DNA from: a virus
Virus record (IMG/VR): IMGVR_UViG_3300015078_000002
Span: 1 to 62,264 of that record
Length of the DNA: 62,264 nucleotides
Reading direction: 5' to 3' (one strand)
This document shows positions 1 to 62,264 of the stretch, one piece after another. The notes beneath the pieces are model-generated. The model did not search any database and was not told the origin of the DNA. It worked only from the letters and a program-made list of their open reading frames with translations. Positions within the stretch are counted from its first letter, which is position 1; every line of letters begins with the position of its first letter. A program made the translations under genes and the position numbers.

Positions 1-55
1 CGTAGCCGTCGCCGTCGCCGTCGCCGTTGCCGTAGCCGTAGCCGTCGCCGTCGCC
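1..55. repeat. Terminal direct repeat, identical to 62210-62264 (circular-assembly type overlap)
   Basis: The 55-mer CGTAGCCGTCGCCGTCGCCGTCGCCGTTGCCGTAGCCGTAGCCGTCGCCGTCGCC occurs at both window ends. Compared base by base. Confidence 0.9.
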
Positions 56-220
56 GTTGCCGTAGCCGTAGCCGTTGCCGTAGCCGTCGCCGTCGCCGTT
101 GCCGTCGCCGTTGCCGTAGCCGTTGCCGTAGCCGTAGCCGTTGCCGTAGCCGTCGCCGTAGCCGTCGCCGTAGCCGTTGCCGTAGCCGTTGCCGTAGCCG
201 TAGCCGTAGCCGTAGCCGTT
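1..220. repeat. Tandem hexanucleotide repeat (GCCGTN)n, N = A/C/T, 37 units; the same repeat resumes at 62172-62264
   Basis: Read directly: position 1 is the last C of a GCC, followed by 36 x (GTN GCC) and a final GTT ending at 220. N is never G. Coding on the minus strand as GGC-NAC codon pairs. Confidence 0.95.
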
Positions 221-235
221 GACTAGGGCGCTCAC
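1..235 (-). CDS. X-Gly dipeptide-repeat protein, 5' portion (continues through the contig junction to the stop at 62061)
   Basis: GTG at 235-233 overlaps the upstream stop (GTGA). Reads MSALV then N-G-Y-G-Y-G and so on. The frame is open to position 1 and, after removing the 55-nt overlap, runs from 62209 to TGA 62063-62061 (235+149 = 384 nt, 127 aa). Confidence 0.6.
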   Translation of the reverse strand, partial: MSALVNGYGYGYGYGNGYGNGYGDGYGDGYGNGYGYGNGYGNGDGNGDGDGYGNGYGYGNGDGDGYGYGNGDGDGDGY

Positions 236-501
236 GACTTCCTCTTGCGCAACTTCAACCACACCTCGTCGTTGCAGTCGATCTGCCCGCACACCGCGAG
301 CACGTGCACCCGGACCACGCCGTAGTGATCCAGCACAGCGTCGGGCGTGGGACCGTTGAGGGCGATCTCGCCCAACCCTTTCGTGGTTCCCCACCGGCGG
401 ATATTCTGGCAGTCCTCGATGACCAGTTGGTCGGCTTCGCGCCTCGTCCTGCCGACGTAGACCCAACCGCGCTCGGCGATGATGATGTTGTATTCGCTCA
501 T
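232..501 (-). CDS. Hypothetical protein (89 aa)
   Basis: ATG 501, MSEYNIIIAERGWVYVGR... Strong G/C third-position bias. The R/S-rich N-terminal extension in the ORF track was rejected. Stop overlaps the next start. Confidence 0.7.
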   Translation of the reverse strand: MSEYNIIIAERGWVYVGRTRREADQLVIEDCQNIRRWGTTKGLGEIALNGPTPDAVLDHYGVVRVHVLAVCGQIDCNDEVWLKLRKRKS

Positions 502-507
502 TGGTGC

Positions 508-537
508 GTTTATAGCGTTGCTACGAGACGCGGTCAA
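508..537 (-). promoter_or_regulatory. Sigma70-like promoter candidate with ATAAAC-type -10 box
   Basis: Minus strand: TTGACC (537-532), 17-nt spacer, TATAAA (514-509), then 7 nt to ATG 501 with no Shine-Dalgarno. Spacer carries GTAGC-N6-ATAAAC (524-508). Confidence 0.5.
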
Positions 538-730
538 GCGCCGCGTACAAGTCATCCAGCGCCGTCACAGCGGCCTTGCGCGCCGCGAGCACCACGAAAA
601 CGGCTTCATCGCTCGAGCCGAGCAGGCTCACGCTCTCGTTGTGCGCTTGGTTCGCGGCTCGCAAAACCAGCGCTGCCTCGACCACGACCATCGCCTCACT
701 TGGCGTGTAATTTGTGGGCTGCATTCCCAT
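521..730 (-). CDS. Hypothetical protein (69 aa)
   Basis: ATG 730, MGMQPTNYTPSEAMVVVEAALVLRAANQ... Helical-looking, good GC3. The TAG stop lies inside the GTAGC half of the downstream motif. Confidence 0.6.
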   Translation of the reverse strand: MGMQPTNYTPSEAMVVVEAALVLRAANQAHNESVSLLGSSDEAVFVVLAARKAAVTALDDLYAALDRVS

Positions 731-735
731 TCTCG

Positions 736-765
736 GTTTACTCCACTTCAGACATCAGTTTGCAA
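736..765 (-). promoter_or_regulatory. Sigma70-like promoter candidate with GTAAAC -10 box
   Basis: Minus strand: TTGCAA (765-760), 18-nt spacer, GTAAAC (741-736), 5 nt, ATG 730. No SD. Confidence 0.4.
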
Positions 766-1138
766 CTACTTGATTACGCTCACCCCTCACCGTCACCATC
801 CCATCCCATGTATTCCTTAGATTCTCGGCACCTAGCACCACGGTCTTGTAGACCGGATGGCGCTGGCACCAACGTATAATCAGGCGGATACGGTCGAACG
901 CGTGACCGTCTAACCTGTGCATATCATTCAGTATCGACGCCCAACGTCGCACCGTATCATCGCGTAATCGTTGAGACGCTTTTGCGAGGAAACCGTGCGG
1001 ATTGTTCTGCACTATTAATGATGCGAGGATCCTGGCCAGCGCCACAGCCTTGCGGTCGATGCCTGGGTCAACCGACAGACGTGTCTGTTTTGCCACCTGG
1101 CTTGACCGTGGCGCTCGTTTTGTTGCTTTGGCGGTCAT
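755..1138 (-). CDS. Hypothetical protein (127 aa)
   Basis: ATG 1138 in an ATGA overlap with the upstream stop. MTAKATKRAPRSSQVAKQ...RIRLIIRWCQRHPVYK. The longer track start at 1219 was rejected. Confidence 0.65.
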   Translation of the reverse strand: MTAKATKRAPRSSQVAKQTRLSVDPGIDRKAVALARILASLIVQNNPHGFLAKASQRLRDDTVRRWASILNDMHRLDGHAFDRIRLIIRWCQRHPVYKTVVLGAENLRNTWDGMVTVRGERNQVVAN

Positions 1139-1422
1139 CGGTGAGGGTCCCGATTGCGATGCGTCTGAGGCGATTCTACTGGCGGTCGATAGGCCATGGC
1201 GTGACCGATCGACGGGCAACTCGCGGTCAGCCAGGCGAGATCGCGATGCGGCGCGCCGGCTGCGATCAGGACCCCGCGGATCTCGGCACGCGTGAAAGCG
1301 TCGACCGGTTCAACGGCCTCGATTCGGTTGAGTCGCGATTCCGTCTTCGTCGGTTCGTCGAGAGTGATCCCGACGGCTTCGAGCTCGAGCCGCAGGAACT
1401 CGCTTGCTCCTCGGAAGCTCAC
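1135..1422 (-). CDS. Hypothetical protein (95 aa)
   Basis: GTG 1422 in a GTGA overlap with the loader-gene stop. SFRGASEFLRLELEAVGITLDEPTK... This is the C-terminal in-frame part of track ORF 1135..2043. Confidence 0.6.
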   Translation of the reverse strand: MSFRGASEFLRLELEAVGITLDEPTKTESRLNRIEAVEPVDAFTRAEIRGVLIAAGAPHRDLAWLTASCPSIGHAMAYRPPVESPQTHRNRDPHR

Positions 1423-1991
1423 GGTTTCTCCGAGCCAATCAGCTTGAATACCGCCTGCAACGCGGTCGACATTCCGAGCGGTTTCCCAGCCGGCAACTCG
1501 GGCCTCGCCGCTCGAAGTCTGGCCTGCGCCGGCAACCCTTCGGCAAGGGTATTCACTCGGTAACTGTCGGACAGATCTTCGTAGAGCTCGGTGAACCTGG
1601 CGCGATCCGCGACGCTGTTCTCGCTCTGGCAAAGCTCCTGCCAGCCGAGCATGAGCACGCATCGCAGGACGAGCGGGTCCTGAAAATCGAAGTCCACACC
1701 GGGCTGGCGATAGGACCCGAACCGCTTGATCGCCGAGAGAACGAGCCCCCATGCTTGACCGCCAGGCATCTTGTCGCCGGTCTGCAGCACGAGGCACGCG
1801 TCGCGAATCTCGGCGATCGTCGGCAGGAACTTCGACGTCGCGAGCAACCGCTCGATGGCGGCATTCGCGACCGCGTAGTCGAGATCGGCGAGCATGCTCT
1901 CGTAGGACATGCTCGTCCCGAGCGTCGCTTTCGACGACGGAAACGCCGCGAGCAGAACAGAAACCAGCTTGTTGACTTCGAGGTCGGTCAT
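1419..1991 (-). CDS. Replicative helicase loader, G39P-like N-terminal domain
   Basis: MTDLEVNKLVSVLLAAFPSS...LLATSKFLPTIAEIRDACL resembles the SPP1 G39P loader family (recall level). ATGA overlap with the initiator gene. Confidence 0.6.
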   Translation of the reverse strand: MTDLEVNKLVSVLLAAFPSSKATLGTSMSYESMLADLDYAVANAAIERLLATSKFLPTIAEIRDACLVLQTGDKMPGGQAWGLVLSAIKRFGSYRQPGVDFDFQDPLVLRCVLMLGWQELCQSENSVADRARFTELYEDLSDSYRVNTLAEGLPAQARLRAARPELPAGKPLGMSTALQAVFKLIGSEKP

Positions 1992-2983
1992 TTTTTCTCT
2001 CCGTTGGCTGCGGCCACTCGGTCGCGTTCTTCGAGGGCTGCAACGCGTTCCATCTGCAGCTCCCAGGGTGACTTCTCGCTCGACGATTTCGCTCGCTGCG
2101 GTGGCTTGCGCGCTTCGTCGATGGTCATGTCGACGTCGCGCATCGCGTGCTTCGGATCCCAGATCACCGACGGCTTGAACCACTTCCGAGCCCGCTCGCG
2201 GATGGCGACAGCCTCGGATACACGCACGATGTGGCGCATTTTCTCGTCGACGATCTCGGGTGAGTAGCCTGAATCGCGAAGCTGCCGCTCGCATGCGAGA
2301 ACGTTTTTCTCGTGCTCACCAGCGAGGGTTTTTCCGAACGAGGGCGCGTTGGGTTCGATCCCGGCCGCCTTGATTCGGAGATCGGCGTCCAGCATCTCCT
2401 GCCACCAGGCCTGACGCGTGGCCCACCCGCTGGCCGGGCGTACCGTGCGCGCTCTCTCTCTCTCGGGATCCGGATCCGGAACAAGAGCAAGATCCGGAAC
2501 CGGATCCGGAGCAGCATCCGGAACCGGATCCGGAGGGTTCACCGGACCTTGAGGTGACCTTCGCGGTGACCTTGAGGTCTTAGTGAAGGTCACCTTCGCG
2601 TTTCGCTGAAGGTCACCTTCGCGCTTATTTCTTCGTGATTCACCACTCTTAACTCCACCGTCTCTACCGGTGGCCTCCCTTGTCGCGAGGTACGCAATGC
2701 GGTCGGATGCCCCTTTTATTCGCACCCTATGTAGAGGTTCGTGGTGGCTATCTCTATATAGGGTCGCCAACTGAACGGCTATCATCTGGTCCGCGAATCC
2801 GTCCTGCTCGGCCGCGATGTCGACGTCCCGTTGGTCCATGATGTCGTCTACACGGTCGTACACCACCGCATAAACGTCTATCAGGCGGCCGACCGCCTCC
2901 TGTCTCCGCCACCCGAAGAATCGCGCGAGCCGAATGACCCTCGGGTCACGCAGCATCTTGTCGTCGACGGATATGCGAGCCAC
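1988..2983 (-). CDS. Replication initiator / replisome organizer candidate
   Basis: GTG 2983 directly follows the RHH stop. 331 aa with a PDPVPD-type linker. An iteron cluster and palindromic repeats lie inside the gene (lambda O-like layout). It sits upstream of the loader. Confidence 0.5.
   Translation of the reverse strand: MARISVDDKMLRDPRVIRLARFFGWRRQEAVGRLIDVYAVVYDRVDDIMDQRDVDIAAEQDGFADQMIAVQLATLYRDSHHEPLHRVRIKGASDRIAYLATREATGRDGGVKSGESRRNKREGDLQRNAKVTFTKTSRSPRRSPQGPVNPPDPVPDAAPDPVPDLALVPDPDPERERARTVRPASGWATRQAWWQEMLDADLRIKAAGIEPNAPSFGKTLAGEHEKNVLACERQLRDSGYSPEIVDEKMRHIVRVSEAVAIRERARKWFKPSVIWDPKHAMRDVDMTIDEARKPPQRAKSSSEKSPWELQMERVAALEERDRVAAANGEKK
2466..2535. repeat. Palindrome-rich direct repeats (TCCGGATCCGGA cores)
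   Basis: The 20-nt unit ATCCGGAACCGGATCCGGAG occurs at 2492-2511 and 2516-2535, with a related copy at 2466-2482. It encodes the PDPVPD linker of the initiator. Confidence 0.85.
2547..2623. repeat. Candidate origin iterons (4 x GGTSACCTT)
   Basis: GGTGACCTT at 2553-2561 and 2565-2573. GGTCACCTT at 2588-2596 and 2611-2619. The 17-mer TGAAGGTCACCTTCGCG is repeated exactly (2584-2600, 2607-2623). A locally AT-richer stretch follows at 2624-2660. Confidence 0.55.
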
Positions 2984-3193
2984 CTAGGCCGCCTTGCCGG
3001 CGCGGATGTCCGCCAGTCGAGCCTGCACCGCGTTTCGCACGAACTGCGAGCGTGTCTCGCTGAGTTCGTCGGCAGCAGCGTCGATCTCGATGAGCGTCGA
3101 CGGCGAGATGGCCGTAGAGATAGGAACCTGCTTTTCGAGCGATGGTGCGTCGAGCCGCATGGAGATGCGAACGGATTTCCTTGACCGCGGCAT
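2984..3193 (-). CDS. Ribbon-helix-helix (CopG/Arc-like) DNA-binding protein
   Basis: ATG 3193, MPRSRKSVRISMRLD...STLIEIDAAADELSETRSQFVRNAVQARLA. This is a beta-strand plus helix RHH pattern. The upstream in-frame extension has poor GC3. Confidence 0.6.
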   Translation of the reverse strand: MPRSRKSVRISMRLDAPSLEKQVPISTAISPSTLIEIDAAADELSETRSQFVRNAVQARLADIRAGKAA

Positions 3194-3415
3194 CAGGTGA
3201 CCTCGTCGTCGGGATTTGAGCGAAACAGCGATGGCGACATATTCGCCACGCTCACACGACGGCTCACGCAAAGTCAAGGCCGCGAAAAGGTGCGCTCGTG
3301 CTCGGCAGGCTGTCCTGGCGTCCGGCGGCACCGTGGGTCGCGGTGGCGAACAGCAGCCTTGGCGCGCTACCGCGGCGTGCGATCCTGGTGCGCGAGCCGA
3401 GTTACGAGCGCGAAG

Positions 3416-3637
3416 CTATGACCACGCGTCGACGAGCCGCTTGAGCGCCTCGATCGTGAGCGGGTTCGATCCACGAGACCGCTCGATGAACGATCGGAAC
3501 ACCTCGATATCCTCGAGGGTCGGCGGGACCATGACGAGCGCGGTGTACAGCGCGAGCGACGACTCCGGTGTCCCGTCGATCCCGGCCTGCCCGGCGACCC
3601 ATCCAGCGCGAAACGCATCGGTGATCGGATTCGTCAC
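3416..3637 (-). CDS. Hypothetical protein (73 aa)
   Basis: GTG 3637 preceded by AAGGAGG. TNPITDAFRAGWVAGQAGIDGTPESSLALY... Confidence 0.6.
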   Translation of the reverse strand: MTNPITDAFRAGWVAGQAGIDGTPESSLALYTALVMVPPTLEDIEVFRSFIERSRGSNPLTIEALKRLVDAWS

Positions 3638-3960
3638 TACACAGCCTCCTTGCGCGCGCGCACCTTGGTTGACCCCCACGAGCTCACCGCGACCTTGCCA
3701 CGCGAGACCTCGGAGATCGCGACCGCGAGGTCGCGGCCCGGGGTGTAGTACGCGTTGCGGGCGTTGTAGACCGAGCTGACGCTGATCTTCGTTTTGCGCC
3801 CGTTCGTGATCCGCTTCAGCGCCTCGCCGATCTTCTCGGCGACCGCGGCCGGCGTCAGGTTGCAGTGCGCGAGCCACGCGGCGAAATCGTTGGCCGGCGC
3901 GCGGCTATCGCGGGGCCGACCGCCGGGCTTGGACTTGTTCGTGAGCGGCAAACTTCGCAT
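3637..3960 (-). CDS. HTH DNA-binding protein (Cro/YdaS-like)
   Basis: ATG 3960, MRSLPLTNKSKPGG...LTPAAVAEKIG...ISVSSVYNARNA...AVAISEVSRGKV. HTH-like segment. First gene after a promoter candidate. Confidence 0.5.
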   Translation of the reverse strand: MRSLPLTNKSKPGGRPRDSRAPANDFAAWLAHCNLTPAAVAEKIGEALKRITNGRKTKISVSSVYNARNAYYTPGRDLAVAISEVSRGKVAVSSWGSTKVRARKEAV

Positions 3961-3966
3961 CCCGTT

Positions 3967-3995
3967 GTTTACCGCGTCAGAGTAGGGCGCGTCAA
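3967..3995 (-). promoter_or_regulatory. Sigma70-like promoter candidate with GTAAAC -10 box
   Basis: Minus strand: TTGACG (3995-3990), 17-nt spacer, GTAAAC (3972-3967), 6 nt, ATG 3960. No SD, so leaderless geometry. Confidence 0.5.
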
Positions 3996-4013
3996 GGTCA
4001 CCAGGGGTACGCG

Positions 4014-4349
4014 TCACCAGGTGCCGATCCGTCCGACACGTGGGCTGTCGACAGCCGACCATTCGATGCGCTTCATGCGGATGCGATCATCATCCGACGA
4101 CAACCACAGCAGGCCCTCGGCCACGGGGTCATCGTGCGTCGCGTCCCGTGACAAGTAACACCTCATGCCAAGCACGGTTGTGCCGACCGCGATCGGATCG
4201 ACCTTGATGAAACCAGGCCAATGCTCTGCGCTCTTGAGGATAGACGCGAACACCCATGCGATCTCGCCCATCGACCCCAGCATGATGATTTCGAGCGAAG
4301 CGTCGTCGGCCGCCGAGATCCAGATCCGTTTGGTCGGCGGCGATATCAC
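4014..4349 (-). CDS. Hypothetical protein (111 aa)
   Basis: GTG 4349 in a GTGA overlap. ISPPTKRIWISAADDASLEIIMLGSMGEIAWVF... Confidence 0.6.
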   Translation of the reverse strand: MISPPTKRIWISAADDASLEIIMLGSMGEIAWVFASILKSAEHWPGFIKVDPIAVGTTVLGMRCYLSRDATHDDPVAEGLLWLSSDDDRIRMKRIEWSAVDSPRVGRIGTW

Positions 4350-4507
4350 TTCGCCCTCGGCACTCGCACGACCGCCGCCATCAGCCTCGCGAGGCCGGCG
4401 CGTCGCCTTCGGATCTCGGCGGCCATGCGGGTCATCTCCCATTCCGGCGGCAGATTGCAGATTCTCTCGATCTCGACGTCGGTCAGGTCTGTATCCTTGC
4501 GCGCCAT
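4346..4507 (-). CDS. Hypothetical protein (53 aa)
   Basis: ATG 4507, MARKDTDLTDVEIERICNLPPEWEMTRMAAEIRRRR... Abuts the neighbouring genes. Confidence 0.55.
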   Translation of the reverse strand: MARKDTDLTDVEIERICNLPPEWEMTRMAAEIRRRRAGLARLMAAVVRVPRAK

Positions 4508-5091
4508 CACGACCCACCCTTGCTGATCTCGTTGCGCAGCTGCGCGATCGTGCGATGGAGCGCCTCGAGCTCGAGCGCCGTTGGGCGCTGGCGGGCGAGC
4601 CACCGGATCCTGCCACCCAATGACAAGATCGCGTCGTGCTCGATCGAATGCGGAACACCGGCGGCCATGAGCGCAGCGGCGGCGTCGAAATAGATCTCCG
4701 CGAACTCCATGACCTCGCCGCCGGGGTCCGACAGCACGGCGACGACGTTGGCGACCGCGGCGCGCGCGAGCCGGTCTGGCGTGTGTTCGCCACCGGATGA
4801 GAACGCGTTGCTGATTCCTTCGGTCGCGGCGGCGAGCATGCGAGCCAGTGGCAGGCGGTCCAACAGCTCGCTGGCGAGCGGGGCCAGCTCGACGTCACCA
4901 ACCCCGATGCTCGCCTCGGTGGCAGTTAGCGCGTCGGCGATCCAACCCGGAGCTGGTACCCGTTTTCTCTGTACTCCACCCACCGAGCTTTCTCCGTCTG
5001 TTCGTTCCATGCGAACGGGACGGTCTGCGCAGGGCTGCGGCGGGTCTTTTCCGTTTGCTTCATGCATGTTGGTTCGTCCGATGGAAGTCAT
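4507..5091 (-). CDS. Hypothetical protein (up to 194 aa; start uncertain, 5091 or 5067)
   Basis: Long ORF with good GC3. ...EVMEFAEIYFDAAAALMAAGVPHSIEHDAILSLGGRIRWLARQRP... No family recognised. Confidence 0.6.
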   Translation of the reverse strand: MTSIGRTNMHEANGKDPPQPCADRPVRMERTDGESSVGGVQRKRVPAPGWIADALTATEASIGVGDVELAPLASELLDRLPLARMLAAATEGISNAFSSGGEHTPDRLARAAVANVVAVLSDPGGEVMEFAEIYFDAAAALMAAGVPHSIEHDAILSLGGRIRWLARQRPTALELEALHRTIAQLRNEISKGGS

Positions 5092-5115
5092 TCTACAGGT
5101 TCGGGTGGGGTAGCC

Positions 5116-5379
5116 TCACGGAGCCAGTCTACAGCGCAGTTGGCCGACGTCACGCTCCATTGCGAGGTATGCGCCCACGCGCTCGAGCGCCTCTGGGTTG
5201 TACGCGTGGAGCTTGCGGAGGTCAGAGAACGCCCCGCGGAACAGAACGCCCCCGACGCGCAGGTACTCGTTGGCCCAATACAGGATCTGAACGCGCTCTT
5301 GCGCGAGCAAAGCATCGAACGCGGCAACGATGAGGTCGCACTCTCGGGTGTCGGGACGGGTGACGGCAAGCGGCGGCAT
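5116..5379 (-). CDS. Hypothetical protein (87 aa)
   Basis: ATG 5379 preceded by GAGGG. MPPLAVTRPDTRECDLIVAAFDALLAQERVQILYWANEY... Confidence 0.6.
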   Translation of the reverse strand: MPPLAVTRPDTRECDLIVAAFDALLAQERVQILYWANEYLRVGGVLFRGAFSDLRKLHAYNPEALERVGAYLAMERDVGQLRCRLAP

Positions 5380-5432
5380 GGTGCCCTCGGGACGGTAGCT
5401 ACGGTTGGACAACGTTCTGGATGAGGTGTGCA

Positions 5433-5460
5433 TCAACCGATATGTAGCGCTGCGGTAAAC
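5433..5460 (+). promoter_or_regulatory. Plus-strand copy of the GTAGC-N6-GTAAAC motif with weak -35
   Basis: TCAACC (5433-5438), 5 nt, GTAGC-GCTGCG-GTAAAC (5444-5460). Lies in the divergent control region 5380-5551. Confidence 0.4.
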
Positions 5461-5512
5461 CTATCGCAAGCCCAATCGGTCGAAATCGACATACCCCTAC
5501 GCTACTCCAATC

Positions 5513-5529
5513 GTACCCCTACAGTAAAC
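5513..5529 (+). promoter_or_regulatory. Plus-strand copy of the GTAGC-N6-GTAAAC motif
   Basis: GTACC-CCTACA-GTAAAC, 22 nt upstream of ATG 5552. Confidence 0.4.
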
Positions 5530-5551
5530 CAGTGCGGCCGGTCTAGTAAGC

Positions 5552-5719
5552 ATGTGCAACCGCAATCACACCGCCCTCCGCGCCGACCTGACCCTCTGGC
5601 TGACCCTGCCGCTCGTCGGCATCCAGGTTGTGGAAGCGGACGAGACCGGCCCGGCCGAGCGCATCGAACTCCGCGACTGTTCATGCGGCTCCACGCTGGC
5701 CCGCAAGCTGGCGGACTGA
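5552..5719 (+). CDS. Small hypothetical protein (55 aa)
   Basis: MCNRNHTALRADLTLWLTLPLVGIQVVEADETGPAERIELRDCSCGSTLARKLAD. Below the ORF-track size cut-off. Third positions are almost all G/C. Confidence 0.55.
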   Translation: MCNRNHTALRADLTLWLTLPLVGIQVVEADETGPAERIELRDCSCGSTLARKLAD

Positions 5720-5739
5720 CCGATAGGCGCCGGTCAGTC
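5714..5739 (+). terminator. Hairpin, terminator-like
   Basis: GACTGACCG (5714-5722), 8-nt loop, CGGTCAGTC (5731-5739), followed by GCTAATTCATT. The left arm contains the TGA of the 55-aa ORF. Confidence 0.35.
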
Positions 5740-5777
5740 GCTAATTCATTGACCGGTATTCAGCGTACGGTCTCAGG

Positions 5778-5900
5778 ATGACCGAACCCAAGACCCCGCA
5801 GACCCCCTCCGACCCGAAGACCCCGCAAGGCCCGGCGCATCCGCCAGCCGCCCCGCACAACCCCAGCATCCCGCACTCGCCGACCCCTCACGGCAAGTAG
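5778..5900 (+). CDS. Pro-rich small ORF (40 aa), doubtful
   Basis: MTEPKTPQTPSDPKTPQGPAHPPAAPHNPSIPHSPTPHGK. Contains the 11-nt direct repeat AAGACCCCGCA (5790-5800, 5817-5827). Could be non-coding repeats instead. Confidence 0.3.
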   Translation: MTEPKTPQTPSDPKTPQGPAHPPAAPHNPSIPHSPTPHGK

Positions 5901-5902
5901 CG

Positions 5903-7207
5903 CTACTCCGATTCCCGCTTGGCGACCGTGCACGAGTAGCAAAGCGCCCCAGCCGGCGCAGCGAACTCGACCTCGGTGATCGCCCCGCAACCGGCGCACG
6001 CGCGATCCTCGAATCCCGGCTTGGGTGGCGGCTCGTCCGGCGGAACTTCGGGCTTGGGCTCGACCGGTGCCGGCGCCGCAGCGGGCTTTCCCGTCAGCGC
6101 GCCTTTGAGCGCTGCGGTGCCCTTGCCCGAGCTCGCGCGGGGCGCAACCTTGGCGAGCTCTGCCGGCTGGGTTGGCGGCTTCGGCCCGGCCTGCACCGCC
6201 GGCGTGGGCACCGGCTCCGCGGGTGCGACCGCGACCGGTGCTGCCGTTGGCGTGTCGCCGATTACCTTGCGTCCGCCGATCACCTCCCCGTCCTGCGGCT
6301 TCGCCGGCTTGTCAGCCTCACGCTCCGCGGTGGCCTCGCGTAAAGCGTCCGCCCATGAGGTCTCGCCCTCCTTGATCGCCGCGTGCAGCCCGAGCAGGAG
6401 CTCGCGCTCGGCCGGCGAGATCGTGTCGGTGCTGTGCCCGAGCCACTGCTCAAGCCCCGACGGCTTGACCCCGATCGCGGCGAACGCGTCGAACATCTTG
6501 TTGCGCGCGGCCGTCGGGTCGATCGCCTTGTCGGCGGCGGCGGTGACCTCCTGGCAGATCCGCCGCGCCTCGTCCTGCAGATGCCCGGGCACGATGCGCA
6601 GGATCCCGGTGCGCGACGCCTTCGAGATCTCCGCGTTCTGCTTCGTGCGCACGTCGTCGTCGGTGGCCTCGACGATGAACACGCGGTCCCCGTACGAGTT
6701 CACGCGCTCGCCGAGGGGGCGCTGCCCCTTCCTGAGCTGCTTGCGCTCCACCGTCTTGGGGATCGTGATATCGGTCCGCCATCGCGAGTTGCGCTCGTAG
6801 TCCACCACCTGCACGCGGATCTGACGCACCGCTGCATCGTCGTAGATCACATCGCTCGATGCCTCCATGTTGCCCATGCACCGCATCGCGACCTCGGCGA
6901 ACCGGATCGACAGGCCCTCGATCGTGGTGCCGGCGCGAGGGATCCGGTAGATCGCGACCGCGGCGAACCCCGGGCGCTTGCACTCCGCGATCAGATCCTG
7001 CCGCACGTCGTCGGCGTTGCGCGGCCATCGCTTGGCCATCACGCACGCTGACTCGACGTCGGCGCGCGCCTTGGCGACGAGCGCCTCGATGGCGCCGTTC
7101 TGCGTCTGCAGGCTGCTGCCCTGGAAGTCTTGCCTGGCGATCTGGTTGTCGCGCCGTGGCTGTGTGGTGAGCGCGCCCGATGGCTCGCCGTTCTCGTAGT
7201 CGGTCAT
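5903..7207 (-). CDS. Single-strand annealing protein candidate (RecT/Rad52-type) with C-terminal Zn ribbon
   Basis: ATG 7207 in an ATGA overlap with the exonuclease gene. ...EGLSIRFAEVAMRCMGNMEASSDVIYDD... A Pro/Ala-rich linker is followed by CAGC...CYSC. The call rests mainly on pairing with the YqaJ exonuclease. Confidence 0.5.
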   Translation of the reverse strand: MTDYENGEPSGALTTQPRRDNQIARQDFQGSSLQTQNGAIEALVAKARADVESACVMAKRWPRNADDVRQDLIAECKRPGFAAVAIYRIPRAGTTIEGLSIRFAEVAMRCMGNMEASSDVIYDDAAVRQIRVQVVDYERNSRWRTDITIPKTVERKQLRKGQRPLGERVNSYGDRVFIVEATDDDVRTKQNAEISKASRTGILRIVPGHLQDEARRICQEVTAAADKAIDPTAARNKMFDAFAAIGVKPSGLEQWLGHSTDTISPAERELLLGLHAAIKEGETSWADALREATAEREADKPAKPQDGEVIGGRKVIGDTPTAAPVAVAPAEPVPTPAVQAGPKPPTQPAELAKVAPRASSGKGTAALKGALTGKPAAAPAPVEPKPEVPPDEPPPKPGFEDRACAGCGAITEVEFAAPAGALCYSCTVAKRESE

Positions 7208-8367
7208 TCTGGCTCCTTCGGTTCCTTGGGTTCGCGTGGCGCACGCCACGACTTGGGGAAATTGAACGGCCGCTTGCCGTCGATCTCGATGGTGTACGCG
7301 GCATCGGTGCGCGCGTTGATCTCGTCGAGCGTGGTTTGTAGCACGGATACGAGTTGGGATATCTCGCCAGCGGTGATCGCGGCTCGAGCGCTGCACCCAA
7401 TCGGCGCGTGGTCGCCCGCCGACTTGAGGCAGATCAGCGCGCGCTCGATCTCGCCTCGCTTCGCCGACAGCGCGAGTCTGGCATCGGCGCGCACGTCGTT
7501 GGCGATCCCCGCGAAGTCGATCTTGCGCGTCGCCTTGCTGCGCTTCCAGGTGACCTTCTCGGGCCGCCCCTTCCCGTTCTTCCACGTGAGCCCCGCGTTC
7601 TCACCGATCTTGAGCTTGAGCTTCTGGATGATCAGCGCGTGCTCGTCGTCGAGGTCGGCGCCCATCGCCCGCACCTTCTTCGCCCGCTCGATCAGCGTGA
7701 ACGTGTCGTTGTCGTCGCCGATGTCGATCAGCACGTCGGTGTTCGCCTTGTGCCGCGCCTTGAGCCACGCGTCGAACGACTCGGAGCCGTCGGGGTCCGG
7801 CACCGCGCCGCCGCGCACGTTGTCGATCAGGAACCGCTCCGCGCGCTCGCGCAGCATCTCGATCAGCTCGTCGTCGCGGTCGATGATGTAGTCCTCCGGC
7901 TGGTTGTCGATGTACGCCACGAGATCCCATCGCGACAGCCCGGTCACACCCATCGACCACACGCACTGCACGAGCTCCCACGGCGGCACCTCGTCGGTCC
8001 CGGGATCACCGTAGAGGTGGGCGACGCGGAACGTGTGATCCTTGATCTCAAGGCCCCGCACAGGCACCGCGCCGTCGTATCCGATGCCGTCCGGGGTGCA
8101 CATCTGCCAGCGCGCGTCCGGGTGCCCGAGCGTGCCAGGGACGTCGATTCTCAGCCCGCTGCGCTCCTCGTAGTCGCGTCGAATGACGGGTTCGACGAGG
8201 TCGCCCCAGCGCGTGCGCTTGTTGCCTGCGAACGGCTGGGCCTCGCCCCGTTTCTCACGCCAGACGTCGATCGCCGAGCGATAGGGATTGGCCCCGATGA
8301 TCGCCGCGACGTCGGTGGCGGTGATCCCTTCGAGGCGCCGAGCGAGCTGGTCGGGTGAGAGAGTCAC
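7204..8367 (-). CDS. YqaJ-like (lambda Exo-type) recombination exonuclease with long C-terminal extension
   Basis: GTG 8367. ...GITATDVAAIIGANPYRSAIDVWREKRG... is the typical YqaJ N-terminal signature. About 170 extra C-terminal residues. Confidence 0.8.
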   Translation of the reverse strand: MTLSPDQLARRLEGITATDVAAIIGANPYRSAIDVWREKRGEAQPFAGNKRTRWGDLVEPVIRRDYEERSGLRIDVPGTLGHPDARWQMCTPDGIGYDGAVPVRGLEIKDHTFRVAHLYGDPGTDEVPPWELVQCVWSMGVTGLSRWDLVAYIDNQPEDYIIDRDDELIEMLRERAERFLIDNVRGGAVPDPDGSESFDAWLKARHKANTDVLIDIGDDNDTFTLIERAKKVRAMGADLDDEHALIIQKLKLKIGENAGLTWKNGKGRPEKVTWKRSKATRKIDFAGIANDVRADARLALSAKRGEIERALICLKSAGDHAPIGCSARAAITAGEISQLVSVLQTTLDEINARTDAAYTIEIDGKRPFNFPKSWRAPREPKEPKEPE

Positions 8368-8495
8368 TGCGCCCTGCGCTTGTCGGTTGCGTCCGCCACG
8401 ATCGACTCGAAGCTGATATCCGGGCCGTCCAGCGTGAGGCTGCGCCCGACATGGCGGCCGTTGACCGTGAACGCGAACCACTTCCCGTCGGACAC
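8364..8495 (-). CDS. Small hypothetical protein (43 aa)
   Basis: GTG 8495. SDGKWFAFTVNGRHVGRSLTLDGPDISFESIVADATDKRRAQ. Near-uniform G/C third positions. GTGA overlap with the exonuclease start. Confidence 0.5.
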   Translation of the reverse strand: MSDGKWFAFTVNGRHVGRSLTLDGPDISFESIVADATDKRRAQ

Positions 8496-8497
8496 AG

Positions 8498-9346
8498 CTA
8501 CGGGGTCCCCGCGAGAACCAGACGCCCCGTCTCCTTCGCCACCTTGGCGCGGACCTCACCGAACGCGTCGCGCTCGATCTCTGCTCGACGGTGGAGCGTG
8601 TACGAGAACGCCGGCCGCCCCTCGACGAGCGCGAACCGGACCCGCGCCTCTACTTGGTATCGCGTCCCGCCCTCGAACACGGGCACCCCGATCATGAACG
8701 CCCGCGGGATCTGCGTCGACTTCGCATCCGTCTCCGTCTTGCACACGAAGATGCTGTCGCCGTTCGTCGGGTTGATCTCGCGCTGGAACGTGCCCTTGGT
8801 GAGGATGTTCAGCTGGCGCGCCACCATGAGGACGTCGGTCGGCTTGGGCATGCCGTCGGCGCCGACCATGTCTTCGAGCCGCGACTCGATGAAGTCCGCG
8901 AACGTGGTCTGGTTCATCGCCTTGCCGTCCCACGCGCACCACGCGACCCACTCGGGCGAGCGCGGGCAGGCGTAGACCGCGCGATGTGCCCTCATGGCAT
9001 CGGTCGTCGCGTCCGCGGGGTAGTCGTCGAGCACGGCCTCGAGCACGAAGCTGACCGAGTCGGCGTAGACCACGGTCGCATCCGAGCCCCAGCGCTTGAG
9101 GTGCGCGATCAGACTGTCGACCTCGGTCAGCTTCGTGGTGTTGGCACGCGGCGCCTCGACGAAGCGCTTGTCGAGCACCGCCAGCACGTCACCCATCAGT
9201 GCGATGCCGCCGCCCGCCGTGATGCTGATCGGGACCTTGACGTCGGGGTCCTGCGGGTGAGCTACCCACGTCACTCGGTCGGCCACCTTGACGGTGTCCG
9301 CGCCCGCCTTCACTGCCGCCGCGGTGTCACTTGGGTTCTCGCTCAC
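8498..9346 (-). CDS. DUF2303 (YfdQ)-like protein
   Basis: GTG 9346 after AAGGAG. ...IPRAFMIGVPVFEGGTRYQVEARVRFAL... and the size match my recall of the prophage DUF2303 family found near recombination genes. Confidence 0.45.
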   Translation of the reverse strand: MSENPSDTAAAVKAGADTVKVADRVTWVAHPQDPDVKVPISITAGGGIALMGDVLAVLDKRFVEAPRANTTKLTEVDSLIAHLKRWGSDATVVYADSVSFVLEAVLDDYPADATTDAMRAHRAVYACPRSPEWVAWCAWDGKAMNQTTFADFIESRLEDMVGADGMPKPTDVLMVARQLNILTKGTFQREINPTNGDSIFVCKTETDAKSTQIPRAFMIGVPVFEGGTRYQVEARVRFALVEGRPAFSYTLHRRAEIERDAFGEVRAKVAKETGRLVLAGTP

Positions 9347-9690
9347 GATGGCTCCTTGCTGCCCTTGATCGGGTTGATGTCGAGCACCTTGCGCGGCAGG
9401 CTCATTTGCCTCGGATCCTCGGTGACCAGCGCGCCGCTTTCGGTCACGTAGTACGCGGCGCCCGGCAGCGCGGCCATCGGCTTGGTGACCTTGACCTTCG
9501 CCTTGCACTCCGCGAGACCGTCGAGCGCGCCGATGGAGATCGTCAGGTTGATCATCCCCTTGCCGCCGTTGGCCTGGCAGGCGCCGATCACCTCGCGCAT
9601 GACGTTGCCGAGCTGCTTGTTGGTAGCGCCGTGGCCGAACTCCTGCAGCCACAGTGCGAAATTAAAATCGTCGTCGGTTGGCCTGCCCAT
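9343..9690 (-). CDS. Hypothetical protein (115 aa)
   Basis: ATG 9690 after AAGGAGA. MGRPTDDDFNFALWLQEFGHGATNKQLGNVMREV... Confidence 0.65.
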   Translation of the reverse strand: MGRPTDDDFNFALWLQEFGHGATNKQLGNVMREVIGACQANGGKGMINLTISIGALDGLAECKAKVKVTKPMAALPGAAYYVTESGALVTEDPRQMSLPRKVLDINPIKGSKEPS

Positions 9691-9708
9691 GGATCTCCTT
9701 GTGGACGC

Positions 9709-9725
9709 GTAGTGTAGCTGTAAAC
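9709..9725 (+). promoter_or_regulatory. Plus-strand copy of the GTAGC-N6-GTAAAC motif upstream of the endolysin
   Basis: GTAGT-GTAGCT-GTAAAC. TAGCAT (9738-9743) lies 6 nt before ATG 9750. Confidence 0.4.
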
Positions 9726-9749
9726 CTGCCCGAGTGATAGCATCCGCGG

Positions 9750-10586
9750 ATGACAACGATCTTGCGAGCGCTCATGAACTGGCTCAACGCGCGACCGACA
9801 TCCTCGACGGCGCCCGACCCACCGCCCGCGCCGCCCGCGCCAGACCCAACGCCCGAGCCACTGCCTGTCAAGTCGCCGCTCTTTGTGGCCGGCCTTTGGC
9901 GTGGTTCGCGCTACGCATCCGCCAACCCGAGCCGCGTGGGCGCCCTCATCGATCCTGAGTTCGTCGTCGAGCACACGACCGACATGCACCCGGACGGCTG
10001 GAACGCGCTGGTCACCGCGTGGACAATGACGCCCGGGAATGGGGCATGTGCGCACTTCTTGATCGGTCGCACGCCCGAGCAGGGCGTCGTCCAATTCGTC
10101 CCGATCACGCGCAACGCGAACCACGCCGGCGGCACCACGCACGGCTGGTTCGTGATCAAGGGCGTGCGCTCCCACCCAAACCTGAAGGCGATCGGCATCG
10201 AGATCCACTGCGCCGGCCGCCTGCGAATGAGCGACGGGGTCTGGCGCTGGGGCGAGAACGACGGCAATGGCTGGGTCGCCAAGGGCGCCGCGATCCCGGA
10301 TGCCGAGGTAGAGCCGATCACCCCTTCGACCGGATTTCACCTACCGACCGCCTACCAGATCGCCATGCTGACCCGACTCGAGTTCGACCTCGCCGCCATG
10401 CTGCGCCCGCTGACCGACCGCAACTGGTTGCTGATTCCGAACCCACCGGACCACTGGCCAGCGTGGGCCAAGCCCCTACGCCCGATGGTCCCCGTGCTCG
10501 GCCATGTCCACCTGGACCCGACGAACCGCGAAGACCCCGGCCCGGCGTTGTGCGAGCGGATCTCAAAGTTGACATGGGGTACTTGA
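9750..10586 (+). CDS. N-acetylmuramoyl-L-alanine amidase endolysin (Amidase_2/PGRP type)
   Basis: HFLIGR...ANHAGG...AIGIEIHCAG...GHVHLDPTNREDPGP matches the T7-lysozyme/PGRP amidase signature. Pro-rich N-terminal linker. Confidence 0.8.
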   Translation: MTTILRALMNWLNARPTSSTAPDPPPAPPAPDPTPEPLPVKSPLFVAGLWRGSRYASANPSRVGALIDPEFVVEHTTDMHPDGWNALVTAWTMTPGNGACAHFLIGRTPEQGVVQFVPITRNANHAGGTTHGWFVIKGVRSHPNLKAIGIEIHCAGRLRMSDGVWRWGENDGNGWVAKGAAIPDAEVEPITPSTGFHLPTAYQIAMLTRLEFDLAAMLRPLTDRNWLLIPNPPDHWPAWAKPLRPMVPVLGHVHLDPTNREDPGPALCERISKLTWGT

Positions 10587-10611
10587 CAACGGTTTACTGC
10601 GACGCTACAAA
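10583..10611 (+). promoter_or_regulatory. Sigma70-like promoter candidate (leaderless geometry)
   Basis: TTGACA (10583-10588, overlapping the amidase TGA), 17 nt, TACAAA (10606-10611), 6 nt, ATG 10618. Spacer holds GTTTAC-N6-GCTAC (10592-10608). Confidence 0.55.
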
Positions 10612-10617
10612 CCGGAC

Positions 10618-10845
10618 ATGACGAAACGAACCCAAGCGGTGCTCGGCCTACTCGCCGAATCGGCGCAGCTCACCGCTCTCGAGATCGCGGACAAGCTGCA
10701 GCTCGCGACCGGCAACGCGGTGACGGCCTCGCTCGTGTCGATCTGCGATCAGGGGTTGGCGAACCGCGTGGCCGGCGCGGTCAGGCGCTACGAGGTGACC
10801 GCCCGCGGTCGCGAGGTGTGGCGTACCCTTCAGGAGCGGCCATGA
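10618..10845 (+). CDS. Winged-helix (MarR-like) DNA-binding protein
   Basis: MTKRTQAVLGLLAESAQLTALEIADKLQLATGNAVTASLVSICDQGLANRV... wHTH-like pattern. Confidence 0.5.
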   Translation: MTKRTQAVLGLLAESAQLTALEIADKLQLATGNAVTASLVSICDQGLANRVAGAVRRYEVTARGREVWRTLQERP

Positions 10846-11330
10846 AGATTCTGATCGCCCTGATCGCCCTGATCGCGTTCACCGGCTGCGCCGGCACCTT
10901 CGGCGCGACTGCCCCCGAGCGCCCGCGCACCAGCTGGTTCGAACCGCGCGACACCGCGCTCGAAACCGCGTGGGTGGCGACATCGGCGCTGACCGCGTGC
11001 GACTCGGCCGGCACGATCTGGTCCACGAACTTCGGGGCCTATAACCGCGTCACGAGCCCAGGCATGGTGCTCGGCGAACGCAACCCGATGGTCACCGCAC
11101 TACTCGGCGACCACCCCGGCCCGGCCGCGTTCGTGGTCAGCGGGCTGGTCACGATCGGCGCCTCCTACGCGGTCACCAGGGCCCCGTTGCCTCGCTGGGT
11201 CCGCTGGACGTTGCTCGGGGGCCTTGGCGCCGTGGAGAGTTTCGCCGTGGCCGCCAACGCGCGCTACGCGGGCGCGTGCGGACTGGCCGGTGTCACGGAC
11301 ATGCCACTCTCGATGCCCGGCGCCCGCTAG
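10842..11330 (+). CDS. Lipoprotein with C-terminal hydrophobic segments (spanin-like candidate)
   Basis: ATGA overlap. MKILIALIALIAFTGC has the lipobox FTGC. Two hydrophobic stretches lie near the C-terminus. Adjacent to the endolysin. Confidence 0.6.
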   Translation: MKILIALIALIAFTGCAGTFGATAPERPRTSWFEPRDTALETAWVATSALTACDSAGTIWSTNFGAYNRVTSPGMVLGERNPMVTALLGDHPGPAAFVVSGLVTIGASYAVTRAPLPRWVRWTLLGGLGAVESFAVAANARYAGACGLAGVTDMPLSMPGAR

Positions 11331-11334
11331 CCCG

Positions 11335-11607
11335 TCACGGTGTCCCGGCAGCGCTTCCGACGCCGGCATCGCCTCGCGTGGTAGTCGCCGCGCCTGGGCA
11401 ATCCTTGCGCGCCTGGGCATACGACGCTGCGAGGCCCATCTGCTCGGCCTGGGATGCCCCGTGCTGTCCGAGCAAGCCCGCCGAGAACTGCTCGAGCATC
11501 ATGAGGTCGGTGCACAGAACCGCACGGTTCGGATCGCTGGTAACGATCCGATTCGTCGGCTGCGACTGGCAGCCGACGAGCGCGAGCAGCAACCATGTCG
11601 CCTTCAC
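11335..11607 (-). CDS. Small lipoprotein (90 aa; o-spanin-like candidate)
   Basis: GTG 11607 in a GTGA overlap. KATWLLLALVGCQSQ has the lipobox LVGC. Converges on the plus-strand lipoprotein gene with a 4-nt gap. Confidence 0.55.
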   Translation of the reverse strand: MKATWLLLALVGCQSQPTNRIVTSDPNRAVLCTDLMMLEQFSAGLLGQHGASQAEQMGLAASYAQARKDCPGAATTTRGDAGVGSAAGTP

Positions 11608-12458
11608 AGTCGGCGCCCCGCGGGAAGCTGCCACGTCACGCCGCCGGCATGCGTTCGCAACTTCTCGAGCGCGGCACGGCTCGGTTCCGTCGGCGCCACC
11701 GCGGCGCGCGCGACATTGACATCCGGTGTCACAACCGCGGGCGGGTGCAGCGCGGCCCAGAACTCAGCGAACGCGCATTGGCCGACCGCGGAGCCTTCGT
11801 GCTCGGCATCGGCCACCAGCTTATTCCAGTCCACCGGCCCCGTTCCGACCACGCTCTGCGCCGCGTCGCCAACGAGCTCGAGCGCCACAACGAGCACCGC
11901 CGACGCGTCCTGCTTCGTGCAGTCGACGATCGCATGACCGGCCGCGTCGACGATCGGCGTTGCGTGAGCGCACCCGGCTGCGAGCGCGACCAACATGATC
12001 GCGGTGAACTTCGCCGCTGGTAGCACCGGGCTAGAACTCACCTTGTCGGCCGCAGCTTGCGCGCCTGGTAGGTGATCCTTGATCCACTCCCAGAATCCGG
12101 CCGCCGTCGCCGCAGTCGTGAGCGCGGTGATGATCATCACGATGTCCGGCTTCGCCCCGGCTGCGAGCGCAGCCCCGAACGTTGCCGCCAACGAGATACC
12201 AAAGGCCAGCAGCAAGCCTCCGGTCTTTGACTTGATGAACTCGGGTCCGAACCTGCGCAGCGGGTAGACCAGCGCGATCAAGCCGAGCCCCACGACGAGT
12301 CCCCAGTTCTTGCTCGTCAGCGCCATGTAGATCGCCTTGAGCCACCCGGCCGCATCGACGTCGGGCGGTGGTGGCGCGTCAGCGGCGAGCGCGAGACCAG
12401 TGAGGTACAAGAGCGCGAGCGCGACGAAGAGCGTGAGTCTTGACAGTGATCGGGGCAT
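11604..12458 (-). CDS. Multi-pass membrane protein (holin-like N-terminal half) with an in-frame internal lipobox
   Basis: ATG 12458 after AAAGGAG. N-terminal signal/TM plus 3 TM-like segments, then ...KFTAIMLVALAAGCAHA (Cys codon 11972-11970) and a soluble Cys-containing C-terminal half. Confidence 0.6.
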   Translation of the reverse strand: MPRSLSRLTLFVALALLYLTGLALAADAPPPPDVDAAGWLKAIYMALTSKNWGLVVGLGLIALVYPLRRFGPEFIKSKTGGLLLAFGISLAATFGAALAAGAKPDIVMIITALTTAATAAGFWEWIKDHLPGAQAAADKVSSSPVLPAAKFTAIMLVALAAGCAHATPIVDAAGHAIVDCTKQDASAVLVVALELVGDAAQSVVGTGPVDWNKLVADAEHEGSAVGQCAFAEFWAALHPPAVVTPDVNVARAAVAPTEPSRAALEKLRTHAGGVTWQLPAGRRL

Positions 12459-12476
12459 GTGGAACTCCTTTGTTCC

Positions 12477-12505
12477 ACGATACACGTTTACTGCGCCGCT
12501 GTCAC
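12477..12505 (-). promoter_or_regulatory. Sigma70-like promoter candidate
   Basis: GTGACA (12505-12500), 17 nt, TATCGT (12482-12477). Spacer holds ACAGC-N6-GTAAAC (12502-12486). Followed by an SD and ATG 12458. Confidence 0.4.
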
Positions 12506-13080
12506 GGCGCGTTGACGACGGGGTCCACGATGAACATCCGCGGCCCGATCACGTGTGTGCGGATGCCGCCGGCGATCGTCACGACGTCGAGCCAATAGAT
12601 CTTCGCGGCGATGTCGGTATCTGCGCTCGAGCCTGTGACGTCGGCCATGCCAAGCGTGTCGCCCGACTGGGTGAGCAGCGCGATCCCAGCGCCGATCGTC
12701 TTCCTGATCAGCGCCGGGTCGGGGCCATCGAGCACCGGCTTGACTTCGAACTCGATCGCGATCCCCGTCAGATCGACCGGCTCGGGCGGATCTTTGTCGT
12801 CGGTCACGGTGAGCCGGAAAGTGAACGAGTCGCCGCGATACACCCGCACTGGTCCAATGAGGTCAATCACGATGGGTCCAATCTGTTGGAGGGTGCCATA
12901 CGTCGACGTACGAGCAAGCCAACCCTCGAGCTCGGGCCACCGCTGCAACGCACTGTAGAGCGACCTCACTCGAGCGATCTCGCCGCGCGCCGGCCGTACC
13001 GTCGTCGGCGGAACCGCGTCGCCGACCTGGCCGTCCCACGCCCCATCCCACGCCCCATCCCATTGCCCGCTCCAGCTCAC
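12502..13080 (-). CDS. Tail-fibre-associated protein with Ig-like (BppU_N-like) segment
   Basis: GTG 13080 in a GTGA overlap. SWSGQWDGAWDGAWDGQ... then YRGDSFTFRLTVTDD...PVDLTGIAIEFEVK. Last gene of the fibre block. Confidence 0.5.
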   Translation of the reverse strand: MSWSGQWDGAWDGAWDGQVGDAVPPTTVRPARGEIARVRSLYSALQRWPELEGWLARTSTYGTLQQIGPIVIDLIGPVRVYRGDSFTFRLTVTDDKDPPEPVDLTGIAIEFEVKPVLDGPDPALIRKTIGAGIALLTQSGDTLGMADVTGSSADTDIAAKIYWLDVVTIAGGIRTHVIGPRMFIVDPVVNAP

Positions 13081-14984
13081 GTCGGGTCGACCGTCACCAC
13101 GGTTCGCCCGTCCGTCGTCACCGTGCCCGTGATCGCGTCCTTGGTGTCCGCGAGGTCGCGGTAGACGTACGCGCCGCCGATGACGCCGGTCAGCTTGCCG
13201 ACTTCGCGCCGCAGGATCGTGCGGATCGCCCCGGCGAGGTCGATCCCGTTCTCGATCACCGTCGCCAGTACCCCGACCGCGATCGTCGCGATTGCGCCGC
13301 CGACCAGCGACTGCACGCCCGCCTTGATGTTCCCGCCGCCGTCGAGCGCCGCGGGGATCCGCGTCTGGATGTTGTCGGTATCGGCTTGCAGCGAGATCAC
13401 CGCCGCAGCCGTCCCCGTCGACAGCGCGCCGATCGTCGTAACGTCGCCCGACACCGATGCCAGAGCCGAGGCCGAGGCTCGCGTGCTCGTGGCGACGTCC
13501 ACGCGGTCCAGGGCCGCGGCACGGCCGGGCGTGAGGTCCGCGTTGGATACCGCCGTAGACGCTGGTGCCCTCGATCCGATGTCGACGTCGAGGTGCGCGG
13601 CCCGTGCAGTCGTGTAGTCGGTGCGCAGCTGGATGTCGGCGACGTTCGGGATCCCTGGCGTTGTCGCAGCAACCGCGGTGCCGAGCCACGAACCCACGTC
13701 GGCCGGCACGCGACCAGAGACCAGCGCGGCAGGCGTTCTCGCCTGCAGGTCGTCGGTGTCTGCCTGGACGGCTGCGAGCGCGGATGACGTCGCCAGCGTC
13801 GAAGATGCGACGTCGAGACGGGTCAGGTTGTCGAATAGCCCGCCGCGTATCGCGGTCAGTCGCGCGACGAGCGCCGTGGTATCGGTCTGTACGAGTCCGA
13901 GCGCCGTCGCGGTCGCCAGCGTACTCACAGCGACGTCGAGCCTCGCGAGATTGTCTAGCAATCCTGCACGCGTCGCCGTGAGTCGCCCGGTCAACGTGGT
14001 CAGGTCCGCCTGCGCCGTGGTGAGCGCGCTCGCGGCGGCCAGCGTCGACGAGGCGACATCCAGCCGATCAAGGTTGTTCGCTCGGCCATTGGTCCACTGC
14101 ACGTTACTGAGCGCAGTCGCCGCGAGCGCGAGACCTGCTTGGATCGTCGTGACCGCGCCAGCGATCACCGACGAGATCTCGACCTTCGGAACACCGGCCA
14201 CCGTTGGAGCAGCAGCAGCTGTACCCAGCCATGCTTCGACGTCGCTGTTCATTCGCCCGCCGATGAGCGCAGCCGGCAAACGAGCCTGGATATCGCTCGC
14301 GCTGGTCTGCAGCGTCGTTTGGGCCGCGCCGGTACCGAGCCCAGACTGAATCTTCGTGACCGCACCGGCGGCCACCTGCGCCGCCCCGATCGCATCAGTC
14401 GCGATCACCGTCGCCGTGATCGCGTTCGCGGCGAACGTCGTCGCGGTGATCGCGCCGGTACCCAGCGCGCCGATATTCGCGTCGATCTTGCCGCTGACCA
14501 GCGCTGCGGGTAGACGGGTCTGGATGTCGTCGGTGTCGGCTTGCACAGTCGCCAGCGCTGCGCTCGTGGCCAGCCCCGACTGGATCGACGTGATAGCGCC
14601 CGCTGCGACTGTGAGCGCGTTCACGTCGTTGGTGTCCTGCAGTACCGTGAACCCGATTGACCTGCTGGTAGCCGTGGTGATCTTGACCGTGATATCCCAT
14701 CCGGTGTTGAGTAGATCGAGCGGCCACGAGAACCGCTGCGACTGCACTCCGCTCAGCGTCACCAGATCGTGAAGCAGTCCAGCCGACCCACCGGCGACCG
14801 CCTTGTAGAACCGGACCTCCATGATGTCGCCAGCGACCATCGCGCTCGCGTCGATCACCGCCTGCACGTACCCGGTCGTGGTCATCGGCGACGCGCTGTT
14901 GTACGTCGCATTCTTCGTGATCGAGAACTCCACGTTCTGCGTGCACGTGTGAGTGGTGTCCTGAACCGTGGTGAAGTTCGCCAT
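13077..14984 (-). CDS. Tail fibre protein with internal repeats
   Basis: 635 aa, Ala/Thr-rich. QADTDDIQTRLPAAL-type segment occurs 4 times and LDxLxRLDVAxSTLA-type segment 3 times. Located distal to the baseplate genes. Confidence 0.7.
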   Translation of the reverse strand: MANFTTVQDTTHTCTQNVEFSITKNATYNSASPMTTTGYVQAVIDASAMVAGDIMEVRFYKAVAGGSAGLLHDLVTLSGVQSQRFSWPLDLLNTGWDITVKITTATSRSIGFTVLQDTNDVNALTVAAGAITSIQSGLATSAALATVQADTDDIQTRLPAALVSGKIDANIGALGTGAITATTFAANAITATVIATDAIGAAQVAAGAVTKIQSGLGTGAAQTTLQTSASDIQARLPAALIGGRMNSDVEAWLGTAAAAPTVAGVPKVEISSVIAGAVTTIQAGLALAATALSNVQWTNGRANNLDRLDVASSTLAAASALTTAQADLTTLTGRLTATRAGLLDNLARLDVAVSTLATATALGLVQTDTTALVARLTAIRGGLFDNLTRLDVASSTLATSSALAAVQADTDDLQARTPAALVSGRVPADVGSWLGTAVAATTPGIPNVADIQLRTDYTTARAAHLDVDIGSRAPASTAVSNADLTPGRAAALDRVDVATSTRASASALASVSGDVTTIGALSTGTAAAVISLQADTDNIQTRIPAALDGGGNIKAGVQSLVGGAIATIAVGVLATVIENGIDLAGAIRTILRREVGKLTGVIGGAYVYRDLADTKDAITGTVTTDGRTVVTVDPT

Positions 14985-14986
14985 TG

Positions 14987-15232
14987 TTACACCGTCCTCG
15001 TCAGCGCCGTGTATCGCGGCAGTTGCTGGGTCGGGATCGGCTGGGTGACAGTCAGCGTGATGACGTTTGCCCCTGTGACGTTGAAGTCGATCGACACGAT
15101 GTCACCCGAGTAACCGCCCGTGCCATCGCGCAGGTGTTGCAGGAAGATTAGTAGATCCGTGTACGCGGTGACACGCTTGGCCGCGAGGTTCGGCGCGACG
15201 ATCGGGATAGAGACGTAGGTCGCGTTGGCCAT
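14987..15232 (-). CDS. Hypothetical tail-module protein (81 aa)
   Basis: MANATYVSIPIVAPNLAAKRVTAYTDLLIFLQHLRDG... Sits between fibre-like genes. Confidence 0.6.
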   Translation of the reverse strand: MANATYVSIPIVAPNLAAKRVTAYTDLLIFLQHLRDGTGGYSGDIVSIDFNVTGANVITLTVTQPIPTQQLPRYTALTRTV

Positions 15233-16072
15233 CTACCCACCCGTCCCGTGTGCAATCACCGACAGACCTGTGAGCGCAGTGCCGCCGGCCGCACGCCCCC
15301 GAACAAACACCCCGTCCCCGACGTTGCCCTGACCCCGCGTGCTGATCGACTTGAAGTAGTGAGTCTCGGCCGTCGTCGTCACGTTGGCCAAGTCGGCGAT
15401 GACGACCCGCTTGTTGCTGGCATCTCCGATGCCGAGATCCCATGTCCCGATGTTGTTGTTCTGGATCGAGTTGTTGATGCAGATTCCTAGATTCCAGGCC
15501 CATATCGGCGCGGTCAGCGCCGACCCGAGCTGTATCCACGCCGAGCTAGCGCCGGCTGATCCCGGCGTGATCGCAGTCCCCGAGCTTGTCGCTGGCGACG
15601 ATCCGAACGCCTGCACGAACGATCCGGCGCGCGGAGCGACCGGACCGGTGGGTCGCCCGACCAACTGAATGAACACCGTGCTCGTGCCGACCACCGCGTT
15701 GTTGGTACTGACCGCGACCGCGATTGACGAGCCAGCCCTGATCCCGAGCTCGAAGTAGTACCAGATCCCTAGGCCGCCCGTGCCTGACAGGGCACCGGCG
15801 CTGCTGCACGCGATGTCGATGATCTTGTCGACGAACGCTGTACCGCCGGCCGGGTCAACGCCGATCTTGGCGAGCGCGTCCTTGGCGAGCCCACTGACCC
15901 CGATGTTGCTGATGTTGAGCCACAGCCCGTAGACGTCGTCTACAGCGACGATCACCTGAGAGTAGGCGCTGTACACGTTGTTCCCTGGCACGATCGTGCT
16001 GCCCACTGCGAGCGCCAGGTTCGCGCTCATCAGGTTCGCGGTCCACTCGTTGATCGGAGCGCGGACCGTCAC
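15233..16072 (-). CDS. Tail fibre / receptor-binding candidate (279 aa)
   Basis: Clean ORF, Gly/Ser/Ala/Asn-rich and beta-looking. Position within the fibre block. No family recognised. Confidence 0.55.
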   Translation of the reverse strand: MTVRAPINEWTANLMSANLALAVGSTIVPGNNVYSAYSQVIVAVDDVYGLWLNISNIGVSGLAKDALAKIGVDPAGGTAFVDKIIDIACSSAGALSGTGGLGIWYYFELGIRAGSSIAVAVSTNNAVVGTSTVFIQLVGRPTGPVAPRAGSFVQAFGSSPATSSGTAITPGSAGASSAWIQLGSALTAPIWAWNLGICINNSIQNNNIGTWDLGIGDASNKRVVIADLANVTTTAETHYFKSISTRGQGNVGDGVFVRGRAAGGTALTGLSVIAHGTGG

Positions 16073-16563
16073 CGCCGCCGCCCTCTGCCGTTGTCGGTCG
16101 GCGGACGCATCGAATATTCGCCCGTCTGCCGCGGATCGGGGTCAGCCGGACGCGATACCGGCTGGCGCGGCGTGGGCGCCCTCGGTACGTCGGGCAGAAT
16201 CGGCGGCAGGTGATGGTCCTCGTAGCGCTGGCGGCCGACCGGAGTCAACTGGTCGGCCCAGTCGTCGGTGAACTGCTGCATGCGCGTGTCGACGATCGCG
16301 ATGCTCTGCCGCAACTCGGCCGTCGACGTCGCGATACCCTGCCTGATCTCCGCCGTGGACTCCGCGAGATCCTGTCGCAGTTCGGTGAACATGGCGGTGC
16401 TCGCGGTCGTGTGCGCGTTGATCCGCTCGCCGAACGTCTCGGTCTTCACGCCGACGCGATCGAGCGACGCGATCAAGCGCTCGCCGATCCGCCACACGAT
16501 AAAGCACAGCACCAGCACGGCGCCGCCCTGGCCGAGGAGTTTCCAGAGTTCGACGTCGTTCAC
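16069..16563 (-). CDS. N-terminally membrane-anchored coiled-coil protein
   Basis: GTG 16563 in a GTGA overlap. NDVELWKLLGQGGAVLVLCFIVWRIG (TM), then repeated TAEIRQGIATSTAELRQ, then a Pro-rich tail. Confidence 0.55.
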   Translation of the reverse strand: MNDVELWKLLGQGGAVLVLCFIVWRIGERLIASLDRVGVKTETFGERINAHTTASTAMFTELRQDLAESTAEIRQGIATSTAELRQSIAIVDTRMQQFTDDWADQLTPVGRQRYEDHHLPPILPDVPRAPTPRQPVSRPADPDPRQTGEYSMRPPTDNGRGRRR

Positions 16564-17780
16564 ATGCCCTCCGCGATGTGCCACGTGGCGATGGCGAACT
16601 GCGTACCCACTGGGGGACTCGTGAACTTGAGCGCCAGGTATTCGCCATTGATCGGAAACGTCGTGTCAAACTGGCCCGGCGACGGTCCGGGGCCACGGAA
16701 CCCATTGGACCAGACCGGGGCGCCCATGCCGTTGGCCGCAGCGAGCACCGTGGGCCCGGCCACCGGCGCGTGCAGATTCTGAAATATGCCAAGTGCCGTA
16801 CGCCGAAGGCTCATGCCTGTTGAGCCCACGGCGAAGTTTGCGCCGGCCAGCGGATTGGCGCCGCCTGTGGTCGGGACGCTCGCGTTGAACCGCTCCAGAA
16901 ACGAGCTGGAGCCGCCTGTCGGCGCGTTGTACGTGCAGTTGACCTCGACGAGTCGGCCAGCATTTCCCACACGCAAGCATGGCATGCGTATGTCGATCGA
17001 GAATGCCGCGGTCATCCTCTGCGCAATGAAGCGATTGACGATCGCGAACTCGCTCCCTGTGTCGACCCAGATGTAATTCGCCGGCAGCGTGCTCGTCGAG
17101 CGGACACGCAGCGGCATCCGCTGATCGTGGATCACCGCCGTGGCGCCGCCGAGATCGTCGAACGTGAATCCGGCCGCCGCGGCGTAGTTCGTGCCGACCA
17201 CCACACCGGCGACCACGACGCAGCCCGCATCCGGCGTTGGGTACGTCGGACTCGCCGCCGGTGTGCCCTGCTTGACGCTGAGCACGCACTGCACCCGGCG
17301 GCGAGTGGTCGGCGTCGTCGACGTCAGCGCGCGCGTGGCGGCGTCCTGGAAGTCGCGCGCGCTGGTCGCGTTGAGATACGACAACGACATCTGCACGAGG
17401 TCGACGCGCGGGTTCGTCGGGTCGCCGTTGGCGATCGTGACCTCGTCGGTGCCGGGAAACGAGTACGCGAGTAGCTTGGGCTCGGTGCCGTCCCGGGCCG
17501 CAATCGCCTGCATCAGCGTCCCGCCGGTGATCTTGATCTTGTTGTTGGCGCTGCCCTGCGTGGGGCGCGCGCCGGCGACGGTCAGCGCGACCGCGTACGG
17601 CATCGTCGTCGGATCAAACGCGGTGTCGAGATCGGGCGTGGCCGCCTCGCGCGGCAGGAGCTCGTAGATCAGCTGGTCGAACAGGACTGCCAACGGGGTC
17701 CCGCTGAGCGATTGCATGTCGGTCAGGTCGATCCCCTCGCCATCCGAGAAGATCGCGCGTGAATACAGATCCGTCGTCAT
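16560..17780 (-). CDS. Baseplate-distal tail protein (406 aa)
   Basis: MTTDLYSRAIFSDGEGIDLTDMQSLSG... Follows the J/gp48-position genes. No family recognised. Confidence 0.6.
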   Translation of the reverse strand: MTTDLYSRAIFSDGEGIDLTDMQSLSGTPLAVLFDQLIYELLPREAATPDLDTAFDPTTMPYAVALTVAGARPTQGSANNKIKITGGTLMQAIAARDGTEPKLLAYSFPGTDEVTIANGDPTNPRVDLVQMSLSYLNATSARDFQDAATRALTSTTPTTRRRVQCVLSVKQGTPAASPTYPTPDAGCVVVAGVVVGTNYAAAAGFTFDDLGGATAVIHDQRMPLRVRSTSTLPANYIWVDTGSEFAIVNRFIAQRMTAAFSIDIRMPCLRVGNAGRLVEVNCTYNAPTGGSSSFLERFNASVPTTGGANPLAGANFAVGSTGMSLRRTALGIFQNLHAPVAGPTVLAAANGMGAPVWSNGFRGPGPSPGQFDTTFPINGEYLALKFTSPPVGTQFAIATWHIAEGM

Positions 17781-18652
17781 GGCACGAGCCTCCGCTCAAC
17801 GATCACCGCGAACCCGGCCGCCTTCTTGGTGCGGATCGCCTCCTCGATGCTGGCTTGCGTTCCGGCGTCGGTGCCGAACGGCAGGATCACCACGATCTTG
17901 AGCGGGCGAGACGACGCGATGCGCCACCCGCGCCCGATGTACGACCGCGCATTGCCGTCGGTGACATTGCCCAGCCCGTCGAGCCGCTGCACCGTCCACG
18001 TCACCGTGGCGTCCGCGCCGGCAACCCCGCCAGCATTCGCGACCACAGCGCCGTTGCCCGCCAGGCTCGTGATGGTCCGCGTGCCGTTGTTCCCCGCGTT
18101 CGCCGCCCCTGCGATGACGAGCCGATGCCCCCGCACAGGGATCACTGCGGGGTCCTGAAACGGCGGCGTGGGCCACGGTAGCGCGGTTGGCGTGAAGGTC
18201 GACACGGTGCCGGTCTGCGCGAACGTCCCGCCCGTGCCGGTCATGGCCGCGTAGGTCCCGATCCACGCGCCATCCCGTGGGAGCTCGAGCATGGCTGCAA
18301 CGCCGACCACGCCCGCGGCAACCAGGATCGCGTTGGCGGCATCGAGGATCGACTGCCGGGTGAGTGCGTCGGGGATCACGCGCAGCCGCTGCTGCAGCAC
18401 GACGTCGCTCTCGCCAGCCTGCCGCGAGGTCCCGCGGTCGCGCGCGTGCTGGTTTAGCCAGTCGGGCGTTGTCGCCGTCGGCCCGGTCGCCGTCGTGATG
18501 AGCGCTTGCCCGAAGAGGTAGTCGAGCTGGGTCCGCGCCATGCCCATCATCTTCGCGGTCGCGGTCAAGATCTCGTCGTGAGCGCGCATCCAGTTGGGCA
18601 GCGCGCCGCGCCCAAAGTCAAAGAGCTCCTGTTCAGCGAGGGTGAGCGCCAT
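17777..18652 (-). CDS. Baseplate protein at the Mu gp48 / P2 gpI position
   Basis: Immediately downstream of the baseplate J-like gene. MALTLAEQELFDFGRGALPNWMRAHDE... Assigned by position only. Confidence 0.5.
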   Translation of the reverse strand: MALTLAEQELFDFGRGALPNWMRAHDEILTATAKMMGMARTQLDYLFGQALITTATGPTATTPDWLNQHARDRGTSRQAGESDVVLQQRLRVIPDALTRQSILDAANAILVAAGVVGVAAMLELPRDGAWIGTYAAMTGTGGTFAQTGTVSTFTPTALPWPTPPFQDPAVIPVRGHRLVIAGAANAGNNGTRTITSLAGNGAVVANAGGVAGADATVTWTVQRLDGLGNVTDGNARSYIGRGWRIASSRPLKIVVILPFGTDAGTQASIEEAIRTKKAAGFAVIVERRLVP

Positions 18653-18655
18653 GGG

Positions 18656-19735
18656 TCACGATATCGTGATCACGCCTGCGCGGATCACCTGGTTGGCGGT
18701 TGGCACCACGTCGGCGAGCGGTGCCGTGAGAATGAGCGCATTGAGCGCGTCGGGGTCGACGCCGATCGCCGCGCTCTTGATCGAGTCCAGGAACAGCGTT
18801 TCGCCCTGGCGTTGCTTGCCCATGCGGCCGGCGATTGCCAGCGCCGCCACGGGCCCGAGCACTGACGTATCGACGCCCGGCTCGGCGATCAGCGTGCCGG
18901 TCACGTTGACGATCAGCGCGGCGCCGCCGATCACGGTGACGATCGATCCCGCCGCGCGCCAGTTCTCGATCTCGGCCACGACGTCAGCGACCATCTGCGC
19001 CGTACTGTTGCCATCGGAGTCGGTCACGACGAGCGTGACGATGCCCGTGATCGGGTCTTCGGTGGCCTTGGCGATCCGCACGCTCGGGACCTGCAGCGCA
19101 CCGAACTCAAGCGCCCCCAGCGTGCCGCGGCGCAGGGTCTGCCAAAAATTGCGCGCCCGCACTCGCAGCTCGTCGTCGGACTCGCCGTCGTTGCCCCCGC
19201 CCGCAACCGCCGCATTCGTGACCGTGACCAGCGACGAGAACGGGGTATCGATCGTCCGCGTAATCTGCCCTGCAGCGACGTTGCCGGCCTTGCCGGCGAT
19301 CTTTGCGGTCACGCCGATCGCGTGCGGCCCGTTGTCGCCGATCCCGAACGTCACATTCCCGTCGGTGGTGTACGTCGACGAGTTGCCGGCCGCATCGAAC
19401 AGCGAACCGACGGCGAACCCGGCCGGGATCGATCCGCCTGCGCCGCCGGCCGTGCGCGCAAACGTCACCGCGGCCTGCGCGAACGTGGGCGGGACCGCTT
19501 CGATGTTCAGGTGATCCGATACCAGCGTGCGCAACGCGTCGCTCTTTGCGCCGTCAATGAACGTGTCCCTGAACGACTGCACCACGAGCCGGATCACCGC
19601 GTCGGCCATCGCACCGGCACCGTGCTCGAGCGCGAGCGTGACATCACCGTCGGCGAACGAGAGAACCGGCAACTGCTCAAGCGCTTCAGCCTCGAACTGG
19701 GCCAGCAGGTCGTCAAAGCTGGGTGCTACGGGCAC
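18656..19735 (-). CDS. Baseplate J-like protein
   Basis: 359 aa. ...AKIAGKAGNVAAGQI...AVAGGGNDGESDDELRVRARNFWQTL... is typical of the gpJ/gp47 family. Confidence 0.75.
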   Translation of the reverse strand: MPVAPSFDDLLAQFEAEALEQLPVLSFADGDVTLALEHGAGAMADAVIRLVVQSFRDTFIDGAKSDALRTLVSDHLNIEAVPPTFAQAAVTFARTAGGAGGSIPAGFAVGSLFDAAGNSSTYTTDGNVTFGIGDNGPHAIGVTAKIAGKAGNVAAGQITRTIDTPFSSLVTVTNAAVAGGGNDGESDDELRVRARNFWQTLRRGTLGALEFGALQVPSVRIAKATEDPITGIVTLVVTDSDGNSTAQMVADVVAEIENWRAAGSIVTVIGGAALIVNVTGTLIAEPGVDTSVLGPVAALAIAGRMGKQRQGETLFLDSIKSAAIGVDPDALNALILTAPLADVVPTANQVIRAGVITIS

Positions 19736-20268
19736 TAGCGGATCTCCACCATCACAGGCATCGGCTGGTCACTGCGCAGCCGGCCCTTTGGTGTCACCGT
19801 CACCGAGATCCTGATCCCCTGACTTCCATCGTCGAGCGGCGTCACGATCGCGGTGTCGACGGTGAGCACACGTGGGTCCTGGAGGTAGTTGGCCCGGATT
19901 CGCGACTCGAGCTCGGCGCGCTTGGCCGGCGTGTTCTGGCCCTTGACGTACTGCCGCGCGCCAACTCCGTAGTTGGGCAGCGTGCGCCACTCGCCCGGGT
20001 TCGTGATGGTTCGCCGGATCAACGACTGCCGCAGCGCCTCGCGGCCCATGACCAGCGTCAAGTCACCGGTCGGCGTGATGACGTAGTTGGCCTCGCCACT
20101 GGCGTCGGGCCGCGAGACATCGAGCCAAATATCGGTGCCGAACAACCCGGCGGTCTGCGCTGCGAGATCCGACGCAGATAGGCCGCTGGCGCTTGTCGCG
20201 CTGTCGCTCGACACTTCATCGACGGCGAATGCCGGCGAAAACGCGTCAGCGAAGGCGCCCGCGGTCAT
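19735..20268 (-). CDS. Baseplate wedge protein W / gp25-like
   Basis: ATG 20268 in an ATGA overlap. ...GREALRQSLIRRTITNPGEWRTLPNYGVGARQYV... resembles the GPW_gp25 core. Confidence 0.6.
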   Translation of the reverse strand: MTAGAFADAFSPAFAVDEVSSDSATSASGLSASDLAAQTAGLFGTDIWLDVSRPDASGEANYVITPTGDLTLVMGREALRQSLIRRTITNPGEWRTLPNYGVGARQYVKGQNTPAKRAELESRIRANYLQDPRVLTVDTAIVTPLDDGSQGIRISVTVTPKGRLRSDQPMPVMVEIR

Positions 20269-21578
20269 CAGAGCACCATCAGCACTCCGCTGCCTCCAGC
20301 CGAACCGTTGCCGCCGTTGCCGCCACCGCCCCCGACTCCGCCCAGGCCGGCCGCGCCGCCGGCAACCGATACGGTATTGGCGTTGCCGTAGCCTTGCAGC
20401 TTCAGGATCAGGATCCCGCCCGCGCCGCCGCCGCCGCCGCCGCCCGAGCCACCGCCTGCACTGCCGCCCGCACCGCCGGCACCGCCTGCACACGTGACTA
20501 TGCCCGGGCCCGTGATCCCCGGGCAGCAGATGTAGCTGTAGCCGCCAGGCGCGCCCCGGCCGCCACCTGGGCCGCTGCCGTTGCCGCCAGCGCCGCCCCA
20601 TGTGCCGAGCGTGTACGGGGTTCCGCCGTAGCTCCGTGCGCTCTCGGCGATCGACGCCGAGCACGGATCCCCGAATCCACCCGCGACGGTCGCGAGCACG
20701 ACCGACGGCGAACTCGACCCCGCATCGCCCTGCAACGTGAACGGTGACGTGTTGCCGCCCGCTCCGCCGCCACCGCCGCGCCCGATCGTCCCGGGTGCCG
20801 TGGCGTTGCCGCCGTTCGATCCGCCGCCGCCCACGCTGGCTCCGCCATTGGCCGCAGCCGACGCTACGAAGCACTGCGGCGCTGTGCTGCTGCTCGTCCC
20901 GCTCGACAGCGTCTGCGGAAAGAGCGCGCCCGCTCCGATCGGCGCCGCCCCGTCTGTGCTGCCCGACGCCGGGCCGCCGGAGCAATCGATCACTCCTGCG
21001 TTTGCGATCGGCGTGCGACAGCGGACCGCCGATCCCGCGATCTTGAGCGTGATCCCCGAGCCGACGGTCAGTGCCGCGGCCTGCACGTTGGTGGTCATCG
21101 TGTAGACCGAACCAGACTTCGATGCCCACGCGACCGTGTTGGTGCCATCGAGCACCGCCGTTCCGTCTCGACCATCGCCGCAGTCACCGGGCAAGACCGC
21201 AGCGATGCCGAGCATGGTCAGAACCTGAGCGATGGTCCCGTCGATCGCGTTCGCCGGCGACCCCGTGTTGTTGATCTTGAACGTGTTGGCGGCCATCTGC
21301 GCGAGCATCGCGTTGGTGATCGCGTTGTTGGTGACCGACGTCGCGACGGCGCCGACGCTCGTCGTGATCGGTCCAGTCAGCGCAGGCATGCGAGCGGCCA
21401 GGAGTGTGCCAGTCGCGAGATCGGCCGCGCTAGCGCTTACTGCCACAGCGGCCAATCCCAGTGCTGTCCTCAGCGCCGCTGCATCGTCGACGACGTGCTC
21501 GTCGTTCCAGTCCGCCGCTTGTATTTGTGCGGCATTCGTACTCGCTGGCAGGGTGGCTGTCCGTGTGTGCTTCAGCAT
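20268..21578 (-). CDS. Glycine-rich tail fibre/spike-associated protein
   Basis: The N-terminus ...IQAADWNDEHVVDDAAALRTALGLAAVA... is typical of fibre N-termini. The C-terminal half is long GGxGG tracts ending ...ILILKLQGYGNANTVSVAGG...VLMVL. Confidence 0.6.
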   Translation of the reverse strand: MLKHTRTATLPASTNAAQIQAADWNDEHVVDDAAALRTALGLAAVAVSASAADLATGTLLAARMPALTGPITTSVGAVATSVTNNAITNAMLAQMAANTFKINNTGSPANAIDGTIAQVLTMLGIAAVLPGDCGDGRDGTAVLDGTNTVAWASKSGSVYTMTTNVQAAALTVGSGITLKIAGSAVRCRTPIANAGVIDCSGGPASGSTDGAAPIGAGALFPQTLSSGTSSSTAPQCFVASAAANGGASVGGGGSNGGNATAPGTIGRGGGGGAGGNTSPFTLQGDAGSSSPSVVLATVAGGFGDPCSASIAESARSYGGTPYTLGTWGGAGGNGSGPGGGRGAPGGYSYICCPGITGPGIVTCAGGAGGAGGSAGGGSGGGGGGGAGGILILKLQGYGNANTVSVAGGAAGLGGVGGGGGNGGNGSAGGSGVLMVL

Positions 21579-21581
21579 CGG

Positions 21582-22172
21582 CTATTGCGCCTTCAGTACA
21601 GTTGTTCCGGCGATGACAGCCGACCCCAGCGGGGTCGCGACCGGCGGCACGCCCGGCACGAACGCCGACAGCGGGCCCGTGGTTGGCGCGCCGCTGGCAC
21701 CGTGGAGATGAGCGCTGTACTTGTTGTCCACGTTCACCACGTCGCTCTTGAGCGCGAGCGAGACCGCACCGCCGTTGCCGTCGTGGACCAGCACCTCGCC
21801 GCGCGTGATCACGATGCGCCCCGCCGCGGGCCCCTGTGCCGTCGGCACCGAGCCGTTCGAGAGCACGTCGGAGATCGTGGGCATGAAGTCGATCTTGCCC
21901 TCTGGGATTATCACCACCACCTCGTCGCCGAGGTCGGGCACGCGCCATAGCGCGGCCGACAGCCGGCACGTCGCCGGCACCTGCGACGGCTGCAGCACGA
22001 CCTCGACGAGCACGTCGGTGTCCGTGATCTCGAAGTGCGGGCCGCCATCGTCGGGCTTGCTGACCACGCCGACCGAGCACCACATCCGCGAGTCGCGGAA
22101 GGCGGCCTTCATATCGGTCAGGTCGAGCCGTTTCACCGCTCGACGCCCGCGATATGGTGCGGTGATTTTCAT
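21582..22172 (-). CDS. Baseplate spike/assembly protein V-like
   Basis: ATG 22172 in an ATGA overlap. ...LWRVPDLGDEVVVIIPEGKIDFMPTI... is an OB-fold-type gpV segment. Position between hub and W. Confidence 0.55.
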   Translation of the reverse strand: MKITAPYRGRRAVKRLDLTDMKAAFRDSRMWCSVGVVSKPDDGGPHFEITDTDVLVEVVLQPSQVPATCRLSAALWRVPDLGDEVVVIIPEGKIDFMPTISDVLSNGSVPTAQGPAAGRIVITRGEVLVHDGNGGAVSLALKSDVVNVDNKYSAHLHGASGAPTTGPLSAFVPGVPPVATPLGSAVIAGTTVLKAQ

Positions 22173-23866
22173 CGGTCCCACCGCTTCTGTTGCGCTGCCT
22201 GGTACGCGGCAGTCCACCCGACGGGCTTGCCGTCAGCCTTGCGCAGCGTCTGCCGCCGCGTCGCGAGCGTGGGCGGTTGCACCGCGCCGCTGTCGGGCCG
22301 GATGCCATCGATCACCATGAAGTCCTGGAGTTCCATTTCGATGCTGACGCCGCTGTCGACGTCGTACTCGATCGTGCCCTCCTTGAAACGCATCGGTCGC
22401 GTGAGTCCCTGAAGGATCGCGTAGTGCTTGACGATCGTCTGCGCAACGCCAGCCTGGAATCCGCGAGCCTCGAGGTGTCGCTGCTTCACCGCTGGGGACA
22501 GCGCCGTGTTCGACAGCATCTCGATGTTGAACTCGTCCCACTCGATCCCCACGGCGTCGCCGGCTGCGATGCTGAGCAGATCGAGCCCGTGCAGATCCTT
22601 CAGGTCTTTGGTCTTCGCGATCACCGTGCGCTCGGCCTTGCCGAGCAGGTGGTAGCGGTTCTCGGCGATCCGCTGCAGCGCCGCCTGGTCCGTGATGCCG
22701 TGTACGTCGACGATCTGATACTCGTCGCGCTCGCGCACCGTCGTCTTGACCTTGCCCCGCTTGCTGATCGAGGTCGACTCCTTGATGTGCGTCTTGAATT
22801 TGAACTTCGCGTTCTTGCCGTGGAGCGCCTTCGAGACGAACACGCCGGACCGGTCGATCTGGTTCGCCGGGAATTCCGCGGTTAGCGTCTTGCCGTGACC
22901 GACGTACGAACGCACCACGATCGTCGGTGCCTGTTCTTTGCCGAGGTGGCGCCGCATCGTCAAGTGCTCAAGGTTTTTGCCCCAGACCATGCGTCGGATC
23001 TTCGACGTGTCTTTGTCCGTGATCGTCTTCGGGCGCGAGATCACGACGTCGAGCCCGTCGACGAAGCAAATGAACCCGTACCGCTCGACGAGTTTGTAGA
23101 TCACATCCCAGTAGCTGGTAGCCTGCTCGACGGAGATCCCGCGCTTGTTGCCGGCGACCTCGAGATTGCCGCCGACCACGGGCAGCGAGGCGACGTCGAT
23201 CCCGCGCACCGCAACGCTCAGCTGGCGGTCCGGGTCAGCCTCTTCGATCAGGTTGTCGACGATGATATCGAGCCGCTTGCCCATCGGGATCCTGCGCGCG
23301 GTACCGCTGGCGTTCGGCGGAAATTGGATCGAGGCCAGAAACGCCGTGTAGTCCTGGCCCTTGATCGTGACCCACTTCCCGCTGTCCGAGAGCTCGATAT
23401 CCACGTCGTCGAACGTTCCGACGATCCGCGGCGGGTTGCCGAGCGTGAACGTGTCGCGCGCGGCGTCGGTGCCCAGCTCGAGTTCGAGCGTGTCGACCGG
23501 CGACCGCGGGCGCACGTTGCCCGGGTCCGCCGCGGTGAACGGGTGCCGCCGATCGACCACACGCTGATCGCCGAGCGACTCGAAGATGAAGATCTCCGCG
23601 GCGCCGGCGCGGATGATCTGCGGGTCGAAGGGCAGATCAAGCACGTCGAAGACCAGTTCGAAGCTGTCGGCCTGCTTGTAGCTGTTGATGTGGACCGTGA
23701 CGTTCTTCGGGATGATCGGGATGACCTGGATCTCCGAGTCCTGCACCGAGGCGCCGAACCCGTCGCAGATCACCTGCAGGATCGCGCGCGCCTGCGGCCG
23801 GAAGATCTTCGCGTGCTCGCGCGGAGCCTCCTCGAACATCATCCCGCCATGACCGAACGCGCTCAC
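22169..23866 (-). CDS. Baseplate hub protein (late control D / Mu gp44 position)
   Basis: 565 aa, between the gp43-position gene and V. Assigned by size and order. Confidence 0.5.
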   Translation of the reverse strand: MSAFGHGGMMFEEAPREHAKIFRPQARAILQVICDGFGASVQDSEIQVIPIIPKNVTVHINSYKQADSFELVFDVLDLPFDPQIIRAGAAEIFIFESLGDQRVVDRRHPFTAADPGNVRPRSPVDTLELELGTDAARDTFTLGNPPRIVGTFDDVDIELSDSGKWVTIKGQDYTAFLASIQFPPNASGTARRIPMGKRLDIIVDNLIEEADPDRQLSVAVRGIDVASLPVVGGNLEVAGNKRGISVEQATSYWDVIYKLVERYGFICFVDGLDVVISRPKTITDKDTSKIRRMVWGKNLEHLTMRRHLGKEQAPTIVVRSYVGHGKTLTAEFPANQIDRSGVFVSKALHGKNAKFKFKTHIKESTSISKRGKVKTTVRERDEYQIVDVHGITDQAALQRIAENRYHLLGKAERTVIAKTKDLKDLHGLDLLSIAAGDAVGIEWDEFNIEMLSNTALSPAVKQRHLEARGFQAGVAQTIVKHYAILQGLTRPMRFKEGTIEYDVDSGVSIEMELQDFMVIDGIRPDSGAVQPPTLATRRQTLRKADGKPVGWTAAYQAAQQKRWDR

Positions 23867-25005
23867 GACGCACCTCGCTCTGGGATGATCAGCGTCTCGC
23901 TGCCAGCCATCACGAATGTTTTGAGCGCATTCCTGTCGTAGATCAGTCGCCAGGCGTGCGCCGTGCCGTAGAACCGCCGCGAGATCCCGTACAAGTGCTC
24001 GCCTGCGCTCGGGCGATACAGCCGCACCGCGTTGGGTTCGGCGTGCTCCGTCATTCCAAGGTCGCCAGCGAGCGCGGTGCCCATCGCGATCCGTGCGGTG
24101 TACCTCAGCGACCGCGACCAGTCCTCGAAGTCGAGCACGCCGATCGCGGTCAGCTGCGCCATGTCGAGATCGGCGCGCACCCGAGAGAGTCGGACGATCA
24201 GCTTGAACGCCTGGCCGCGCGCCGCGCGGAACTGCGTGGCGATCCGCGTGAACACGTTCTCGCCGGTGGCGAGTCCGCGATCGACCACGCCGAGCAGCCG
24301 GTCCGGCGCATTGATGACGCGACCGATCCCACGGTCGATCGATGCCGCCAGCGACTCGCGCGCATCGACCATGCCCACGAGCGATGTGCTCACGTCGTCC
24401 GCGAGCGTGCCCGTCATCGCGTTGCGCGGCGCTCGCTGGTCGGCGTCGAGCGTCGCCTGAACGGCAGTGTCGTGCGCGTCGAGCGAGGTGATGGCGTCGT
24501 TCGGCGTCGTCGGGACGCGCGAGCGGTCAGTCTCGTCGGGCCGGTTGTAGACGTCGATCGTAAACTGGTAGTCGATATCCCAGACCCGCTGCACGTTGCA
24601 GGTCCACTCCGTGATGATTCCTTCGTAGGCGAGGTCGTCGTACTGGACCTTGACGATCGATCCGCGCTCGCACATCGACGTGAAGCGGCGCCACTCGAAC
24701 TTCGCGTAGCCCGGCCCGTTGTAGCGGTCGTCCCACTTGCCCGAGAACGAATGCGGCTTGTGGATCGGCCCGAGCACCTGCGCGCTCGGGATCTTCGCAT
24801 TCGGGTAGTTCGTGCGCACCGTCCGCTGTGCACCGCCGATTCCCCACGGCTTGATCGGACACGCCTTGGCGCCTCCGCCGCGCTGGCCGTCGAACGGGGT
24901 TTTGGCCGTTGAGTCCGCGGTCCACTCGAACAACTCGGCAATGTCGGCGTTCGCCGGATCGCTGCCGTCGTTGATCTCGAGCACGGTGAAAACGCCCTCG
25001 GCCAC
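23863..25005 (-). CDS. Tail protein at Mu gp43 position with C-terminal LysM/gpX-like segment
   Basis: Follows the tape measure. The C-terminus YRPSAGEHLYGISRRFYGTAHAWRLIYDRNAL...LIIPE resembles the LysM / P2 tail protein X motif. Confidence 0.5.
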   Translation of the reverse strand: MAEGVFTVLEINDGSDPANADIAELFEWTADSTAKTPFDGQRGGGAKACPIKPWGIGGAQRTVRTNYPNAKIPSAQVLGPIHKPHSFSGKWDDRYNGPGYAKFEWRRFTSMCERGSIVKVQYDDLAYEGIITEWTCNVQRVWDIDYQFTIDVYNRPDETDRSRVPTTPNDAITSLDAHDTAVQATLDADQRAPRNAMTGTLADDVSTSLVGMVDARESLAASIDRGIGRVINAPDRLLGVVDRGLATGENVFTRIATQFRAARGQAFKLIVRLSRVRADLDMAQLTAIGVLDFEDWSRSLRYTARIAMGTALAGDLGMTEHAEPNAVRLYRPSAGEHLYGISRRFYGTAHAWRLIYDRNALKTFVMAGSETLIIPERGAS

Positions 25006-26891
25006 TACCCCTCCCTGAGCGCGGCGAACGCGCTGGATGGGTTCTTTGCCGCGTCGCGGAACGATTCGATCAGCCCGAACGCCATGCGGTCTGGATTATC
25101 GCTCTGCACCTCGATGCGCGCGATGTGGACGTTGACGTTGGGCTTCTCGGACATCGGCTTGTGCGTACCCGTCGGATCATCCGACGCCTCGCGCATGAGC
25201 TTGACCAGCGAGATCGGATCGATCTGCAGCCCGTGCGAGTTGAGGTACGCGAGGATACTCTGCTGCGCCTTGGCGACGTCGAGCGTCTGCTGCTGGTAGT
25301 CGGTCAGTGAGGTCAGCCCCGATTCCCACACCGTCAGCGTCGTGAGTTGGAGATCGGCCTGCCGCTGCCCGAGCTCCGCGGCCTTGGCGTTCATCTGGTC
25401 GGCGAACGCCTTCATGCCGCCGGCCTTGGAGATGTCGTCGTTGCCGATGCCCATCGCTTCCATCGCGTTGCGCTTGTCGATGGCTGGGTCGCCCTGCGCC
25501 GCGGCGCGACTGACATCGCCCGCCAGATTGCCAAGCTGTTTGTAGCGCTCCTGCGACCCGGCGAGGTTAGTGATCGCGCGCCCCGCATCAGGCTGCGCCG
25601 CAGCTGCTCGCTCGAGCGCGTCGCTGAGCGAGTCACTGGCGCGCTTGACGCGCTCGAGCTCCCTGCCGACCTCACCGATCGCCAGGTTGTGCAACCCCTC
25701 CTTGAGTCCGGTCGCCTCGCTGACAATCGACCCGAACGCGTAGCCGACCGCTGCGCTCTGCGCCAGCAGCGGGATCGCGCCAGCGATGTTGCCCATACCC
25801 ATCTGCGTTCGCATCCCGCTGCCCATGTTGCGTTGCTCGCCCTCTTGCAGCGGGCCCGACATCGCGCCCATGCCACCGGCCCATCCCGCGAGCCGTCCGA
25901 CGCCACCACCCGCGCCGAGCAGACCGCCGCCGAGCGCGCCGCCAATCTTCACGGCAAGCCAGATCTTGCCCATCGTCATGAGCGCTTCACGGTGCTCGAC
26001 GAGGAATCCGATCGCGTCCTTCACGACGCCGAACCCGTGCGCGAGCCCTTCTCCGAGATCGCGACCGATCTTCTCGACGGTGACGGCGTTCTTATCGAGC
26101 CACGCGTTCCACTTCGCGACCTCGGCCGTGATCGCCTTGAACAGCGGTAGCCCAACCTTGCCGAGCGCGATCTGAATCTTGTCTTCGAGCGTCGACGTCA
26201 CGCCCGCCCACGAGTCGGTGAAGGCGGCCTGCGCGTTGTGCATCGCCTCGGAGTCGAGCGTCTTCATCACGAGCGTCTTGCGCTGCTCGGCGTTGAGCTT
26301 GCGGAATTCCTCCTCGTTGGTATGCGCCATCCCGAGGAGCTGCTTGGCAAACATCATGCGCTGGCTGACGTTGCCGGACAGCATCTCGGAGATCTCGAGG
26401 GAGGAGTAGGCGCTCTCGTATCCGAACGCCTTCGCTGCGATCACGCCTTTTTCGGTGATCGTCGTCAGGTCTTTGATCGATCCGCCGGCCTGGAACGTCG
26501 CGACCGCCACGGCCTTGCCGAACGTCATGATCTCCGACGTCGTGACCGGCGTCTGCGTCGAGAACTTCTGAAACTCGTCGTAGAGCCCGGCGGCCGATTC
26601 GGTGGCCTTGTCCCACGAGCCGCCGAGGTTGCCCTGGATCATCGCGGACAGGCCGATCTTGGCGCTCTGGACGTTGGCGTTGAAGTCGATCAAGTTTTTC
26701 TTGAGCACGTCAAACCCGCGCTTGCCCAGCTCGATCGCCTGCATGCCGAGCGCGATGAACGCGCCCTTGGCCAGCTCGGAGTTGCGCGCGAGATCCTTGA
26801 CGTTCTCGTTCAGGCCCTTGACGCCTGCCTGCCCCGCACGCGAATCGATCGCGTACTTCACGTTGACGAGGTAGGTAGTTTCGCTTGCCAT
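25005..26891 (-). CDS. Tape measure protein
   Basis: 628 aa, helical. Gly-rich hydrophobic core ...GGALGGGLLGAGGGVGRLAGWAGGMGAM... Located after the chaperone pair. Confidence 0.8.
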   Translation of the reverse strand: MASETTYLVNVKYAIDSRAGQAGVKGLNENVKDLARNSELAKGAFIALGMQAIELGKRGFDVLKKNLIDFNANVQSAKIGLSAMIQGNLGGSWDKATESAAGLYDEFQKFSTQTPVTTSEIMTFGKAVAVATFQAGGSIKDLTTITEKGVIAAKAFGYESAYSSLEISEMLSGNVSQRMMFAKQLLGMAHTNEEEFRKLNAEQRKTLVMKTLDSEAMHNAQAAFTDSWAGVTSTLEDKIQIALGKVGLPLFKAITAEVAKWNAWLDKNAVTVEKIGRDLGEGLAHGFGVVKDAIGFLVEHREALMTMGKIWLAVKIGGALGGGLLGAGGGVGRLAGWAGGMGAMSGPLQEGEQRNMGSGMRTQMGMGNIAGAIPLLAQSAAVGYAFGSIVSEATGLKEGLHNLAIGEVGRELERVKRASDSLSDALERAAAAQPDAGRAITNLAGSQERYKQLGNLAGDVSRAAAQGDPAIDKRNAMEAMGIGNDDISKAGGMKAFADQMNAKAAELGQRQADLQLTTLTVWESGLTSLTDYQQQTLDVAKAQQSILAYLNSHGLQIDPISLVKLMREASDDPTGTHKPMSEKPNVNVHIARIEVQSDNPDRMAFGLIESFRDAAKNPSSAFAALREG

Positions 26892-26893
26892 AC

Positions 26894-27594
26894 TCAGCGG
26901 TCTTCTTTGGGTCGCGCGCTCCCACGCTCGTTCGATATCTCGATCAGGTCATTCAGCGTCTCGCCGGCGAGGTACCGGTCGGTAAGGGTCAGGTCGAGAA
27001 AGTCGTCGTACGTGCCGGGGTACCCGTGCCAGTACAGCCGCGTGAACTCGCCCCAGGCTAGCCGCCGGACCTCCCAGGATCGGCGCTTGCGGGGGTCCCG
27101 CTTGTCGGAAGAGCGAACGCGCCGACGGTCTGCCCTCCCCTCAACCCCTCAATGAACTCCTCGAAGGGCAGGCCGTTGGTGTCGTTGTAGTAGCGCGACA
27201 TCGCGTCCCAGATGCGCTTCCCGAAGTTGTTGATCTCGGCGAGCGGGGTGCCGTTCGCGTTCACGTGGCGATACACGACCGCGCCGCCGCGCAACTCGCC
27301 GAACCCAACGATCGCCAGCCGGATGCACTCGCGTTCCTCGGCCTCGTTGCTGAGCTTGAAGCTGGCCTTCTCGATCCCGCTCATGAGCGAATCGGCCATC
27401 GTGGCGGCCTCGATGACGTCGCGCGACCGCAGCTCGCGCATGAAGACCTCGCGGATCTCGGTGACCACGAGGGGCAGCACGTAGCGCTTGATCGGCCACG
27501 GGAACGGGTAGCGCTGGCGCAGCTCGCGCGAGAAATCGTCGAGCACTTGGCTCGCCGCTGGGGGGCCTGTGTCTTTGGTCGCTAGAAGTTCCAT
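26894..27594 (-). CDS. Candidate -1 frameshift fusion product of the tail assembly chaperone (G-T / E-E' type)
   Basis: The -1 frame is open from 27148 to TGA 26896-26894 (...WGEFTRLYWHGYPGTYDDFLDLTLTDRYLAGETLNDLIEISNERG...). It has no ATG/GTG/TTG of its own and ends 2 nt before the TMP start. Confidence 0.45.
27058..27594 (-). CDS. Tail assembly chaperone (0-frame product)
   Basis: 178 aa, between the tube gene and the tape measure. MELLATKDTGPPAASQVLDDFSRELRQRYPFPWPIK... Confidence 0.55.
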   Translation of the reverse strand: MELLATKDTGPPAASQVLDDFSRELRQRYPFPWPIKRYVLPLVVTEIREVFMRELRSRDVIEAATMADSLMSGIEKASFKLSNEAEERECIRLAIVGFGELRGGAVVYRHVNANGTPLAEINNFGKRIWDAMSRYYNDTNGLPFEEFIEGLRGGQTVGAFALPTSGTPASADPGRSGG

Positions 27595-27633
27595 GGTTGC
27601 TCCAGTGCTACCGGCGAAGCCGCGCCGGCTCGG

Positions 27634-28077
27634 TTACACGTTCAGCAGATCGCGGCGCTTGAACTTGCCGCTGAATTTCCCTTTGACGATTTCCTTGCGT
27701 CCGCCGAACGTCTCCTCGTCCTGCTTGAGGAATCCGGCATGGAACACGGCGACGCGCCCGCGGATGCTCGGGTCCGTGAACGTGTAGATCACGGTGATGG
27801 TGATCTCGGCGGGCCGCGCGTGCGCCTGTTCGCGCGCGATGAGATCGTCGGTATAGTTGATCGCCGCGTCGTCGGTGGTGTCGATCGAGAACCCGACGTC
27901 CCATCCGTGGTGCTGGATGTCGAGATCGGTCTCGAGCTCACCGAGGTAGTCGTCCTCGTTGATCGTCGTGCGTGGGGTCGCGGTGAAGTCGCGCACCTTG
28001 ATCATCGAGCCGGATTGAACCTCGCCATCGACGGCGATCTTGATGGTTGCTCCTGAGCCACGCGTTTTTAAAGCCAC
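27634..28077 (-). CDS. Tail tube protein
   Basis: 147 aa, directly downstream of the sheath gene. Beta-rich sequence. Confidence 0.6.
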   Translation of the reverse strand: MALKTRGSGATIKIAVDGEVQSGSMIKVRDFTATPRTTINEDDYLGELETDLDIQHHGWDVGFSIDTTDDAAINYTDDLIAREQAHARPAEITITVIYTFTDPSIRGRVAVFHAGFLKQDEETFGGRKEIVKGKFSGKFKRRDLLNV

Positions 28078-28090
28078 CGTCGATCTCCTT

Positions 28091-29626
28091 TTACTGATGC
28101 TGAATCACAGTGCCCGTGGCTATGTCGGTGTCGAGCACGACGGCGAGCATGTGCCCGATGAGCCGCACCCGCTCGAGCAAGTGCTCCTCGCCCTGCGCGC
28201 GCTGCGCCGGCGTGTTCACGCTGATGTTGTCGATGGAGAAGTCCTCGACGACGCGCGGGATCACCTTGAGCCCGAGCAGAAACGCGGTGACCTCGGCGGC
28301 CATCTGCGCGCGGATCTCCGGGGTGTTCTTCCCTTTGACGTACGTGCGTAGCCGGCTCGCCTGGCTCAGCTGCAGGAAGTCCGCCATCCGCCGCCGCGCC
28401 AGCTCGGTGCGGCCCGGCGTGAGGCTCGTGGTCACGACCGAGCGGAACTGGAACCCATCCGAGTTGCGCTCGAGGGTAGAGATGCCGGCGGACTTGAGCG
28501 CGATCAGGTCGAGCCGCGTGAGCGCCGTGTTGGTGACCCGCGTGATGCCCGCGAGGAGCGCCACGGTCTGGAATGACCCCGCGTGGATGTCGACGTCGAT
28601 CTGCGACAGGATCGACGCGAGCCACACGTGAGGCGCGGTCTGAACCTCCTGCGTCGTTGACGGGTCGATCGTGAACGCCGAGTTGAAACACCACACGATG
28701 CGATCGGTCCGCGTGGTGATCTGCGTACCGATCTGCGTGACCTCGGTCGCGACCGGCTGCCCGTGAACCTGTGCCCAGGTCAGGAAGATGCGATCGGCGA
28801 TCGTGGCCGACAGCGTGACGAGGCTCGAGTGGTAGGTCGCGCTCGAACCCGCGACCGCCTCGGGCACGATCACGGTCGAGATCCCGGGGTACACCGCCAG
28901 GTTTCCGACGCCGGCCGTATAGTCGCCCACGACGAGCGTGCCATCGGTTCCCGCGACCGAGGTATACGCGGCAACGGTCTGGCCGAGCAGCGTGTAGCCG
29001 TTGGTATCTGCCCCGTCGACGGTCGCCGCGCTGTTGTTCGGCCGGCCCGCGGCGATCTTCGTCAGGTTGACCAGCCGCGCGACGTCCGAGCCGACGAGCG
29101 CCGCGGTGTTGTCGTTCGTCCCGCTGATGTCGACGTTCTGATAGACCGTGCTCTTGCCGAGGTACTGCAGGGTCAGGTTGAAGTGGTTCGCGTTGCCATC
29201 GGTGGCCGCCGCGACGTTCCACCCGACAGCCCCGCCCCACGCGCCGACGCTCGACGCGTCGATCTGCAGGACCGCGGTTCCCGCGCCGCCGGCCGCCGTC
29301 TCGAGCGTGAATGACGCCTTGACCGCATCGGCCGCGCGAACGCGCTGGATGACCAGCGAGCCGAACGACTTGTTGAGCAGCGCCTTCCAGACCTCGCCGA
29401 CGATCGCGCCGCCCGAGCCCTGGTCGCGCGCGCCGAAGATGTCCAGGAACCGCCCGACGCTGGTGATCGGCTGCGGGTCGTCCGGCCCGCGGACACAGCG
29501 CCCGCCGATGCCGGTCGTCTGAAAGTCGGCGCCACGGATGAACCCCGTCGGCCCGCGCTCGGCGATGTAAAGCCCCTCGAGCTTGGCGTAGTCGGAGGGG
29601 TTGCTCGAAAAATAAACATCGCTCAA
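28091..29626 (-). CDS. Contractile tail sheath protein
   Basis: 511 aa. The N-terminus ...LEGLYIAERGPTGFIRGADFQTTGIGGRCVRGPDDPQPITSVGRFLDIFG and the size are typical of sheath proteins. Confidence 0.8.
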   Translation of the reverse strand: MSDVYFSSNPSDYAKLEGLYIAERGPTGFIRGADFQTTGIGGRCVRGPDDPQPITSVGRFLDIFGARDQGSGGAIVGEVWKALLNKSFGSLVIQRVRAADAVKASFTLETAAGGAGTAVLQIDASSVGAWGGAVGWNVAAATDGNANHFNLTLQYLGKSTVYQNVDISGTNDNTAALVGSDVARLVNLTKIAAGRPNNSAATVDGADTNGYTLLGQTVAAYTSVAGTDGTLVVGDYTAGVGNLAVYPGISTVIVPEAVAGSSATYHSSLVTLSATIADRIFLTWAQVHGQPVATEVTQIGTQITTRTDRIVWCFNSAFTIDPSTTQEVQTAPHVWLASILSQIDVDIHAGSFQTVALLAGITRVTNTALTRLDLIALKSAGISTLERNSDGFQFRSVVTTSLTPGRTELARRRMADFLQLSQASRLRTYVKGKNTPEIRAQMAAEVTAFLLGLKVIPRVVEDFSIDNISVNTPAQRAQGEEHLLERVRLIGHMLAVVLDTDIATGTVIQHQ

Positions 29627-30279
29627 GGGGCGCTCCTCGTGATGGTCCCGTCCGCGTTGATCGTGATCAGCTCGACGGTGGGATCGCCGACCGGCGGCGC
29701 CGTAGTCGCATCTGTCGGCGTTGGCGTGACGTCAACGCCCATGATCAGCGCCGTCATCGTGTACACGGGCGAGTCGACGGTGAGCGCGGGGATCGTGGCG
29801 TTGACGATCATGCGGCTCTCGTAGCGCCGGTCCATCGCCAGCGTCTCGACCCACTCGTCGGAGTCGAGCTCGAACGAGGACGACCAGCGCGAGACTTCGG
29901 GGCAATTCGAGATCAGGAACGCGATCACGCCCGGCATGTGCATGCCGGTCAGCGGGTGTTTGCTCGAGAGAAACAGGTCGATCACCTGCTGCTCGAGCGT
30001 GGCGCGCTGGCGCGGCGAGGTCGCCATGATCGACACAACGCACGACGCCTCGTGGTTGCCGACGTCGTACACCACCACGTTGCCGGGCAGGGTCGCGGTC
30101 TGCGCCGCCTGATCCATCGCGTACATCCAGCGCGTGGGCTCGATCGACAGGTTCGGCAGCTTCTCGAGCTCACCGCTCGGCGCCTGGCCGGCGCACGTGC
30201 GCCCGACCAGCGCAGGAATCTGCGACTCGACCAGCGCGGTGAACGCCTCGAGCGCCTCGATGCGGACGACGCACGTCAC
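29623..30279 (-). CDS. Virion protein upstream of sheath (tail completion candidate)
   Basis: GTG 30279 in a GTGA overlap. TCVVRIEALEAFTALVESQIPALVG... Assigned by position only. Confidence 0.5.
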   Translation of the reverse strand: MTCVVRIEALEAFTALVESQIPALVGRTCAGQAPSGELEKLPNLSIEPTRWMYAMDQAAQTATLPGNVVVYDVGNHEASCVVSIMATSPRQRATLEQQVIDLFLSSKHPLTGMHMPGVIAFLISNCPEVSRWSSSFELDSDEWVETLAMDRRYESRMIVNATIPALTVDSPVYTMTALIMGVDVTPTPTDATTAPPVGDPTVELITINADGTITRSAP

Positions 30280-30851
30280 GGCTGCGCCTCGGCATTGGCG
30301 AGCGCGCGCTCGACCTCTTCGACCATCGCGGCCTTGATGTCGGGCATCGCGTTGCGCACGAACAGCCGCGCCGGCGTGCCCTTGACCGCGATTCGATGGA
30401 CGATCGCGTTGGTGATCGCGCTGATCACCGGATCGTCCCCGTGGTAGGGCGCGGTCGGTCCCATCACGCTCTTGCGCGGGCGCATGCGGCCTTTGCCGCC
30501 CATCACACCGCCCCGATGGTGCCGGCGGACCCACTCGTAGATCGCCGTCCATCCGGCCGGTGACATCTTGTGGGGCCGCGAGCCGAGCTCCACGGCGGCC
30601 ATCGCCGGATGATCGTTCTCAAGGGTCGCGAGCACGCCGTCGGCCACGCCCTCGAAATCGGCGAGGCCCTTGTTGACCTTCCATGCGGCCTTCATCGGCC
30701 CCATGTCCACCGGCGTGACCGCGACGACGACAGCGCGCCCCCGGTGCGCCCCCGCGAGCGCGCCGCGGGCGATGGCCCGGCGGATCTTGCGCTCGCCGCC
30801 CTTGAGCGCGGCCGCCAGCTCGCGCATGTCGACCTCGATCACGGAACCCAT
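30276..30851 (-). CDS. HK97 gp10-like head-tail joining protein
   Basis: ...AVVVAVTPVDMGPMKAAWKV... and ...PAMAAVELGSRPH... resemble the gp10 family (TPxDTGxL / xVExG) motifs. Confidence 0.55.
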   Translation of the reverse strand: MGSVIEVDMRELAAALKGGERKIRRAIARGALAGAHRGRAVVVAVTPVDMGPMKAAWKVNKGLADFEGVADGVLATLENDHPAMAAVELGSRPHKMSPAGWTAIYEWVRRHHRGGVMGGKGRMRPRKSVMGPTAPYHGDDPVISAITNAIVHRIAVKGTPARLFVRNAMPDIKAAMVEEVERALANAEAQP

Positions 30852-31345
30852 GGCGGCGCGGCCTCCACGCGACGGAGGTTCAACACCCAGCCCATATCGA
30901 CCTCGCGATCAATGAACGGCGGCACGATGTGCGTCCATACGCGCAGCGGCGAGCCTTGCCCGTGCGCTTCGCCGATCGCGATGATGATCTCCTGGTTCGC
31001 CGCGAGCGGCTGACCGGTGAGATCGCTGTCCGAGTAGGTCAGCGAGACCTCGGTCAGCCGCACGTCGCCCAGCTCGCGAATACCGCAGACCGCCTGCACG
31101 TACTTCAGGCCGTCCCACTGCTTCACCCGAGGCTGCGGTCGGATCTCGGCGCCGACGTCGACGGGATCGCCATCGCCCGCGACCTGTCCCGTCCACGTGC
31201 GGATCACGCGGTAGGTCCGGTACGCGCGCACGCCGAATTGCGGGTGGAGCTCCTCGCGTAGCCCGTCGATCACATCGGGCACGAGCGAGTCCACCAGGAC
31301 GTTTGGGTCCAGGACTGCCGAGCCGATGAGAACCGGGGTCGCCAT
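30839..31345 (-). CDS. Head-tail region structural protein (168 aa)
   Basis: ATG 31345, MATPVLIGSAVLDPNVLVDSLVPDVIDGLREELHPQFG... The track ORF N-terminal extension was rejected. Confidence 0.55.
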   Translation of the reverse strand: MATPVLIGSAVLDPNVLVDSLVPDVIDGLREELHPQFGVRAYRTYRVIRTWTGQVAGDGDPVDVGAEIRPQPRVKQWDGLKYVQAVCGIRELGDVRLTEVSLTYSDSDLTGQPLAANQEIIIAIGEAHGQGSPLRVWTHIVPPFIDREVDMGWVLNLRRVEAAPPWVP

Positions 31346-31347
31346 GA

Positions 31348-32076
31348 TCAGGACAGCGTCGCCGCCTTGCGGAGCGCGATCGTGGCCGCGATGGCCGGCG
31401 TCGTGCTGCCGGTCAGGTGCAGCCGGATCGCGTTGTGCGGCCCGGTGACGGTGAGCGGGGTCGCCGCGTTGCTGGTCGTGATCGCGGCTCCGCGGTTCGT
31501 CCAGACCGGCACGGCGACCGTCGGGTCCTCGGTGGTCTGCGCCTGCACGGAGCCGCCGCCGAACGTGCCGGTGACGGTGATGATCGCGTCCTGGCACTCG
31601 AACATCGACACCGCGCTGTCGCCGTCGGCGGTGATCGCGAACACCTTGCTGACGATGTTCAGGGGCGCCGAGATCGCGGCGAGCGCGTCGCTGCCGAAGC
31701 TGGCCGCGACCAGGCCGCCGGCGCCGGGGTTGACGGTGGCGACGTTCTGATCGAGCGCCGAGACTTGGTGGACGATGTTCAGCGTGTCCGCCGTCGCCAC
31801 CGCGATGCGAACGCCGAGCGCGCCGAGCGTGTCCAGGTCGCCCGCGTTGTGGACGACCTTGTACCAGCCGTTGGTGAGCTCGGTGATGGCTGTGCCGCCG
31901 TTGGGCGCCGCGAACGCCCCGCCCGCCTTGCTGATCGTCATGACCGGAACCAGCCCGGTCGCGTCCGTCGAGTCCGCGCTCTTGACGAGGTGAAACACCC
32001 ACGTCGCTTGCGCGGCGGTCGCCTCGGAGAGCGTGAAGATCATCGGGCTTGCGGTGCTGCAGGGTGCGGTCGCCAT
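31348..32076 (-). CDS. Structural protein (242 aa), function unassigned
   Basis: ATG 32076 after AAAGGAC. ...VPVMTISKAGGAFAAPNGGTAITELTNGWYKVVHNAGDLDT... Confidence 0.6.
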   Translation of the reverse strand: MATAPCSTASPMIFTLSEATAAQATWVFHLVKSADSTDATGLVPVMTISKAGGAFAAPNGGTAITELTNGWYKVVHNAGDLDTLGALGVRIAVATADTLNIVHQVSALDQNVATVNPGAGGLVAASFGSDALAAISAPLNIVSKVFAITADGDSAVSMFECQDAIITVTGTFGGGSVQAQTTEDPTVAVPVWTNRGAAITTSNAATPLTVTGPHNAIRLHLTGSTTPAIAATIALRKAATLS

Positions 32077-32102
32077 GTTGTCCTTTGCTCAGTAGATCCA
32101 AC

Positions 32103-32145
32103 GTCGCGCGTGGGCGGCACTGGAGCGTATCGCTCCACGCGCGAC
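32103..32145 (-). other. Strong intergenic hairpin
   Basis: GTCGCGCGTGG (32103-32113) pairs with CCACGCGCGAC (32135-32145). An inner GGAGCG/CGCTCC pairing is possible. No U-tract. Confidence 0.5.
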
Positions 32146-32155
32146 GAGGAATTGA

Positions 32156-32554
32156 TCATCCCATCATCTGCGAGTTGCCGCCTCCGATGGGTCCGCCGAA
32201 GCCGGCGCGCCAGCGCGGCAGGTCTGGTGAGAACGGGTTGTCTCGGACCTCGCAGCCGAGGAGCGTTGCCAGCCGGCCGAGCCGCTCCGCGCCGCGCGAC
32301 CGCAGCCGCGAGAGCTCGCTCTCCGACAAGACGATCGAGCCGACCTTCGTGGCCTTGAACCGGGCCTCGCACGCCTGGATCGCGGCGTCGATCCGCGCGA
32401 GCTCCACGAGGTGCGTGCGGGCCTTGGCTTCGTCGTCGGGCATCGTCTCGATCGCCGACATCGCCCGCTCGAGCGCGGTGTCGTATTGCGCAAAGCGCGC
32501 GCTCCATCCCATGTACTCGCGGATGGTCGCCTTCTCTGCGCCCGTGAACGCCAT
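32156..32554 (-). CDS. Head-module hypothetical protein (132 aa)
   Basis: MAFTGAEKATIREYMGWSARFAQYDTALERAMSAIETMPDDEAK... Confidence 0.6.
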   Translation of the reverse strand: MAFTGAEKATIREYMGWSARFAQYDTALERAMSAIETMPDDEAKARTHLVELARIDAAIQACEARFKATKVGSIVLSESELSRLRSRGAERLGRLATLLGCEVRDNPFSPDLPRWRAGFGGPIGGGNSQMMG

Positions 32555-32555
32555 G

Positions 32556-33182
32556 CTAGCGGCCGGCCCTCTTTATCTCGGGCTTGACCGGCGCTGGCGC
32601 GGTCGGCTGCATCGGCGGCAGGACTAGCGGTGGCATGTCGTCGGGATCGTCGTCGGGGATCGGGACGATCCCGCCATCATCCACCGGCGCGCGCGCTCGG
32701 GGGGCGGGTTCGACGGCGGCCTCGACTTCGACGCTCGTGCCGTCGGTGCGCTGCATGACGATCCGCATCGGGGCCTTCTCGGCCTCGGCGCGCTGCGACA
32801 TCGCCTGGTCCCACTGCGCCCTGACCGCATCGGCCTTGCTCTCGGCGACCACCTGCGGCAACCGCGGGCCGGGGTTCGTGTGCCACGTCTCCTTGCCCTC
32901 CTTGATCGATCGTCGGCCGGGCCACGCCTCGCGCGTCGTGTTCACTTCGATCGCGGCGGGCACCATGTAGTGCTTGCTCGCGCCCCGCGTCTCGACGGTA
33001 TAGCCGCGTGAGAGCAGCGTGGTCTCGCCCGGGGCCAGCCTGATCATTCGCGGCGGCGAGCCGGGGACCGTGGCGATTTCGATGCGCGCGTCGAACGGGC
33101 TGACGTTGACGACGCGCACGTCGCCGCCCTCGCGCGCAGCGCGGTCAAACTCGATGTCACTTTCACTGCGGTGCGGTTGCAT
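32556..33182 (-). CDS. Head-module hypothetical protein (208 aa)
   Basis: Directly downstream of the capsid gene. Pro-rich C-terminal tail. Confidence 0.6.
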   Translation of the reverse strand: MQPHRSESDIEFDRAAREGGDVRVVNVSPFDARIEIATVPGSPPRMIRLAPGETTLLSRGYTVETRGASKHYMVPAAIEVNTTREAWPGRRSIKEGKETWHTNPGPRLPQVVAESKADAVRAQWDQAMSQRAEAEKAPMRIVMQRTDGTSVEVEAAVEPAPRARAPVDDGGIVPIPDDDPDDMPPLVLPPMQPTAPAPVKPEIKRAGR

Positions 33183-33207
33183 GCCTGCTCCTGTGCTCGG
33201 ATGATCT

Positions 33208-34254
33208 CTACAGCGCGGCGTCGAGATCCTTGATCACCCCGTTGCGGAACGGGTACCGGCACTGCAGTTGCGGGTACATGATCAGCTGGAACGGGTACGC
33301 GTCGCCCGTCGGCCCCAGCGCGTGGATGCGCGCCGTGAGCTTGCCGGTTGGCTGGCCGAGTTGCTCCTCCGGCGTGCCCATCACGGAGATCATCGCCATC
33401 GACTGGTTCGCCGCAGTGACTTGGTCGGGCAGCTGCAGCACGCGGATCGTCGCCGTGTTCAGCGCGACCATGTTGCCGGTCGGGCAGTCGACATCCTCGA
33501 GAATCGGCACGCCGTCGTGCTCCAGCATGGTGAATCCGCCGTCGAGCGCGATCTGCTGGCCGCGGAGCCGGATGTCCATCACGTAGCGGCGTTGCTGGCC
33601 GAATAGCGAGCCGTACTTGTTGTAGAGCTCGGGCGTGGTCACCCACAGATCCGGCTTCATGCCCGAGGCGCGGTAGATCTGCGCTCGCATCGCGCGCATG
33701 ACATCGAACGTGAGCGCGCGCCCGACGCCGCCGTTCGCGCTGACGTTGGACTGCCACTGCGTGCGCACGGCGCGGTCGATGCCGGCGTACGTACCCGTGT
33801 TCGAGAGCGGGCCGCCCGTCGCGAGCAGCCCGAAAATGAAGTTGGCCGCGCCCGACCCGACCCACAGATCGCCGGCGACACCCTTGGCGAGACGCTCGAC
33901 GCTGTCGCCGAGCTCGTCGACGAACAGGTTGCTCAGCTCCTCGGGATTGCGCGCCGCCGCCGCCATCGCCATCGCCTTGCCGGTGACGGAGAAGGCGGTG
34001 TCGTACGTGCCGAATTCGAGCGCGGCCGGGATCTTGTCGTCGTTGTCGAACGTCACGACGGCAGCGCCCTCGGCCCGGGCCGCTCCGACCGCGGTACCGA
34101 AGCGAGCGGCCCACGTGATGTTCTTTCCCGTGGTGCCGTTGCCGACGGGCAGCACCTGGAGCAGCACCGTGGCGCGGTTGATCTGTGACGCGATGCGATC
34201 CTCGAAGATCGTGGTCAGCGCCGAGGCGATTTGAGCGGTTGCGACGATCGACAA
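33208..34254 (-). CDS. Major capsid protein
   Basis: TTG 34254 after AGGAG. 348 aa, SIVATAQIASALTTIFEDRIASQINRATVLLQVLP... Assigned by size and position in the head module. Confidence 0.65.
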   Translation of the reverse strand: MSIVATAQIASALTTIFEDRIASQINRATVLLQVLPVGNGTTGKNITWAARFGTAVGAARAEGAAVVTFDNDDKIPAALEFGTYDTAFSVTGKAMAMAAAARNPEELSNLFVDELGDSVERLAKGVAGDLWVGSGAANFIFGLLATGGPLSNTGTYAGIDRAVRTQWQSNVSANGGVGRALTFDVMRAMRAQIYRASGMKPDLWVTTPELYNKYGSLFGQQRRYVMDIRLRGQQIALDGGFTMLEHDGVPILEDVDCPTGNMVALNTATIRVLQLPDQVTAANQSMAMISVMGTPEEQLGQPTGKLTARIHALGPTGDAYPFQLIMYPQLQCRYPFRNGVIKDLDAAL

Positions 34255-34437
34255 TGGAGGCTCCTGGGGCGGTGCACGCGGGTTCGCCCGCGCCGCGTTC
34301 GCCCAGGGTCATCCCCTGCCGTGCTCCCACTCCTGGCTCCACAGGAAGTGTAGTGAGTAATACGCTACGTGACACGACTAGAAAGTCAACGAAAATCGGC
34401 GGGTAGGCGATTTCGACGAATTCGGAGCGATCCCCCC

Positions 34438-34466
34438 TTGCGCCCGGTTTACTCCGGTGCTACAAA
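34438..34466 (+). promoter_or_regulatory. Sigma70-like promoter candidate (leaderless geometry) for the plus-strand cassette
   Basis: TTGCGC (34438-34443), 17 nt, TACAAA (34461-34466), 6 nt, ATG 34473. Spacer GTTTACTCCGGTGCTAC is nearly identical in layout to 10592-10608. Confidence 0.5.
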
Positions 34467-34472
34467 CTAAGC

Positions 34473-34631
34473 ATGAACAAAGCAATCGAGACCGCCGCCA
34501 ACAGCGGCTGCATCTTCGGTGTCGTTGTCGTCGCTGTCTTTGCGGTTTGCGGTCACTCGGCCGCCATGTGGCTCCTGCTCGCGCTCGTCGCCAACGTCGC
34601 GGCATTCGTCGCGGTATGGAGCCGGTCGTGA
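34473..34631 (+). CDS. Small two-TM membrane protein (52 aa)
   Basis: MNKAIETAANSGCIFGVVVVAVFAVCGHSAAMWLLLALVANVAAFVAVWSRS. Below the ORF-track cut-off. High GC3. Confidence 0.55.
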   Translation: MNKAIETAANSGCIFGVVVVAVFAVCGHSAAMWLLLALVANVAAFVAVWSRS

Positions 34632-34978
34632 TCGTCCTCGACAGCCAGCACCTGCTCATGGTCGAGCCTACGAGCCCGCGCTCGGCGACCCCCGTGATCG
34701 ACGGCCTGACCCGCAAGATGGCCGCCGCGCTCGCGACAGCACGGATCGGAAACCACTACCGCGGCCAGCACAGCTGCACCGGGCACGGCTGCCGGTCGGC
34801 GAGCGACAATGCCGACCACCACGTCGGCGAGGCGCTGACCAACTCGCTCGCGGTCCACTACCTCGCGTATCACCGCGAGGACGTGCCGGCCGAAGAGTTG
34901 CTCAAGGTCGCCGCGCTGGCGGGTGACGAGGTCGAGCCGACCACGGCCCAGATCGAGGGCGGGGTGTCGCTGTGGTGA
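34616..34978 (+). CDS. Hypothetical protein (120 aa), His/Cys-containing
   Basis: MEPVVIVLDSQHLLMVEP...HYRGQHSCTGHGCRSASDNADHHVGEALTNSLAVHYLAYHREDVP... Confidence 0.6.
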   Translation: MEPVVIVLDSQHLLMVEPTSPRSATPVIDGLTRKMAAALATARIGNHYRGQHSCTGHGCRSASDNADHHVGEALTNSLAVHYLAYHREDVPAEELLKVAALAGDEVEPTTAQIEGGVSLW

Positions 34979-35280
34979 CCGCGGAGACGGCGCCGATGGC
35001 GTACCGCTTTATCGCGACGGCGTACCTCGATGACGCACGCGCGAGCGGGGTTCGGTTCGGAGACCGTAAGGTATTCCTCAGCACCATCCCGGGTATCGAC
35101 CTCACTGACCCCGATTGCACGTTCCTGCTCGACGAGCTGCGCCGCATGCAACTCCTGACCTTTGCGCGCGCCGACTTCGTGGCCGCGATGGACCCTGTGC
35201 TGGTAAGCGCGTCCGAGTGGCGCCTCACGTCGCCCACCGGCGGGACGATGGCAACCTTTCACTTTCTGGTCATCCCGTGA
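34972..35280 (+). CDS. Hypothetical protein (102 aa)
   Basis: GTG start overlapping the upstream stop. ...GDRKVFLSTIPGIDLTDPDCTFLLDELRRMQLLTFARADFVAAMDP... Confidence 0.6.
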   Translation: MVTAETAPMAYRFIATAYLDDARASGVRFGDRKVFLSTIPGIDLTDPDCTFLLDELRRMQLLTFARADFVAAMDPVLVSASEWRLTSPTGGTMATFHFLVIP

Positions 35281-35537
35281 CCCGGCTCGCCGCCGGCACC
35301 GGCGCCCACATCGCAGAATTTCTCGAGTTGCCGCTCGCTCGCGATGGCGACGCCAAACGCGCGCTCCGACGAGGGGCAGCCCGCGCGATGGCCCGCGTGC
35401 TGCGCACTCAACTCGGCTACCCTGGAGCCGCGCTCGCGCTCGAGATGTACGCCGAGGATCTGCGAGCGCCGTTCGATCCGGGCCAGTTTGACGACGATCC
35501 CGACACCGAGATCGTAATCGTCATCGAGGCCGACTAG
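35277..35537 (+). CDS. Hypothetical acidic protein (86 aa)
   Basis: GTG 35277 in a GTGA overlap. TRLAAGTGAHIAEFLELPLARDGDAKR... The TAG stop shares the CTAG at 35534-35537 with the scaffold-gene stop. Confidence 0.55.
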   Translation: MTRLAAGTGAHIAEFLELPLARDGDAKRALRRGAARAMARVLRTQLGYPGAALALEMYAEDLRAPFDPGQFDDDPDTEIVIVIEAD

Positions 35538-36334
35538 CCGGTCGGGATCTGACCGGTCACCAGCTCGGCCGCCGCTGACGCCAGCAACGCGTGAGCCTCG
35601 GCCACCTTCGCGGCGCGCACCGACTTCGCATCGTTGCTCGGCGTCGTGCGCCCCGGGCTGGCGTTGCCGATCACGCGCGGTAGCCCGGTGCCGCCGCGAG
35701 CTGGTTGCGTGGGCGGAGCCACGTGAGCCTTGCCCTCGTCGGTCGCGATCCAGTCCTTGGCGCCGGCCCCGAGGTCGAGCTCCTCGGTGTACCCGTCGCG
35801 CTGCGCGATGTACGACCACTCGCCCGTCTTGTCGTCCTGCCGCGTGTTCTCGCGGAGGATCGCAACCGCGCCGCGCATGAGCTCCGTCTTGACCCCCAGC
35901 TTGCCGAGGTGGTCGCGGAGCGCCGTGTCCCTGGTGAGCGCGGCGGCTTGCGCCTTCTCCGTCTTGCGTTCGGCCTCGAGCGCGTCGAGCTTGCGCTGCA
36001 TCGCGATCAGCGCCGGGCTCTCGCGGTCGGCTGGTCGCGCCGCCTGCTTGCCGTTCTTCGCGTGCCCGTTCTTCGCCTTCGGCGGCGGGGTCTCGTCCTC
36101 ATCCTCATCGTCCTCGTGCTCCTCGGCCTTGGGGCGGGCCTTGAGCAGTTCCTCGATCTTCGTCAGCTGCGGCGTGATCGCGGACTCGACGGCCTTGTCG
36201 AGCTGGCGGCCGAGTTGCTTGCTCACCGCCGAGTTGACCATGCTGCCGAGCCGCGCTAGTTGCGCCTCGGTAAACTCGGCCTCACCGCCCTCGTCTTCGT
36301 TGTCGTCGGACGGCTTCTTGATCTTTGGGGCCAT
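35534..36334 (-). CDS. Scaffolding protein
   Basis: 266 aa, highly charged and helical (EHEDDEDEDE, KLDALEAERKTEKAQAAAL). Between the MuF-like gene/methylase and the capsid region. Confidence 0.6.
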   Translation of the reverse strand: MAPKIKKPSDDNEDEGGEAEFTEAQLARLGSMVNSAVSKQLGRQLDKAVESAITPQLTKIEELLKARPKAEEHEDDEDEDETPPPKAKNGHAKNGKQAARPADRESPALIAMQRKLDALEAERKTEKAQAAALTRDTALRDHLGKLGVKTELMRGAVAILRENTRQDDKTGEWSYIAQRDGYTEELDLGAGAKDWIATDEGKAHVAPPTQPARGGTGLPRVIGNASPGRTTPSNDAKSVRAAKVAEAHALLASAAAELVTGQIPTG

Positions 36335-36351
36335 GGTTCATCTTGCCGCGT

Positions 36352-37335
36352 TTACTCCAGCACGTCTAGCGCGGCGCGAATGAAGCGGGCGGCTACCTGT
36401 GGGACTATCGCGTTTCCGTAGCCCCGCAGTAACCCCACACGGCCGGGAAGCCCTGCAACCAACGGCTCAAGTCCGGGTTCAATTGGCCGCGAGACTCCGT
36501 CGGAACAGGCGATCCATTCGGCGTTACACCATGGGTCATCTGGACCTGCAACGCGAGCGACGTCACTGATTCCCCGAGGCTGCTTCCATTCGCCCTCGAT
36601 TTCCGCTTGCGTGCGACCTGCGCCGCTGGGGTTCCACCCGCTTCGTGCGCCGCTGGGGTTGCCCAACTGGCAGCCGTTCCGAGACACGCCCCCCCTTCCG
36701 TGTGACTCGTCTTGCCCTTGGCGTCCCGAGCCAAAGCTGTCGGCCAGGCCGACAGCTTCGCGATGCCGCCGAGCTTCAATGTCTTCTGATCGTGGTCCCC
36801 GTTGCGGTAGCTGTAATCTCCGTCCCGCGTCTGCGGCGTAGGCCACGAAGTAGAGGCGCTGCCGGATGTGCGGCGCGCCGACGCCCGCAGCGCACAGATC
36901 CGATGCCCCGAAGGCGTAACCGCATCGTTCCAGGTCAGCGCGAACAAGATCGAGCCATCCAAGTCCGTCGCGGCTCGCAACCTGCTCTCCAAAGATCGTT
37001 GCAGGTCGGCACTCGCGGATGAGCTCGAACCATGCTGGCCAAAGATGTCGAGCGTCGCGTGTTCCGCCCCTCTTGCCCGCGTCGGAGAACGGCTGGCACG
37101 GACACGACCCGGTCCAGATGTCTGAGGTGTCTGGGACGCCTGCGAGTCTGAGTGCGTAAGACCAGCCGCCGATCCCAGCGAAGAAATGCCGCTGTCCCGG
37201 TCCGGCAACGTCATCTGCGGCGAGATCGACGATGCTCCTTCGATCAACAGTTCCGGCTGCGACGTGGCCTCTTGCGGTGAGGTTCTCGAGCCACCGTGCA
37301 GCGAACTTGTCGATCTCGTTGTAGAGCGCATGCAA
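36352..37335 (-). CDS. DNA (cytosine-5) methyltransferase
   Basis: FFAGIGG (motif I), SCPCQPFS (IV), IFGEQV (VI), IRQRLYFVA (VIII), GNAIVPQVA (X). TTG 37335 or ATG 37331 start. Confidence 0.85.
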   Translation of the reverse strand: MHALYNEIDKFAARWLENLTARGHVAAGTVDRRSIVDLAADDVAGPGQRHFFAGIGGWSYALRLAGVPDTSDIWTGSCPCQPFSDAGKRGGTRDARHLWPAWFELIRECRPATIFGEQVASRDGLGWLDLVRADLERCGYAFGASDLCAAGVGAPHIRQRLYFVAYAADAGRRLQLPQRGPRSEDIEARRHREAVGLADSFGSGRQGQDESHGRGGVSRNGCQLGNPSGARSGWNPSGAGRTQAEIEGEWKQPRGISDVARVAGPDDPWCNAEWIACSDGVSRPIEPGLEPLVAGLPGRVGLLRGYGNAIVPQVAARFIRAALDVLE

Positions 37336-37342
37336 GCACCGA

Positions 37343-37370
37343 GTTTACATCGCGACTACGAACCGATCAA
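37343..37370 (-). promoter_or_regulatory. Sigma70-like promoter candidate with GTAAAC -10 box
   Basis: TTGATC (37370-37365), 16 nt, GTAAAC (37348-37343), 7 nt to TTG 37335. Contains GTAGT-CGCGAT-GTAAAC. Confidence 0.45.
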
Positions 37371-38827
37371 CGCCCAAACGGCCACCATCGCCGCTTTGGC
37401 AGCGCGGTCGCCTTGGGGAGCGGGCCGCGGTCCGCCGCTGTGGGCTGCACCGGGTTTCGACGACGGGCCTCGCCCTCGTGCATGAGCCTCACGCGCTCCT
37501 GATGCTCGCGTTGCTTGCGTCGCTCTTCGTCGTGGAACGATTCGGCGCGCGGCTTCTCGGCGAGGTGTACCACCTGGCGGGTTCGCTGCTGGTCCCCGTG
37601 CTGCCAGATCGACGTGGTGCCACGCGGGGCCGCGGCCCGCTCGGCTGCCTGCGATTCCTCCACCAGCTTCGCCAGGCGCGCGATCGCCCGCTGGGTCGCC
37701 GCCATGTGCGCCTCCTCGGTGACGTGCGCGCGAGCCGGAACCTCACGCGTCGGCGCCACTGGTTCGCCCTCGTCGGCGTGGATGCGGTGCTCGCCGATGC
37801 GTATGGCCCGGGGTTCGTGCTCGTCGATCCGGTTGTCGACCGCGCGCGGCCCGTCGTCGGGTTGAATCGGCTCGGGCTGCGGCGGCGGGATCGATTCGGC
37901 CTTGACGCGCGCGGCGCCCTTGTCGCTCCACCGGGGGTTCCACGCGACGAGAATGCAGCGATCATGCGGATGGATGGGTGGCCGCACGTAGCCGCCCGGG
38001 AACGTGCCGCCGATCGGCGCCGTCTTGCCGTCGAGTCCCATGCAGATCGGGCACGTCACGCTGTCCGCGGTCGCGTCCCACTTCCGCACGTACTCGGGCT
38101 CACCGTCGGGTCGGTTCTCGTTCGCGTGCTCGGTCGCGATGTCGTGGAGCACGTTGTAGCTGTTCATGACCTCGGTGCGCACCAACCGGTCGGCCCAGTA
38201 CCTCTGCCTCTGGAACAGCCCGCCGGCGATCGCCGCCGCATCGTGCCCCGGGTCGAACGGGCCGCGGCGCGAGCCGCCCCCGAGCCCTCGCAGCCTCGCG
38301 ACCATCTGTTCGATCGTCTCGTGCTTCGCCACGCCGACCGCGAGCAGATGCTTGATGTCGTTGCCGACGTCGCCCGCGTAGCGCCGCGCCGATGACTCAT
38401 GCCGCTTCCAGAGCAGCTTATTCCCCTGCGCCAGCACCGCCGCCGTGTTGATGTCGGGCAGATGCGGGACGCCGTGGCCAAACACCGCCGAGAGCCGCGT
38501 GAGCTCGGTGTCCAGGTTGGCGATCGCCAGCGGCCCCGCCGCGTGCCGGCCGGCGGCGAGCGCGTGGCCCATGGCCGGATCGAGCTCGGCCACGCGGTCG
38601 AAGGTCGACTCGAGCGCGCGCAGGGCCTCGGTGCGACGTAGCGCGCTGAACTTGTCCTCGCCCTTGACCCGGCTCAGGAAGTCCAACATGTCGGCCTGGA
38701 GCTCGGCGCGGACCTGGCGCAGGGCTGGTAGCACGGCACGCAGCGCCTCGGGGGCCAACGCGTCGACGTGGGCCACCGACTCGCGAACCAGGCGCTGGAC
38801 GGCTGCGGCTTGCTGTACCGTTGACAT
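37367..38827 (-). CDS. Head morphogenesis protein (SPP1 gp7 / Mu F family)
   Basis: ...RTEVMNSYNVL...WDATADSVTCPICMGLDGKT...PPIHPHDRC... is the family signature. Long charged C-terminal extension. Confidence 0.8.
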   Translation of the reverse strand: MSTVQQAAAVQRLVRESVAHVDALAPEALRAVLPALRQVRAELQADMLDFLSRVKGEDKFSALRRTEALRALESTFDRVAELDPAMGHALAAGRHAAGPLAIANLDTELTRLSAVFGHGVPHLPDINTAAVLAQGNKLLWKRHESSARRYAGDVGNDIKHLLAVGVAKHETIEQMVARLRGLGGGSRRGPFDPGHDAAAIAGGLFQRQRYWADRLVRTEVMNSYNVLHDIATEHANENRPDGEPEYVRKWDATADSVTCPICMGLDGKTAPIGGTFPGGYVRPPIHPHDRCILVAWNPRWSDKGAARVKAESIPPPQPEPIQPDDGPRAVDNRIDEHEPRAIRIGEHRIHADEGEPVAPTREVPARAHVTEEAHMAATQRAIARLAKLVEESQAAERAAAPRGTTSIWQHGDQQRTRQVVHLAEKPRAESFHDEERRKQREHQERVRLMHEGEARRRNPVQPTAADRGPLPKATALPKRRWWPFGR

Positions 38828-38830
38828 CCG

Positions 38831-40708
38831 CTACTTCTTGGCCTTCGGCGGCACGAACTTGCCCGGCATGGGCGGCTTCGGCTTCGCCGGGTCCGACCCG
38901 CCCGGCGGTGCACCCTCGGGTGGCGGTTGCTGGTCGGCTTGCGCCAGCGCATCGCTCGCCGCCTTGGCGGCCAACTCCTCGGCCGTGATGCTCTCGCGGA
39001 TCTGCTGCCGGATGAGTTCGGCATCGTCCTGCGGGACGTCACCGAGGATCTGCCCGTAGGTCTTGCTGAGAAACAACTCGGCGAAGCGCGCGCTCTTTTG
39101 CGGGATCCCGTTGAAGACGTCGATCGCCAGCGCGATCGCATCGTTAACTCCCTCGACGTCGAATGACTCGAGCCCTGTAACGCTCGCCTTCGGGACCGCC
39201 GTGCCGCGACCCAGCGAGCCGAGCACGAACAGCCGGCGCACGAACGGGTGGAGCAGCGCGCCGAACGCGTCGAGCAGCACCGCCGTGGTCGCGTGGTCCT
39301 GCTGCTTGCTCTCGCCGCTCCGCTGCAGCGCCGCGTTGTCCATGTTCGCGGAGAGCGCCATCGAGAACATCACGCGGTGCATCTCGCGCATCGCGTCGTT
39401 GCAGGACTCGCGCGCCGCGACGAAGACCTCGGGCGCAGGCCCGACATACATCGCCTTGTCGTCTTTGCCGCGCACCTGGGTGTGGCCCACGCTGCGCAGC
39501 TGGTTCACCGCGCGCCCGCTGTCCTGCTGCGCGTCGGGCACGGGAAGGCCGACCGATTCCTCGGGGCCAAGGAACTCATAGAGCTGCGAGAACAGCGATC
39601 GAAACTCGGCCCAGCCCATCGCGCAACGCTTGTTGAAGTGCTCGCGCGCGAGGCTATGGAGCTTGCCCATCGCGTGCATCCCCTCGGGCAGGATCAGCCG
39701 CTCAAGCGGGACACGGCCGAACGCGTGCGGCGCGCCGTCGATCGGCGAGAACGGCATGTCCGGGTGCGGCGGCTTCGTGGGGTCGACGTCGATCTGGTAC
39801 TTGATCCACGCGTGGGCGTCCCACATCACGTAGGTGTGCCGGATGATCCCGCGGCGCGCCTTCATCGTCGGGCGGATCGACTCGCACGTGAGGATCGTCG
39901 CCCATATCAGGCGGCCCTTGTCGTCGCACTGCCAGTCGATCACCTGCTCGGCCGGCACGAGGCACAGGTACGGGTCGTTGCCCTCGCCGGGTTCCGCTTC
40001 GTCGGCGGATGGCAGATCGGCGAGCACCCACGCGATCCGGGTCTGCAGCGCCTCGCGGAGCGCGTCGACGCAGAACCGATGGATCGATCGCCCGCCCTCG
40101 TCGTCCTCCTCGTCGTCGGTGCCGTTGTCCTCAAGCCCGTAGTCCGCCGGGCGCTCGGCCTCGTCGGTCACGTCGCTCACCCAGTGCTGCCACCACTGCG
40201 CCTCCTTGTCGGGCTTGGCCGCGATGCCCTCGTCGTCGATCAGCGTGAACGAGACCTTGAGCGGATCGGTCCCGAGGCCGGCGAGCAGGTGGTCGATGAT
40301 CGTGCCGGGGTACGGGAAGTAATGCGCCCGCGCCTTGCGCTGCGCGTACACCGCCGCGTCCTCGAAGAGGTTGCGCGGGAACAGGCGCTCGAGCACCTTC
40401 GGGTCCCCGAGCAAGCGCTGGCCGCCGGCGTACAGCGCTCGGCATTCGGCCCAGTAGTCGCCGTACCACTCGGGGTTGCGCTGCTGGAAATCCGCCCAGG
40501 TCAGCGTCAGCGCCGAGTCCTTGACGTCGAGTTGCGCCGTCGGTGTCGGCGCCGAATCCGACCGCAAGCGCATGCGCAGGTTGACCGCCGCCGCGAGCTC
40601 CGGGCCCCGAGGTACGCCCTCGAGAGCGGAGTCGATCATCGTGTTGAACGGTCCGAGCGGTGCAACCATGTGCAGCGTTTTACCGCGTTCGTAGCCCCGC
40701 TGCGACAT
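38831..40708 (-). CDS. Portal protein
   Basis: 625 aa, immediately upstream of the MuF-like gene. Acidic patch DDEEDDEGG. Assigned by size and order. Confidence 0.65.
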   Translation of the reverse strand: MSQRGYERGKTLHMVAPLGPFNTMIDSALEGVPRGPELAAAVNLRMRLRSDSAPTPTAQLDVKDSALTLTWADFQQRNPEWYGDYWAECRALYAGGQRLLGDPKVLERLFPRNLFEDAAVYAQRKARAHYFPYPGTIIDHLLAGLGTDPLKVSFTLIDDEGIAAKPDKEAQWWQHWVSDVTDEAERPADYGLEDNGTDDEEDDEGGRSIHRFCVDALREALQTRIAWVLADLPSADEAEPGEGNDPYLCLVPAEQVIDWQCDDKGRLIWATILTCESIRPTMKARRGIIRHTYVMWDAHAWIKYQIDVDPTKPPHPDMPFSPIDGAPHAFGRVPLERLILPEGMHAMGKLHSLAREHFNKRCAMGWAEFRSLFSQLYEFLGPEESVGLPVPDAQQDSGRAVNQLRSVGHTQVRGKDDKAMYVGPAPEVFVAARESCNDAMREMHRVMFSMALSANMDNAALQRSGESKQQDHATTAVLLDAFGALLHPFVRRLFVLGSLGRGTAVPKASVTGLESFDVEGVNDAIALAIDVFNGIPQKSARFAELFLSKTYGQILGDVPQDDAELIRQQIRESITAEELAAKAASDALAQADQQPPPEGAPPGGSDPAKPKPPMPGKFVPPKAKK

Positions 40709-40723
40709 GATAGCGTGGCGGCG

Positions 40724-41035
40724 ATGTCAACATCCTTGACCGTGGGCAAAGCCCGCCTCTGCACCATGACGCTCATCACCGCCGGCCTCGTCGACACCAC
40801 GACGGTTCTATCGGTGAGCAGCGGCAACCCAGCAACCCTGAGGGTCACCGTGAACCCCGACAACCCGCGCCAGATCGCCGCGGTCGGCGTAGCACCCGGC
40901 AACGTCAACGCGAACGTGACCGCCAACGGGCACACCGCTCAGTCGCTGTTTGCGGTCAGCGCAGCCGCGCCGCCAGCCGACGGGCCGACGTTCGGCGACT
41001 GGGGCGACGAGATCGATCCGCCAACTTGGGCGTAG
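40724..41035 (+). CDS. Ig-like (Big_2-like) domain protein
   Basis: ATG 40724, only 15 nt from the divergent portal start. ...VLSVSSGNPATLRVTVNPDNPRQIAAVGVAPGNVNANVTANGHTAQSLFAV... Confidence 0.45.
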   Translation: MSTSLTVGKARLCTMTLITAGLVDTTTVLSVSSGNPATLRVTVNPDNPRQIAAVGVAPGNVNANVTANGHTAQSLFAVSAAAPPADGPTFGDWGDEIDPPTWA

Positions 41036-41045
41036 CGCTTCTTCG

Positions 41046-41282
41046 TCAGGTCTCCTTGGTTGGTTGAGTCGGATCGGCTGGTATCTGCGCTACCGCTCGC
41101 CGCTCCCACATCTGGGCCAGCTGCTCTGCTCGATGCTGGGCCATGGTCGCGCGGACCACCTCGCGGCGATCGAAGAGCGCGCGACAGAGGTCGCCCGCAT
41201 TCCATCCGGTGCGGTAGGCGATCTTCCCGACGAGGACGACAGCGAACGCGAACGCGAACGCGGCGACCATGACCATCAGCAT
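41046..41282 (-). CDS. Small membrane protein (78 aa)
   Basis: MLMVMVAAFAFAFAVVLVGKIAYRTGW... has a single N-terminal TM. Confidence 0.55.
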   Translation of the reverse strand: MLMVMVAAFAFAFAVVLVGKIAYRTGWNAGDLCRALFDRREVVRATMAQHRAEQLAQMWERRAVAQIPADPTQPTKET

Positions 41283-41488
41283 CCTCCGCTCCTCGTGCGC
41301 CTGCGAGACTCGACCTCGAGCGTAAACTCGTCGCCGAACGTCGTCCGCGCCTCGGGTACCGGCCTCGACGGGCGTAGCGGCATGACTGCGATCGAGAATT
41401 CCACGATCACCGGCCGGTCCAGTATGGCGGGCCGCCTGGGATCGGTCACCAGGCCGATCCTGGTCTCTCGCCGCATCCTCCGCGTCAT
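41276..41488 (-). CDS. Hypothetical protein (70 aa)
   Basis: ATG 41488 in an ATGA overlap. MTRRMRRETRIGLVTDPRRPAILDRPVIVEFSIAV... Confidence 0.45.
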   Translation of the reverse strand: MTRRMRRETRIGLVTDPRRPAILDRPVIVEFSIAVMPLRPSRPVPEARTTFGDEFTLEVESRRRTRSGGC

Positions 41489-41643
41489 GACGCGTCCTCC
41501 GCGCGCAGTACGCGCCGCGCCGCGGCCTGGTTCATCGCCTTGACTCGCGCTTGCTCGTCTTCGTTCAGACGCAGCCAGACGAACTGCGGAACCAGCCCAT
41601 GCTCGGCGCGCCAGCGTACAGCCTCCTCTTCGATGTCGCTCAT
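41485..41643 (-). CDS. Hypothetical protein (52 aa)
   Basis: ATG 41643 after GGAGGG. MSDIEEEAVRWRAEHGLVPQFVWLRLNEDEQARVKAMN... Confidence 0.5.
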   Translation of the reverse strand: MSDIEEEAVRWRAEHGLVPQFVWLRLNEDEQARVKAMNQAAARRVLRAEDAS

Positions 41644-41719
41644 ATTGACCCTCCGGCCAGCGCGCTCGACGAGTGCACTCGACGGAAGGCGCCGACCTCC
41701 AAGGGCCGGCGCGTGGCAT

Positions 41720-42085
41720 CTAGGGCACTTCGCCGGCGGCGCATCTGGTCTGGAGCTGGTTGTAGCAATTGACGTAGCAATCAGTACGGTACTGATCCGG
41801 CTGCAGATGGCAGCGATCGTCGCATTCGTTGCTTTGTGCGTCCGTTGGCTCGGGGCAATATATGCTGTGGCTGTCGTCGTCACAGTTGGAGAGACAAACC
41901 CAGTCACTATTGTTGTCGTGCTCGAGGCTGAACTGCACCTTATCCGGGCCATTCCCGTTACGTACTGCCTTCCATGGATTGCAATACGGGCTACCCGAGC
42001 ACGTCAGACCTTGTTCGTCCTGGCCGAAGTGAACGGGTACGGCGCAAGCTGCGAACATGATCAGAAACGCAATAATGATCTTCAT
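41720..42085 (-). CDS. Cys-rich lipoprotein, paralog family member 1
   Basis: MKIIIAFLIMFAAC (lipobox). 10 further Cys. ...EHDNNSDWVCLSNCDDD... C-terminus CAAGEVP shared with 43048 and 42082. Confidence 0.7.
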   Translation of the reverse strand: MKIIIAFLIMFAACAVPVHFGQDEQGLTCSGSPYCNPWKAVRNGNGPDKVQFSLEHDNNSDWVCLSNCDDDSHSIYCPEPTDAQSNECDDRCHLQPDQYRTDCYVNCYNQLQTRCAAGEVP

Positions 42086-42474
42086 GGTCGGACTCCTGCG
42101 ACGCAGTTTGTCAACGTATCGGGCAGGCACGTGTACCTATTGCACTCGAGGGGGAACTGCCGACACGTGGGCGGGTCATTGAGCGCGCATCCGACGGCTT
42201 CAGGGCTGGATATCCACTCATCATACGCATCGCATGCCTGTTGGCAGTGCGCATAGAGCCAATCGGGCCAGTCGGCACAGTAGCCGATATCGGTTCCCCA
42301 TTCTTCTCCACATGCTTGCCGGCACGGCGTATCCGGGTCACCACGAACCAGGCCAGGGTTGCACTGTGTCGTCGTGCAGGACGCACTTACCTCTTGCGAG
42401 GTGTCGTCGATCTGCGGCGGTCCGCCGCACGCGATAAGCGCGAGCACCACGAGCGCGGTGTAGACGGTCTTCAT
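42082..42474 (-). CDS. Cys-rich lipoprotein, paralog family member 2 (divergent)
   Basis: MKTVYTALVVLALIAC (lipobox). 12 further Cys. C-terminus NCVAGVRP. Confidence 0.7.
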   Translation of the reverse strand: MKTVYTALVVLALIACGGPPQIDDTSQEVSASCTTTQCNPGLVRGDPDTPCRQACGEEWGTDIGYCADWPDWLYAHCQQACDAYDEWISSPEAVGCALNDPPTCRQFPLECNRYTCLPDTLTNCVAGVRP

Positions 42475-42476
42475 TG

Positions 42477-42956
42477 TCAGTTGCTTCCGTCGCCGGTGAT
42501 GCACTGCGCGCTGGCCGTTCCATCTGCAGCCACGATCACGGTGCAGGTGAGCTGCACTCGACCGGCGAGCGGTAGATCGATCAGAACGCCGCACGTATAC
42601 GACGTACCGCCAGATGCGTGCGGCGCCCCCAGGACGCAGATGAACGAGGCCATCTGCGCGTTCGTGGCATCGGGGTGATCGTCGACCGCGGTTCCGAGAC
42701 TGGAGGTGCCGGCCGCGTAGGTATACTGGTCACCGAACCCGTGCCACGCGTCGCACGTGACAGTCCCGTCGGCGAGAGTGAGCGGGCCATAGAACGCACC
42801 GCGCGAGTCGTTCGCGCTGCCGTCGTGGCAGTTTTCGCCGTCGATGGCGATCTGCGTGCACTTCACGTTGGTGATAGGCTCGCAGGGATCGGCATGGGCG
42901 GTGGCAGTCGTGGCGATGGTCGCGAGCGCGAGCAAAAATGCAGTGATGATCTTCAT
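42477..42956 (-). CDS. Secreted Cys-containing protein (signal peptidase I type)
   Basis: MKIITAFLLALATIATTATAHA/DPCEP... 159 aa, 10 Cys. Confidence 0.7.
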   Translation of the reverse strand: MKIITAFLLALATIATTATAHADPCEPITNVKCTQIAIDGENCHDGSANDSRGAFYGPLTLADGTVTCDAWHGFGDQYTYAAGTSSLGTAVDDHPDATNAQMASFICVLGAPHASGGTSYTCGVLIDLPLAGRVQLTCTVIVAADGTASAQCITGDGSN

Positions 42957-42995
42957 GATATTTCCTTGTGATTCAATTGCCCACCATTGGGCAGT

Positions 42996-43039
42996 GCGCT
43001 GTCGGGACTCGAACCCGCTCTCCCAACGTCGACCAGCGC
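42996..43039 (-). other. tRNA-like T-arm minihelix (not a complete tRNA)
   Basis: Minus strand: GCGCTG-gtcgacgttgggagag-CGGG-TTCGAGT-CCCG-a-CAGCGC. A GGTTCGAGTCC T-loop consensus is closed by a 6-bp acceptor-like stem. D and anticodon arms are absent. Confidence 0.35.
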
Positions 43040-43047
43040 GCCAGCAA

Positions 43048-43410
43048 TCAGGGTGGCTCGCCCGCCACGCAGCCGATCGTTTGGCTATTCATGCAATCTC
43101 GGATACAGCCGTAGTAGTTCGGCGTGCAGACGGCCACGCAGTAGTTGATCCAGTTGTTTCCACCGTCGCTCGGGTCGGGACAGAACGCGCCCCAGTTCTC
43201 GTCCCCGCAGTTCGCCTCGCACTGCCAGTCGGCGTTGTCGTTGTGCTCGCACTCCACGCTACTGCCGCTGTCGTTCGCGCCAACGGCAACGCATGACCAC
43301 GGATGGCAACGGGGATGGTTCGGGCACTGCAACCCCTGGATGTCGGTGCTCTCGACGGTGCCATTGGCACATGCCGCGATCAAGATACAGACGAGTAACA
43401 TGGTCTTCAT
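43048..43410 (-). CDS. Cys-rich lipoprotein, paralog family member 3
   Basis: MKTMLLVCILIAAC (lipobox). 12 further Cys. ...EHNDNADWQCEANCGDE... C-terminus GCVAGEPP. Confidence 0.7.
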   Translation of the reverse strand: MKTMLLVCILIAACANGTVESTDIQGLQCPNHPRCHPWSCVAVGANDSGSSVECEHNDNADWQCEANCGDENWGAFCPDPSDGGNNWINYCVAVCTPNYYGCIRDCMNSQTIGCVAGEPP

Positions 43411-43559
43411 GGCGTGCCGGTTCCTCCATGGGTCGGCGTTCCGATCGTGCCGATGATGTTCGGCCGGTCGCCAGCGACCGGCGCGCCCGGAACTCGACGG
43501 CTCGCCTGGTTAACCGCGCATGCGGTCAGAGCTAACACAAGTGCCAGAATGATCTTCAT
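43407..43559 (-). CDS. Small lipoprotein (50 aa)
   Basis: MKIILALVLALTAC (lipobox), then a Pro/Gly-rich tail. GAGGAA SD. ATGA overlap with the next gene. Below the ORF-track cut-off. Confidence 0.55.
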   Translation of the reverse strand: MKIILALVLALTACAVNQASRRVPGAPVAGDRPNIIGTIGTPTHGGTGTP

Positions 43560-43598
43560 GTTGAAGTTCCTCGCCGCGTGGCTGCGACATGGTCCTCA

Positions 43599-43627
43599 TG
43601 TTATTCCTGCACAGTAAACTCGGTCAA
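43599..43627 (-). promoter_or_regulatory. Sigma70-like promoter candidate for the lipoprotein cluster
   Basis: TTGACC (43627-43622), 17 nt, ATAACA (43604-43599). GTTTAC (43619-43614) in the spacer. A leader of about 40 nt precedes ATG 43559. Confidence 0.45.
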
Positions 43628-43663
43628 CAGATCGGCATGCCGCGAAGTGATGCACTATCTCCT

Positions 43664-43999
43664 TCACGACGCCTCCCTCTGCTCGTCACCGAGCCGGTCG
43701 CAGTAGTCCTCGTACGCTGCCTCGGCGTCATCGCGAGCGGCTTCCAGCGCCATGTCCTCGATTTCCTGCTCGGCCCGGGCCATCGAGATCCCGCGCTCGG
43801 CCGCGTAGCCGAGGATCACGGTGACGGTGCGCTCAACGTCGGTCACGCCGACGCTGAACTCCACCGTGGCTGACCGCGCCAGATCCGCGTAGCCGCTGTC
43901 ACCCGGATCGTGGCGGGTCGCCGCGGTCGGCGGGCTATAAGAGCGCAGCGGGATCGTGTAGTAGGCGTCACCGACGGTGAGCGTTACAACGGCGGTCAC
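43664..43999 (-). CDS. Hypothetical protein (111 aa)
   Basis: GTG 43999 in a GTGA overlap. TAVVTLTVGDAYYTIPLRSYSPPTAATRHDPGDSGY... Confidence 0.6.
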   Translation of the reverse strand: MTAVVTLTVGDAYYTIPLRSYSPPTAATRHDPGDSGYADLARSATVEFSVGVTDVERTVTVILGYAAERGISMARAEQEIEDMALEAARDDAEAAYEDYCDRLGDEQREAS

Positions 44000-44151
44000 G
44001 AACGCACCGCCGTGATCTCGGCAAGAACGTCGCCGTGCCAGACTTGGACGTCACCGCCGTCAAACCACGTCAGTCGACCGTCGGCGTGCAGCACGACGAG
44101 GCCGCGGTAACAGGTCGTGTGCGGTCCTCGGTTGTTGAGACGGGCGATCAC
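43996..44151 (-). CDS. Small hypothetical protein (51 aa)
   Basis: GTG 44151. IARLNNRGPHTTCYRGLVVLHADGRLTWFDGGDVQVWHGDVLAEITAVRS. GTGA overlaps at both ends. Confidence 0.5.
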   Translation of the reverse strand: MIARLNNRGPHTTCYRGLVVLHADGRLTWFDGGDVQVWHGDVLAEITAVRS

Positions 44152-44405
44152 GAGCGCACCACCTGTGCCAGCTGTTGCTCAAGCGCGTGCTGCAGCTTGA
44201 CGCTCAGCCCAGCCTGGTCGGCGCACAGCACCGCGAGCGCGGCCCACTCCGTCTCGGTCAGCGCCGGCAGACCAGCGAAGACCGACTTGGCGACCTTCTT
44301 GGCGCACTCGGGGTGCTGGCCGGCGTCGTCGGTCTCGGACGCGTGGGCGGGCAGCGAGCAAACGGGGCAAAGGTCGAGAGCGACTGGGGTGTGGTTCGTG
44401 TCCAT
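44148..44405 (-). CDS. Hypothetical protein (85 aa)
   Basis: ATG 44405, MDTNHTPVALDLCPVCSLPAHASETDDAGQHPECAKK... First gene after a promoter candidate. Confidence 0.6.
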   Translation of the reverse strand: MDTNHTPVALDLCPVCSLPAHASETDDAGQHPECAKKVAKSVFAGLPALTETEWAALAVLCADQAGLSVKLQHALEQQLAQVVRS

Positions 44406-44411
44406 GTGATT

Positions 44412-44440
44412 ACTCTAGTGCAGTAAACCGGTCGTGTCAA
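44412..44440 (-). promoter_or_regulatory. Sigma70-like promoter candidate (leaderless geometry)
   Basis: TTGACA (44440-44435, overlapping the terL TGA), 17 nt, TAGAGT (44417-44412), 6 nt, ATG 44405. GTTTAC in the spacer. Confidence 0.55.
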
Positions 44441-45996
44441 CCGAACGGGTTACGATTCTTCAAGGCACCGAATTGACTGCGCTTTACGTCCCATAGCTCG
44501 TTGAACCCGTGTGCGAGCGCGTCTATCTCGTCGTCCTCGAGATCCCCCACGCCCGTGAACTTGTCGGCCTCCCATAGAAGCTCGTCTGCCCAGGTGACGT
44601 TGCTCGCCACGCCCGCGCGAAGCTTGCGCTGCGCCCGCATGCCGGTGACCTCGTTGCGGGGCAGCATGAATCGCCCCTGGCGCCCGTCGGGCCACGCCGC
44701 TTGCGCGTCCCACCACAGCTCGCTGTCGAGCGGGACGAGCACGCGCCCCGTATTCCACGCCGCGGCGAGCCCCTGCGCCCGGGTGAACTTGTCGCCCTTC
44801 GGCTTGATCGGCCGGATGCGAAGCCGCGGCTCGATCTCCTTCAAGATCTGTGGCACCGCCTTGAACCCGCCCACGCTCTCGATCGCGACCGGCGCCGTGC
44901 CGCCCCAGTGCCGCATCGCGATCTCGTAGAGCTTGCGCGCGACCGCCGGAACCGTGACGTGATCGCGCCAGCCGAACAGCACCCAGATCACCATGTCCGC
45001 GCCGTAGCCCTTGGCGGCGAGCACGAACGCGGCGCTGAAGTCGGCGCGGTTGTCGTCGGTCGCCGCGGGGTCGCAGCAGATCAGGATGCGGTGCCCGTCG
45101 GGTCGCCAGTCGGCGAGCGAGAACCGCGCGGGGTCGCCGAAGATGTCCGCGCCCTTGGGCCGCGGGCGTTGCTGGTAGAGCGACGCCCAACTGTAGGGTC
45201 CGATCGACTCCTCGATCTTGCGCAGCTCGTCGGCGGAATACTGCTCGGGCCATAGCGCCTCGCCGATCTGCCGGCCGAGGATGTCGTCTTCGTCCTCGCA
45301 GATCGCCTTGAGCTTGACCTCCTCGAACTGGTAGCCCCTGAACTTGCCTTGCAGCAGACGGCCGATGAGATCGTCGTCGTGCCAGCGCGTGAACTGCGCG
45401 ATCACCGAGGCGCCAATGCGCGTGGCCGATCCCGGATGGCACCGAGGCCACAAGACGTCGGTGAACCACTCCCATACGTTCTCGCGGACCTTCTTTGACT
45501 CGGCGTCCTTGCGGTCCGAATAGAGGTCATCGATCAGCGCGACGCCGTTGATCGGCTGGCCGGTCCACTGACCCTTGTAGCCGTGCGCGAGCAGCCCGCC
45601 GCCTTGAGTGGTCTGCCACTCGTGGAGCGCGCTCGAGCCGCGAGGGAGCGACACGCCGCCCGCGATTGCCATGCGCCGGCAGATGCGCGACTTGCTCGCC
45701 GCGAGATCATCGGCGTACGTCGCGTAGCCATGGGAGAGCACGGGATCGCGCGACATCCGCCACGCCAAGCCGTGCAATCCCGTCGTGCTCTTGCCGTTTT
45801 GCGGAGGGAGCTCGACGACAGCGAACACGCGCTCGTATCGAGTCCGCTCCCACAGCGCGCCGACAGGCTTCAGGTGCCGCGGCAGCTGCTGATACGGCGA
45901 TACCCGGTGAATGAACTCGTCGAGGCTCTCGCCCCCGTTCTGCGACCTCAGGAGCGTCGCCAGCCTCGCCTCCTCCGACGAGGTCCAGCCTTCCAC
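44437..45996 (-). CDS. terL: Terminase large subunit
   Basis: GTG 45996. Walker A ELPPQNGKSTT, ...ALIDDLYSD..., C-terminal nuclease-type segment ...ILICCDPAATDDNRADFSA... 519 aa. Confidence 0.85.
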   Translation of the reverse strand: MEGWTSSEEARLATLLRSQNGGESLDEFIHRVSPYQQLPRHLKPVGALWERTRYERVFAVVELPPQNGKSTTGLHGLAWRMSRDPVLSHGYATYADDLAASKSRICRRMAIAGGVSLPRGSSALHEWQTTQGGGLLAHGYKGQWTGQPINGVALIDDLYSDRKDAESKKVRENVWEWFTDVLWPRCHPGSATRIGASVIAQFTRWHDDDLIGRLLQGKFRGYQFEEVKLKAICEDEDDILGRQIGEALWPEQYSADELRKIEESIGPYSWASLYQQRPRPKGADIFGDPARFSLADWRPDGHRILICCDPAATDDNRADFSAAFVLAAKGYGADMVIWVLFGWRDHVTVPAVARKLYEIAMRHWGGTAPVAIESVGGFKAVPQILKEIEPRLRIRPIKPKGDKFTRAQGLAAAWNTGRVLVPLDSELWWDAQAAWPDGRQGRFMLPRNEVTGMRAQRKLRAGVASNVTWADELLWEADKFTGVGDLEDDEIDALAHGFNELWDVKRSQFGALKNRNPFG

Positions 45997-45997
45997 G

Positions 45998-46588
45998 CTA
46001 CGCCGATCCGCGAGGCCTTGTTCCGATGTCCGCTGGGATCTCGACGTCGCTCGTCATCGTGACCGCAGGCCCGACTGCGGTGCGGTGACATATCTCGATC
46101 AGAATGTGCTCGGGGTCGAGCGCGTCACGCGAGCATGTGACCCGCACGTCGAGCACATCGGGATCGATCGCGCTCAGCGCGGTCTTCAGCTCTGCTTGCA
46201 TGCTCTCGAGCTCGCTCGCCGGCCCGGGCACGTAGCGGTCCATCACAGCGTGCAGCAGGTCCTCCATCGTCACGCCCTCGCCGCGCGCCGCGGCGCGTCC
46301 AACCAAAGCCTCCCACCGGGCCACCGGTCGCGGGACCCAGATCGATGCCGCCATGCTGTCGCCGCGGTACTCGAGCACGTGAGCGTGGTGCGCGTCGTCG
46401 ACCATGAGCTGGCCGATCACCTCCCACACCGTCATCTGGCCCATCACGAACAGCGTGACCAGCCACGCCTCGCGCTCGAGCCCGTGGAGCCGGTCGCAGC
46501 CGTCGCAGAGCGCGCAGCGGCGCAGGTGGGCGCGCATCCCCGACTGCAGGACGCCGCAGCAACGGCAGCGTGCGTTGGCGTTCGTCAC
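45998..46588 (-). CDS. Hypothetical Cys-cluster protein (196 aa)
   Basis: GTG 46588 in a GTGA overlap. TNANARCRCCGVLQSGMRAHLRRCALCDGCDRLHG... is Zn-finger-like. Ends 1 nt before terL. Confidence 0.55.
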   Translation of the reverse strand: MTNANARCRCCGVLQSGMRAHLRRCALCDGCDRLHGLEREAWLVTLFVMGQMTVWEVIGQLMVDDAHHAHVLEYRGDSMAASIWVPRPVARWEALVGRAAARGEGVTMEDLLHAVMDRYVPGPASELESMQAELKTALSAIDPDVLDVRVTCSRDALDPEHILIEICHRTAVGPAVTMTSDVEIPADIGTRPRGSA

Positions 46589-46890
46589 AGGCCGTCGATC
46601 CACGCGGCCACCGTCGCCGCATCGGCCGCCGAGAAGAACGCGATCCCGTGGTGGTCGCCCTTGGTGACGAGAGCGTTCGTCGCGCCGGGCTTGACCTTGT
46701 ACTGAGGCTGCAGCGCGGCGAACGAGGTCAGCGTGGGCTGCTCGTTCATTGGGTCGCCGTGGTGGCATGGCAGGCAGCGGACGACCAGCGGCGCGATGAC
46801 GGCATCGAACATCGGATCGCGCACAACGGCGTCGAGCGGCGCGACCTCGCCGACGGAGCACGCGGCGAGCAGAAGGATTAACAACCTCAT
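46585..46890 (-). CDS. Lipoprotein with CxxCH haem-binding-type motif (PSCyt1-like)
   Basis: MRLLILLLAAC (lipobox). CLPCH is encoded at 46776-46762 (TGC CTG CCA TGC CAC). The surrounding ...VIAPLVVRCLPCHHGD... resembles the planctomycete cytochrome c domain. Confidence 0.55.
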   Translation of the reverse strand: MRLLILLLAACSVGEVAPLDAVVRDPMFDAVIAPLVVRCLPCHHGDPMNEQPTLTSFAALQPQYKVKPGATNALVTKGDHHGIAFFSAADAATVAAWIDGL

Positions 46891-47150
46891 TTCTTCTCCG
46901 GTAGCAGTTGCCTGAGCGTTAGCCCAGCGCGTTCTCGGTCCTCGAACTCGCGCAAGCGAGCGGCCGCAACATCTGCGCCGAGTCTGGCTAGCAGCACCTG
47001 AATTCGTGGGTTCTCTGCGGCGTGACTCGGACACAGCCACGAGCCGTCGACGGTGCACCAGCCCCCGCCACTCTGCGCGATGCGCAGCACGTCATCGATC
47101 GACGCGAGGCAACCCGGAACCGTGCAGGTAGTTACGCTCAATTCGCCCAC
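46887..47150 (-). CDS. Hypothetical Cys/His protein (87 aa)
   Basis: GTG 47150. GELSVTTCTVPGCLASIDDVLRIAQSGGGWCTVDGSWLCPSHAAENP... The track ORF start at 47267 was rejected because its N-terminal third has poor GC3. Confidence 0.45.
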   Translation of the reverse strand: MGELSVTTCTVPGCLASIDDVLRIAQSGGGWCTVDGSWLCPSHAAENPRIQVLLARLGADVAAARLREFEDRERAGLTLRQLLPEKK

Positions 47151-47269
47151 CGTTTCTCCACAGGCTTCACGATCGCCCACAGGTCCGGCCTGATATGACG
47201 GATCTGCACATGGCCCCGCTTGACGCGGCACGCGTCGCACGGGCGCTGAGGTCGACAGAAACGGCACAT
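47141..47269 (-). CDS. Small Zn-ribbon protein (42 aa)
   Basis: ATG 47269. MCRFCRPQRPCDACRVKRGHVQIRHIRPDLWAIVKPVEKRWAN. Two CxxC pairs, high GC3. Alternative frame to the track ORF. Confidence 0.45.
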
Positions 47270-47270
47270 G

Positions 47271-47786
47271 TTAGTTCCCCTGTCCGCTGCCCTTTCGCAG
47301 CTGGTCTTCGCGTTTGGCGAGGAGCGTCTTGATCTCGGCTTCGCGCTCGGCCGGCGTCATCGAGGCTGGGTCGAGCACTCCCTCGTGGCGGACCGCGATC
47401 GGTGCGGCCAGCCCGTCGAGCGCGATCGACAGCTTCGCGATCTTGGTGCACTCCGCGAGCGCCATCGAGCGCGCCACGGCGCTCTTGCTCTCGTCGGTGG
47501 CATGCTTGTAGGCCGTCAGGTACAGCTTCTCGAGCCGGGCCCGCATCATGTCTTTGCGAGCCGGCCGAAGCTCTTGCTCCTCGGAGGCCCATCGCCGGTT
47601 GACCTCGTTGCGCCACGCGTGCGCCGTCGACGCCGATTCGGTGCGCCCCTCGTCGGCGAGGATGTCCAGGATCTTGTCCCACGCGTAGCCCGAGACGATA
47701 AGGTCTTCCACGCGCGCGATATTGTTTCGCGTGACGTAGGCGGGCGGCGGGCCCTTCCATTCGCGGGTCTTTGGTTCGTCCGACAT
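47271..47786 (-). CDS. Terminase small subunit candidate
   Basis: 171 aa, basic and helical. First sizeable gene of the packaging block, but separated from terL by four small genes. Assigned by position only. Confidence 0.3.
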   Translation of the reverse strand: MSDEPKTREWKGPPPAYVTRNNIARVEDLIVSGYAWDKILDILADEGRTESASTAHAWRNEVNRRWASEEQELRPARKDMMRARLEKLYLTAYKHATDESKSAVARSMALAECTKIAKLSIALDGLAAPIAVRHEGVLDPASMTPAEREAEIKTLLAKREDQLRKGSGQGN

Positions 47787-47799
47787 GACCCCTACGAGG

Positions 47800-48021
47800 T
47801 TACCCTACCGTCGGTCCGGTGTCACCCGGGTTTACAGCAGGGGCGGCATCGGGCAGCAGCTCGCGCACCGCCTCGACTACTGCGGCGCGCGCGTCGTGCA
47901 TTGCTCGGATGGCCAGCCGTTTGGTCCTACCCGACGCCGGTGGCACTACCGAGCACCAATCGCCCACGCGCTCGGCCGCCGACGCATACGCGTCGATGAG
48001 GTGCATGAACTCGCGCGCGGT
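47800..48021 (-). CDS. Hypothetical protein (73 aa; start TTG 48021 or ATG 48006)
   Basis: ...MHLIDAYASAAERVGDWCSVVPPASGRTKRLAIRAMHDARAAVVEAV... TTGA overlap with the upstream stop. Confidence 0.5.
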   Translation of the reverse strand, partial: TAREFMHLIDAYASAAERVGDWCSVVPPASGRTKRLAIRAMHDARAAVVEAVRELLPDAAPAVNPGDTGPTVG

Positions 48022-48170
48022 CAATGGCCCTTGATCCTCGCGACGAGCACCTCGAGCAGCTTGGCTTCGTCGTCGCTGCCCTTCTTGGCGCAGCCGTAGG
48101 CCCACGCGACGCGCTTCAGGCTGTAGCTGTCAGGATTCGCCAGCACGGCAGCAGCTACGGCGTGCGTCAT
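48021..48170 (-). CDS. Small hypothetical protein (49 aa)
   Basis: ATG 48170 in an ATGA overlap. MTHAVAAAVLANPDSYSLKRVAWAYGCAKKGSDDEAKLLEVLVARIKGH. Confidence 0.5.
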   Translation of the reverse strand: MTHAVAAAVLANPDSYSLKRVAWAYGCAKKGSDDEAKLLEVLVARIKGH

Positions 48171-48682
48171 GATTCCAGCCCCGCCCGCTCGAGCGCAGCG
48201 GCGATGTCAGGGGTGATCGCGGCGCGGGCGGTGTCGACGGCGTTCTCAAGCTGCCTATGTGGACCGTCGCTGCCGTCTCCGTCGTGCCATTCGCATGCCG
48301 CCCGGTACACCGGTAGGATGGCGCGGAGGGCGGCGAGAATGGCCACGTTTCCGCCGCTGAGCGTAATCGTCTCGCGCGTCGCTGCCTTCAGGGCTTGGTC
48401 CGCTCTATCCAGCGCGGCGAGATTGGTATCGCTATGGACGCCATCCAGCCAATCGCGCCCAGCCTCGTGGTAGAGGTCGATCAACGCGTCGCGCAGGGTT
48501 TCGATCTCTGCCTGCGCCGCCTCGAGCTGGTCGGCTAGATCCTGCCCGTACGACAGCCACCAAATCACCTCGTCGCACCGTCGACAGTCTTCGCCCGCGT
48601 GCACGAGATGAGCGATCCCGGGATCCCGCTTCGCAGCTTCCGCGATCAACCGCGCCGCCTCGGTGGGCGAGTAGGCAGTCAT
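48167..48682 (-). CDS. Hypothetical protein (171 aa)
   Basis: ATG 48682 after GGAGGA. MTAYSPTEAARLIAEAAKRDPGIAHLVHAGEDCRRCDEVIWWLSYG... Confidence 0.65.
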   Translation of the reverse strand: MTAYSPTEAARLIAEAAKRDPGIAHLVHAGEDCRRCDEVIWWLSYGQDLADQLEAAQAEIETLRDALIDLYHEAGRDWLDGVHSDTNLAALDRADQALKAATRETITLSGGNVAILAALRAILPVYRAACEWHDGDGSDGPHRQLENAVDTARAAITPDIAAALERAGLES

Positions 48683-48975
48683 CGATCCTCCAAGAGCGCG
48701 TCCGGCAACTGATCGATGTCGTGGTCGGGGTTGCCGCCGGTCTCGATGCTGGTGTCGATCGGGTCGAGCCCGCGCAGCTCGCGATCCCGGTCGCGGCGAC
48801 TCTCGGCGCTGGCGCTCATCCGATTGCGCGTGCGGATCGACACCAGCTTGCGGGCGCGGGTCTTCATGGCTCGCACGCGACGTACGATCAACGCGCGGCG
48901 CTGGTTGCGGATGCGGGTGACGTCGCTCGAGTAGCCCACGAACCCCGCGCCGTCGCCGAACCGGATCGCACTCAC
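48679..48975 (-). CDS. Basic hypothetical protein (98 aa)
   Basis: GTG 48975 in a GTGA overlap. SAIRFGDGAGFVGYSSDVTRIRNQRRALIVRRVRAMKTRARK... Confidence 0.5.
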   Translation of the reverse strand: MSAIRFGDGAGFVGYSSDVTRIRNQRRALIVRRVRAMKTRARKLVSIRTRNRMSASAESRRDRDRELRGLDPIDTSIETGGNPDHDIDQLPDALLEDR

Positions 48976-49226
48976 GAGGTCCCGTCCGTTTCGATTCGGT
49001 CCGCGAGCGCTCGCGCCTCGTCCGCGTCGAGCACCCTGCCCATCCATGGCTCGAGCGAGAACGTGAGATCGTCGGTGGCATAGCTGGACTCCATGCCCTG
49101 CACCTCGCCGTACTCGCGCACCCCGGCTCGGTTTATCGCTGTCAGGAGGTCAGGGGCGTCGACGATTACGATCCCGAGGAATTGCTGGTCCAGCTTGCCG
49201 GTGTACGAGAGCCACCAGGTTCCCAT
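48972..49226 (-). CDS. Hypothetical protein (84 aa)
   Basis: ATG 49226 after AAGGAG. MGTWWLSYTGKLDQQFLGIVIVDAPDLLTAINRAGVREYG... Confidence 0.6.
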   Translation of the reverse strand: MGTWWLSYTGKLDQQFLGIVIVDAPDLLTAINRAGVREYGEVQGMESSYATDDLTFSLEPWMGRVLDADEARALADRIETDGTS

Positions 49227-49765
49227 CACTCCTTGCCCCCGAGCCGCTTGTATTCGGCCAGCGCGCGCGACGCCTGCGCCATGAGGTGTGCCGTGTGAGC
49301 CGGCGCGTTGCCGGTTAGCTGCGCGCCGCGAAGCACCGTGGCCATCTGGTCGGCCAGCATCTTCCACCGGCCCAGCTTGCTCGGCGCGATCCCGCTGTCG
49401 GGGTCGAGCGGCCTGGCGCGCCCCGTGGCCTCCCATACGACGGCCTTGCGGGGTCCGACCCTGCAGCGTCGCAGCCCGACCTCGCGAATCAGGCCGCGCG
49501 ACTGGAGCTCGGTGAACCGACCGCGCCACGCGTTCGCGTTGGTGACATCGGGAATCGCCTTGAGGATCTCGCCACTGGTCGCCGGTCCGTGGTCGATCAG
49601 GGCGGCGAGTACCAGCATCTGTTTGCCGACCAGCAAGCCGTCTGCCACGAGCGCATCGAACACTTTGAGGAGATAGCGTTGGCGCGGTGAGTAGCACCCA
49701 CCGTTGAGGATTGGCGCTGGGTGACCGTTCGCCTCGGTGTCCGCGTTGCTCTGATCGGTCGGCAT
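49226..49765 (-). CDS. Winged-helix DNA-binding protein (179 aa)
   Basis: ...QMLVLAALIDHGPATSGEILKAIPDVTNANAWRGRFTELQSRGLIREVG... is MarR-like. ATG 49765 abuts a GTAAAC box (49771-49766). Confidence 0.5.
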   Translation of the reverse strand: MPTDQSNADTEANGHPAPILNGGCYSPRQRYLLKVFDALVADGLLVGKQMLVLAALIDHGPATSGEILKAIPDVTNANAWRGRFTELQSRGLIREVGLRRCRVGPRKAVVWEATGRARPLDPDSGIAPSKLGRWKMLADQMATVLRGAQLTGNAPAHTAHLMAQASRALAEYKRLGGKE

Positions 49766-49786
49766 GTTTACTGTCCGAGGATATAC

Positions 49787-49957
49787 TCAGCGCTTTGGCT
49801 CGTCAACCGGCTCGTGCATGCTCTTGAGTCCTTCGCGCCAGCACGTCGAGCACAGCGCCCACCCGCCCACCATCGTGAACATGTACATCGTGCGTTTACC
49901 GCAGTGGTCGCAGGTTAGGGTCGGGGCGCGATCCAGCGCTGATGTCCGTTGCGGCAT
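49787..49957 (-). CDS. Small Zn-ribbon protein (56 aa)
   Basis: MPQRTSALDRAPTLTCDHCGKRTMYMFTMVGGWALCSTCWREG... (CxxC...CxxC). Overlaps the upstream gene end by 43 nt. Start uncertain. Confidence 0.45.
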   Translation of the reverse strand: MPQRTSALDRAPTLTCDHCGKRTMYMFTMVGGWALCSTCWREGLKSMHEPVDEPKR

Positions 49958-50706
49958 CGCACGATTCCAGCATCGTACTGTGACACGCCAGACCCGCACT
50001 GTGGGCAGAGCCCCAGCTCGACGAGATCCGCGATCGGTCGGAACCCCCCGGATGCCAGCGCCGTCTCGCGAGCCTCGCGGAGCGCGCACTCGGGGTCTGC
50101 TTCAACTTCGACCGCCGGAATCCCGTCGATCTCCGGGGTGACCGGCTCGGCGACCGCCGCCAGCATCTCGCGCCCGATCGTCAGGTACACGCCGCTGGGG
50201 TCGATGCGCAGCCCGTGCAGCATCTCGCAGTCGTCGATCCCTTTGGCAATGCACAGCGCCAACGCCTCGACGATGTCAGTCTCGTGCGAGACGGCCATGC
50301 GCACGACGGCCGCGAGCCGACCCATCGCGGCGAGCGGGATCACGTCGGGGCGCCGCGTGAACTCGCGAGCGAGCTCGAGAATCGGCGCGATCGACATCCC
50401 GTGGATGTACGCGAGGATCGACGCGAAACACATCACCTTGCCTAGCGCTTCGACCGCCCGCTCCGGGTCGTCACCTTCGAACGTCTGCCCGAGATGCTCG
50501 ATCACCGCGAGCGCCGCATCCGATGTGTCCCACACGTCGAGCTCGTCGAGGTGGAACAGGTTGATTTGGATCGCGTTGCACCCGGCCGCGGTCGCGTCCC
50601 ATGTCGCGTCCTGTTCTGGTCTGGGCTTGAGCGCCCGCTCGGTCGTCATCTTGACCAAGACGCGCCGTTCTGCGGCGAGCCGCGCATCGTTGTCGATCTC
50701 CGTCAT
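49915..50706 (-). CDS. Hypothetical protein with C-terminal Zn ribbon (263 aa)
   Basis: ATG 50706 in an ATGA overlap. MTEIDNDARLAAERRVLVK... C-terminus LCPQCGSGVSQYDAGIVRCRNGH. Confidence 0.6.
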   Translation of the reverse strand: MTEIDNDARLAAERRVLVKMTTERALKPRPEQDATWDATAAGCNAIQINLFHLDELDVWDTSDAALAVIEHLGQTFEGDDPERAVEALGKVMCFASILAYIHGMSIAPILELAREFTRRPDVIPLAAMGRLAAVVRMAVSHETDIVEALALCIAKGIDDCEMLHGLRIDPSGVYLTIGREMLAAVAEPVTPEIDGIPAVEVEADPECALREARETALASGGFRPIADLVELGLCPQCGSGVSQYDAGIVRCRNGHQRWIAPRP

Positions 50707-51164
50707 GCTTTCTGCTCCTCGTGCTGTGGGATCTTGAATCCGATATCGTCGACGCTCCAGCTGGCCTTGCAGTAGGCGCACCAGATGCGGAGATGGCCTA
50801 GTCCATCGTCCATGGGTCCGGCAATGCCGCGGCCCGAACCGGGACACATCGGAAGCCGCGCCCTCGGCTGGTCTTCCTCGCGGATCTCGAACGTGATCTC
50901 AGCCAGCGACACCTTCTCGCCAGCGTCCTCAGCCTTTCTGATCAGGTCGCGCGTGCCCTCGATCTGCATCGCGAGGTAGCGACGAGCTCGAACGCGCGCG
51001 AACGGTGACAGCGCAACGAACCAGGCGCGGAGGTCCTTGTAGCCCTTCGTGCTCGTCAGGTTGACGCGCACCGTGTCCATCTTCGCCACGGGGTCATGGT
51101 CGGCGGCCACTCGAGCTTGCAGCTGCGCGAACTCGAGCAGCAAGCGCGACTCGGCATAGGTCAT
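50703..51164 (-). CDS. Hypothetical protein (153 aa)
   Basis: ATG 51164 after GGAG. MTYAESRLLLEFAQLQARVAADHDP... Contains CPGSG...WCAYC. Confidence 0.6.
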   Translation of the reverse strand: MTYAESRLLLEFAQLQARVAADHDPVAKMDTVRVNLTSTKGYKDLRAWFVALSPFARVRARRYLAMQIEGTRDLIRKAEDAGEKVSLAEITFEIREEDQPRARLPMCPGSGRGIAGPMDDGLGHLRIWCAYCKASWSVDDIGFKIPQHEEQKA

Positions 51165-51394
51165 GATGACTCCAGGCCGTCCCATCGATCGACGGCAGGA
51201 AGCACGACGACCGCGACGGGCGGTGAGGTATGGGTTGACGTGTAGGCGCCCCTGCGTCGACGACGTAACGCTATGAGCAGCGCCCTGGCTCGATGGATCG
51301 CACCCGTGTTGCGCGACACCGCCACATCAGGTGCGACGCTGGCCAGCGCGACGACAAGAAGCGAGGATGTGATCAGGTGACGAACCACGGTCAT
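51161..51394 (-). CDS. Small membrane/secreted protein (77 aa)
   Basis: ATGA overlaps at both ends. MTVVRHLITSSLLVVALASVAPDVAVS... Confidence 0.5.
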   Translation of the reverse strand: MTVVRHLITSSLLVVALASVAPDVAVSRNTGAIHRARALLIALRRRRRGAYTSTHTSPPVAVVVLPAVDRWDGLESS

Positions 51395-51660
51395 ACGGCA
51401 AGGTCCGCCAGCAGCTCGGTGGACCGCCGCCGCCCCAGCGCGGTCAGGGCGTACATCTTGCGCCGTGGGCGCCCGAGGTACTGCGGGGTTCCGTGCTCCC
51501 ACTTCCACGCGATCCATCGCTCGCCCTCGAGTCGGTCCAGGATCGGGTAGAGCGTCCCGGTCGCGATATCCGTCCTCGCCGACAACGCGTAGCCATATTG
51601 TCCGCCCTTGGCGCAGAGGAATTGGCGCAAGATCTTGAGCATCGGCATCGTCACTCTCAT
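51391..51660 (-). CDS. PadR-family transcriptional regulator
   Basis: ...LKILRQFLCAKGGQYGYALSARTDIATGTLYPILDRLEGERWIAWKWE... is the classic PadR wHTH signature. Confidence 0.75.
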   Translation of the reverse strand: MRVTMPMLKILRQFLCAKGGQYGYALSARTDIATGTLYPILDRLEGERWIAWKWEHGTPQYLGRPRRKMYALTALGRRRSTELLADLAV

Positions 51661-51671
51661 CCCGCCCCGAC

Positions 51672-51699
51672 GTTTACCGCGGCGCTGTGGACTTGTCAA
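51672..51699 (-). promoter_or_regulatory. Sigma70-like promoter candidate with GTAAAC -10 box
   Basis: TTGACA (51699-51694), 16 nt, GTAAAC (51677-51672, containing the upstream TAA stop), 11 nt, ATG 51660. Includes ACAGC-GCCGCG-GTAAAC. Confidence 0.5.
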
Positions 51700-52042
51700 C
51701 AAGGTGGAGCGCTCGCGGGAAGGCGTACGCCATCCACGCCTTGCGGAGCCGCTCGTTCGCGAACGCCTGATCTCCCTCGCCGTCCTTTTTCCCGTCGCAC
51801 TCGTACCAATCGCGCACGGCGTCGACGAGCGGCTGCAGTCCCTGTAATGCGTCGTAATGTTGTCCTGCGATCCGGCGCCACAACCCATCCTGCCCCGCGG
51901 CGATGACATGTTCCCGCGTGTCCCGCAGGATGAGCGCGAGCCCATGCACACTCTGGTGTAGGTCGTTCGGCCCGTGGTTTCGCTGCTCGTGCAGCTCGAT
52001 GATCAAGTTCTCGAGCATTTCGTCGAGTGGTGTAGTCGGCAT
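51674..52042 (-). CDS. Hypothetical protein (122 aa)
   Basis: MPTTPLDEMLENLIIELHEQRNHGPNDLHQSVHGLALILRDTREH... Confidence 0.65.
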   Translation of the reverse strand: MPTTPLDEMLENLIIELHEQRNHGPNDLHQSVHGLALILRDTREHVIAAGQDGLWRRIAGQHYDALQGLQPLVDAVRDWYECDGKKDGEGDQAFANERLRKAWMAYAFPRALHLVDKSTAPR

Positions 52043-52047
52043 GCCGC

Positions 52048-52078
52048 GTTTATAGCACGGCTACGTTTGGACGGTCAA
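52048..52078 (-). promoter_or_regulatory. Sigma70-like promoter candidate (leaderless geometry)
   Basis: TTGACC (52078-52073), 18 nt, TATAAA (52054-52049), 6 nt, ATG 52042. Includes GTAGC-CGTGCT-ATAAAC (52064-52048). Confidence 0.55.
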
Positions 52079-52256
52079 CGGTTGCCGAGCGCCGTCGGCG
52101 AGGTAGCCTAGCCCATTGCGCCCACCTAGCCCGACCGTCCTGCACCGCGGGATCCTGCTCGCCCGCGACCTAGCGTGCGCGGTCGTCGATATCCTTGCCG
52201 TGCTATTGGCTGTGCTCGTCGACGCGGCATGCGGCGGGCGTACCGAGGGATCGTAG

Positions 52257-52751
52257 CTACCTGTGGACCATGAGCGAGGCGACGGTCCCAGCTACGCTGA
52301 CGGCAAACGCGATCCACCCGATGTAGTCCTTCAGGCCGCCCGCTCGGCCCTCGAGCTTGGCCTCGAGCTTGTCGAGCGAGCGCTGTTGCAGCCCGACCAC
52401 GTCCTTGAGCGCGTCCACTTCGGTTGACGTCGCCACCGCCTTGCGCATGTCGTTGAGCTCGCTGAATCGCTTCTCCGCCGTGGCGTCGGAGCGCTTGGTG
52501 TCGATTTTTTGCGCTTCGTCTGCGCGCGCGGAGTCGAGCTTTTGCGCTTCGAGCGCGGCCTGAACGGCTTTGTCCGCGGCCCCGAACATGACGTCGATCG
52601 CTGCCCTGTTGGTGACGCGCAACTCGTCGAGGCGCTTGATCTCGCCCTCGAGCCGCTTGACCTCGCTCTCGAGCAACGCCTCGAGGTGCTCGCGCAGCGG
52701 GATCGCGTCGTCAGGGCGATGCTTCTCACGGTCTACAAGCGCAGCAGCCAT
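52257..52751 (-). CDS. Coiled-coil protein with C-terminal TM anchor
   Basis: 164 aa. Long heptad-like charged region, then ...YIGWIAFAVSVAGTVASLMVHR. Confidence 0.6.
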   Translation of the reverse strand: MAAALVDREKHRPDDAIPLREHLEALLESEVKRLEGEIKRLDELRVTNRAAIDVMFGAADKAVQAALEAQKLDSARADEAQKIDTKRSDATAEKRFSELNDMRKAVATSTEVDALKDVVGLQQRSLDKLEAKLEGRAGGLKDYIGWIAFAVSVAGTVASLMVHR

Positions 52752-52810
52752 ACCCTGTGAGTCGACCGACTACCGGTGAATTGCCGAGATGTTGGGGTGT
52801 CAGTGGGGTA

Positions 52811-54778
52811 CTACGTCGCGTCGATGCCGGTCGAGATCCCTATCACCTTGCCCCCGAGCGTGAAGGTCACGCCCACGCCTGCGAAAACCACCGTCGGTGT
52901 TACTGGCGACACCGCACCGTCGAGGGCAATCACGGTGACGTAGGTGCGGTCGCCGCCGGGCTGCGTGCGGTCGCCGCCGGGCTGCGCGCAGTCCAATCGC
53001 CATGCTCCGGTAAAGTCTGAGTTGGTGCGGAAGTCGAACGTGGTCCACTGCCCCGCCGCGGGCGCAACGCGGGTCACGGTCATCGTGTGGCCGCCCGCGG
53101 TCACGGTCGCCACAGCACCGGCGATTACCGGCTGGGTCGGGACCACGAGCTGCCAGGTCTGCGCCAGCGATGGCGTGGTGACCACGTGGTCCTGGACGAT
53201 GAACACGTCGGGCTGCAGCCACAGGATTTGCCGAGCGACCAACACCACGTTGGGGTTGCCCGCGTACGCCGCGGTCAGGTCGATCGACGCGAACATGTAG
53301 CCCGGTCCCGAGCGAAGCGTGAACACGCGCGACGTCGTGCCCGATTTCTGCGGGCACGAGCCGACCGCGCCGAGCCGCACCAGGCTGTGTGCCTCGGGGA
53401 GTCCGACCAGCGATCCCGACTGGACCACGCCACCCTTGCTGGCGATCACCGCGTCGTACGCCATCCAGCCGCCCTTGTAGATCATCAGCGAGCCCTGGTC
53501 CTGGTGCGCGTGGCTCTGCGTGTACGGGCCCGCGATCATACTGAGCATGGTGGCGGTCTTCGCCCACGAGCTTCGCGCGTTGATCTGTCCGATCCCGCTG
53601 GCGTAGCGCACGAGCGGCAGGTCGAGCGGAACGGGCGCAACGCTCGGGGCGAATACGACGTCGTAGCCGAGCATGAAGCCGCTCTGCATCGACGGCACGC
53701 TTGATGCTGCGAGCAGCGCCAGCGCGCGGGCGGATTCGGGGGCCGCTGGATAGAGCGCGACGAGCTCGAGCATGTAGGAGCGCTCGTAGTCGAACAGCGC
53801 CGCCGTGCTGTCGCGGGACTGGTCGCCGATCGGCAGCTTGCGGTCCAGCGTCGGCACGATCTGCGAGATCGCGGTCAGGATCGAGGCGCGCGTGTGCGGG
53901 GTCAGATCCGCGAGCGATTCGCCGGTGCTCCACTGCCACAGCGCGTAGAGCTCGAACAGGTTGCGCAGCGCGACGCCGTAGCCGGTACCCTCGCGCGAGC
54001 CGCCGTCCGCCTGCTCCGCGGTCATGTACGGGATGAGCCGGCCCACGATGCGCTCGTTGAGCTTCGCGATCCACGACGCGGCCTGCGGGTTCTCGCCCTG
54101 CGTCGCCAGCCCAAACAGCATCGTGGCGCGCGTGAACGAGTAGTAGTAGTTGTCCCCGGGGTCGTCCGTCGCCCAGCCCGTCCACGTCGCCGTCTTGCCG
54201 CCCCACGATGCCGTGGTCGGGTTCCAAACGTTGCTCACCGCCTGGTTGGCGTAGGCGATCCACCTCGAGCGCTGCGAGCTCGTGAGCGTCGTGGAGCACC
54301 AGTCATAGACCAGCGCGAGGTCGCCGATCATCTCGCCGACCTGCAGGTAACTGTCACCGGCGACCGCCGGGACCATGCCTTGCGCGATGGCCGACTCGGC
54401 CGCAGCGACCTGCGCATCGATCACAGCAACGGCCTTGGCCGCGTATCTCGGATCGCCACCGAGCGCGCTGAGCAGAGCGCCGTTCCACGCGTCGAGCCCC
54501 CAGATGTCCTCGCCTCCGAGCCACCGGTCGACGATCCCCTTCCAGCGCGCGCCGGCCGGCGAGGTCAGCGACGCCTTGAGCCGCGGGGCTTGCGAGCCCA
54601 GCATGATGCGCGGGTGCCCGGTCGGCACGATCACGGGCGTGGGCGGCGGCGGCGGCGGTATTGGCGGCGGACTAGGAACTGGATCGGGCGGCGGAGCGAC
54701 GATGGGTAGCGCCTCGAGCAGCGCGTCGATGCCGGCGGTCGCCGCGCTGATCAGTTTGTCGCGCGTGTCGTCGGGCAT
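52811..54778 (-). CDS. Heparinase II/III-like polysaccharide lyase (depolymerase candidate)
   Basis: ATG 54778. Pro-rich N-terminal linker, W/Y-rich helical region, then ...GPYTQSHAHQDQGSLMIYKGGWMAYD..., resembling the HxHxDxGSF core of the Hepar_II_III family (recall level). Confidence 0.55.
   Translation of the reverse strand: MPDDTRDKLISAATAGIDALLEALPIVAPPPDPVPSPPPIPPPPPPTPVIVPTGHPRIMLGSQAPRLKASLTSPAGARWKGIVDRWLGGEDIWGLDAWNGALLSALGGDPRYAAKAVAVIDAQVAAAESAIAQGMVPAVAGDSYLQVGEMIGDLALVYDWCSTTLTSSQRSRWIAYANQAVSNVWNPTTASWGGKTATWTGWATDDPGDNYYYSFTRATMLFGLATQGENPQAASWIAKLNERIVGRLIPYMTAEQADGGSREGTGYGVALRNLFELYALWQWSTGESLADLTPHTRASILTAISQIVPTLDRKLPIGDQSRDSTAALFDYERSYMLELVALYPAAPESARALALLAASSVPSMQSGFMLGYDVVFAPSVAPVPLDLPLVRYASGIGQINARSSWAKTATMLSMIAGPYTQSHAHQDQGSLMIYKGGWMAYDAVIASKGGVVQSGSLVGLPEAHSLVRLGAVGSCPQKSGTTSRVFTLRSGPGYMFASIDLTAAYAGNPNVVLVARQILWLQPDVFIVQDHVVTTPSLAQTWQLVVPTQPVIAGAVATVTAGGHTMTVTRVAPAAGQWTTFDFRTNSDFTGAWRLDCAQPGGDRTQPGGDRTYVTVIALDGAVSPVTPTVVFAGVGVTFTLGGKVIGISTGIDAT
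52944..52985. repeat. Exact 21-bp tandem duplication inside the lyase gene
   Basis: GTGCGGTCGCCGCCGGGCTGC at 52944-52964 and 52965-52985. Encodes QPGGDRT twice. Confidence 0.95.
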
Positions 54779-54832
54779 CCTCTGACCGTACCTCGATCGG
54801 CGACGAACACCCGAAGATGCTACGGTCGCCGG

Positions 54833-54910
54833 ATGTTCATCAGCATCGTCCCTGTGGTGATCTGCCTCGTCGGCCTGCTGAGCGCCCACGTCGTCAGCGT
54901 CGGGCGGTAA
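54833..54910 (+). CDS. Very small hydrophobic peptide (25 aa), antisense to the lyase 5' leader
   Basis: MFISIVPVVICLVGLLSAHVVSVGR. 23 of the 24 sense codons after the ATG end in G/C (background about two-thirds). GCTACGGT lies 6 nt upstream of the ATG, as at other leaderless starts. Confidence 0.35.
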   Translation: MFISIVPVVICLVGLLSAHVVSVGR

Positions 54911-54936
54911 CTGCTCCCTTGCTTCGAGCTCGAGCC

Positions 54937-54953
54937 GTGGCCACGCTGTAAAC
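54937..54953 (+). promoter_or_regulatory. Orphan plus-strand copy of the GTAGC-N6-GTAAAC motif
   Basis: GTGGC-CACGCT-GTAAAC in the 393-nt non-coding region. No convincing downstream plus-strand gene. Confidence 0.3.
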
Positions 54954-55034
54954 AGTTGGTCGCCCCTGGACGATCCGCCCTGAGCCCGCTGGCCGCCCCT
55001 CACCAGTGGGCTCGAACTTTGTGGGCCACAAACG

Positions 55035-55064
55035 ACAACACCCCGGGCTCTGTCGGGGTGTTGT
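55035..55064 (-). terminator. Hairpin, terminator candidate
   Basis: ACAACACCCCG (55035-55045), 8-nt loop, CGGGGTGTTGT (55054-55064). On the minus strand it is followed by GUCGUUUGUGG. Lies 108 nt after the stop at 55172. Confidence 0.45.
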
Positions 55065-55171
55065 GTGCGCTGAGAGGGTGACCAGCGCGTCGTCACATCC
55101 GCGATCTCCACCGCGCGGTCGGCTGACAGACGTCGACTTCAGCTCGTCAGCGAGTCGGACGCCGAGAGACG

Positions 55172-55513
55172 TTACGGGGTCGGCGGCGGGTTCGCGGCCG
55201 GCGTGTTCGCGACCACCGCGGCGGCCAGTGCGGCGCGGCTGGTCTCGAGCGTGCTCGCCAGCGCGGTCAACTTCGTGCGATCGGTGCCGGCGTCGCGGAG
55301 TTGCTGAGCGATGCCTGCGAGCAAGAGGGCCACGCTGGCCTCCTCGTCGGTGTTGGCGGTGACCTGGACAGTGAGGGCGTCGAGTTCTGCTGACATGATG
55401 AGATCTCCGATCAAGAGCTGCTGGGTTGCCAAATACGAACGGTCGATCTTGCGCTCGATCCGCACGAGCAATGCCGTCAGTCGTGCGAATGCGGCGGTGT
55501 GTTCGGCGTCCAT
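55172..55513 (-). CDS. Hypothetical protein (113 aa; start 55513, 55546 or later)
   Basis: ...MSAELDALTVQVTANTDEEASVALLLAGIAQQLRDAGTDRTKLTALASTLETSRAALAAAVVANTPA... Confidence 0.55.
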   Translation of the reverse strand: MDAEHTAAFARLTALLVRIERKIDRSYLATQQLLIGDLIMSAELDALTVQVTANTDEEASVALLLAGIAQQLRDAGTDRTKLTALASTLETSRAALAAAVVANTPAANPPPTP

Positions 55514-55561
55514 CTTTTTACCTTGCACGAGCAAACGCGCCGACACAAGCGGGCGCCGCTG

Positions 55562-55960
55562 TCACTCGAAGGGCACTATCGAGATCGTCACGCCGCTCGG
55601 GGATCCGATGGTCACACGTTTGGTCACGTGGAGCGCGTCGACCTGCTCATCGTCGATCCATACCAGCGCTGTGAGAGCGTCCAAGATCGAGCGGCAAAGC
55701 TTGTCGATGTCACGCTTGTTCGCCCGCGTTCGGTTCGGTGGCGGCTCGAGCACGAAGTCGAGATGCACCTGGTATCGGCGATCGTCTGCGACGTGGCGCG
55801 CCTTGATGCACGCCGCCTTCGTTGCCCACGCCACCGACGCGGCCCAGCCCTTCTCGCGCGGGTTGTCGGCCTTCACGCGCCCGCCGCCGAGCGGGATCCA
55901 TGAGCCCTTGGTCTCGGGCATTCCGGCGACGAAGTAGGTCAGGGCGGTGGGTCCCAGCAT
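55562..55960 (-). CDS. rusA: RusA-like Holliday junction resolvase
   Basis: ...FVAGMPETKGS... and ...KRDIDKLCRSILDALTALVWIDDEQV... match the RusA catalytic Asp motif region. Start uncertain (55960 overlaps the upstream gene by 22 nt). Confidence 0.7.
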   Translation of the reverse strand: MLGPTALTYFVAGMPETKGSWIPLGGGRVKADNPREKGWAASVAWATKAACIKARHVADDRRYQVHLDFVLEPPPNRTRANKRDIDKLCRSILDALTALVWIDDEQVDALHVTKRVTIGSPSGVTISIVPFE

Positions 55961-56367
55961 AGGAAGTGCAGCCGAATGAGGTTTGGTTCGGTCGTGACGT
56001 AGTGAGGCTCGGCTCCGACCGCGGTCAGATCGTAGACCTCTGACTCGAATGGCCCACCTTCCTCCCTGCTGCCCCACCGATGTTCCATCTCGCGCCGCAT
56101 CCCGCTCGAGATCCGACCGCCACACAGCACGATCCCGTCGCAACGCTCGACCACGGCGCAATCGTCGACCAGCCCGGCCTCGCGCGCGGCGGGGTCCGAG
56201 TCATCCGCGCCGGCGAGCACCGCCGCAATCCACGGCGCGATGAACGTGATGTTCGGGTACGTCTTGCGCAGCCAGGCGAGCCAGCGGAGCGCGCGCAAGA
56301 TATTAGCCTGGATGCCGCGGGCGTCAGGTGCACCGAGCGGATGCGCGACGTAGAGGACGTGCCTCAC
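55939..56367 (-). CDS. Hypothetical protein, possibly nucleoside 2-deoxyribosyltransferase-like (DUF1937/DUF4406-type)
   Basis: GTG 56367 after GGAGGGA. RHVLYVAHPLGAPD...ITFIAPWIAAVLAG...VERCDGIVLCGGRISSGMRREM. Weak recall-level similarity only. Confidence 0.35.
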   Translation of the reverse strand: MRHVLYVAHPLGAPDARGIQANILRALRWLAWLRKTYPNITFIAPWIAAVLAGADDSDPAAREAGLVDDCAVVERCDGIVLCGGRISSGMRREMEHRWGSREEGGPFESEVYDLTAVGAEPHYVTTEPNLIRLHFLCWDPPP

Positions 56368-56501
56368 GGCTTCCCTCCGTGCTCTGCGATCCACCGCTGC
56401 ACGTCGTCGGCGACCTGTAGGTACTCGTCGCTCGGCGTCATGTCGACCTCCTGCCCGGGTTTGTACGCCTTCCACACGCGGTCGCGCAGCGCCTTGGGCA
56501 A
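56364..56501 (-). CDS. Small hypothetical protein (45 aa from TTG 56501, or 25 aa from ATG 56441)
   Basis: PKALRDRVWKAYKPGQEVDMTPSDEYLQVADDVQRWIAEHGGKP. AGGAGG precedes the internal ATG. GTGA overlap downstream. Confidence 0.35.
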   Translation of the reverse strand: MPKALRDRVWKAYKPGQEVDMTPSDEYLQVADDVQRWIAEHGGKP

Positions 56502-56544
56502 CGCGAACCAGTGCCGACGTCATGCTCGGGCTCCGCGCTTCATG

Positions 56545-56781
56545 TCATCCGCGACCCGCGCGGTACCTGGCCAGGAACTCCGCGCCCGACGTGAACGGTT
56601 TCCGCTCGCCACCGTCGTGCATGTTGAGCAGCGTGGCGTAGTGGCCGTACAAGCGAACCAACTCATCGAGCGCGCGCACGAGATCTTGGTTCTCGGCCTC
56701 GAGTTCCGCGATCTTGTCGCGAAGCTTATCTGCGTGATACTCGACGTATTCACGATCGGCACGCTCGTCAGACGTGCTCAC
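56545..56781 (-). CDS. Hypothetical coiled-coil protein (78 aa)
   Basis: GTG 56781 in a GTGA overlap. STSDERADREYVEYHADKLRDKIAELEAENQDLVRALDELVRLYG... Confidence 0.5.
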   Translation of the reverse strand: MSTSDERADREYVEYHADKLRDKIAELEAENQDLVRALDELVRLYGHYATLLNMHDGGERKPFTSGAEFLARYRAGRG

Positions 56782-56882
56782 AACTTGGGCCTCGGGCCGC
56801 GCAGGACCCACAGGATCGGGCCGCCGATCCCCACGATCGCGAGGTCGGCCAGCACGCGCAACGGGAACAGGATGACTTTCAT
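56778..56882 (-). CDS. Small membrane peptide (34 aa)
   Basis: ATG 56882, 8 nt after a GTAAAC box. MKVILFPLRVLADLAIVGIGGPILWVLRGPRPKL. Confidence 0.4.
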   Translation of the reverse strand: MKVILFPLRVLADLAIVGIGGPILWVLRGPRPKL

Positions 56883-56890
56883 TGGGCGCA

Positions 56891-56918
56891 GTTTACCGCG
56901 GCGATACGACGGCGTCAA
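56891..56918 (-). promoter_or_regulatory. Sigma70-like promoter candidate with GTAAAC -10 box
   Basis: TTGACG (56918-56913), 16 nt, GTAAAC (56896-56891), 8 nt, ATG 56882. Includes GTATC-GCCGCG-GTAAAC. Abuts the dnaN stop. Confidence 0.5.
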
Positions 56919-58016
56919 TCATAGGCGCATCGGCATCGCCACGCAGCGATGACTCTTGTCCCCGAACGGCATGATCAGCGCGGGGTCCACGTCGGTGCCG
57001 AGCGCGATCACAGCCTGTTCGCTCGTCATCGTCGAGAGTATCTCCACCAGGTACTTCGGGTTGAACCCGATCGACAGGTGCGGGCCGCTGCACTCGGCGC
57101 CGATCTCGTCGGAGACCTGCCCCATGTCCGGGTGCTCGGACACGAGGGACAGACCGTCCGCCGACGTCGTGATCTTCACGCCGCGCGTCTCGCTGGTCAT
57201 CAGCTGCACGCGCTTGAGCGACTCGATCAGGCGCAGCCGGTCGACGGTGACCAGCGTCTTGTTGGCGATCCCGTCGAACATCGTGCGCAGGTTCGGGAAC
57301 TCGGCGGCGATCAGCTTGGCGGCGATCGTGAGCGTGCCGACCTGCACGAATAGGATCGGCCCGGCGACGCCGACCATGGGCGCCTCGTTGCTCTCGGCGA
57401 TCTTGCGGATCTCGCCCAGCCCCTTGCGCGGCACCAGAACACCATTGTCGAACACCGGGCCGGCCGCGATGCGCTCGACCACCGAGGCCCGATGCCCGTC
57501 GGTCGCCGATGCGCGCATGACCTTGCCGTCGCTCTCGAGCAGCACGCCCGCGAGGTTGAACTTCGCGTCATCCAGCGACGTCGCGAAGATCGTGCGGTCG
57601 ATCAGGTCGCGCAGTACGATCGGGTCGACCTTGACCAGCTTGGCCTCGGTCGCGATCGGGACGCGAGGGAAGTCGCGGTCCGACATGCCGAGCAACTTGT
57701 ACTTCGCCTTCCCGCTCTTGATCTCGGCGTGGTTACCGTCGCTCTTCTTGAGCGTCACATCCTCGCCTGGCGCGTTGGCCACGAGCTCGTAGAGGCTCTT
57801 GGCGTCAAGCGCGATCCCGCCCTCGACGGCGTTGGCGCTCTTGAGCTCGGCGGTCAGCGAGACGTTGAGGTCGGTGGCGGCGACCAGGATCTGCCCCTTG
57901 CCGTGCGTGCGCAGCACGACGTTGCCCAGCATCGGCATCACGTTTTTCTTGTCCGCGATGCCCTGCGCCAGCTTGAGGCCGCGGAGAAACTCGAGCTTTG
58001 CGATTCGGAATTCCAT
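56919..58016 (-). CDS. dnaN: DNA polymerase III beta subunit (sliding clamp)
   Basis: 365 aa. MEFRIAKLEFLRGLKLAQGIADKKNVMPMLGNVVL...ATDGHRAS...IGFNPKYLVEIL... Canonical three-domain clamp pattern. Confidence 0.85.
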   Translation of the reverse strand: MEFRIAKLEFLRGLKLAQGIADKKNVMPMLGNVVLRTHGKGQILVAATDLNVSLTAELKSANAVEGGIALDAKSLYELVANAPGEDVTLKKSDGNHAEIKSGKAKYKLLGMSDRDFPRVPIATEAKLVKVDPIVLRDLIDRTIFATSLDDAKFNLAGVLLESDGKVMRASATDGHRASVVERIAAGPVFDNGVLVPRKGLGEIRKIAESNEAPMVGVAGPILFVQVGTLTIAAKLIAAEFPNLRTMFDGIANKTLVTVDRLRLIESLKRVQLMTSETRGVKITTSADGLSLVSEHPDMGQVSDEIGAECSGPHLSIGFNPKYLVEILSTMTSEQAVIALGTDVDPALIMPFGDKSHRCVAMPMRL

Positions 58017-58022
58017 GGCGAC

Positions 58023-58052
58023 AACGTAGCACTACGGTAAACGCGGCGTCAA
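58023..58052 (-). promoter_or_regulatory. Sigma70-like promoter candidate (leaderless geometry) for dnaN
   Basis: TTGACG (58052-58047), 18 nt, TACGTT (58028-58023), 6 nt, ATG 58016. Spacer carries GTTTAC-CGTAGT-GCTAC (58042-58026). Confidence 0.5.
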
Positions 58053-58565
58053 GCATCTCGGGTCTCCCTGCTTGAGCAGCCCCAGGGTCTGCGTGGTCGC
58101 GACGCCATCGAGCACACCGATGGACGCATCGCCCTGCCAGCACGGGACGTCGCCGACCGAACCGTCGACGTGCGCGAAGTACGCGCCTGCGGTCACGGGT
58201 CGAATGGTCAGGGTGTCGCCGACCTCCACGCATGGCATCGCGGCCGAACGAGGGCACATGGCGGTGTACGTCCCGACCGTGGTAGCGCCGCGCTGGTGCA
58301 GGATGGTGACGGGCACGCAGGCGCCCGATGCGGTGACGAGCACGAGCGACATCGCGGTGATACCACCCGTGCAGTTGGAGTTTCCGCGGGTGGAGATGGA
58401 AAGCACGATGCTGCCGTTGGCCCCGGAGTCCTGCGGCGGGTGGACGTGAGCGTCGAGTTCGGCGTCACCGGTGCTGACCGAGGCGTCGTGCTTGGTGACG
58501 GTGGCGCAGCTCGAGGGCTGGCAGGATGCCACGACGATGACGAGCGCCGCGATGACACGCGACAT
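58032..58565 (-). CDS. Lipoprotein (177 aa)
   Basis: MSRVIAALVIVVASC (lipobox). Beta-rich mature part with 8 further Cys. Confidence 0.65.
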   Translation of the reverse strand: MSRVIAALVIVVASCQPSSCATVTKHDASVSTGDAELDAHVHPPQDSGANGSIVLSISTRGNSNCTGGITAMSLVLVTASGACVPVTILHQRGATTVGTYTAMCPRSAAMPCVEVGDTLTIRPVTAGAYFAHVDGSVGDVPCWQGDASIGVLDGVATTQTLGLLKQGDPRCLTPRLP

Positions 58566-59437
58566 CAGAACAGCGTCCTTTGTGCCGGCGACTCGACCGC
58601 CCGCAGGTTCGCCACCGCCTGCTTGTAGTACGACGCCTTGAGCTCGGCGCCCACGAACTTGCGGCCCATCTCGAGCGCGACGTAGCCCTCGGACCCGATG
58701 CCGGCGAAGGGCGAGAGCACGGTGTCACCGGGGTTGGACCACAGGTGTATCGCGCGGCGGATGACCTCCAATTGAAGCGGACACACGTGTCTCTCGTCGG
58801 CATCCTCGCGTGCGCTGCGGAATTGGAGCGTGTCGCTGGGGTCGATATCCATCCACACCGGCGACGCGTACCGCTGCCAGAGCGTGACCGGCAGATCGGT
58901 GTCGTCGTGGGTCACGGGCTCGGGGTTGTCGCCGGGCTTGCCCATGGTCACCAGGTAGTCGGCGAGTCCCATGCGAGAGCGGCAGCTGTCTTTCTTGATC
59001 TGCTTGTGGAGCAGCCCGAGCGCCTTGGTCCGTTGCATCTGCACAACAGGGTCTTTCCAGATGCAGACCTCGGAGTGATAGAGAAAGCCCGCCGCCTTGA
59101 ACAGCCTGATCAGGTCGCCGCGGAAGTCCGACAACTCGATGCGACCGAATGACGCCTTGCTAAGTGGCAGCAGCATGCAGTGGAAGCTGACAAGCCGACC
59201 GGGCTTGAGCACACGGAATAACTCGCCCGCCATCCAGACCATTTGCTCGAAGAATTGCGAGTGATCCGAGTTCCCGAAATCGCGTGGCGACGCTGAATAT
59301 GTATAAAGGCTCGCAAAGGGAGGACTAAACACCGAATAATGCAGACTGCCAGTCGGCAACCCAGCGAGCACGTCGACGCAATCGCTGTGATAGAGGGCGA
59401 ACCGGTCCGTGATGGTCTGGTCGAGAACGTCGGTCAT
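58565..59437 (-). CDS. DNA methyltransferase, beta-class N4-cytosine/N6-adenine type
   Basis: SPPF (motif IV) is N-terminal and FAGIGSEG (motif I) C-terminal, the order of the N6_N4_Mtase family. Base specificity is not decidable from sequence alone. Confidence 0.8.
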   Translation of the reverse strand: MTDVLDQTITDRFALYHSDCVDVLAGLPTGSLHYSVFSPPFASLYTYSASPRDFGNSDHSQFFEQMVWMAGELFRVLKPGRLVSFHCMLLPLSKASFGRIELSDFRGDLIRLFKAAGFLYHSEVCIWKDPVVQMQRTKALGLLHKQIKKDSCRSRMGLADYLVTMGKPGDNPEPVTHDDTDLPVTLWQRYASPVWMDIDPSDTLQFRSAREDADERHVCPLQLEVIRRAIHLWSNPGDTVLSPFAGIGSEGYVALEMGRKFVGAELKASYYKQAVANLRAVESPAQRTLF

Positions 59438-59439
59438 GC

Positions 59440-59456
59440 GTTTACTCTCGCACTAC
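59440..59456 (-). promoter_or_regulatory. GTAGC-N6-GTAAAC motif copy at a gene junction
   Basis: GTAGT-GCGAGA-GTAAAC. The TAG of the helicase gene is inside GTAGT. GTAAAC ends 2 nt before ATG 59437. Confidence 0.4.
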
Positions 59457-60847
59457 GGCGCGCCCGACGTCAACCACGACGGCACGATCATGCGCAAGCC
59501 CGGCTGATACGGGTTCCACTCGCGCCCCAGCCCCTTCACTTCGGCCCGCACCGCCGCGCCCACGTGCGCCGTCATCTCGCGCTGCATGTTGGCGTAGTCC
59601 GCCTCCTTGCGCTGGTAGTTCCGCACGATCTCGCTCTCGAGCTCGGACCGCACCATGTCCACCACTACCTCGTGCCTCTGCCCGAAGCGCCAGAACCTTC
59701 TGATCGCCTGGAAAGTCCGCTCGAACGAATGCGACGCTCCTACGAAGATCGTCCGGTGGCAACGCTGTAGGTTGAGCCCGAACCCCAGCATCGAGCTCTT
59801 GCCAATCATGCATCGTACCTCGCCGCGCAGCCACGCCGCGATCATCTCCTCGGCTTCGTCGTCCGGCGTGGAGCCCTCGATGCTCACGCAATCGTCGCCG
59901 AGCGCGCGCTCCATGGCGTGCTGCTCGTCGTTCAGGTCGACCCACACCACGAACTGCTCGCCCGGCTCTCGAGCAATGATCTCGGCTGACTTCGCGACAC
60001 GGGTGTCAATCGTCGCCCGCTTGGCGGCGCGCTGCTCATCGAGCGTCCGAGCCTGTAGCGCGAACAACGTCCCCGACGCGGCGATGTCATGGCCCGTTGC
60101 GGGTACCACGTGCTCGACCATGCGGAGCGGCGGCAAGCTGTAGGCCCCGTCGTCGTAGCCGAGATCGCTGGGCTTGGCCACCACCGCGCCCCACGTGGCG
60201 ACCCAGCGCCAGAACGGGGTGACCGCGTGGCCCTTGACCCGCCAGTCCTGCGTGCTGCCGCCATCGTGCACAAAAAACTCCGCGAGCATCTCGGTCCGCG
60301 ACTTGAGGCCCAGGAACTCGCTGTGGTTGCCGAGTTCGGTGAAGTCATTCGGCGCCGGCGTCGCTGTGCCGGCCAGCCTGAACGGGGTGTTGCGGAATGC
60401 CTCGATGATCTGCGTCCTCTGCTTGCCGTCAAAGGACTTCAGGCGCGACGATTCGTCTAGGATCACGCCGACGAAGTTGCTCGGATCGAACTTGTGCAGC
60501 TTCTCGTAGTTGGTGATCACGATTCGCTGCGCTGGGTCGTCAGCGTGCAGGTACCGAGCGTCGACGCCGAACCGCTCACCCTCGGCTGCGATCTGCGGAC
60601 CCACGGCGAGCGGCGCGAGGATCAACACGCGACCGCGCTCGGCCACGTGGCGCGCGTACTCGAGCTCCATGGCCGTCTTGCCCAGTCCCGTCGCCGCCAA
60701 CTGCGCGGCCCGCCCGCGGCGCAACGCCCATCGCACGAGGTCGCGCTGGTGCGGGAACAGGTGCGGCGCCAGGCCGTCGGGGCCGACGTCGAACCCTACG
60801 GCGGGGGCTGCGGCGCTCTTGCGAGCGATGATCTCCTCGTAGGTCAC
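59453..60847 (-). CDS. SNF2/DEAD-like superfamily 2 helicase
   Basis: GTG 60847. ...ATGLGKT (I), ...ILDESS (II), ...LAGTATPAPN (III), C-terminal helicase lobe ...SSMLGFGLNLQ... The track ORF N-terminal extension was rejected. Confidence 0.8.
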   Translation of the reverse strand: MTYEEIIARKSAAAPAVGFDVGPDGLAPHLFPHQRDLVRWALRRGRAAQLAATGLGKTAMELEYARHVAERGRVLILAPLAVGPQIAAEGERFGVDARYLHADDPAQRIVITNYEKLHKFDPSNFVGVILDESSRLKSFDGKQRTQIIEAFRNTPFRLAGTATPAPNDFTELGNHSEFLGLKSRTEMLAEFFVHDGGSTQDWRVKGHAVTPFWRWVATWGAVVAKPSDLGYDDGAYSLPPLRMVEHVVPATGHDIAASGTLFALQARTLDEQRAAKRATIDTRVAKSAEIIAREPGEQFVVWVDLNDEQHAMERALGDDCVSIEGSTPDDEAEEMIAAWLRGEVRCMIGKSSMLGFGLNLQRCHRTIFVGASHSFERTFQAIRRFWRFGQRHEVVVDMVRSELESEIVRNYQRKEADYANMQREMTAHVGAAVRAEVKGLGREWNPYQPGLRMIVPSWLTSGAP

Positions 60848-60864
60848 GTTTACAGCACTACTAC
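60848..60864 (-). promoter_or_regulatory. GTAGC-N6-GTAAAC motif copy at a gene junction
   Basis: GTAGT-AGTGCT-GTAAAC directly abutting GTG 60847. The TAG stop of the upstream gene is inside GTAGT. Confidence 0.4.
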
Positions 60865-61157
60865 GTCCGCGGCTTGCGGTCAACCCATGGCGCGAACGGA
60901 GATGGTGCTCTCCGGCCCATCTCGACCAGCAACGCCCGCGCCTGGTACAGCACGGTCTGGCCCTCGTGCTCCATGTACCCGGGCGGCACGATCCGCTCGA
61001 GCCTCTCCACCACATCCAGCAGACGATCGCGCTCGGCTGTGCGGATCTCGAGGAGCGCCGTGTACTCCGGGATCATCGTCTCGACGTCGCTACCGATCGC
61101 GTAGCGCTGGGGTTCGGGCGCGCGAAGCTGGCGAGGCGCGATCGTCTTGCGCGTCAC
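60861..61157 (-). CDS. Hypothetical protein (98 aa)
   Basis: GTG 61157 in a GTGA overlap. TRKTIAPRQLRAPEPQRYAIGSDVETMIPEYTALLEIRTAERDRLL... Confidence 0.55.
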   Translation of the reverse strand: MTRKTIAPRQLRAPEPQRYAIGSDVETMIPEYTALLEIRTAERDRLLDVVERLERIVPPGYMEHEGQTVLYQARALLVEMGRRAPSPFAPWVDRKPRT

Positions 61158-61360
61158 CGCAGCCCTCGATTCTTCAGCGTGTTGCTGATCCCTGTCTCGA
61201 CGATTCCGAGCTCGTTCGCGATCGACCGGTGAGACCGACCCGGGTCTTCGGTGATCATCTTGATCGCAAGCTGCGACGCCGAGCACGTTCCGTTGCGAGC
61301 GTTGTGGCCGACCTCGCCGCAAAACGAGCAGCGGCTATGACTCCCCCGTGGCCGGCTCAC
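61154..61360 (-). CDS. Zn-knuckle plus HTH small protein (68 aa)
   Basis: GTG 61360 in a GTGA overlap. ...CSFCGEVGHNARNGTC... then ...SHRSIANELGIVETGISNTLKNRG (HTH-like). Confidence 0.5.
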   Translation of the reverse strand: MSRPRGSHSRCSFCGEVGHNARNGTCSASQLAIKMITEDPGRSHRSIANELGIVETGISNTLKNRGLR

Positions 61361-61647
61361 CGGCACCCGACCGTCTCGCCCGGCTCGATCACCGGTAGCG
61401 TGGGTCGGTCGCAGTAGACCCTGCCCTCGATCATCCACGAGGGTTGCACCCCACGCTCGGGCCTGCCCCACGTGCCATCGTAGTCGGGATCGCCGGTCGG
61501 CCTGGGCCAGCACTGGAACCTCCCATCCCGTCGCACGCCCGTTCGTAGGTCAGCACCGGCGGGACAGCGAGATCGATGCGGCCTGGTCACGTATCCGATT
61601 CCCATCACCAAACATGTGATCACGAATGCGACAATCGCCAGCCTCAC
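61357..61647 (-). CDS. Membrane-anchored hypothetical protein (96 aa)
   Basis: GTG 61647 after GAGGGAGAA. RLAIVAFVITCLVMGIGYV (TM)... Confidence 0.55.
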   Translation of the reverse strand: MRLAIVAFVITCLVMGIGYVTRPHRSRCPAGADLRTGVRRDGRFQCWPRPTGDPDYDGTWGRPERGVQPSWMIEGRVYCDRPTLPVIEPGETVGCR

Positions 61648-61823
61648 TTCTCCCTCGGGCGCAACGGGCTGCGGCCGACCAACCGTGGTTCGCTCTCGAA
61701 TTGGTCGGCGCGGCGCAGCGCGCGAACGTGGGCGATCCAGACACGGGCGGTCATCGCCAGCGTCGCGAGAAACAACACCGCCTGCCCGCCCACCAACAGC
61801 ACCGAGACTAGGCGTAGGTTCAT
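61644..61823 (-). CDS. Small membrane protein (59 aa)
   Basis: ATG 61823 after GAAAGGAAC. MNLRLVSVLLVGGQAVLFLATLAMTARVWIAHVRALRR... Just below the ORF-track cut-off. Confidence 0.5.
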   Translation of the reverse strand: MNLRLVSVLLVGGQAVLFLATLAMTARVWIAHVRALRRADQFESEPRLVGRSPLRPREK

Positions 61824-61944
61824 AACGGTTCCTTTCGGGAATTCCCCCTCGGCTACAATTGATCGGTTCGCCTCGTCTGTGATGTCGCAAAGTGATGCAC
61901 CGTCGAATACCGCCGTAGGTCGCTGTGTACGTTGCTGGCATAGG

Positions 61945-62064
61945 TCAGCGCCGGCCGCGGAGCCAGTCGACCACCGACCGCACCGCGACTCGCTGAAGAA
62001 ACAGAGCGCCCCACACGAAGCTGGCGAAGCCGCGCCAGAACGGCTCTTGGTCCGGTGCCATCAT
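61945..62064 (-). CDS. Small hypothetical protein (39 aa)
   Basis: ATG 62064 in an ATGA overlap with the repeat-protein stop. MMAPDQEPFWRGFASFVWGALFLQRVAVRSVVDWLRGRR. Confidence 0.4.
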   Translation of the reverse strand: MMAPDQEPFWRGFASFVWGALFLQRVAVRSVVDWLRGRR

Positions 62065-62264
62065 CCGACCGCGAGCAGCGCGATGTCCGCGATCGACATC
62101 CCCTCGATCCCCTCTCGCGCGGCGCAGGTGACCAGCGCGACCGCCGGGCCTCCGATCTCTTGCTCTGGAAAGCCGTTGCCGTAGCCGTCGCCGTCGCCGT
62201 CGCCGTTGCCGTAGCCGTCGCCGTCGCCGTCGCCGTTGCCGTAGCCGTAGCCGTCGCCGTCGCC
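62061..62264 (-). CDS. X-Gly dipeptide-repeat protein, 3' portion (62210-62264 duplicates 1-55)
   Basis: Reads ...GDGDGDGYGNGFPEQEIGGPAVALVTCAAREGIEGMSIADIALLAVG, stop TGA 62063-62061. Confidence 0.6.
   Translation of the reverse strand, partial: GDGDGYGYGNGDGDGDGYGNGDGDGDGYGNGFPEQEIGGPAVALVTCAAREGIEGMSIADIALLAVG
62172..62264. repeat. Tandem hexanucleotide repeat (GCCGTN)n, continuation of 1-220
   Basis: Direct reading. GCC GTT GCC GTA GCC GTC ... runs to the window end. Confidence 0.95.

Follow-up and report, generated by a model that had tools for sequence, protein, structure and literature searches.

A probably horizontally acquired, moron-like cluster of predicted cysteine-rich envelope lipoproteins between the terminase and portal genes of a contractile-tailed phage

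Introduction

Envelope proteins encoded by phages determine whether further phages can enter an infected cell, and they can also alter the host surface. Few examples are known, and these are small and come nearly all from coliphages. The locus considered here raises the question of what five consecutive genes with apparent export signals are doing between the genes for the large terminase subunit (TerL) and the portal protein. It lies in a window of 62,264 nucleotides, by which we mean the whole stretch of DNA that was analyzed. The source genome is complete, 62.2 kb in size, circularly closed, and that of a novel contractile-tailed phage, with tail and baseplate genes at about 12-30 kb. No close phage was found. 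GTDB genomes contained no relative of TerL, and neither the endolysin, compared with plasmids and phages, nor the sheath gave a match. A preliminary description of this DNA had proposed that the cluster encodes a paralogous family of Cys-rich lipoproteins, made in an infected or lysogenized diderm host, with candidate roles in receptor masking, superinfection exclusion, or envelope remodelling. Here, we consider how much of this proposal holds.

Results

Organization of the gene cluster

The five genes run consecutively on the minus strand from 43559 to 41720, and every one of them starts with ATG-AAG. They encode a 50-aa lipoprotein precursor (g5, 43407-43559), a 120-aa acidic, Cys-rich lipoprotein precursor (g4, 43048-43410), a 159-aa protein whose signal, of the signal-peptidase-I type, marks it as secreted (g3, 42477-42956), and two more Cys-rich lipoprotein precursors of 130 aa (g2, 42082-42474) and 121 aa (g1, 41720-42085). 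The g5/g4 and g2/g1 junctions are 4-nt ATGA overlaps, g3 and g2 are spaced by 2 nt and g4 and g3 by 92 nt, and the cluster shows Shine-Dalgarno-like motifs and translational coupling. The five MK-plus-hydrophobic-signal genes noted in the preliminary description were borne out, and public gene callers predict the identical five products in a public copy of the sequence (50, 120, 159, 130, and 121 aa).

Export signals and lipoboxes

The N-termini of g5, g4, g2, and g1 read MKIILALVLALTA, MKTMLLVCILIAA, MKTVYTALVVLALIA, and MKIIIAFLIMFAA, respectively, each followed by the Cys of a lipobox (LTAC, IAAC, LIAC, and FAAC, in the same order). The g3 N-terminus is MKIITAFLLALATIATTATAHA, followed by DP, and satisfies the -3/-1 rule. 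All four lipoboxes, of which the general form is [LVI][ASTVI][GAS]C, passed a PROSITE PS51257-type pattern, which permits the Phe at -3 in g1. The four lipoboxes and the one AHA/DP signal-peptidase-I site that had been claimed are present. The four lipoprotein precursors have Lys at position 2 and uncharged h-regions of 11-13 residues with a mean Kyte-Doolittle hydropathy of 2.4-3.2. Over the six frames of the window the lipobox regular expression matched at 12 starts, eight of them in real-looking genes, and half of these eight are the genes of this cluster.

The positional rule that accompanies PS51257 places the lipid-modified Cys between 15 and 35. The predicted lipid Cys is at position 16 in g2 and at position 14, one residue short of this range, in g1, g4, and g5; in g4 and g5 an upstream alternative start is impossible. 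In two outside homologs (P0005 and P0008, see below) the lipobox Cys is at 11 and 13, and both fail the PS51257-type pattern. The signal peptides of g1, g4, g5, and the outside homologs are unusually short. At the level of sequence, g1-g5 are supported as Sec-exported proteins, four of them of lipoprotein type, and we regard it as quite probable that an accessory cassette encodes them as genuine, exported proteins of the envelope.

A family of Cys-rich proteins

Not counting the lipid-modified residue, a recount of mature Cys gave 10 in g1, 12 in g2, and 12 in g4, the numbers reported earlier, and 8 in g3. Cys accounts for 9-12% of residues in g1, g2, and g4, against 0.95% across the remaining phage proteome, and this density is very unusual among bacterial and phage proteins. 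Judged from their alignment, g1 and g4 are clear paralogs (35-38% identity over full length, E about 1e-22), and the closest relative of g4 is P0005 at about 60-63% identity. The CX3C motif occurs three times in each of g4, g1, and P0005 and twice in g2. The latter carries a lipobox, 12 Cys, a QCNP motif, and a C-terminal C-x7-C-V-A-G as in the g1/g4 family. With a profile built from g4, g1, P0005, and P0008 it scored 1.0 bit, a value also reached by 116 of 4998 composition-matched shuffles. Its paralogy therefore rests on Cys spacing and motifs, and g2 is a probable but unproven, statistically marginal, divergent member. The paralogous family proposed earlier thus stands for g1 and g4 and is marginal where g2 is concerned. 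The C-terminal motif that the three proteins had been said to share (C-[VA]-[AT]-G-[EV]-x-[PE]) is indeed common to g1, g2, and g4, and occurs in both outside homologs as well.

The preliminary description had looked to homologs for a possible loss of the Cys pattern. No such loss was seen, as Cys columns in the family alignment are 90% conserved versus 35% elsewhere. P0005 has the lipobox LIAC and conserves 12 of 12 Cys, P0008 has the lipobox LAGC and 12 Cys, and the homologs, from contigs of 53.6% and 63.7% GC, retain the lipobox and almost every Cys. Family members differ in the length of the tether that links the lipid Cys to the first Cys of the domain. Since the number of non-lipid Cys is even in every member, the Cys columns are conserved, and C27 and C41 were lost together in g1, the Cys-rich domains appear to behave like disulfide-bonded extracytoplasmic folds, which is supported at the sequence level. 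Where computable, dN/dS was 0.18-0.42 and thus below 1, with dS saturated for most pairs; the diversifying selection on the paralogs that had been suggested is not supported.

Searches for relatives, families, and folds

A set of about 15 billion proteins held just two outside members of the Cys-rich family, P0005 and P0008, both of them lipobox proteins from metagenomic contigs; one of these contigs is phage-like, and the other is a fragment of 725 bp. When 1.84 billion representatives were searched exhaustively with HMMER, the same two were returned together with two further matches (P0006 and P0007), which were rejected as spurious repeat proteins. Word-index searches, for which g4, g3, and a 5-sequence profile served as queries, gave very few matches. 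GTDB genomes and IMG/VR yielded no relatives of g2 or of the g4 and g3 families, and tblastn with g4 and g3 found nothing in 50,697 phage records. Nothing meaningful in Pfam, PHROG, NCBIfam, PADLOC, or PDB sequences matched g1-g5, in keeping with the earlier statement that no family is recognizable. Neither the g1/g4 family profile nor g5 had a match at E <= 10 among PDB chains, which, judging by the structure reports, can be expected to cover the FhuA-Llp and LptDE-Rtp45 complexes (PMC9586334, PMC12685063). AlphaFold2 on shallow alignments reached a pLDDT of 31.8 for the g4 family and 41.4 for g3, so that the models were unusable, and Foldseek with the g3 model yielded no match at E <= 0.001. 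Another public copy (L003) shows no differences over 20.5 kb and is therefore uninformative about polymorphism. The cassette is a well-documented orphan for now.

For g3, a homolog (P0003) with 50% identity has the same type of cleavage site, and the motif C.DG..DSRG..YG...DG..CD.WHG.G is conserved. The contig that holds P0003 (L001) also holds a tandem paralog. In L001 and in a second contig, L002, the g3 homologs are directly preceded by a gene for a Cys-rich peptide of 56 aa whose double-glycine leader is of the lanthipeptide type (NF038153, E = 1e-7); the window contains no such double-glycine-leader peptide.

An insertion between terminase and portal genes

The genes for TerL (44437..45996) and the portal protein (38831..40708), both on the minus strand, flank a 3.7-kb accessory insertion (40709..44436) of about 12 small genes. 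Besides the cluster, these include three genes upstream of it (43664-44405), another three on its downstream side (41046-41643), and a single plus-strand gene (40736-41035). The 78-aa product of 41046..41282 (minus strand), which may be unrelated to the cluster, contains a transmembrane helix at its N-terminus and weakly matches an Rz-like i-spanin family (phrog_2536, E = 0.0018).

In a relative, L006, whose TerL, portal, and capsid proteins are 38%, 34%, and 44% identical to those of the window phage, TerL ends at 11398 and the portal gene starts at 11573, which leaves 175 nt between them as compared to 3.7 kb in the window. In L008, with a 61% identical TerL, different genes follow TerL. Homologs of the cluster genes are found at unrelated positions in other phage-like contigs. 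The GC content of the cluster genes is 0.55-0.64 (lowest in g1, 0.549) versus 0.665 for the genome, and their GC3 is 0.67-0.82 (0.67-0.69 in g1, g2, and g5) versus a phage mean of 0.857 (SD 0.046), that is, up to about 4 SD below this mean. The adjoining TerL and portal genes of L006 and the low GC3 of the cluster bear out that it interrupts a packaging and head module, and the TerL-portal junction seems to be a hotspot for accessory genes in this lineage.

The 104-nt gap upstream of g5 contains a sigma-70-like match on the minus strand (TTGACC-18 nt-TAACAT, 43598..43627) with 9 of 12 consensus positions. This site had been put forward as the cluster's own promoter-like element; it is present as described, and it is weak, being a match to the consensus only. 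A second weak promoter-like match (TGGGCA-17-TATCAT, 42955..42983, minus strand; 9/12) lies in the g4-g3 gap. The region has four sigma-70-like sites as compared to 0.7 expected from shuffles, counted with a consensus that may not be that of the host. A terminator-like site was not found in the cluster region, which means that the cassette is not a textbook self-contained moron. Within the g4-g3 gap, RNA folding was no better than that of shuffles. We also considered GGTTCGAGTCCC (43004-43015) in this gap as an att or tRNA remnant, and rejected it in view of the lack of a tRNA or Rfam match and the occurrence of the motif in 45 of 100 shuffles. The best reading of the g1-g5 block is a horizontally acquired, moron-like cassette.

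Discussion

As an explanation of the locus as a whole we favor a horizontally acquired, moron-like cassette of disulfide-stabilized envelope proteins that alter or block receptors, a view that is tentative and to which we give somewhat less than even confidence. The genes would be transcribed with the late packaging and head genes, from one or more weak promoters of their own, or both. The Sec pathway would export all five products, after which g5, g4, g2, and g1 would receive a lipid on the lipobox Cys and be processed by signal peptidase II, and cleavage of g3 by signal peptidase I would release a soluble periplasmic or extracellular protein. Because Asp is absent at +2 in all four lipoproteins, these would be sorted to the outer membrane in a proteobacterium-like host. 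Each would hang on a variable tether of 14-25 residues, and the acidic domains of g1, g2, and g4 (~90 residues) may contain 5-6 disulfide bonds each, several of them probably CX3C-CX3C helix staples. The likeliest action would be to bind envelope proteins of the host, either at the surface or from the periplasmic side, by which these would be changed or blocked as phage receptors; superinfecting phages would be excluded and progeny kept from adsorbing to debris, as with T5 Llp, T1/phi80 Cor, and Rtp45. Taken by itself, receptor masking or superinfection exclusion as the function is doubtful, and it is proposed, like envelope remodelling, by analogy to Llp, Cor, and Rtp45. Searches of PHROG, Pfam, NCBIfam, PADLOC, and PDB, and Foldseek with the g3 model, gave no connection in sequence or fold with superinfection-exclusion proteins, and the cluster has no synteny with receptor-binding protein or tail-fibre genes.

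The genes for Llp and its relatives typically adjoin a receptor-binding protein gene, whereas the present cluster is located between TerL and portal. Llp is a small periplasmic lipoprotein with a Cys11-Cys58 bond that blocks its receptor (PMC9586334), and Rtp45 is a small disulfide-containing periplasmic lipoprotein that does the same (PMC12685063); they bind an outer-membrane receptor, FhuA or LptDE, and alter its surface loops (PMC9586334, PMC12685063). Like Llp, Cor, and Rtp45, which act at the periplasmic face of the outer membrane, the cluster encodes small, predicted phage lipoproteins. Unlike these proteins of 6-8 kDa with 0-2 Cys, g1, g2, and g4 are about 11-12 kDa in size, and their 10-12 Cys are far above the number in any known superinfection-exclusion lipoprotein; the cluster moreover has several paralogs and a non-lipoprotein partner, and sequence similarity is lacking. 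Morons of the lambda bor/lom type are horizontally moving accessory transcription units (PMC3594210). The cluster resembles them in its insertion between conserved neighbours, atypical composition, promoter-like site, envelope proteins, and horizontal movement, and it differs in having no detected terminator, five genes instead of one, and no evident prophage state.

A bolder version, which we find rather improbable, holds that g1, g2, g4, and their two outside relatives are a class of multiply disulfide-knotted outer-membrane lipoproteins not known so far, acting as a battery in which each paralog would lock a different envelope protein and which, with g3 and g5, would form a multi-target envelope-reprogramming module, located in a hotspot among structural genes. 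If true, such a module would be distinct in fold and logic from the single small blockers of the Llp/Cor type. Twin-CX3C and alpha-hairpinin hairpins are helical and disulfide-stapled, with repeated CX3C motifs, and chlamydial OmcA is a small, very Cys-rich lipoprotein. The CX3C repeats in g4, g1, P0005, and g2 recall the former and the very Cys-rich small lipoproteins the latter, in both cases as a resemblance only, and g1, g2, and g4 had no Pfam match to twin-CX3C, alpha-hairpinin, or OmcA families. Should the proteins bind outer-membrane components, they would provide new tools and examples for the study of receptor blocking, and a compact disulfide-rich scaffold could interest protein engineers.

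The same small, stable, disulfide-rich, acidic, and envelope-tethered domains would also fit other morons that serve host benefit or competition, such as periplasmic inhibitors or immunity proteins (directed at lysozymes, proteases, bacteriocins, or type VI effectors) or fitness factors like lambda Bor, instead of receptor blockers. Side-by-side paralogs would suit several targets, and the lanthipeptide-type-leader peptide adjoining the g3 homologs in L001 and L002 hints at a link with exported peptides. However, no similarity to inhibitor or immunity families was found, the L001 association is essentially one independent context, and the 58 largest proteins of the genome include no integrase or recombinase, so that no long-lived lysogen is apparent that could profit. 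The lysogenized host of the preliminary description is likewise without support. Altogether, we consider an inhibitor, immunity, or fitness role of this kind unlikely. Less probable still, and in our estimate very unlikely, is that part of the block is lysis machinery, with g5 as o-spanin, the 41046-41282 product as i-spanin, and neighbours that modulate envelope disruption. Mature g5 is a basic, Pro/Gly-rich lipoprotein of 37 residues without further Cys, which by size and composition is Rz1-like, and the 41046-41282 product has the helix and weak match described above. Periplasmic Cys are absent in 124 of 526 known o-spanins, and the same survey found at most 4 (range 0-4) in o-spanins (PMC6139136), which means that g1, g2, and g4 with 10-12 Cys cannot be o-spanins and that the likeness to the Rz1 family concerns g5 alone. 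Against a lysis role, g5 and 41046-41282 are 2.1 kb apart rather than embedded, overlapping, or adjacent; the candidate i-spanin has merely 78 aa, and the neighbours of g5 lack i-spanin architecture. In addition, the amidase endolysin (9936-10586) is 31 kb away with its own neighbouring lipoprotein gene, and the block is not in a lysis cassette.

Lipoboxes and exported disulfides are also found in Actinobacteria, and the Streptococcus phage TP-J34 lipoprotein Ltp has an exclusion function, so exclusion could still be the function if the host were a monoderm, for example a high-GC actinobacterium with the lipoproteins on the outer face of the cytoplasmic membrane and the disulfides made by an actinobacterial oxidoreductase. 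The 66.5% GC of the genome, its many GTG starts, and the many distant actinophage matches of TerL are consistent with such a host. On the other hand, the beta clamp is clearly nearer to proteobacterial clamps (157 bits with P. aeruginosa 4TR8 and 126 with E. coli 1MMI) than to those of Bacillus and mycobacteria (94 with B. subtilis 4TR6 and 90 with M. tuberculosis 3RB9), its best phage matches are from alphaproteobacterial phages (Rhizobium and Sinorhizobium), and the endolysin is a simple amidase without a LysB-like partner. Because of the clamp and the weak Rz-like match, a diderm, proteobacterium-like host is indirectly supported, and we judge a monoderm host to be quite improbable. That the genes are non-functional leftovers or chance open reading frames with coincidental signal-like N-termini is hardly credible, even though they belong to no known family and have extremely few homologs and an atypical composition. 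Four lipoboxes follow one another in genes that begin with ATG-AAG, carry Shine-Dalgarno-like motifs, and are translationally coupled, and independent gene callers concur. Moreover, the lipobox and nearly all Cys persist in homologs from contigs of different GC content (53.6% and 63.7%), and g3 shares its type of cleavage site with a homolog that is 50% identical.

Five adjacent genes for predicted exported proteins

The contig (62,264 bp, 66.5% GC) carries almost all of its genes on the minus strand. Since bases 1-55 recur exactly at 62210-62264 (a 55-bp terminal overlap), it is circularly closed and represents a complete genome of ~62.2 kb. We assign it from its gene content to a novel contractile-tailed phage, because it encodes Baseplate_J, gp25 and sheath-initiator tail domains together with an SU10-like major capsid protein, a Mu F-like head protein, a large terminase (TerL), a portal, an Amidase_2 endolysin, a YqaJ/RecE-like exonuclease, RusA, a DNA methylase and a beta clamp. 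No close relative was found among 50,697 phage records.

The preliminary description of five consecutive signal-bearing genes was confirmed, with four lipoboxes and one signal peptidase I site. All lie on the minus strand, in the order g5 (43407-43559; 50 aa; signal MKIILALVLALTA/C, slash marking the predicted cleavage site; lipobox LTAC), g4 (43048-43410; 120 aa; MKTMLLVCILIAA/C; IAAC), g3 (42477-42956; 159 aa; MKIITAFLLALATIATTATAHA/DP, signal peptidase I type), g2 (42082-42474; 130 aa; MKTVYTALVVLALIA/C; LIAC) and g1 (41720-42085; 121 aa; MKIIIAFLIMFAA/C; FAAC). The g5/g4 and g2/g1 junctions are ATGA overlaps, and gaps of 2 nt and 92 nt separate g3/g2 and g4/g3, respectively. All five genes start with ATG-AAG preceded by a Shine-Dalgarno-like purine run, and the annotation of a public contig identical to this one lists the same five products. 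The four lipobox proteins all match the PS51257-type pattern, and a lipobox regex applied to every start codon in six frames gave only 12 matches, 8 of them in plausible genes and half of those in the cluster. Signal length is low in the lipoproteins, three of the four having Cys at position 14; g4 and g5 cannot have a longer N-terminus, since their ORFs open with that ATG. The predicted g3 cleavage site satisfies the -3/-1 rule, and its homologs retain an A-x-A site (AYA/E, AYA/C).

The signal-encoding 5' ends of g1, g3, g4 and g5 form a 36-nt DNA repeat family (42051-42086, 42922-42957, 43376-43411 and 43525-43560), of which the g1 and g3 copies are 78% identical. Moreover, the first 36 nt of g3 are 92% identical to those of its homolog P0003 on another contig, while the proteins share only 50%. 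The pattern points to sharing or exchange of a signal-peptide module, or else to strong constraint on the 5' end.

Upstream of g5 (43627-43598) and of g3 (42983-42955) lie sigma-70-like consensus matches, from which the host's own consensus may differ; a terminator-like site was not detected for the cluster. A tRNA T-arm-like motif, GGTTCGAGTCCC, in the g4-g3 gap (43004-43015, minus strand) was rejected as an att or tRNA remnant, with no tRNA or Rfam match and chance occurrence in 45 of 100 shuffles.

The cluster as an insertion between terminase and portal

TerL (44437-45996) and the portal gene (38831-40708) are separated by 3.7 kb holding ~12 small genes, the cluster among them. In the IMG/VR contig L006, whose TerL, portal and capsid protein are 38%, 34% and 44% identical to those of our phage, only 175 nt separate TerL from the portal gene, which bears out the view that the cluster interrupts the packaging/head module. 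In L008, the nearest relative obtained (TerL 61% identical), the genes preceding TerL are conserved. Those after it (4460-11715) are different; they extend over more than 7 kb, lie mostly on the other strand and include no portal in the first 7 kb. Because what follows TerL differs in L006 and L008, the TerL-downstream junction looks like a plasticity hotspot in the lineage. Among the downstream L008 genes, 8026-8379 encodes a Cys-containing lipobox protein (MRFALHILLMTVLVAC...) with an internal FCVTGD motif and no blastp link to the g1/g4 family at E <= 0.01.

Composition is atypical as well: GC3 is 0.67-0.69 in g1, g2 and g5, where the phage as a whole averages 0.857 (SD 0.046), and g1 has a GC content of only 54.9%. 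Outside homologs occupy different positions on other phage-like contigs of different GC, such as that of the g4 relative P0005 (53.6% GC, encoding an ERF recombinase). Atypical composition and these homologs together indicate that the cluster genes are horizontally mobile accessory genes.

A nearly orphan Cys-rich lipoprotein family

None of g1-g5 had a meaningful match in Pfam, PHROGs, NCBIfam, PADLOC or PDB sequences, in agreement with the earlier statement that no family was recognised. AlphaFold2 models from shallow alignments reached pLDDT 31.8 (g4 family) and 41.4 (g3), and Foldseek with the better one (g3) returned zero matches at E <= 0.001.

Besides the lipid Cys, g1, g2 and g4 contain 10, 12 and 12 Cys (9-12% of residues, against 0.95% in the remaining phage proteome); g3 has 8. 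The proposed paralogy holds for g1 and g4, which are 35-38% identical end to end. For g2 it is probable but unproven: this putative divergent paralog has the lipobox, 12 Cys, a QCNP motif, two CX3C motifs and the C-terminal C-x7-C-V-A-G-x-x-P, yet scored 1.0 bit against a family profile built without it, a value matched by 116 of 4998 composition-matched shuffles. Searches of 5.8 billion clusters and 1.84 billion representatives (the latter without a word index) yielded only two outside members, P0005 (118 aa; signal MKFLLILLIA/C; ~60-63% identical to g4) and P0008 (127 aa; MIKAMLLSFLAG/C). In the four-member core, identity to g4 was 90% in Cys columns and 35% in all others, so the Cys pattern is kept in homologs. 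The non-lipid Cys count is even in every member, and g1 lacks exactly two Cys (at g4 positions 27 and 41), whose joint loss would fit a single disulfide between them. The segment joining the lipid Cys to the first domain Cys varies in length and sequence and resembles a lipoprotein tether; the mature domains are strongly acidic (Asp+Glu 14-17, Lys+Arg 2-6) with repeated CX3C motifs. The Cys-rich proteins form a new and nearly orphan family, in a type of phage feature that is itself already known.

The one 50%-identical g3 homolog, P0003, is encoded on the 70%-GC phage-like contigs L001 and L002 beside a tandem paralog (blastp E ~1e-9 to 1e-11 to g3 and P0003), near genes for an exonuclease, ParB and a serine recombinase. 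All three proteins carry signal peptidase I signals and the motif C.DG..DSRG..YG...DG..CD.WHG.G. Directly upstream of the g3 homologs lies a gene for a 56-aa peptide (L001 4047-4217, L002 341-511) with a class I lanthipeptide-type/TIGR04149 double-glycine leader (NF038153 E = 1e-7; TIGR04149 E = 1.2e-5) and a Cys-rich core, GGTNLCAQTQITCPPTAAPSCAPSCAKC. No modification enzymes were found near it in L001/L002; it is a possible phage-borne RiPP or bacteriocin-like precursor.

Host and possible functions

The phage encodes at least 8 lipobox proteins and is unusually lipoprotein-rich. The protein at 10842-11330 (plus strand), which follows the endolysin gene (9936-10586), has C-terminal hydrophobic segments in a u-spanin-like layout. 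Three others were found by lipobox regex on the minus strand (11335-11607, 46585-46890 and 58032-58565, the last with 8 Cys). None of the four matches a known family, 10842-11330 having one non-significant PHROG match (E = 0.026). The minus-strand gene 41046-41282 encodes a 78-aa protein that combines an N-terminal transmembrane helix with a helical tail. Its match to Rz-like i-spanins was weak (phrog_2536, E = 0.0018), its length falls short of a typical i-spanin, and no lipoprotein gene adjoins it.

The sole usable host clue is a full-length DNA polymerase III beta clamp (56919-58016, minus strand). It scored 157 bits against the P. aeruginosa clamp 4TR8 and 126 against E. coli 1MMI, compared with 90 for M. 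tuberculosis 3RB9 and 94 for B. subtilis 4TR6 (source organisms from PMC4976356), and is thus closest to gammaproteobacterial clamps among solved structures. The nearest phage clamps are from alphaproteobacterial phages of Rhizobium, Sinorhizobium and Aurantimonas. Clamp scores, phage clamp relatives, the weak Rz-like match and the lipobox proteins indirectly favour a proteobacterium-like diderm over the rival possibility of a monoderm host. The 58 largest proteins include no integrase or recombinase, and the suggested lysogenised state is therefore not supported.

The best-supported reading of these sequences is a structural one: a mobile accessory cassette whose products, four lipoproteins and a soluble protein, would reach the host envelope, with disulfides there holding the Cys-rich domains together. 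Because Asp at +2 is absent in all lipoproteins, g5, g4, g2 and g1 would be sorted to the outer membrane under the E. coli rule. Of the original interpretation, an inserted cassette for exported envelope proteins rich in disulfides is supported at the sequence level; lysogeny and diversifying selection are not supported. The leading hypothesis is that the cassette may mask receptors or exclude superinfection. It draws on two analogues: the periplasmic lipoprotein Llp, which contains a Cys11-Cys58 bond and jams FhuA (PMC9586334), and Rtp45, a binder of LptDE (PMC12685063). Late co-expression with packaging genes would suit the proposed task of keeping progeny from adsorbing to debris. Unlike that class, however, the cluster lacks homology to it and synteny to a receptor-binding gene, and 10-12 Cys are without precedent there.

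Alternatively, the products could be morons that act on the envelope in another way, for instance as inhibitors, immunity proteins or fitness factors. For g5 alone, a role as a spanin is a further rival, since the Cys content of g1, g2 and g4 exceeds the maximum of 4 periplasmic Cys in a survey of 526 o-spanins (PMC6139136). That the cluster consists of non-functional ORFs is very unlikely. As to selection, synonymous sites are saturated; where computable, dN/dS (NG86) was 0.18-0.42, which is compatible with purifying selection and lends no support to the diversifying pressure proposed earlier.

Other genes of the head and packaging region

Directly upstream of TerL, the minus-strand gene 45998-46588 is kept in L008 (35% identity) and presumably encodes the small terminase; its Cys-rich N-terminus (CRCCGVLQ...CALCDGC) resembles a zinc-binding motif. 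A second island, of four small plus-strand genes (34473-35537), separates the scaffold-region genes from the major capsid gene (33208-34254) in the otherwise minus-strand head module, and is likely another accessory insertion.

Follow-up and report, generated by a model that had tools for sequence, protein, structure and literature searches.

A repeat gene at the junction of the window

The window (the whole stretch of viral DNA analysed here, 62,264 nt) starts and ends within a hexamer tract: its first 55 nt are an exact copy of its last 55 nt, both copies lie inside the tract, and Tandem Repeats Finder reports a period-6 array at both ends (scores 305 and 137/179). We treat the second copy (62210..62264, no strand assigned) as an assembly overlap, i.e. 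a k-mer-sized terminal redundancy of a circular path, and not as extra sequence. Because 55 is not a multiple of three, joining the ends untrimmed loses the reading frame, and one 55-nt copy has to be removed to keep it. The trimmed join gives a minus-strand ORF of 384 nt (235..1 followed by 62209..62061) encoding 127 aa, in the order V/MSALV, 43 uninterrupted X-Gly units and a 36-aa tail (FPEQEIGGPAVALVTCAAREGIEGMSIADIALLAVG) before the stop. The GTG start (235-233) and the N-terminal V/MSALV occupy 221..235 on the minus strand, the start overlapping the TGA (234-232) of the gene upstream, and a Shine-Dalgarno-like sequence, AAGAGGAAG (238..246, minus strand), carries a GAGG core 5 nt upstream of the GTG. 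The 5′ part of the NAC-GGC array, from unit 1 into unit 37, covers 1..220 (minus strand, with positions 1-55 duplicated at the other window end), and the 3′ part, its last 38 nt, lies at 62172..62209 on the same strand, meeting position 1 after trimming to complete an array of 258 nt. It is followed by the C-terminal domain of 36 aa, FPEQEIGG...SIADIALLAVG (62064..62171, minus strand), and by the TGA stop (62061..62063, minus strand), which overlaps the ATG (62064-62062) of the next ORF; the gene shares 4-nt overlaps with both neighbours. Every one of the 43 units is NAC-GGC (TAC 18, GAC 13 and AAC 12, i.e. 18 Tyr, 13 Asp and 12 Asn), the Gly codon always being GGC. The original prediction of a real gene spanning the junction, with these residue counts and with coupling on both sides (GTGA and ATGA), is borne out: the overlap is exact, the trimmed join is in frame, the recount agrees exactly and the 4-nt overlaps are conserved in relatives as well.

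Upstream lies a gene for an 89-aa protein of the DUF6948 (PF22253) family (232..501, minus strand); its relatives pass the Pfam cut-off and the window copy itself misses the model. Downstream, the coupled ORF (61945..62064, minus strand) encodes a hydrophobic protein of 39 aa (MMAPDQEPFWRGFASFVWGALFLQ...), and several relatives, though not all, have a small hydrophobic ORF at the same place. Helicase-loader and replication-initiator-like genes flank the X-Gly gene, as do genes for an SNF2 helicase, a methylase and a beta-clamp.

Database searches placed the X-Gly protein in no described phage family, as had been supposed from the sequence at the outset: PHROGs gave no match, and the Pfam match to TrAA12 (E 1.4e-8) aligned only the repeat to a low-complexity part of the profile and is compositional. 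Sequence searches of the PDB with the X-Gly and DUF6948 profiles were empty or returned noise, INPHARED yielded no tblastn match to the C-terminal domain, and the nearest relatives in an INPHARED DNA comparison share only methylase and helicase segments with the window. Scanning the window for Rfam families and tRNAs gave no hits, and a prophage host search of 185,579 species genomes, combining a scan for the C-terminal domain with a DUF6948 pattern scan, found nothing. We found no paper naming DUF6948, and the genome paper on Rheinheimera phage Barba does not mention the repeat. The X-Gly family is undescribed, and there is no literature on either gene of the DUF6948/X-Gly pair.

The encoded protein (12 kDa) has a net charge of -17 and a pI of ~4, with an array of ~15% Asp and no basic residues. 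AlphaFold2 assigns pLDDT <50 to residues 1-96 and places helices at residues 99-111 and 118-126 of the tail with pLDDT ~60, so that the array is predicted to be intrinsically disordered and the tail to form two helices. The tract is open in five of the six reading frames; an open frame alone is thus no proof of translation, and the case for coding rests on comparative evidence. On that evidence, the identity of the X-Gly gene as a translated early or replication-module gene of a tailed phage is well supported, and we consider this identity and the manner of array evolution described below, taken together, to be very probably correct.

A gene family linked to DUF6948

An (X-Gly)n gene follows every DUF6948 locus that we inspected, including those of Barba (gp017) and Rhodobacter phage RcapNL (gp46). 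The order DUF6948 then X-Gly, on the same strand and coupled or close, is found in the window and in L002, L003, L009, L013-L020 and L021-L028, and the sole exception is one X-Gly locus (L030) with another gene upstream, most X-Gly loci having been ascertained via DUF6948. Frame, start context and 4-nt overlaps are common to soil relatives L002, L003, L009, L014, L016 and L020 and to nanopore contig L028, and the soil relatives also keep the N-terminal M/V-S-A-[LI]-x. It is well supported that the X-Gly gene lies nearly always directly 3′ of the DUF6948 gene and is translationally coupled to it. At one locus (L016), an HNH endonuclease gene is inserted between the two. The DUF6948 subfamily comprises 2,216 clusters at 90% identity, and arrays are retained across DUF6948 divergence to ~41% identity, in phages of Alphaproteobacteria and Gammaproteobacteria and of the hosts of high-GC soil phages. 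Among cultured phages, Barba (gp017), RcapNL (gp46) and MW202613 have a like gene after DUF6948, and transcripts of gp017 were detected in Barba18A, with their peak at the two earliest time points, together with those of the replication genes (published Table S2, PMC9305737; gene identity checked). No homologue was encountered in which the tract is non-coding, a situation that had been named as grounds for rejecting the gene: the tract is coding in the X-Gly frame at all loci, with a partial exception at L018, where only a 17-aa repeat remnant ORF is left.

Three family alignments define a soil-clade C-terminal motif, [FY]PEQE[IL]GG, followed by ~30 residues in which RE and [ST][IL]xD[IL]xx[LM]A are conserved, which the window copy fits. 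At E<=0.001, a profile search with this domain returned 18 representative clusters, of which the weakest is probably spurious, and the domain is absent from Barba, RcapNL and MW202613. A repeat-free derivative (L029) fuses residues 1-52 of DUF6948 in frame to the C-terminal domain. What looked like a natural fusion of DUF6948 to the repeat in P0133 came from nanopore frameshifts inside DUF6948, the true layout being the usual GTGA-coupled pair. Likewise, ‘RRQHRRPDRPR’ in P0002 and P0004 does not represent frame-shifted units, since the +1 frame gives EGASIEDLTALV, an out-of-frame duplicate of the segment coding for C-terminal helix 2. Another relative, P0129, carries a lipoprotein-like N-terminal extension.

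A census of 613 units in 25 arrays gave 247 Tyr, 166 Asp, 98 Asn, 61 Ser and 24 His at X, which together make up 97% of positions, with each other residue occurring at most four times. Asp takes 27% of X positions family-wide and TCC (Ser) units make up 10%; Glu, Lys and aliphatics (Val, Leu) are absent from X over the 613 units, though one mutation away. All family proteins are net acidic, and Tyr and Asp occur together in almost every array; a seven-unit array (L003) has Tyr, Ser and Arg. The original prediction that the array excludes His holds for the window copy and fails for the family, relatives having CAC (His) units. Two relatives (L002 and L017) use GGG in place of GGC as the Gly codon, indicating that Gly is retained while the DNA changes. 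That selection maintains the mixed aromatic, acidic and polar composition of the array is supported.

Unit number ranges from 7 to 52 across the family and differs even between near-identical sequences. Among Barba isolates, the protein is 69 aa in Barba1A and 71 aa in Barba15S, and 79 aa in Barba19A and 83 aa in Barba31A, with flanks >99% identical within each species and differences of +1 YG or +2 DG units. Relatives L007 and L008, and likewise P0002 and P0004, have identical C-terminal domains and different arrays. All length differences seen are multiples of 6 nt and in frame, and gain and loss of whole hexamers would shift protein length fast and always in frame. The idea of an in-frame slipped-strand locus, put forward from the window alone, is upheld by these near-identical Barba isolates and soil relatives with identical flanks; its further description as ‘contingency-type’, in the on/off sense, does not stand, as slippage of a 6-nt unit alters length only. 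Gain and loss of whole units through replication slippage or unequal recombination is supported as the way in which the array evolves. Synonymous codons are homogeneous within arrays, which we take as a sign of fast turnover. The family offers a clean natural case of a disordered protein, its valency tuned by in-frame hexamer slippage, with polymorphism visible in 115 sequenced isolates of one phage.

The AlphaFold2 model of the DUF6948 protein (pLDDT 95) runs b1-b3, helix, b4-b5 and C-terminal helix, and lacks an N-terminal helix. Of its 50 listed matches in the PDB, 48 are proteins of the Sm/LSm or Sm-like type (one of them a NatC subunit), at TM 0.50-0.63 and borderline E-values (1e-3 to 6e-3); the other two listed are chains of the designed nanoparticle TIP60. 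Matches in BFVD comprise DUF6948 proteins and proteins named ‘Sm-like’ or ‘RNA binding protein’. At the sequence level, four DUF6948 members gave no Pfam match to LSM or Hfq at E<=1, and a DUF6948 profile found nothing among PDB sequences at E<=10. Small beta-barrels are promiscuous in fold searches. The model is consistent with a small beta-barrel of Sm/SH3-like type, the Sm-like label coming from fold similarity at borderline E-values.

Possible roles of the array and competing explanations

The explanation that we favour overall, tentatively, is that the array serves as a flexible, multivalent acidic and aromatic tail. Its short helical end-piece would dock the array onto a partner, for which the co-expressed DUF6948 barrel is the candidate, and the Tyr/Asp array may act as a nucleic-acid mimic that gates, or competes for, a surface to which nucleic acid binds, in the manner of the acidic disordered tails of Hfq; valency would be set by the number of units. 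As an alternative to mimicry, the array may drive multivalent self-association, which is possible for the X-Gly protein; the strong net negative charge and the absence of basic residues argue against simple homotypic condensation. The specific partner and tail mechanism is doubtful in this form. The C-terminal domain is missing from Barba, RcapNL and MW202613, and docking via C-terminal helices therefore cannot be general. Two of these systems are cultivable (Barba18A on Rheinheimera sp. BAL341 and RcapNL on Rhodobacter capsulatus SB1003), making directly testable what the comparison defines as a conserved two-gene phage module, a DUF6948 protein modelled as an Sm-like barrel and a Tyr/Asp/Asn-Gly repeat protein.

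Another explanation, which we consider unlikely, is that the array is a neutral linker, a tolerated and selfishly expanding slippage tract, and that only the short non-repeat peptide (here the two-helix C-terminal domain) is functional. Such a linker would fit the roughly sevenfold variation in unit number without loss of the gene, the repeat-free derivative and the 17-aa remnant described above, and the homogeneous synonymous codons with the fast turnover that they suggest. However, the array is the sole part common to all lineages, Barba, RcapNL and MW202613 having other end-pieces and no PEQEIGG domain, and it persists in diverse hosts down to ~41% DUF6948 identity. Moreover, nearly all arrays keep the mix of Tyr and Asp, which pure concerted evolution would homogenise.

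Selection could instead act on the nucleic acid, with the DNA or mRNA repeat itself functional (an array of protein-binding sites, an element used in replication or recombination, or an RNA element) and the ORF incidental. Barba speaks for this explanation: GC content is 38% for its locus and 39% for the opening 36 nt of gp017, GC3 is 34% in its DUF6948 gene, and neighbouring genes favour GGT, TAT, AAT and GAT, yet the array has a GC3 of 100% and is built of the same GGC-TAC/AAC/GAC units as that of the 66.5%-GC window. In-array variation is almost all at one nucleotide, synonymous variants are rare and the gene sits in a replication module. A purely protein-level account of GGC-NAC in a 38%-GC phage needs concerted evolution, and GC-rich units in such a genome pose a sharp question of protein- versus nucleotide-level selection in coding tandem repeats. 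On the other hand, GGG replaces GGC throughout in L002 and L017, the tenth of units that are TCC makes even ‘ACGGC’ variable, and Rfam is empty. All lineages retain the X-Gly frame, its start and coupling, and conserved in-frame peptides at the head or tail despite five open frames, and the residues tolerated at X form a chemically coherent set free of Glu, Lys and aliphatics. A role of the repeat as nucleic acid with an incidental ORF is, on this balance, improbable.

Assembly could also have produced the tract as an artefact, or if not the tract itself then its length and order, the true locus being different or heterogeneous. The unit number of the window was obtained from short reads, in an assembly whose break fell right inside the tract and was closed via the 55-nt overlap; the array takes up 258 of 62,209 bp, and a break there would be expected in ~0.4% of cases under random break points. 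Contigs L001, L007, L013, L015, L017 and L019 terminate within the tract, and L006 stops 4 nt ahead of its start codon. An independent Logan contig, identical to the window over 6,311 nt (100%), stops 44 nt into the X-Gly ORF; the phage of the window also occurs in run ERR4837144. Exact internal repeats reach 47 nt, which is above 31 and below k=55; with this longest repeat shorter than k, and every 55-mer of the trimmed tract unique, the k=55 path is unambiguous. The trimmed join also stays in frame with the conserved C-terminal domain, and isolate genomes, nanopore contig L028 (52 units) and long metagenome contigs contain intact arrays of comparable size. We consider an artefact quite improbable; given that short-read contigs repeatedly stop in the tract, the figure of 43 units is provisional. 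The practical point for viral metagenome catalogues is that short-read assemblers systematically stop contigs in this tract, creating false ‘ends’, DTR-like overlaps and missing genes.

Least probable of all is an exported or structural protein (a silk- or amyloid-like beta material, a Ca2+ or metal binder, or an envelope-interacting factor, the last two suggested in the original prediction): the alternating X-Gly pattern matches silk-like beta-strands, Asp, His, Tyr and Asn can coordinate metals and P0129 has its lipoprotein-like extension, but signal peptides and membrane segments are lacking in the window protein and in nearly all relatives, the setting is one of replication genes, transcripts of the Barba homologue group with the early/replication cluster and not with late structural genes, there is neither a 9-residue RTX periodicity nor a set of hydrophobic core positions, and AlphaFold2 yields no ordered model.

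The tail-like role that we favour can be combined with nucleotide-level selection in a broader joint reading, improbable as a whole, under which the DUF6948 barrel and the X-Gly protein would form a widespread, unnoticed two-component phage module, in effect a split Sm-like protein. Its detachable, slippage-tunable acidic and aromatic tail would mimic nucleic acid or nucleate a condensate, the module would intervene early in infection in RNA/DNA transactions of the host or the phage, and GGC-NAC would be held at the nucleotide level via a second role of the codons or the DNA. The module would be far commoner than databases suggest, as short-read assemblies break in the tract. All four amino acids encoded by NAY codons are read by queuosine-modified tRNAs.

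Comparison with known systems

Closest to the X-Gly gene are two hypothetical proteins, Barba_gp017 (vB_RspM_Barba, e.g. QCQ57868.1) and RcapNL_00046 (AFA44886.1), and the CDS UOF79295.1 (Myoviridae sp. ctOK67, MW202613). All three lie directly after DUF6948 in an early or replication-side operon, are small and almost entirely (Tyr/Asp/Asn-Gly)n, and are built from the GGC-NAC hexamer; they differ from the window gene in having a unique 12-24-residue N-terminal head instead of the [FY]PEQE[IL]GG two-helix domain. The ‘lamprin’ label of UOF79295.1 reflects only a Gly/Tyr-rich composition in common and suggests a compositional match, not homology. AcrIC9 of RcapNL, which we take to lie in another three-gene directon than the DUF6948/X-Gly pair, is probably not the X-Gly gene, the two directons being apparently separate.

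Several other systems were considered and set aside. A diversity-generating retroelement is not indicated: the tandem-repeat scan shows no second array of the X-Gly repeat in the window, and only the first of two adenine-capable positions varies, the second A being invariant in 43 of 43 units. Unlike RTX/beta-roll Ca2+ repeats (GGxGxDxUx, with a hydrophobic U), the X-Gly repeat has a period of two residues (6 nt) and no aliphatics. PEP-CTERM and GlyGly-CTERM signals, in which a hydrophobic transmembrane helix and a basic cluster come after the motif, do not fit: the stretch beyond PEQEIGG includes Arg, Glu, Glu and Asp, lacks a cluster of basic residues at the C-terminus and forms a pair of short amphipathic helices in the model. 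Likewise, a double-glycine leader (N-terminal LSxxELxxIxGG) does not fit a GG that is C-terminal and preceded by Pro-Glu-Gln-Glu. Collagen-like (Gly-X-Y)n phage tail fibres share Gly-periodic tandem repeats whose length varies by slippage; their period is three, they belong to the late structural proteins and they fold as a triple helix, whereas Gly here recurs at every second residue and not at every third, which excludes the X-Gly protein from that class.

Simple-sequence contingency loci also have a perfect short tandem repeat within an ORF, with unit number polymorphic among near-identical isolates. They differ in switching frame, with on/off phase variation, whereas the X-Gly gene varies only in length and valency; with a 6-nt unit, every length change is in frame and a phase-variable on/off locus is rejected. 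FUS-like and prion-like domains, lamprin and silk GY motifs resemble the X-Gly protein in dominant Gly, regular Tyr with Asn or Ser, predicted disorder and multivalent aromatic ‘stickers’, whereas the X-Gly protein is Asp-rich, without basic residues, strongly negative, strictly dipeptide and part of a phage replication module.

A further comparison is with Sm proteins that carry low-complexity tails. Eukaryotic SmD1 and SmD3 have (Arg-Gly)n tails. Among bacterial members, Hfq combines an Sm core with an acidic disordered C-terminal domain that competes with nucleic acid (PMC5606850), and in Acinetobacter baumannii Hfq, which has GGFGGQ repeats and an acidic tip, fewer repeats impair function (PMC11617691). 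The DUF6948 barrel is only fold-similar to Sm proteins (TM 0.5-0.63) with no sequence match, and the X-Gly repeat is a strict dipeptide with Tyr, Asp or Asn, not GGFGGQ or Arg-Gly. In both, a small Sm-like barrel (here a model) is paired with a repeat tail that is long, disordered and rich in Gly; in contrast to the covalent extensions of Hfq and the SmD proteins, the X-Gly tail is a separate, translationally coupled product.

The array gene across the contig junction

The X-Gly gene, a minus-strand ORF of 127 aa, is conserved, in frame, transcribed in a homologue, variable in length by whole units and almost always co-encoded with a predicted Sm/SH3-like barrel. The window (62,264 bp, 66.5% GC) begins and ends with the same 55 nt (1-55 and 62210-62264), both copies lying inside a hexamer tandem repeat found at each end by tandem-repeat detection; judged from length alone, an overlap of this size would be expected from a de Bruijn assembler closing a circular path at k = 55. 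Removal of one copy yields a 384-nt ORF (minus strand, 235..1 followed by 62209..62061) reading V/MSALV, 43 unbroken NAC-GGC units (X codons TAC 18, GAC 13 and AAC 12; Gly always GGC), FPEQEIGGPAVALVTCAAREGIEGMSIADIALLAVG and a stop; the untrimmed join of the window ends is out of frame. The ORF overlaps both neighbours, with its GTG start on the upstream TGA and its stop on the downstream ATG, and 5 nt ahead of the start lies a GAGG core. Re-read from the sequence, the junction-spanning ORF of the original prediction, with its 43 units, X counts, GGC-NAC composition and both overlaps, proved correct in every element.

Because the tract is open in five of six reading frames, an open frame through it is, alone, no evidence of coding. 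Shifted by one relative to X-Gly, an Arg-rich frame (minus strand, 61948-254) continues stop-free into that of the hydrophobic 39-aa ORF downstream; high GC together with the 4-nt overlap probably accounts for this.

The tract is not an artefact, and the count of 43 units is provisional, being only as reliable as the assembly. The contig break fell in this 258-bp tract, 0.4% of the genome, within which the longest exact repeats are 47 nt, and a Logan contig 100% identical over 6,311 nt ends 44 nt into the ORF. Contigs assembled from short reads in several projects end inside such tracts (L001, L007, L013, L015, L017, L019), another (L006) ends 4 nt ahead of the start codon, and the window's 'direct terminal repeat' (DTR) consists of 55 nt of the array. 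DTR-based completeness calls and gene catalogues will carry a bias at these loci.

Nearly all window genes are on the minus strand. The X-Gly gene is preceded by a replication-initiator-like ORF, a G39P-type helicase loader and DUF6948, and followed by small hydrophobic ORFs, an SNF2 helicase, a methyltransferase and a beta-clamp; other products include YqaJ, DUF2303, an SU10-like capsid protein, Mu-F and Baseplate-J, and the window is a tailed phage. The DUF6948/X-Gly pair of temperate relatives lies in an early rightward operon between repressor/Cro-like and recombination genes. A second in-frame tandem repeat (2466-2534; GGATCC/GGAACC, periods 6, 12 and 24) lies inside the replication-initiator-like ORF (minus strand, 1988-2983) and encodes PDPVPDAAPDPVPD..., and two further coding arrays, (Ala-Asp)n-rich and (AARDAAWD)n, lie <1.2 kb from the X-Gly gene of related contig L003 (5175-5355 and 7127-7340); coding repeats seem to arise readily in this early region.

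A family that follows DUF6948

The gene belongs to a family not described before, and is more general than the original prediction could see. The protein had no match in PHROGs, and TrAA12 was its only match in Pfam, a compositionally biased one. With the upstream 89-aa protein as lead, two IMG/VR contigs were recovered, in both of which an X-Gly gene with a homologous tail comes next: L002 with 30 units (X = D/Y/H/Q, Gly = GGG throughout) and L003 with only 7. Metagenomes yielded further members when searched with a profile of the C-terminal tail, whose conserved core is [FY]PEQE[IL]GG followed by ~30 residues. Scanned exhaustively with HMMER, 1.84 billion representatives gave 18 clusters at E ≤ 0.001, of which the weakest is probably spurious. 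The X-Gly gene follows DUF6948 in every long contig opened (51% to 77% identity), with 33 units in L014, 37 in L016, 26 in L020 and a 17-aa remnant only in L018; in L013, L015, L017 and L019 the tract is cut by the contig end. An HNH/endonuclease VII-like gene (L016, 2783-3170) sits exactly between the two genes, where other phages have a 4-nt overlap.

Using tblastn against INPHARED, DUF6948 was found in three cultured or complete phage lineages, each with an X-Gly gene next to it: Rheinheimera phage Barba (gp017, 69-83 aa, 115 genomes), Rhodobacter phage RcapNL (gp46, 75 aa) and Myoviridae sp. ctOK67 (104 aa, annotated 'lamprin'). In place of the PEQEIGG domain, which they lack, these three proteins bear a short N-terminal head of unique sequence; the core common to all lineages is therefore the array, with the helical tail confined to the soil clade. 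Loci ascertained via DUF6948 always had the X-Gly gene; among those ascertained via the tail with a readable upstream gene, four of five had DUF6948, the exception being L030. We consider it very probable that the gene product is correctly identified. In one relative, P0129, the array is preceded by an added N-terminal stretch bearing a lipoprotein-like signal (…LAGC…), which may reflect genuine export of this variant or chimeric gene calling.

The subfamily of the upstream protein comprises 2,216 clusters at 90% identity, and many of these proteins score above the Pfam cut-off for DUF6948 (PF22253); the window copy itself is without a match to the model. The AlphaFold model of DUF6948 (pLDDT 95) is a small beta-barrel (b1-b3, helix, b4-b5, C-terminal helix). 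Among the 50 PDB matches listed, 48 are Sm/LSm or Sm-like (3by7, Lsm1-7, SmB/D3, SmAP), including one NatC subunit, and two are TIP60 designed-nanoparticle chains, with modest scores (TM 0.50-0.63, E about 1e-3); BFVD matches were DUF6948 proteins, one 'Sm-like domain-containing protein' and one 'RNA binding protein'. Neither Pfam nor a profile search of PDB sequences gave a sequence-level match to Sm/Hfq. We call the predicted fold Sm/SH3-like and do not file DUF6948 as an Sm protein.

Array turnover and evidence of selection on the protein

Unit number spans 7 to 52 across the family. A 1-kb segment over the Barba gene measures 1001, 1007, 1031 or 1043 nt, depending on the Barba genome, with the differences located in gp017: a YG unit is added in Barba15S relative to Barba1A, and two DG units in Barba31A relative to Barba19A. 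Soil relatives likewise combine identical end-pieces with different arrays (P0002 vs P0004; L007 vs L008). These differences support the slipped-strand locus originally proposed; slippage of a 6-nt unit alters length and never turns the gene off.

In L018 (about 319-372), a remnant ORF, VTGDGNGDGYGYGDGDG and a stop, follows DUF6948, with the array down to 7 units and the end domain absent. An 85-aa, repeat-free ORF in L029 (1501-1758; P0134), possibly a deletion derivative, consists of residues 1-52 of DUF6948 and, fused to them in frame, the two-helix C-terminal domain, the junction lying near the similar peptides GEIALxGP and QEIGGP. The array of P0002 (L030, 1501-1761), whose upstream gene is not DUF6948, contains an out-of-frame duplicate of the helix 2 coding segment (EGASIEDLTALV in the +1 frame, RRQHRRPDRPR in frame).

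All lineages keep the X-Gly frame, a start codon and conserved in-frame end-pieces, and Gly is retained despite the codon change from GGC to GGG in L002 and L017. Across 613 units in 25 arrays, X was Tyr (247), Asp (166), Asn (98), Ser (61) or His (24), with any other residue at ≤4 and Glu, Val and Leu absent; Glu, Lys, Val, Ala, Ile, Thr and Cys are one mutation from X codons, yet absent or at ≤4. Tyr and Asp coexist in almost every array instead of one residue taking over, and all X-Gly proteins are net acidic (window protein: charge -17, pI about 4). At the sequence level, these features are evidence suggesting that selection acts on the protein, not on the DNA alone.

In Barba, GC content is 38% over the locus and 39% in the opening 36 nt of gp017, and GC3 is 34% in DUF6948; the array (Barba1A, L023 2747-2956) has 100% C-ending codons (GGC, TAC, AAC, GAC) and 100% GC3, the same GGC-TAC/AAC/GAC units as in the 66.5%-GC window, and adjoining genes, AT-rich like the start of gp017, favour GGT, TAT, AAT and GAT. 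A founder unit may have been frozen by slippage-driven concerted evolution; in Barba19A, a TAT-GGT variant unit was itself copied three times. Selection on C-ending codons, or a role at the DNA or RNA level, is also possible. Tyr, Asp, Asn and His, encoded by the four commonest NAC codons, are exactly the residues whose tRNAs carry queuosine, possibly by coincidence because a single variable first base yields the same set; a DpdA 7-deazaguanine transglycosylase-like gene lies about 0.5 kb upstream in L028 (1070-1558).

A possible tail for an Sm-like barrel

In the Barba18A infection transcriptome (Table S2, PMC9305737), gp017, its numbering checked against the record, was transcribed with the early/replication cluster at a log CPM of about 10, with its maximum at the first two time points; this is RNA evidence on a homologue and not protein evidence for the window gene. 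AlphaFold2 (7-sequence alignment) gave pLDDT < 50 for residues 1-96 and two tail helices (99-111 and 118-126) at pLDDT about 60, and the product is acidic/aromatic and predicted to be disordered. We infer that the array could be a multivalent tail cooperating with the DUF6948 barrel, in which it would either mimic nucleic acid, gating or competing for the binding surface, or serve as a self-associating scaffold. This mechanism is speculative and, on balance, doubtful; the overall explanation, identity and mechanism combined, is tentative, falling a little short of evenly balanced.

Eukaryotic SmD1 and SmD3 bear (Arg-Gly)n dipeptide tails; in contrast, the X-Gly tail would carry the opposite charge and be a polypeptide in its own right. 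The closest functional precedents for the X-Gly/DUF6948 pair are Hfq proteins, in which RNA and the acidic, disordered C-terminal domain are competitors for the Sm core (PMC5606850). In that of Acinetobacter baumannii, fewer GGFGGQ repeats impair function (PMC11617691).
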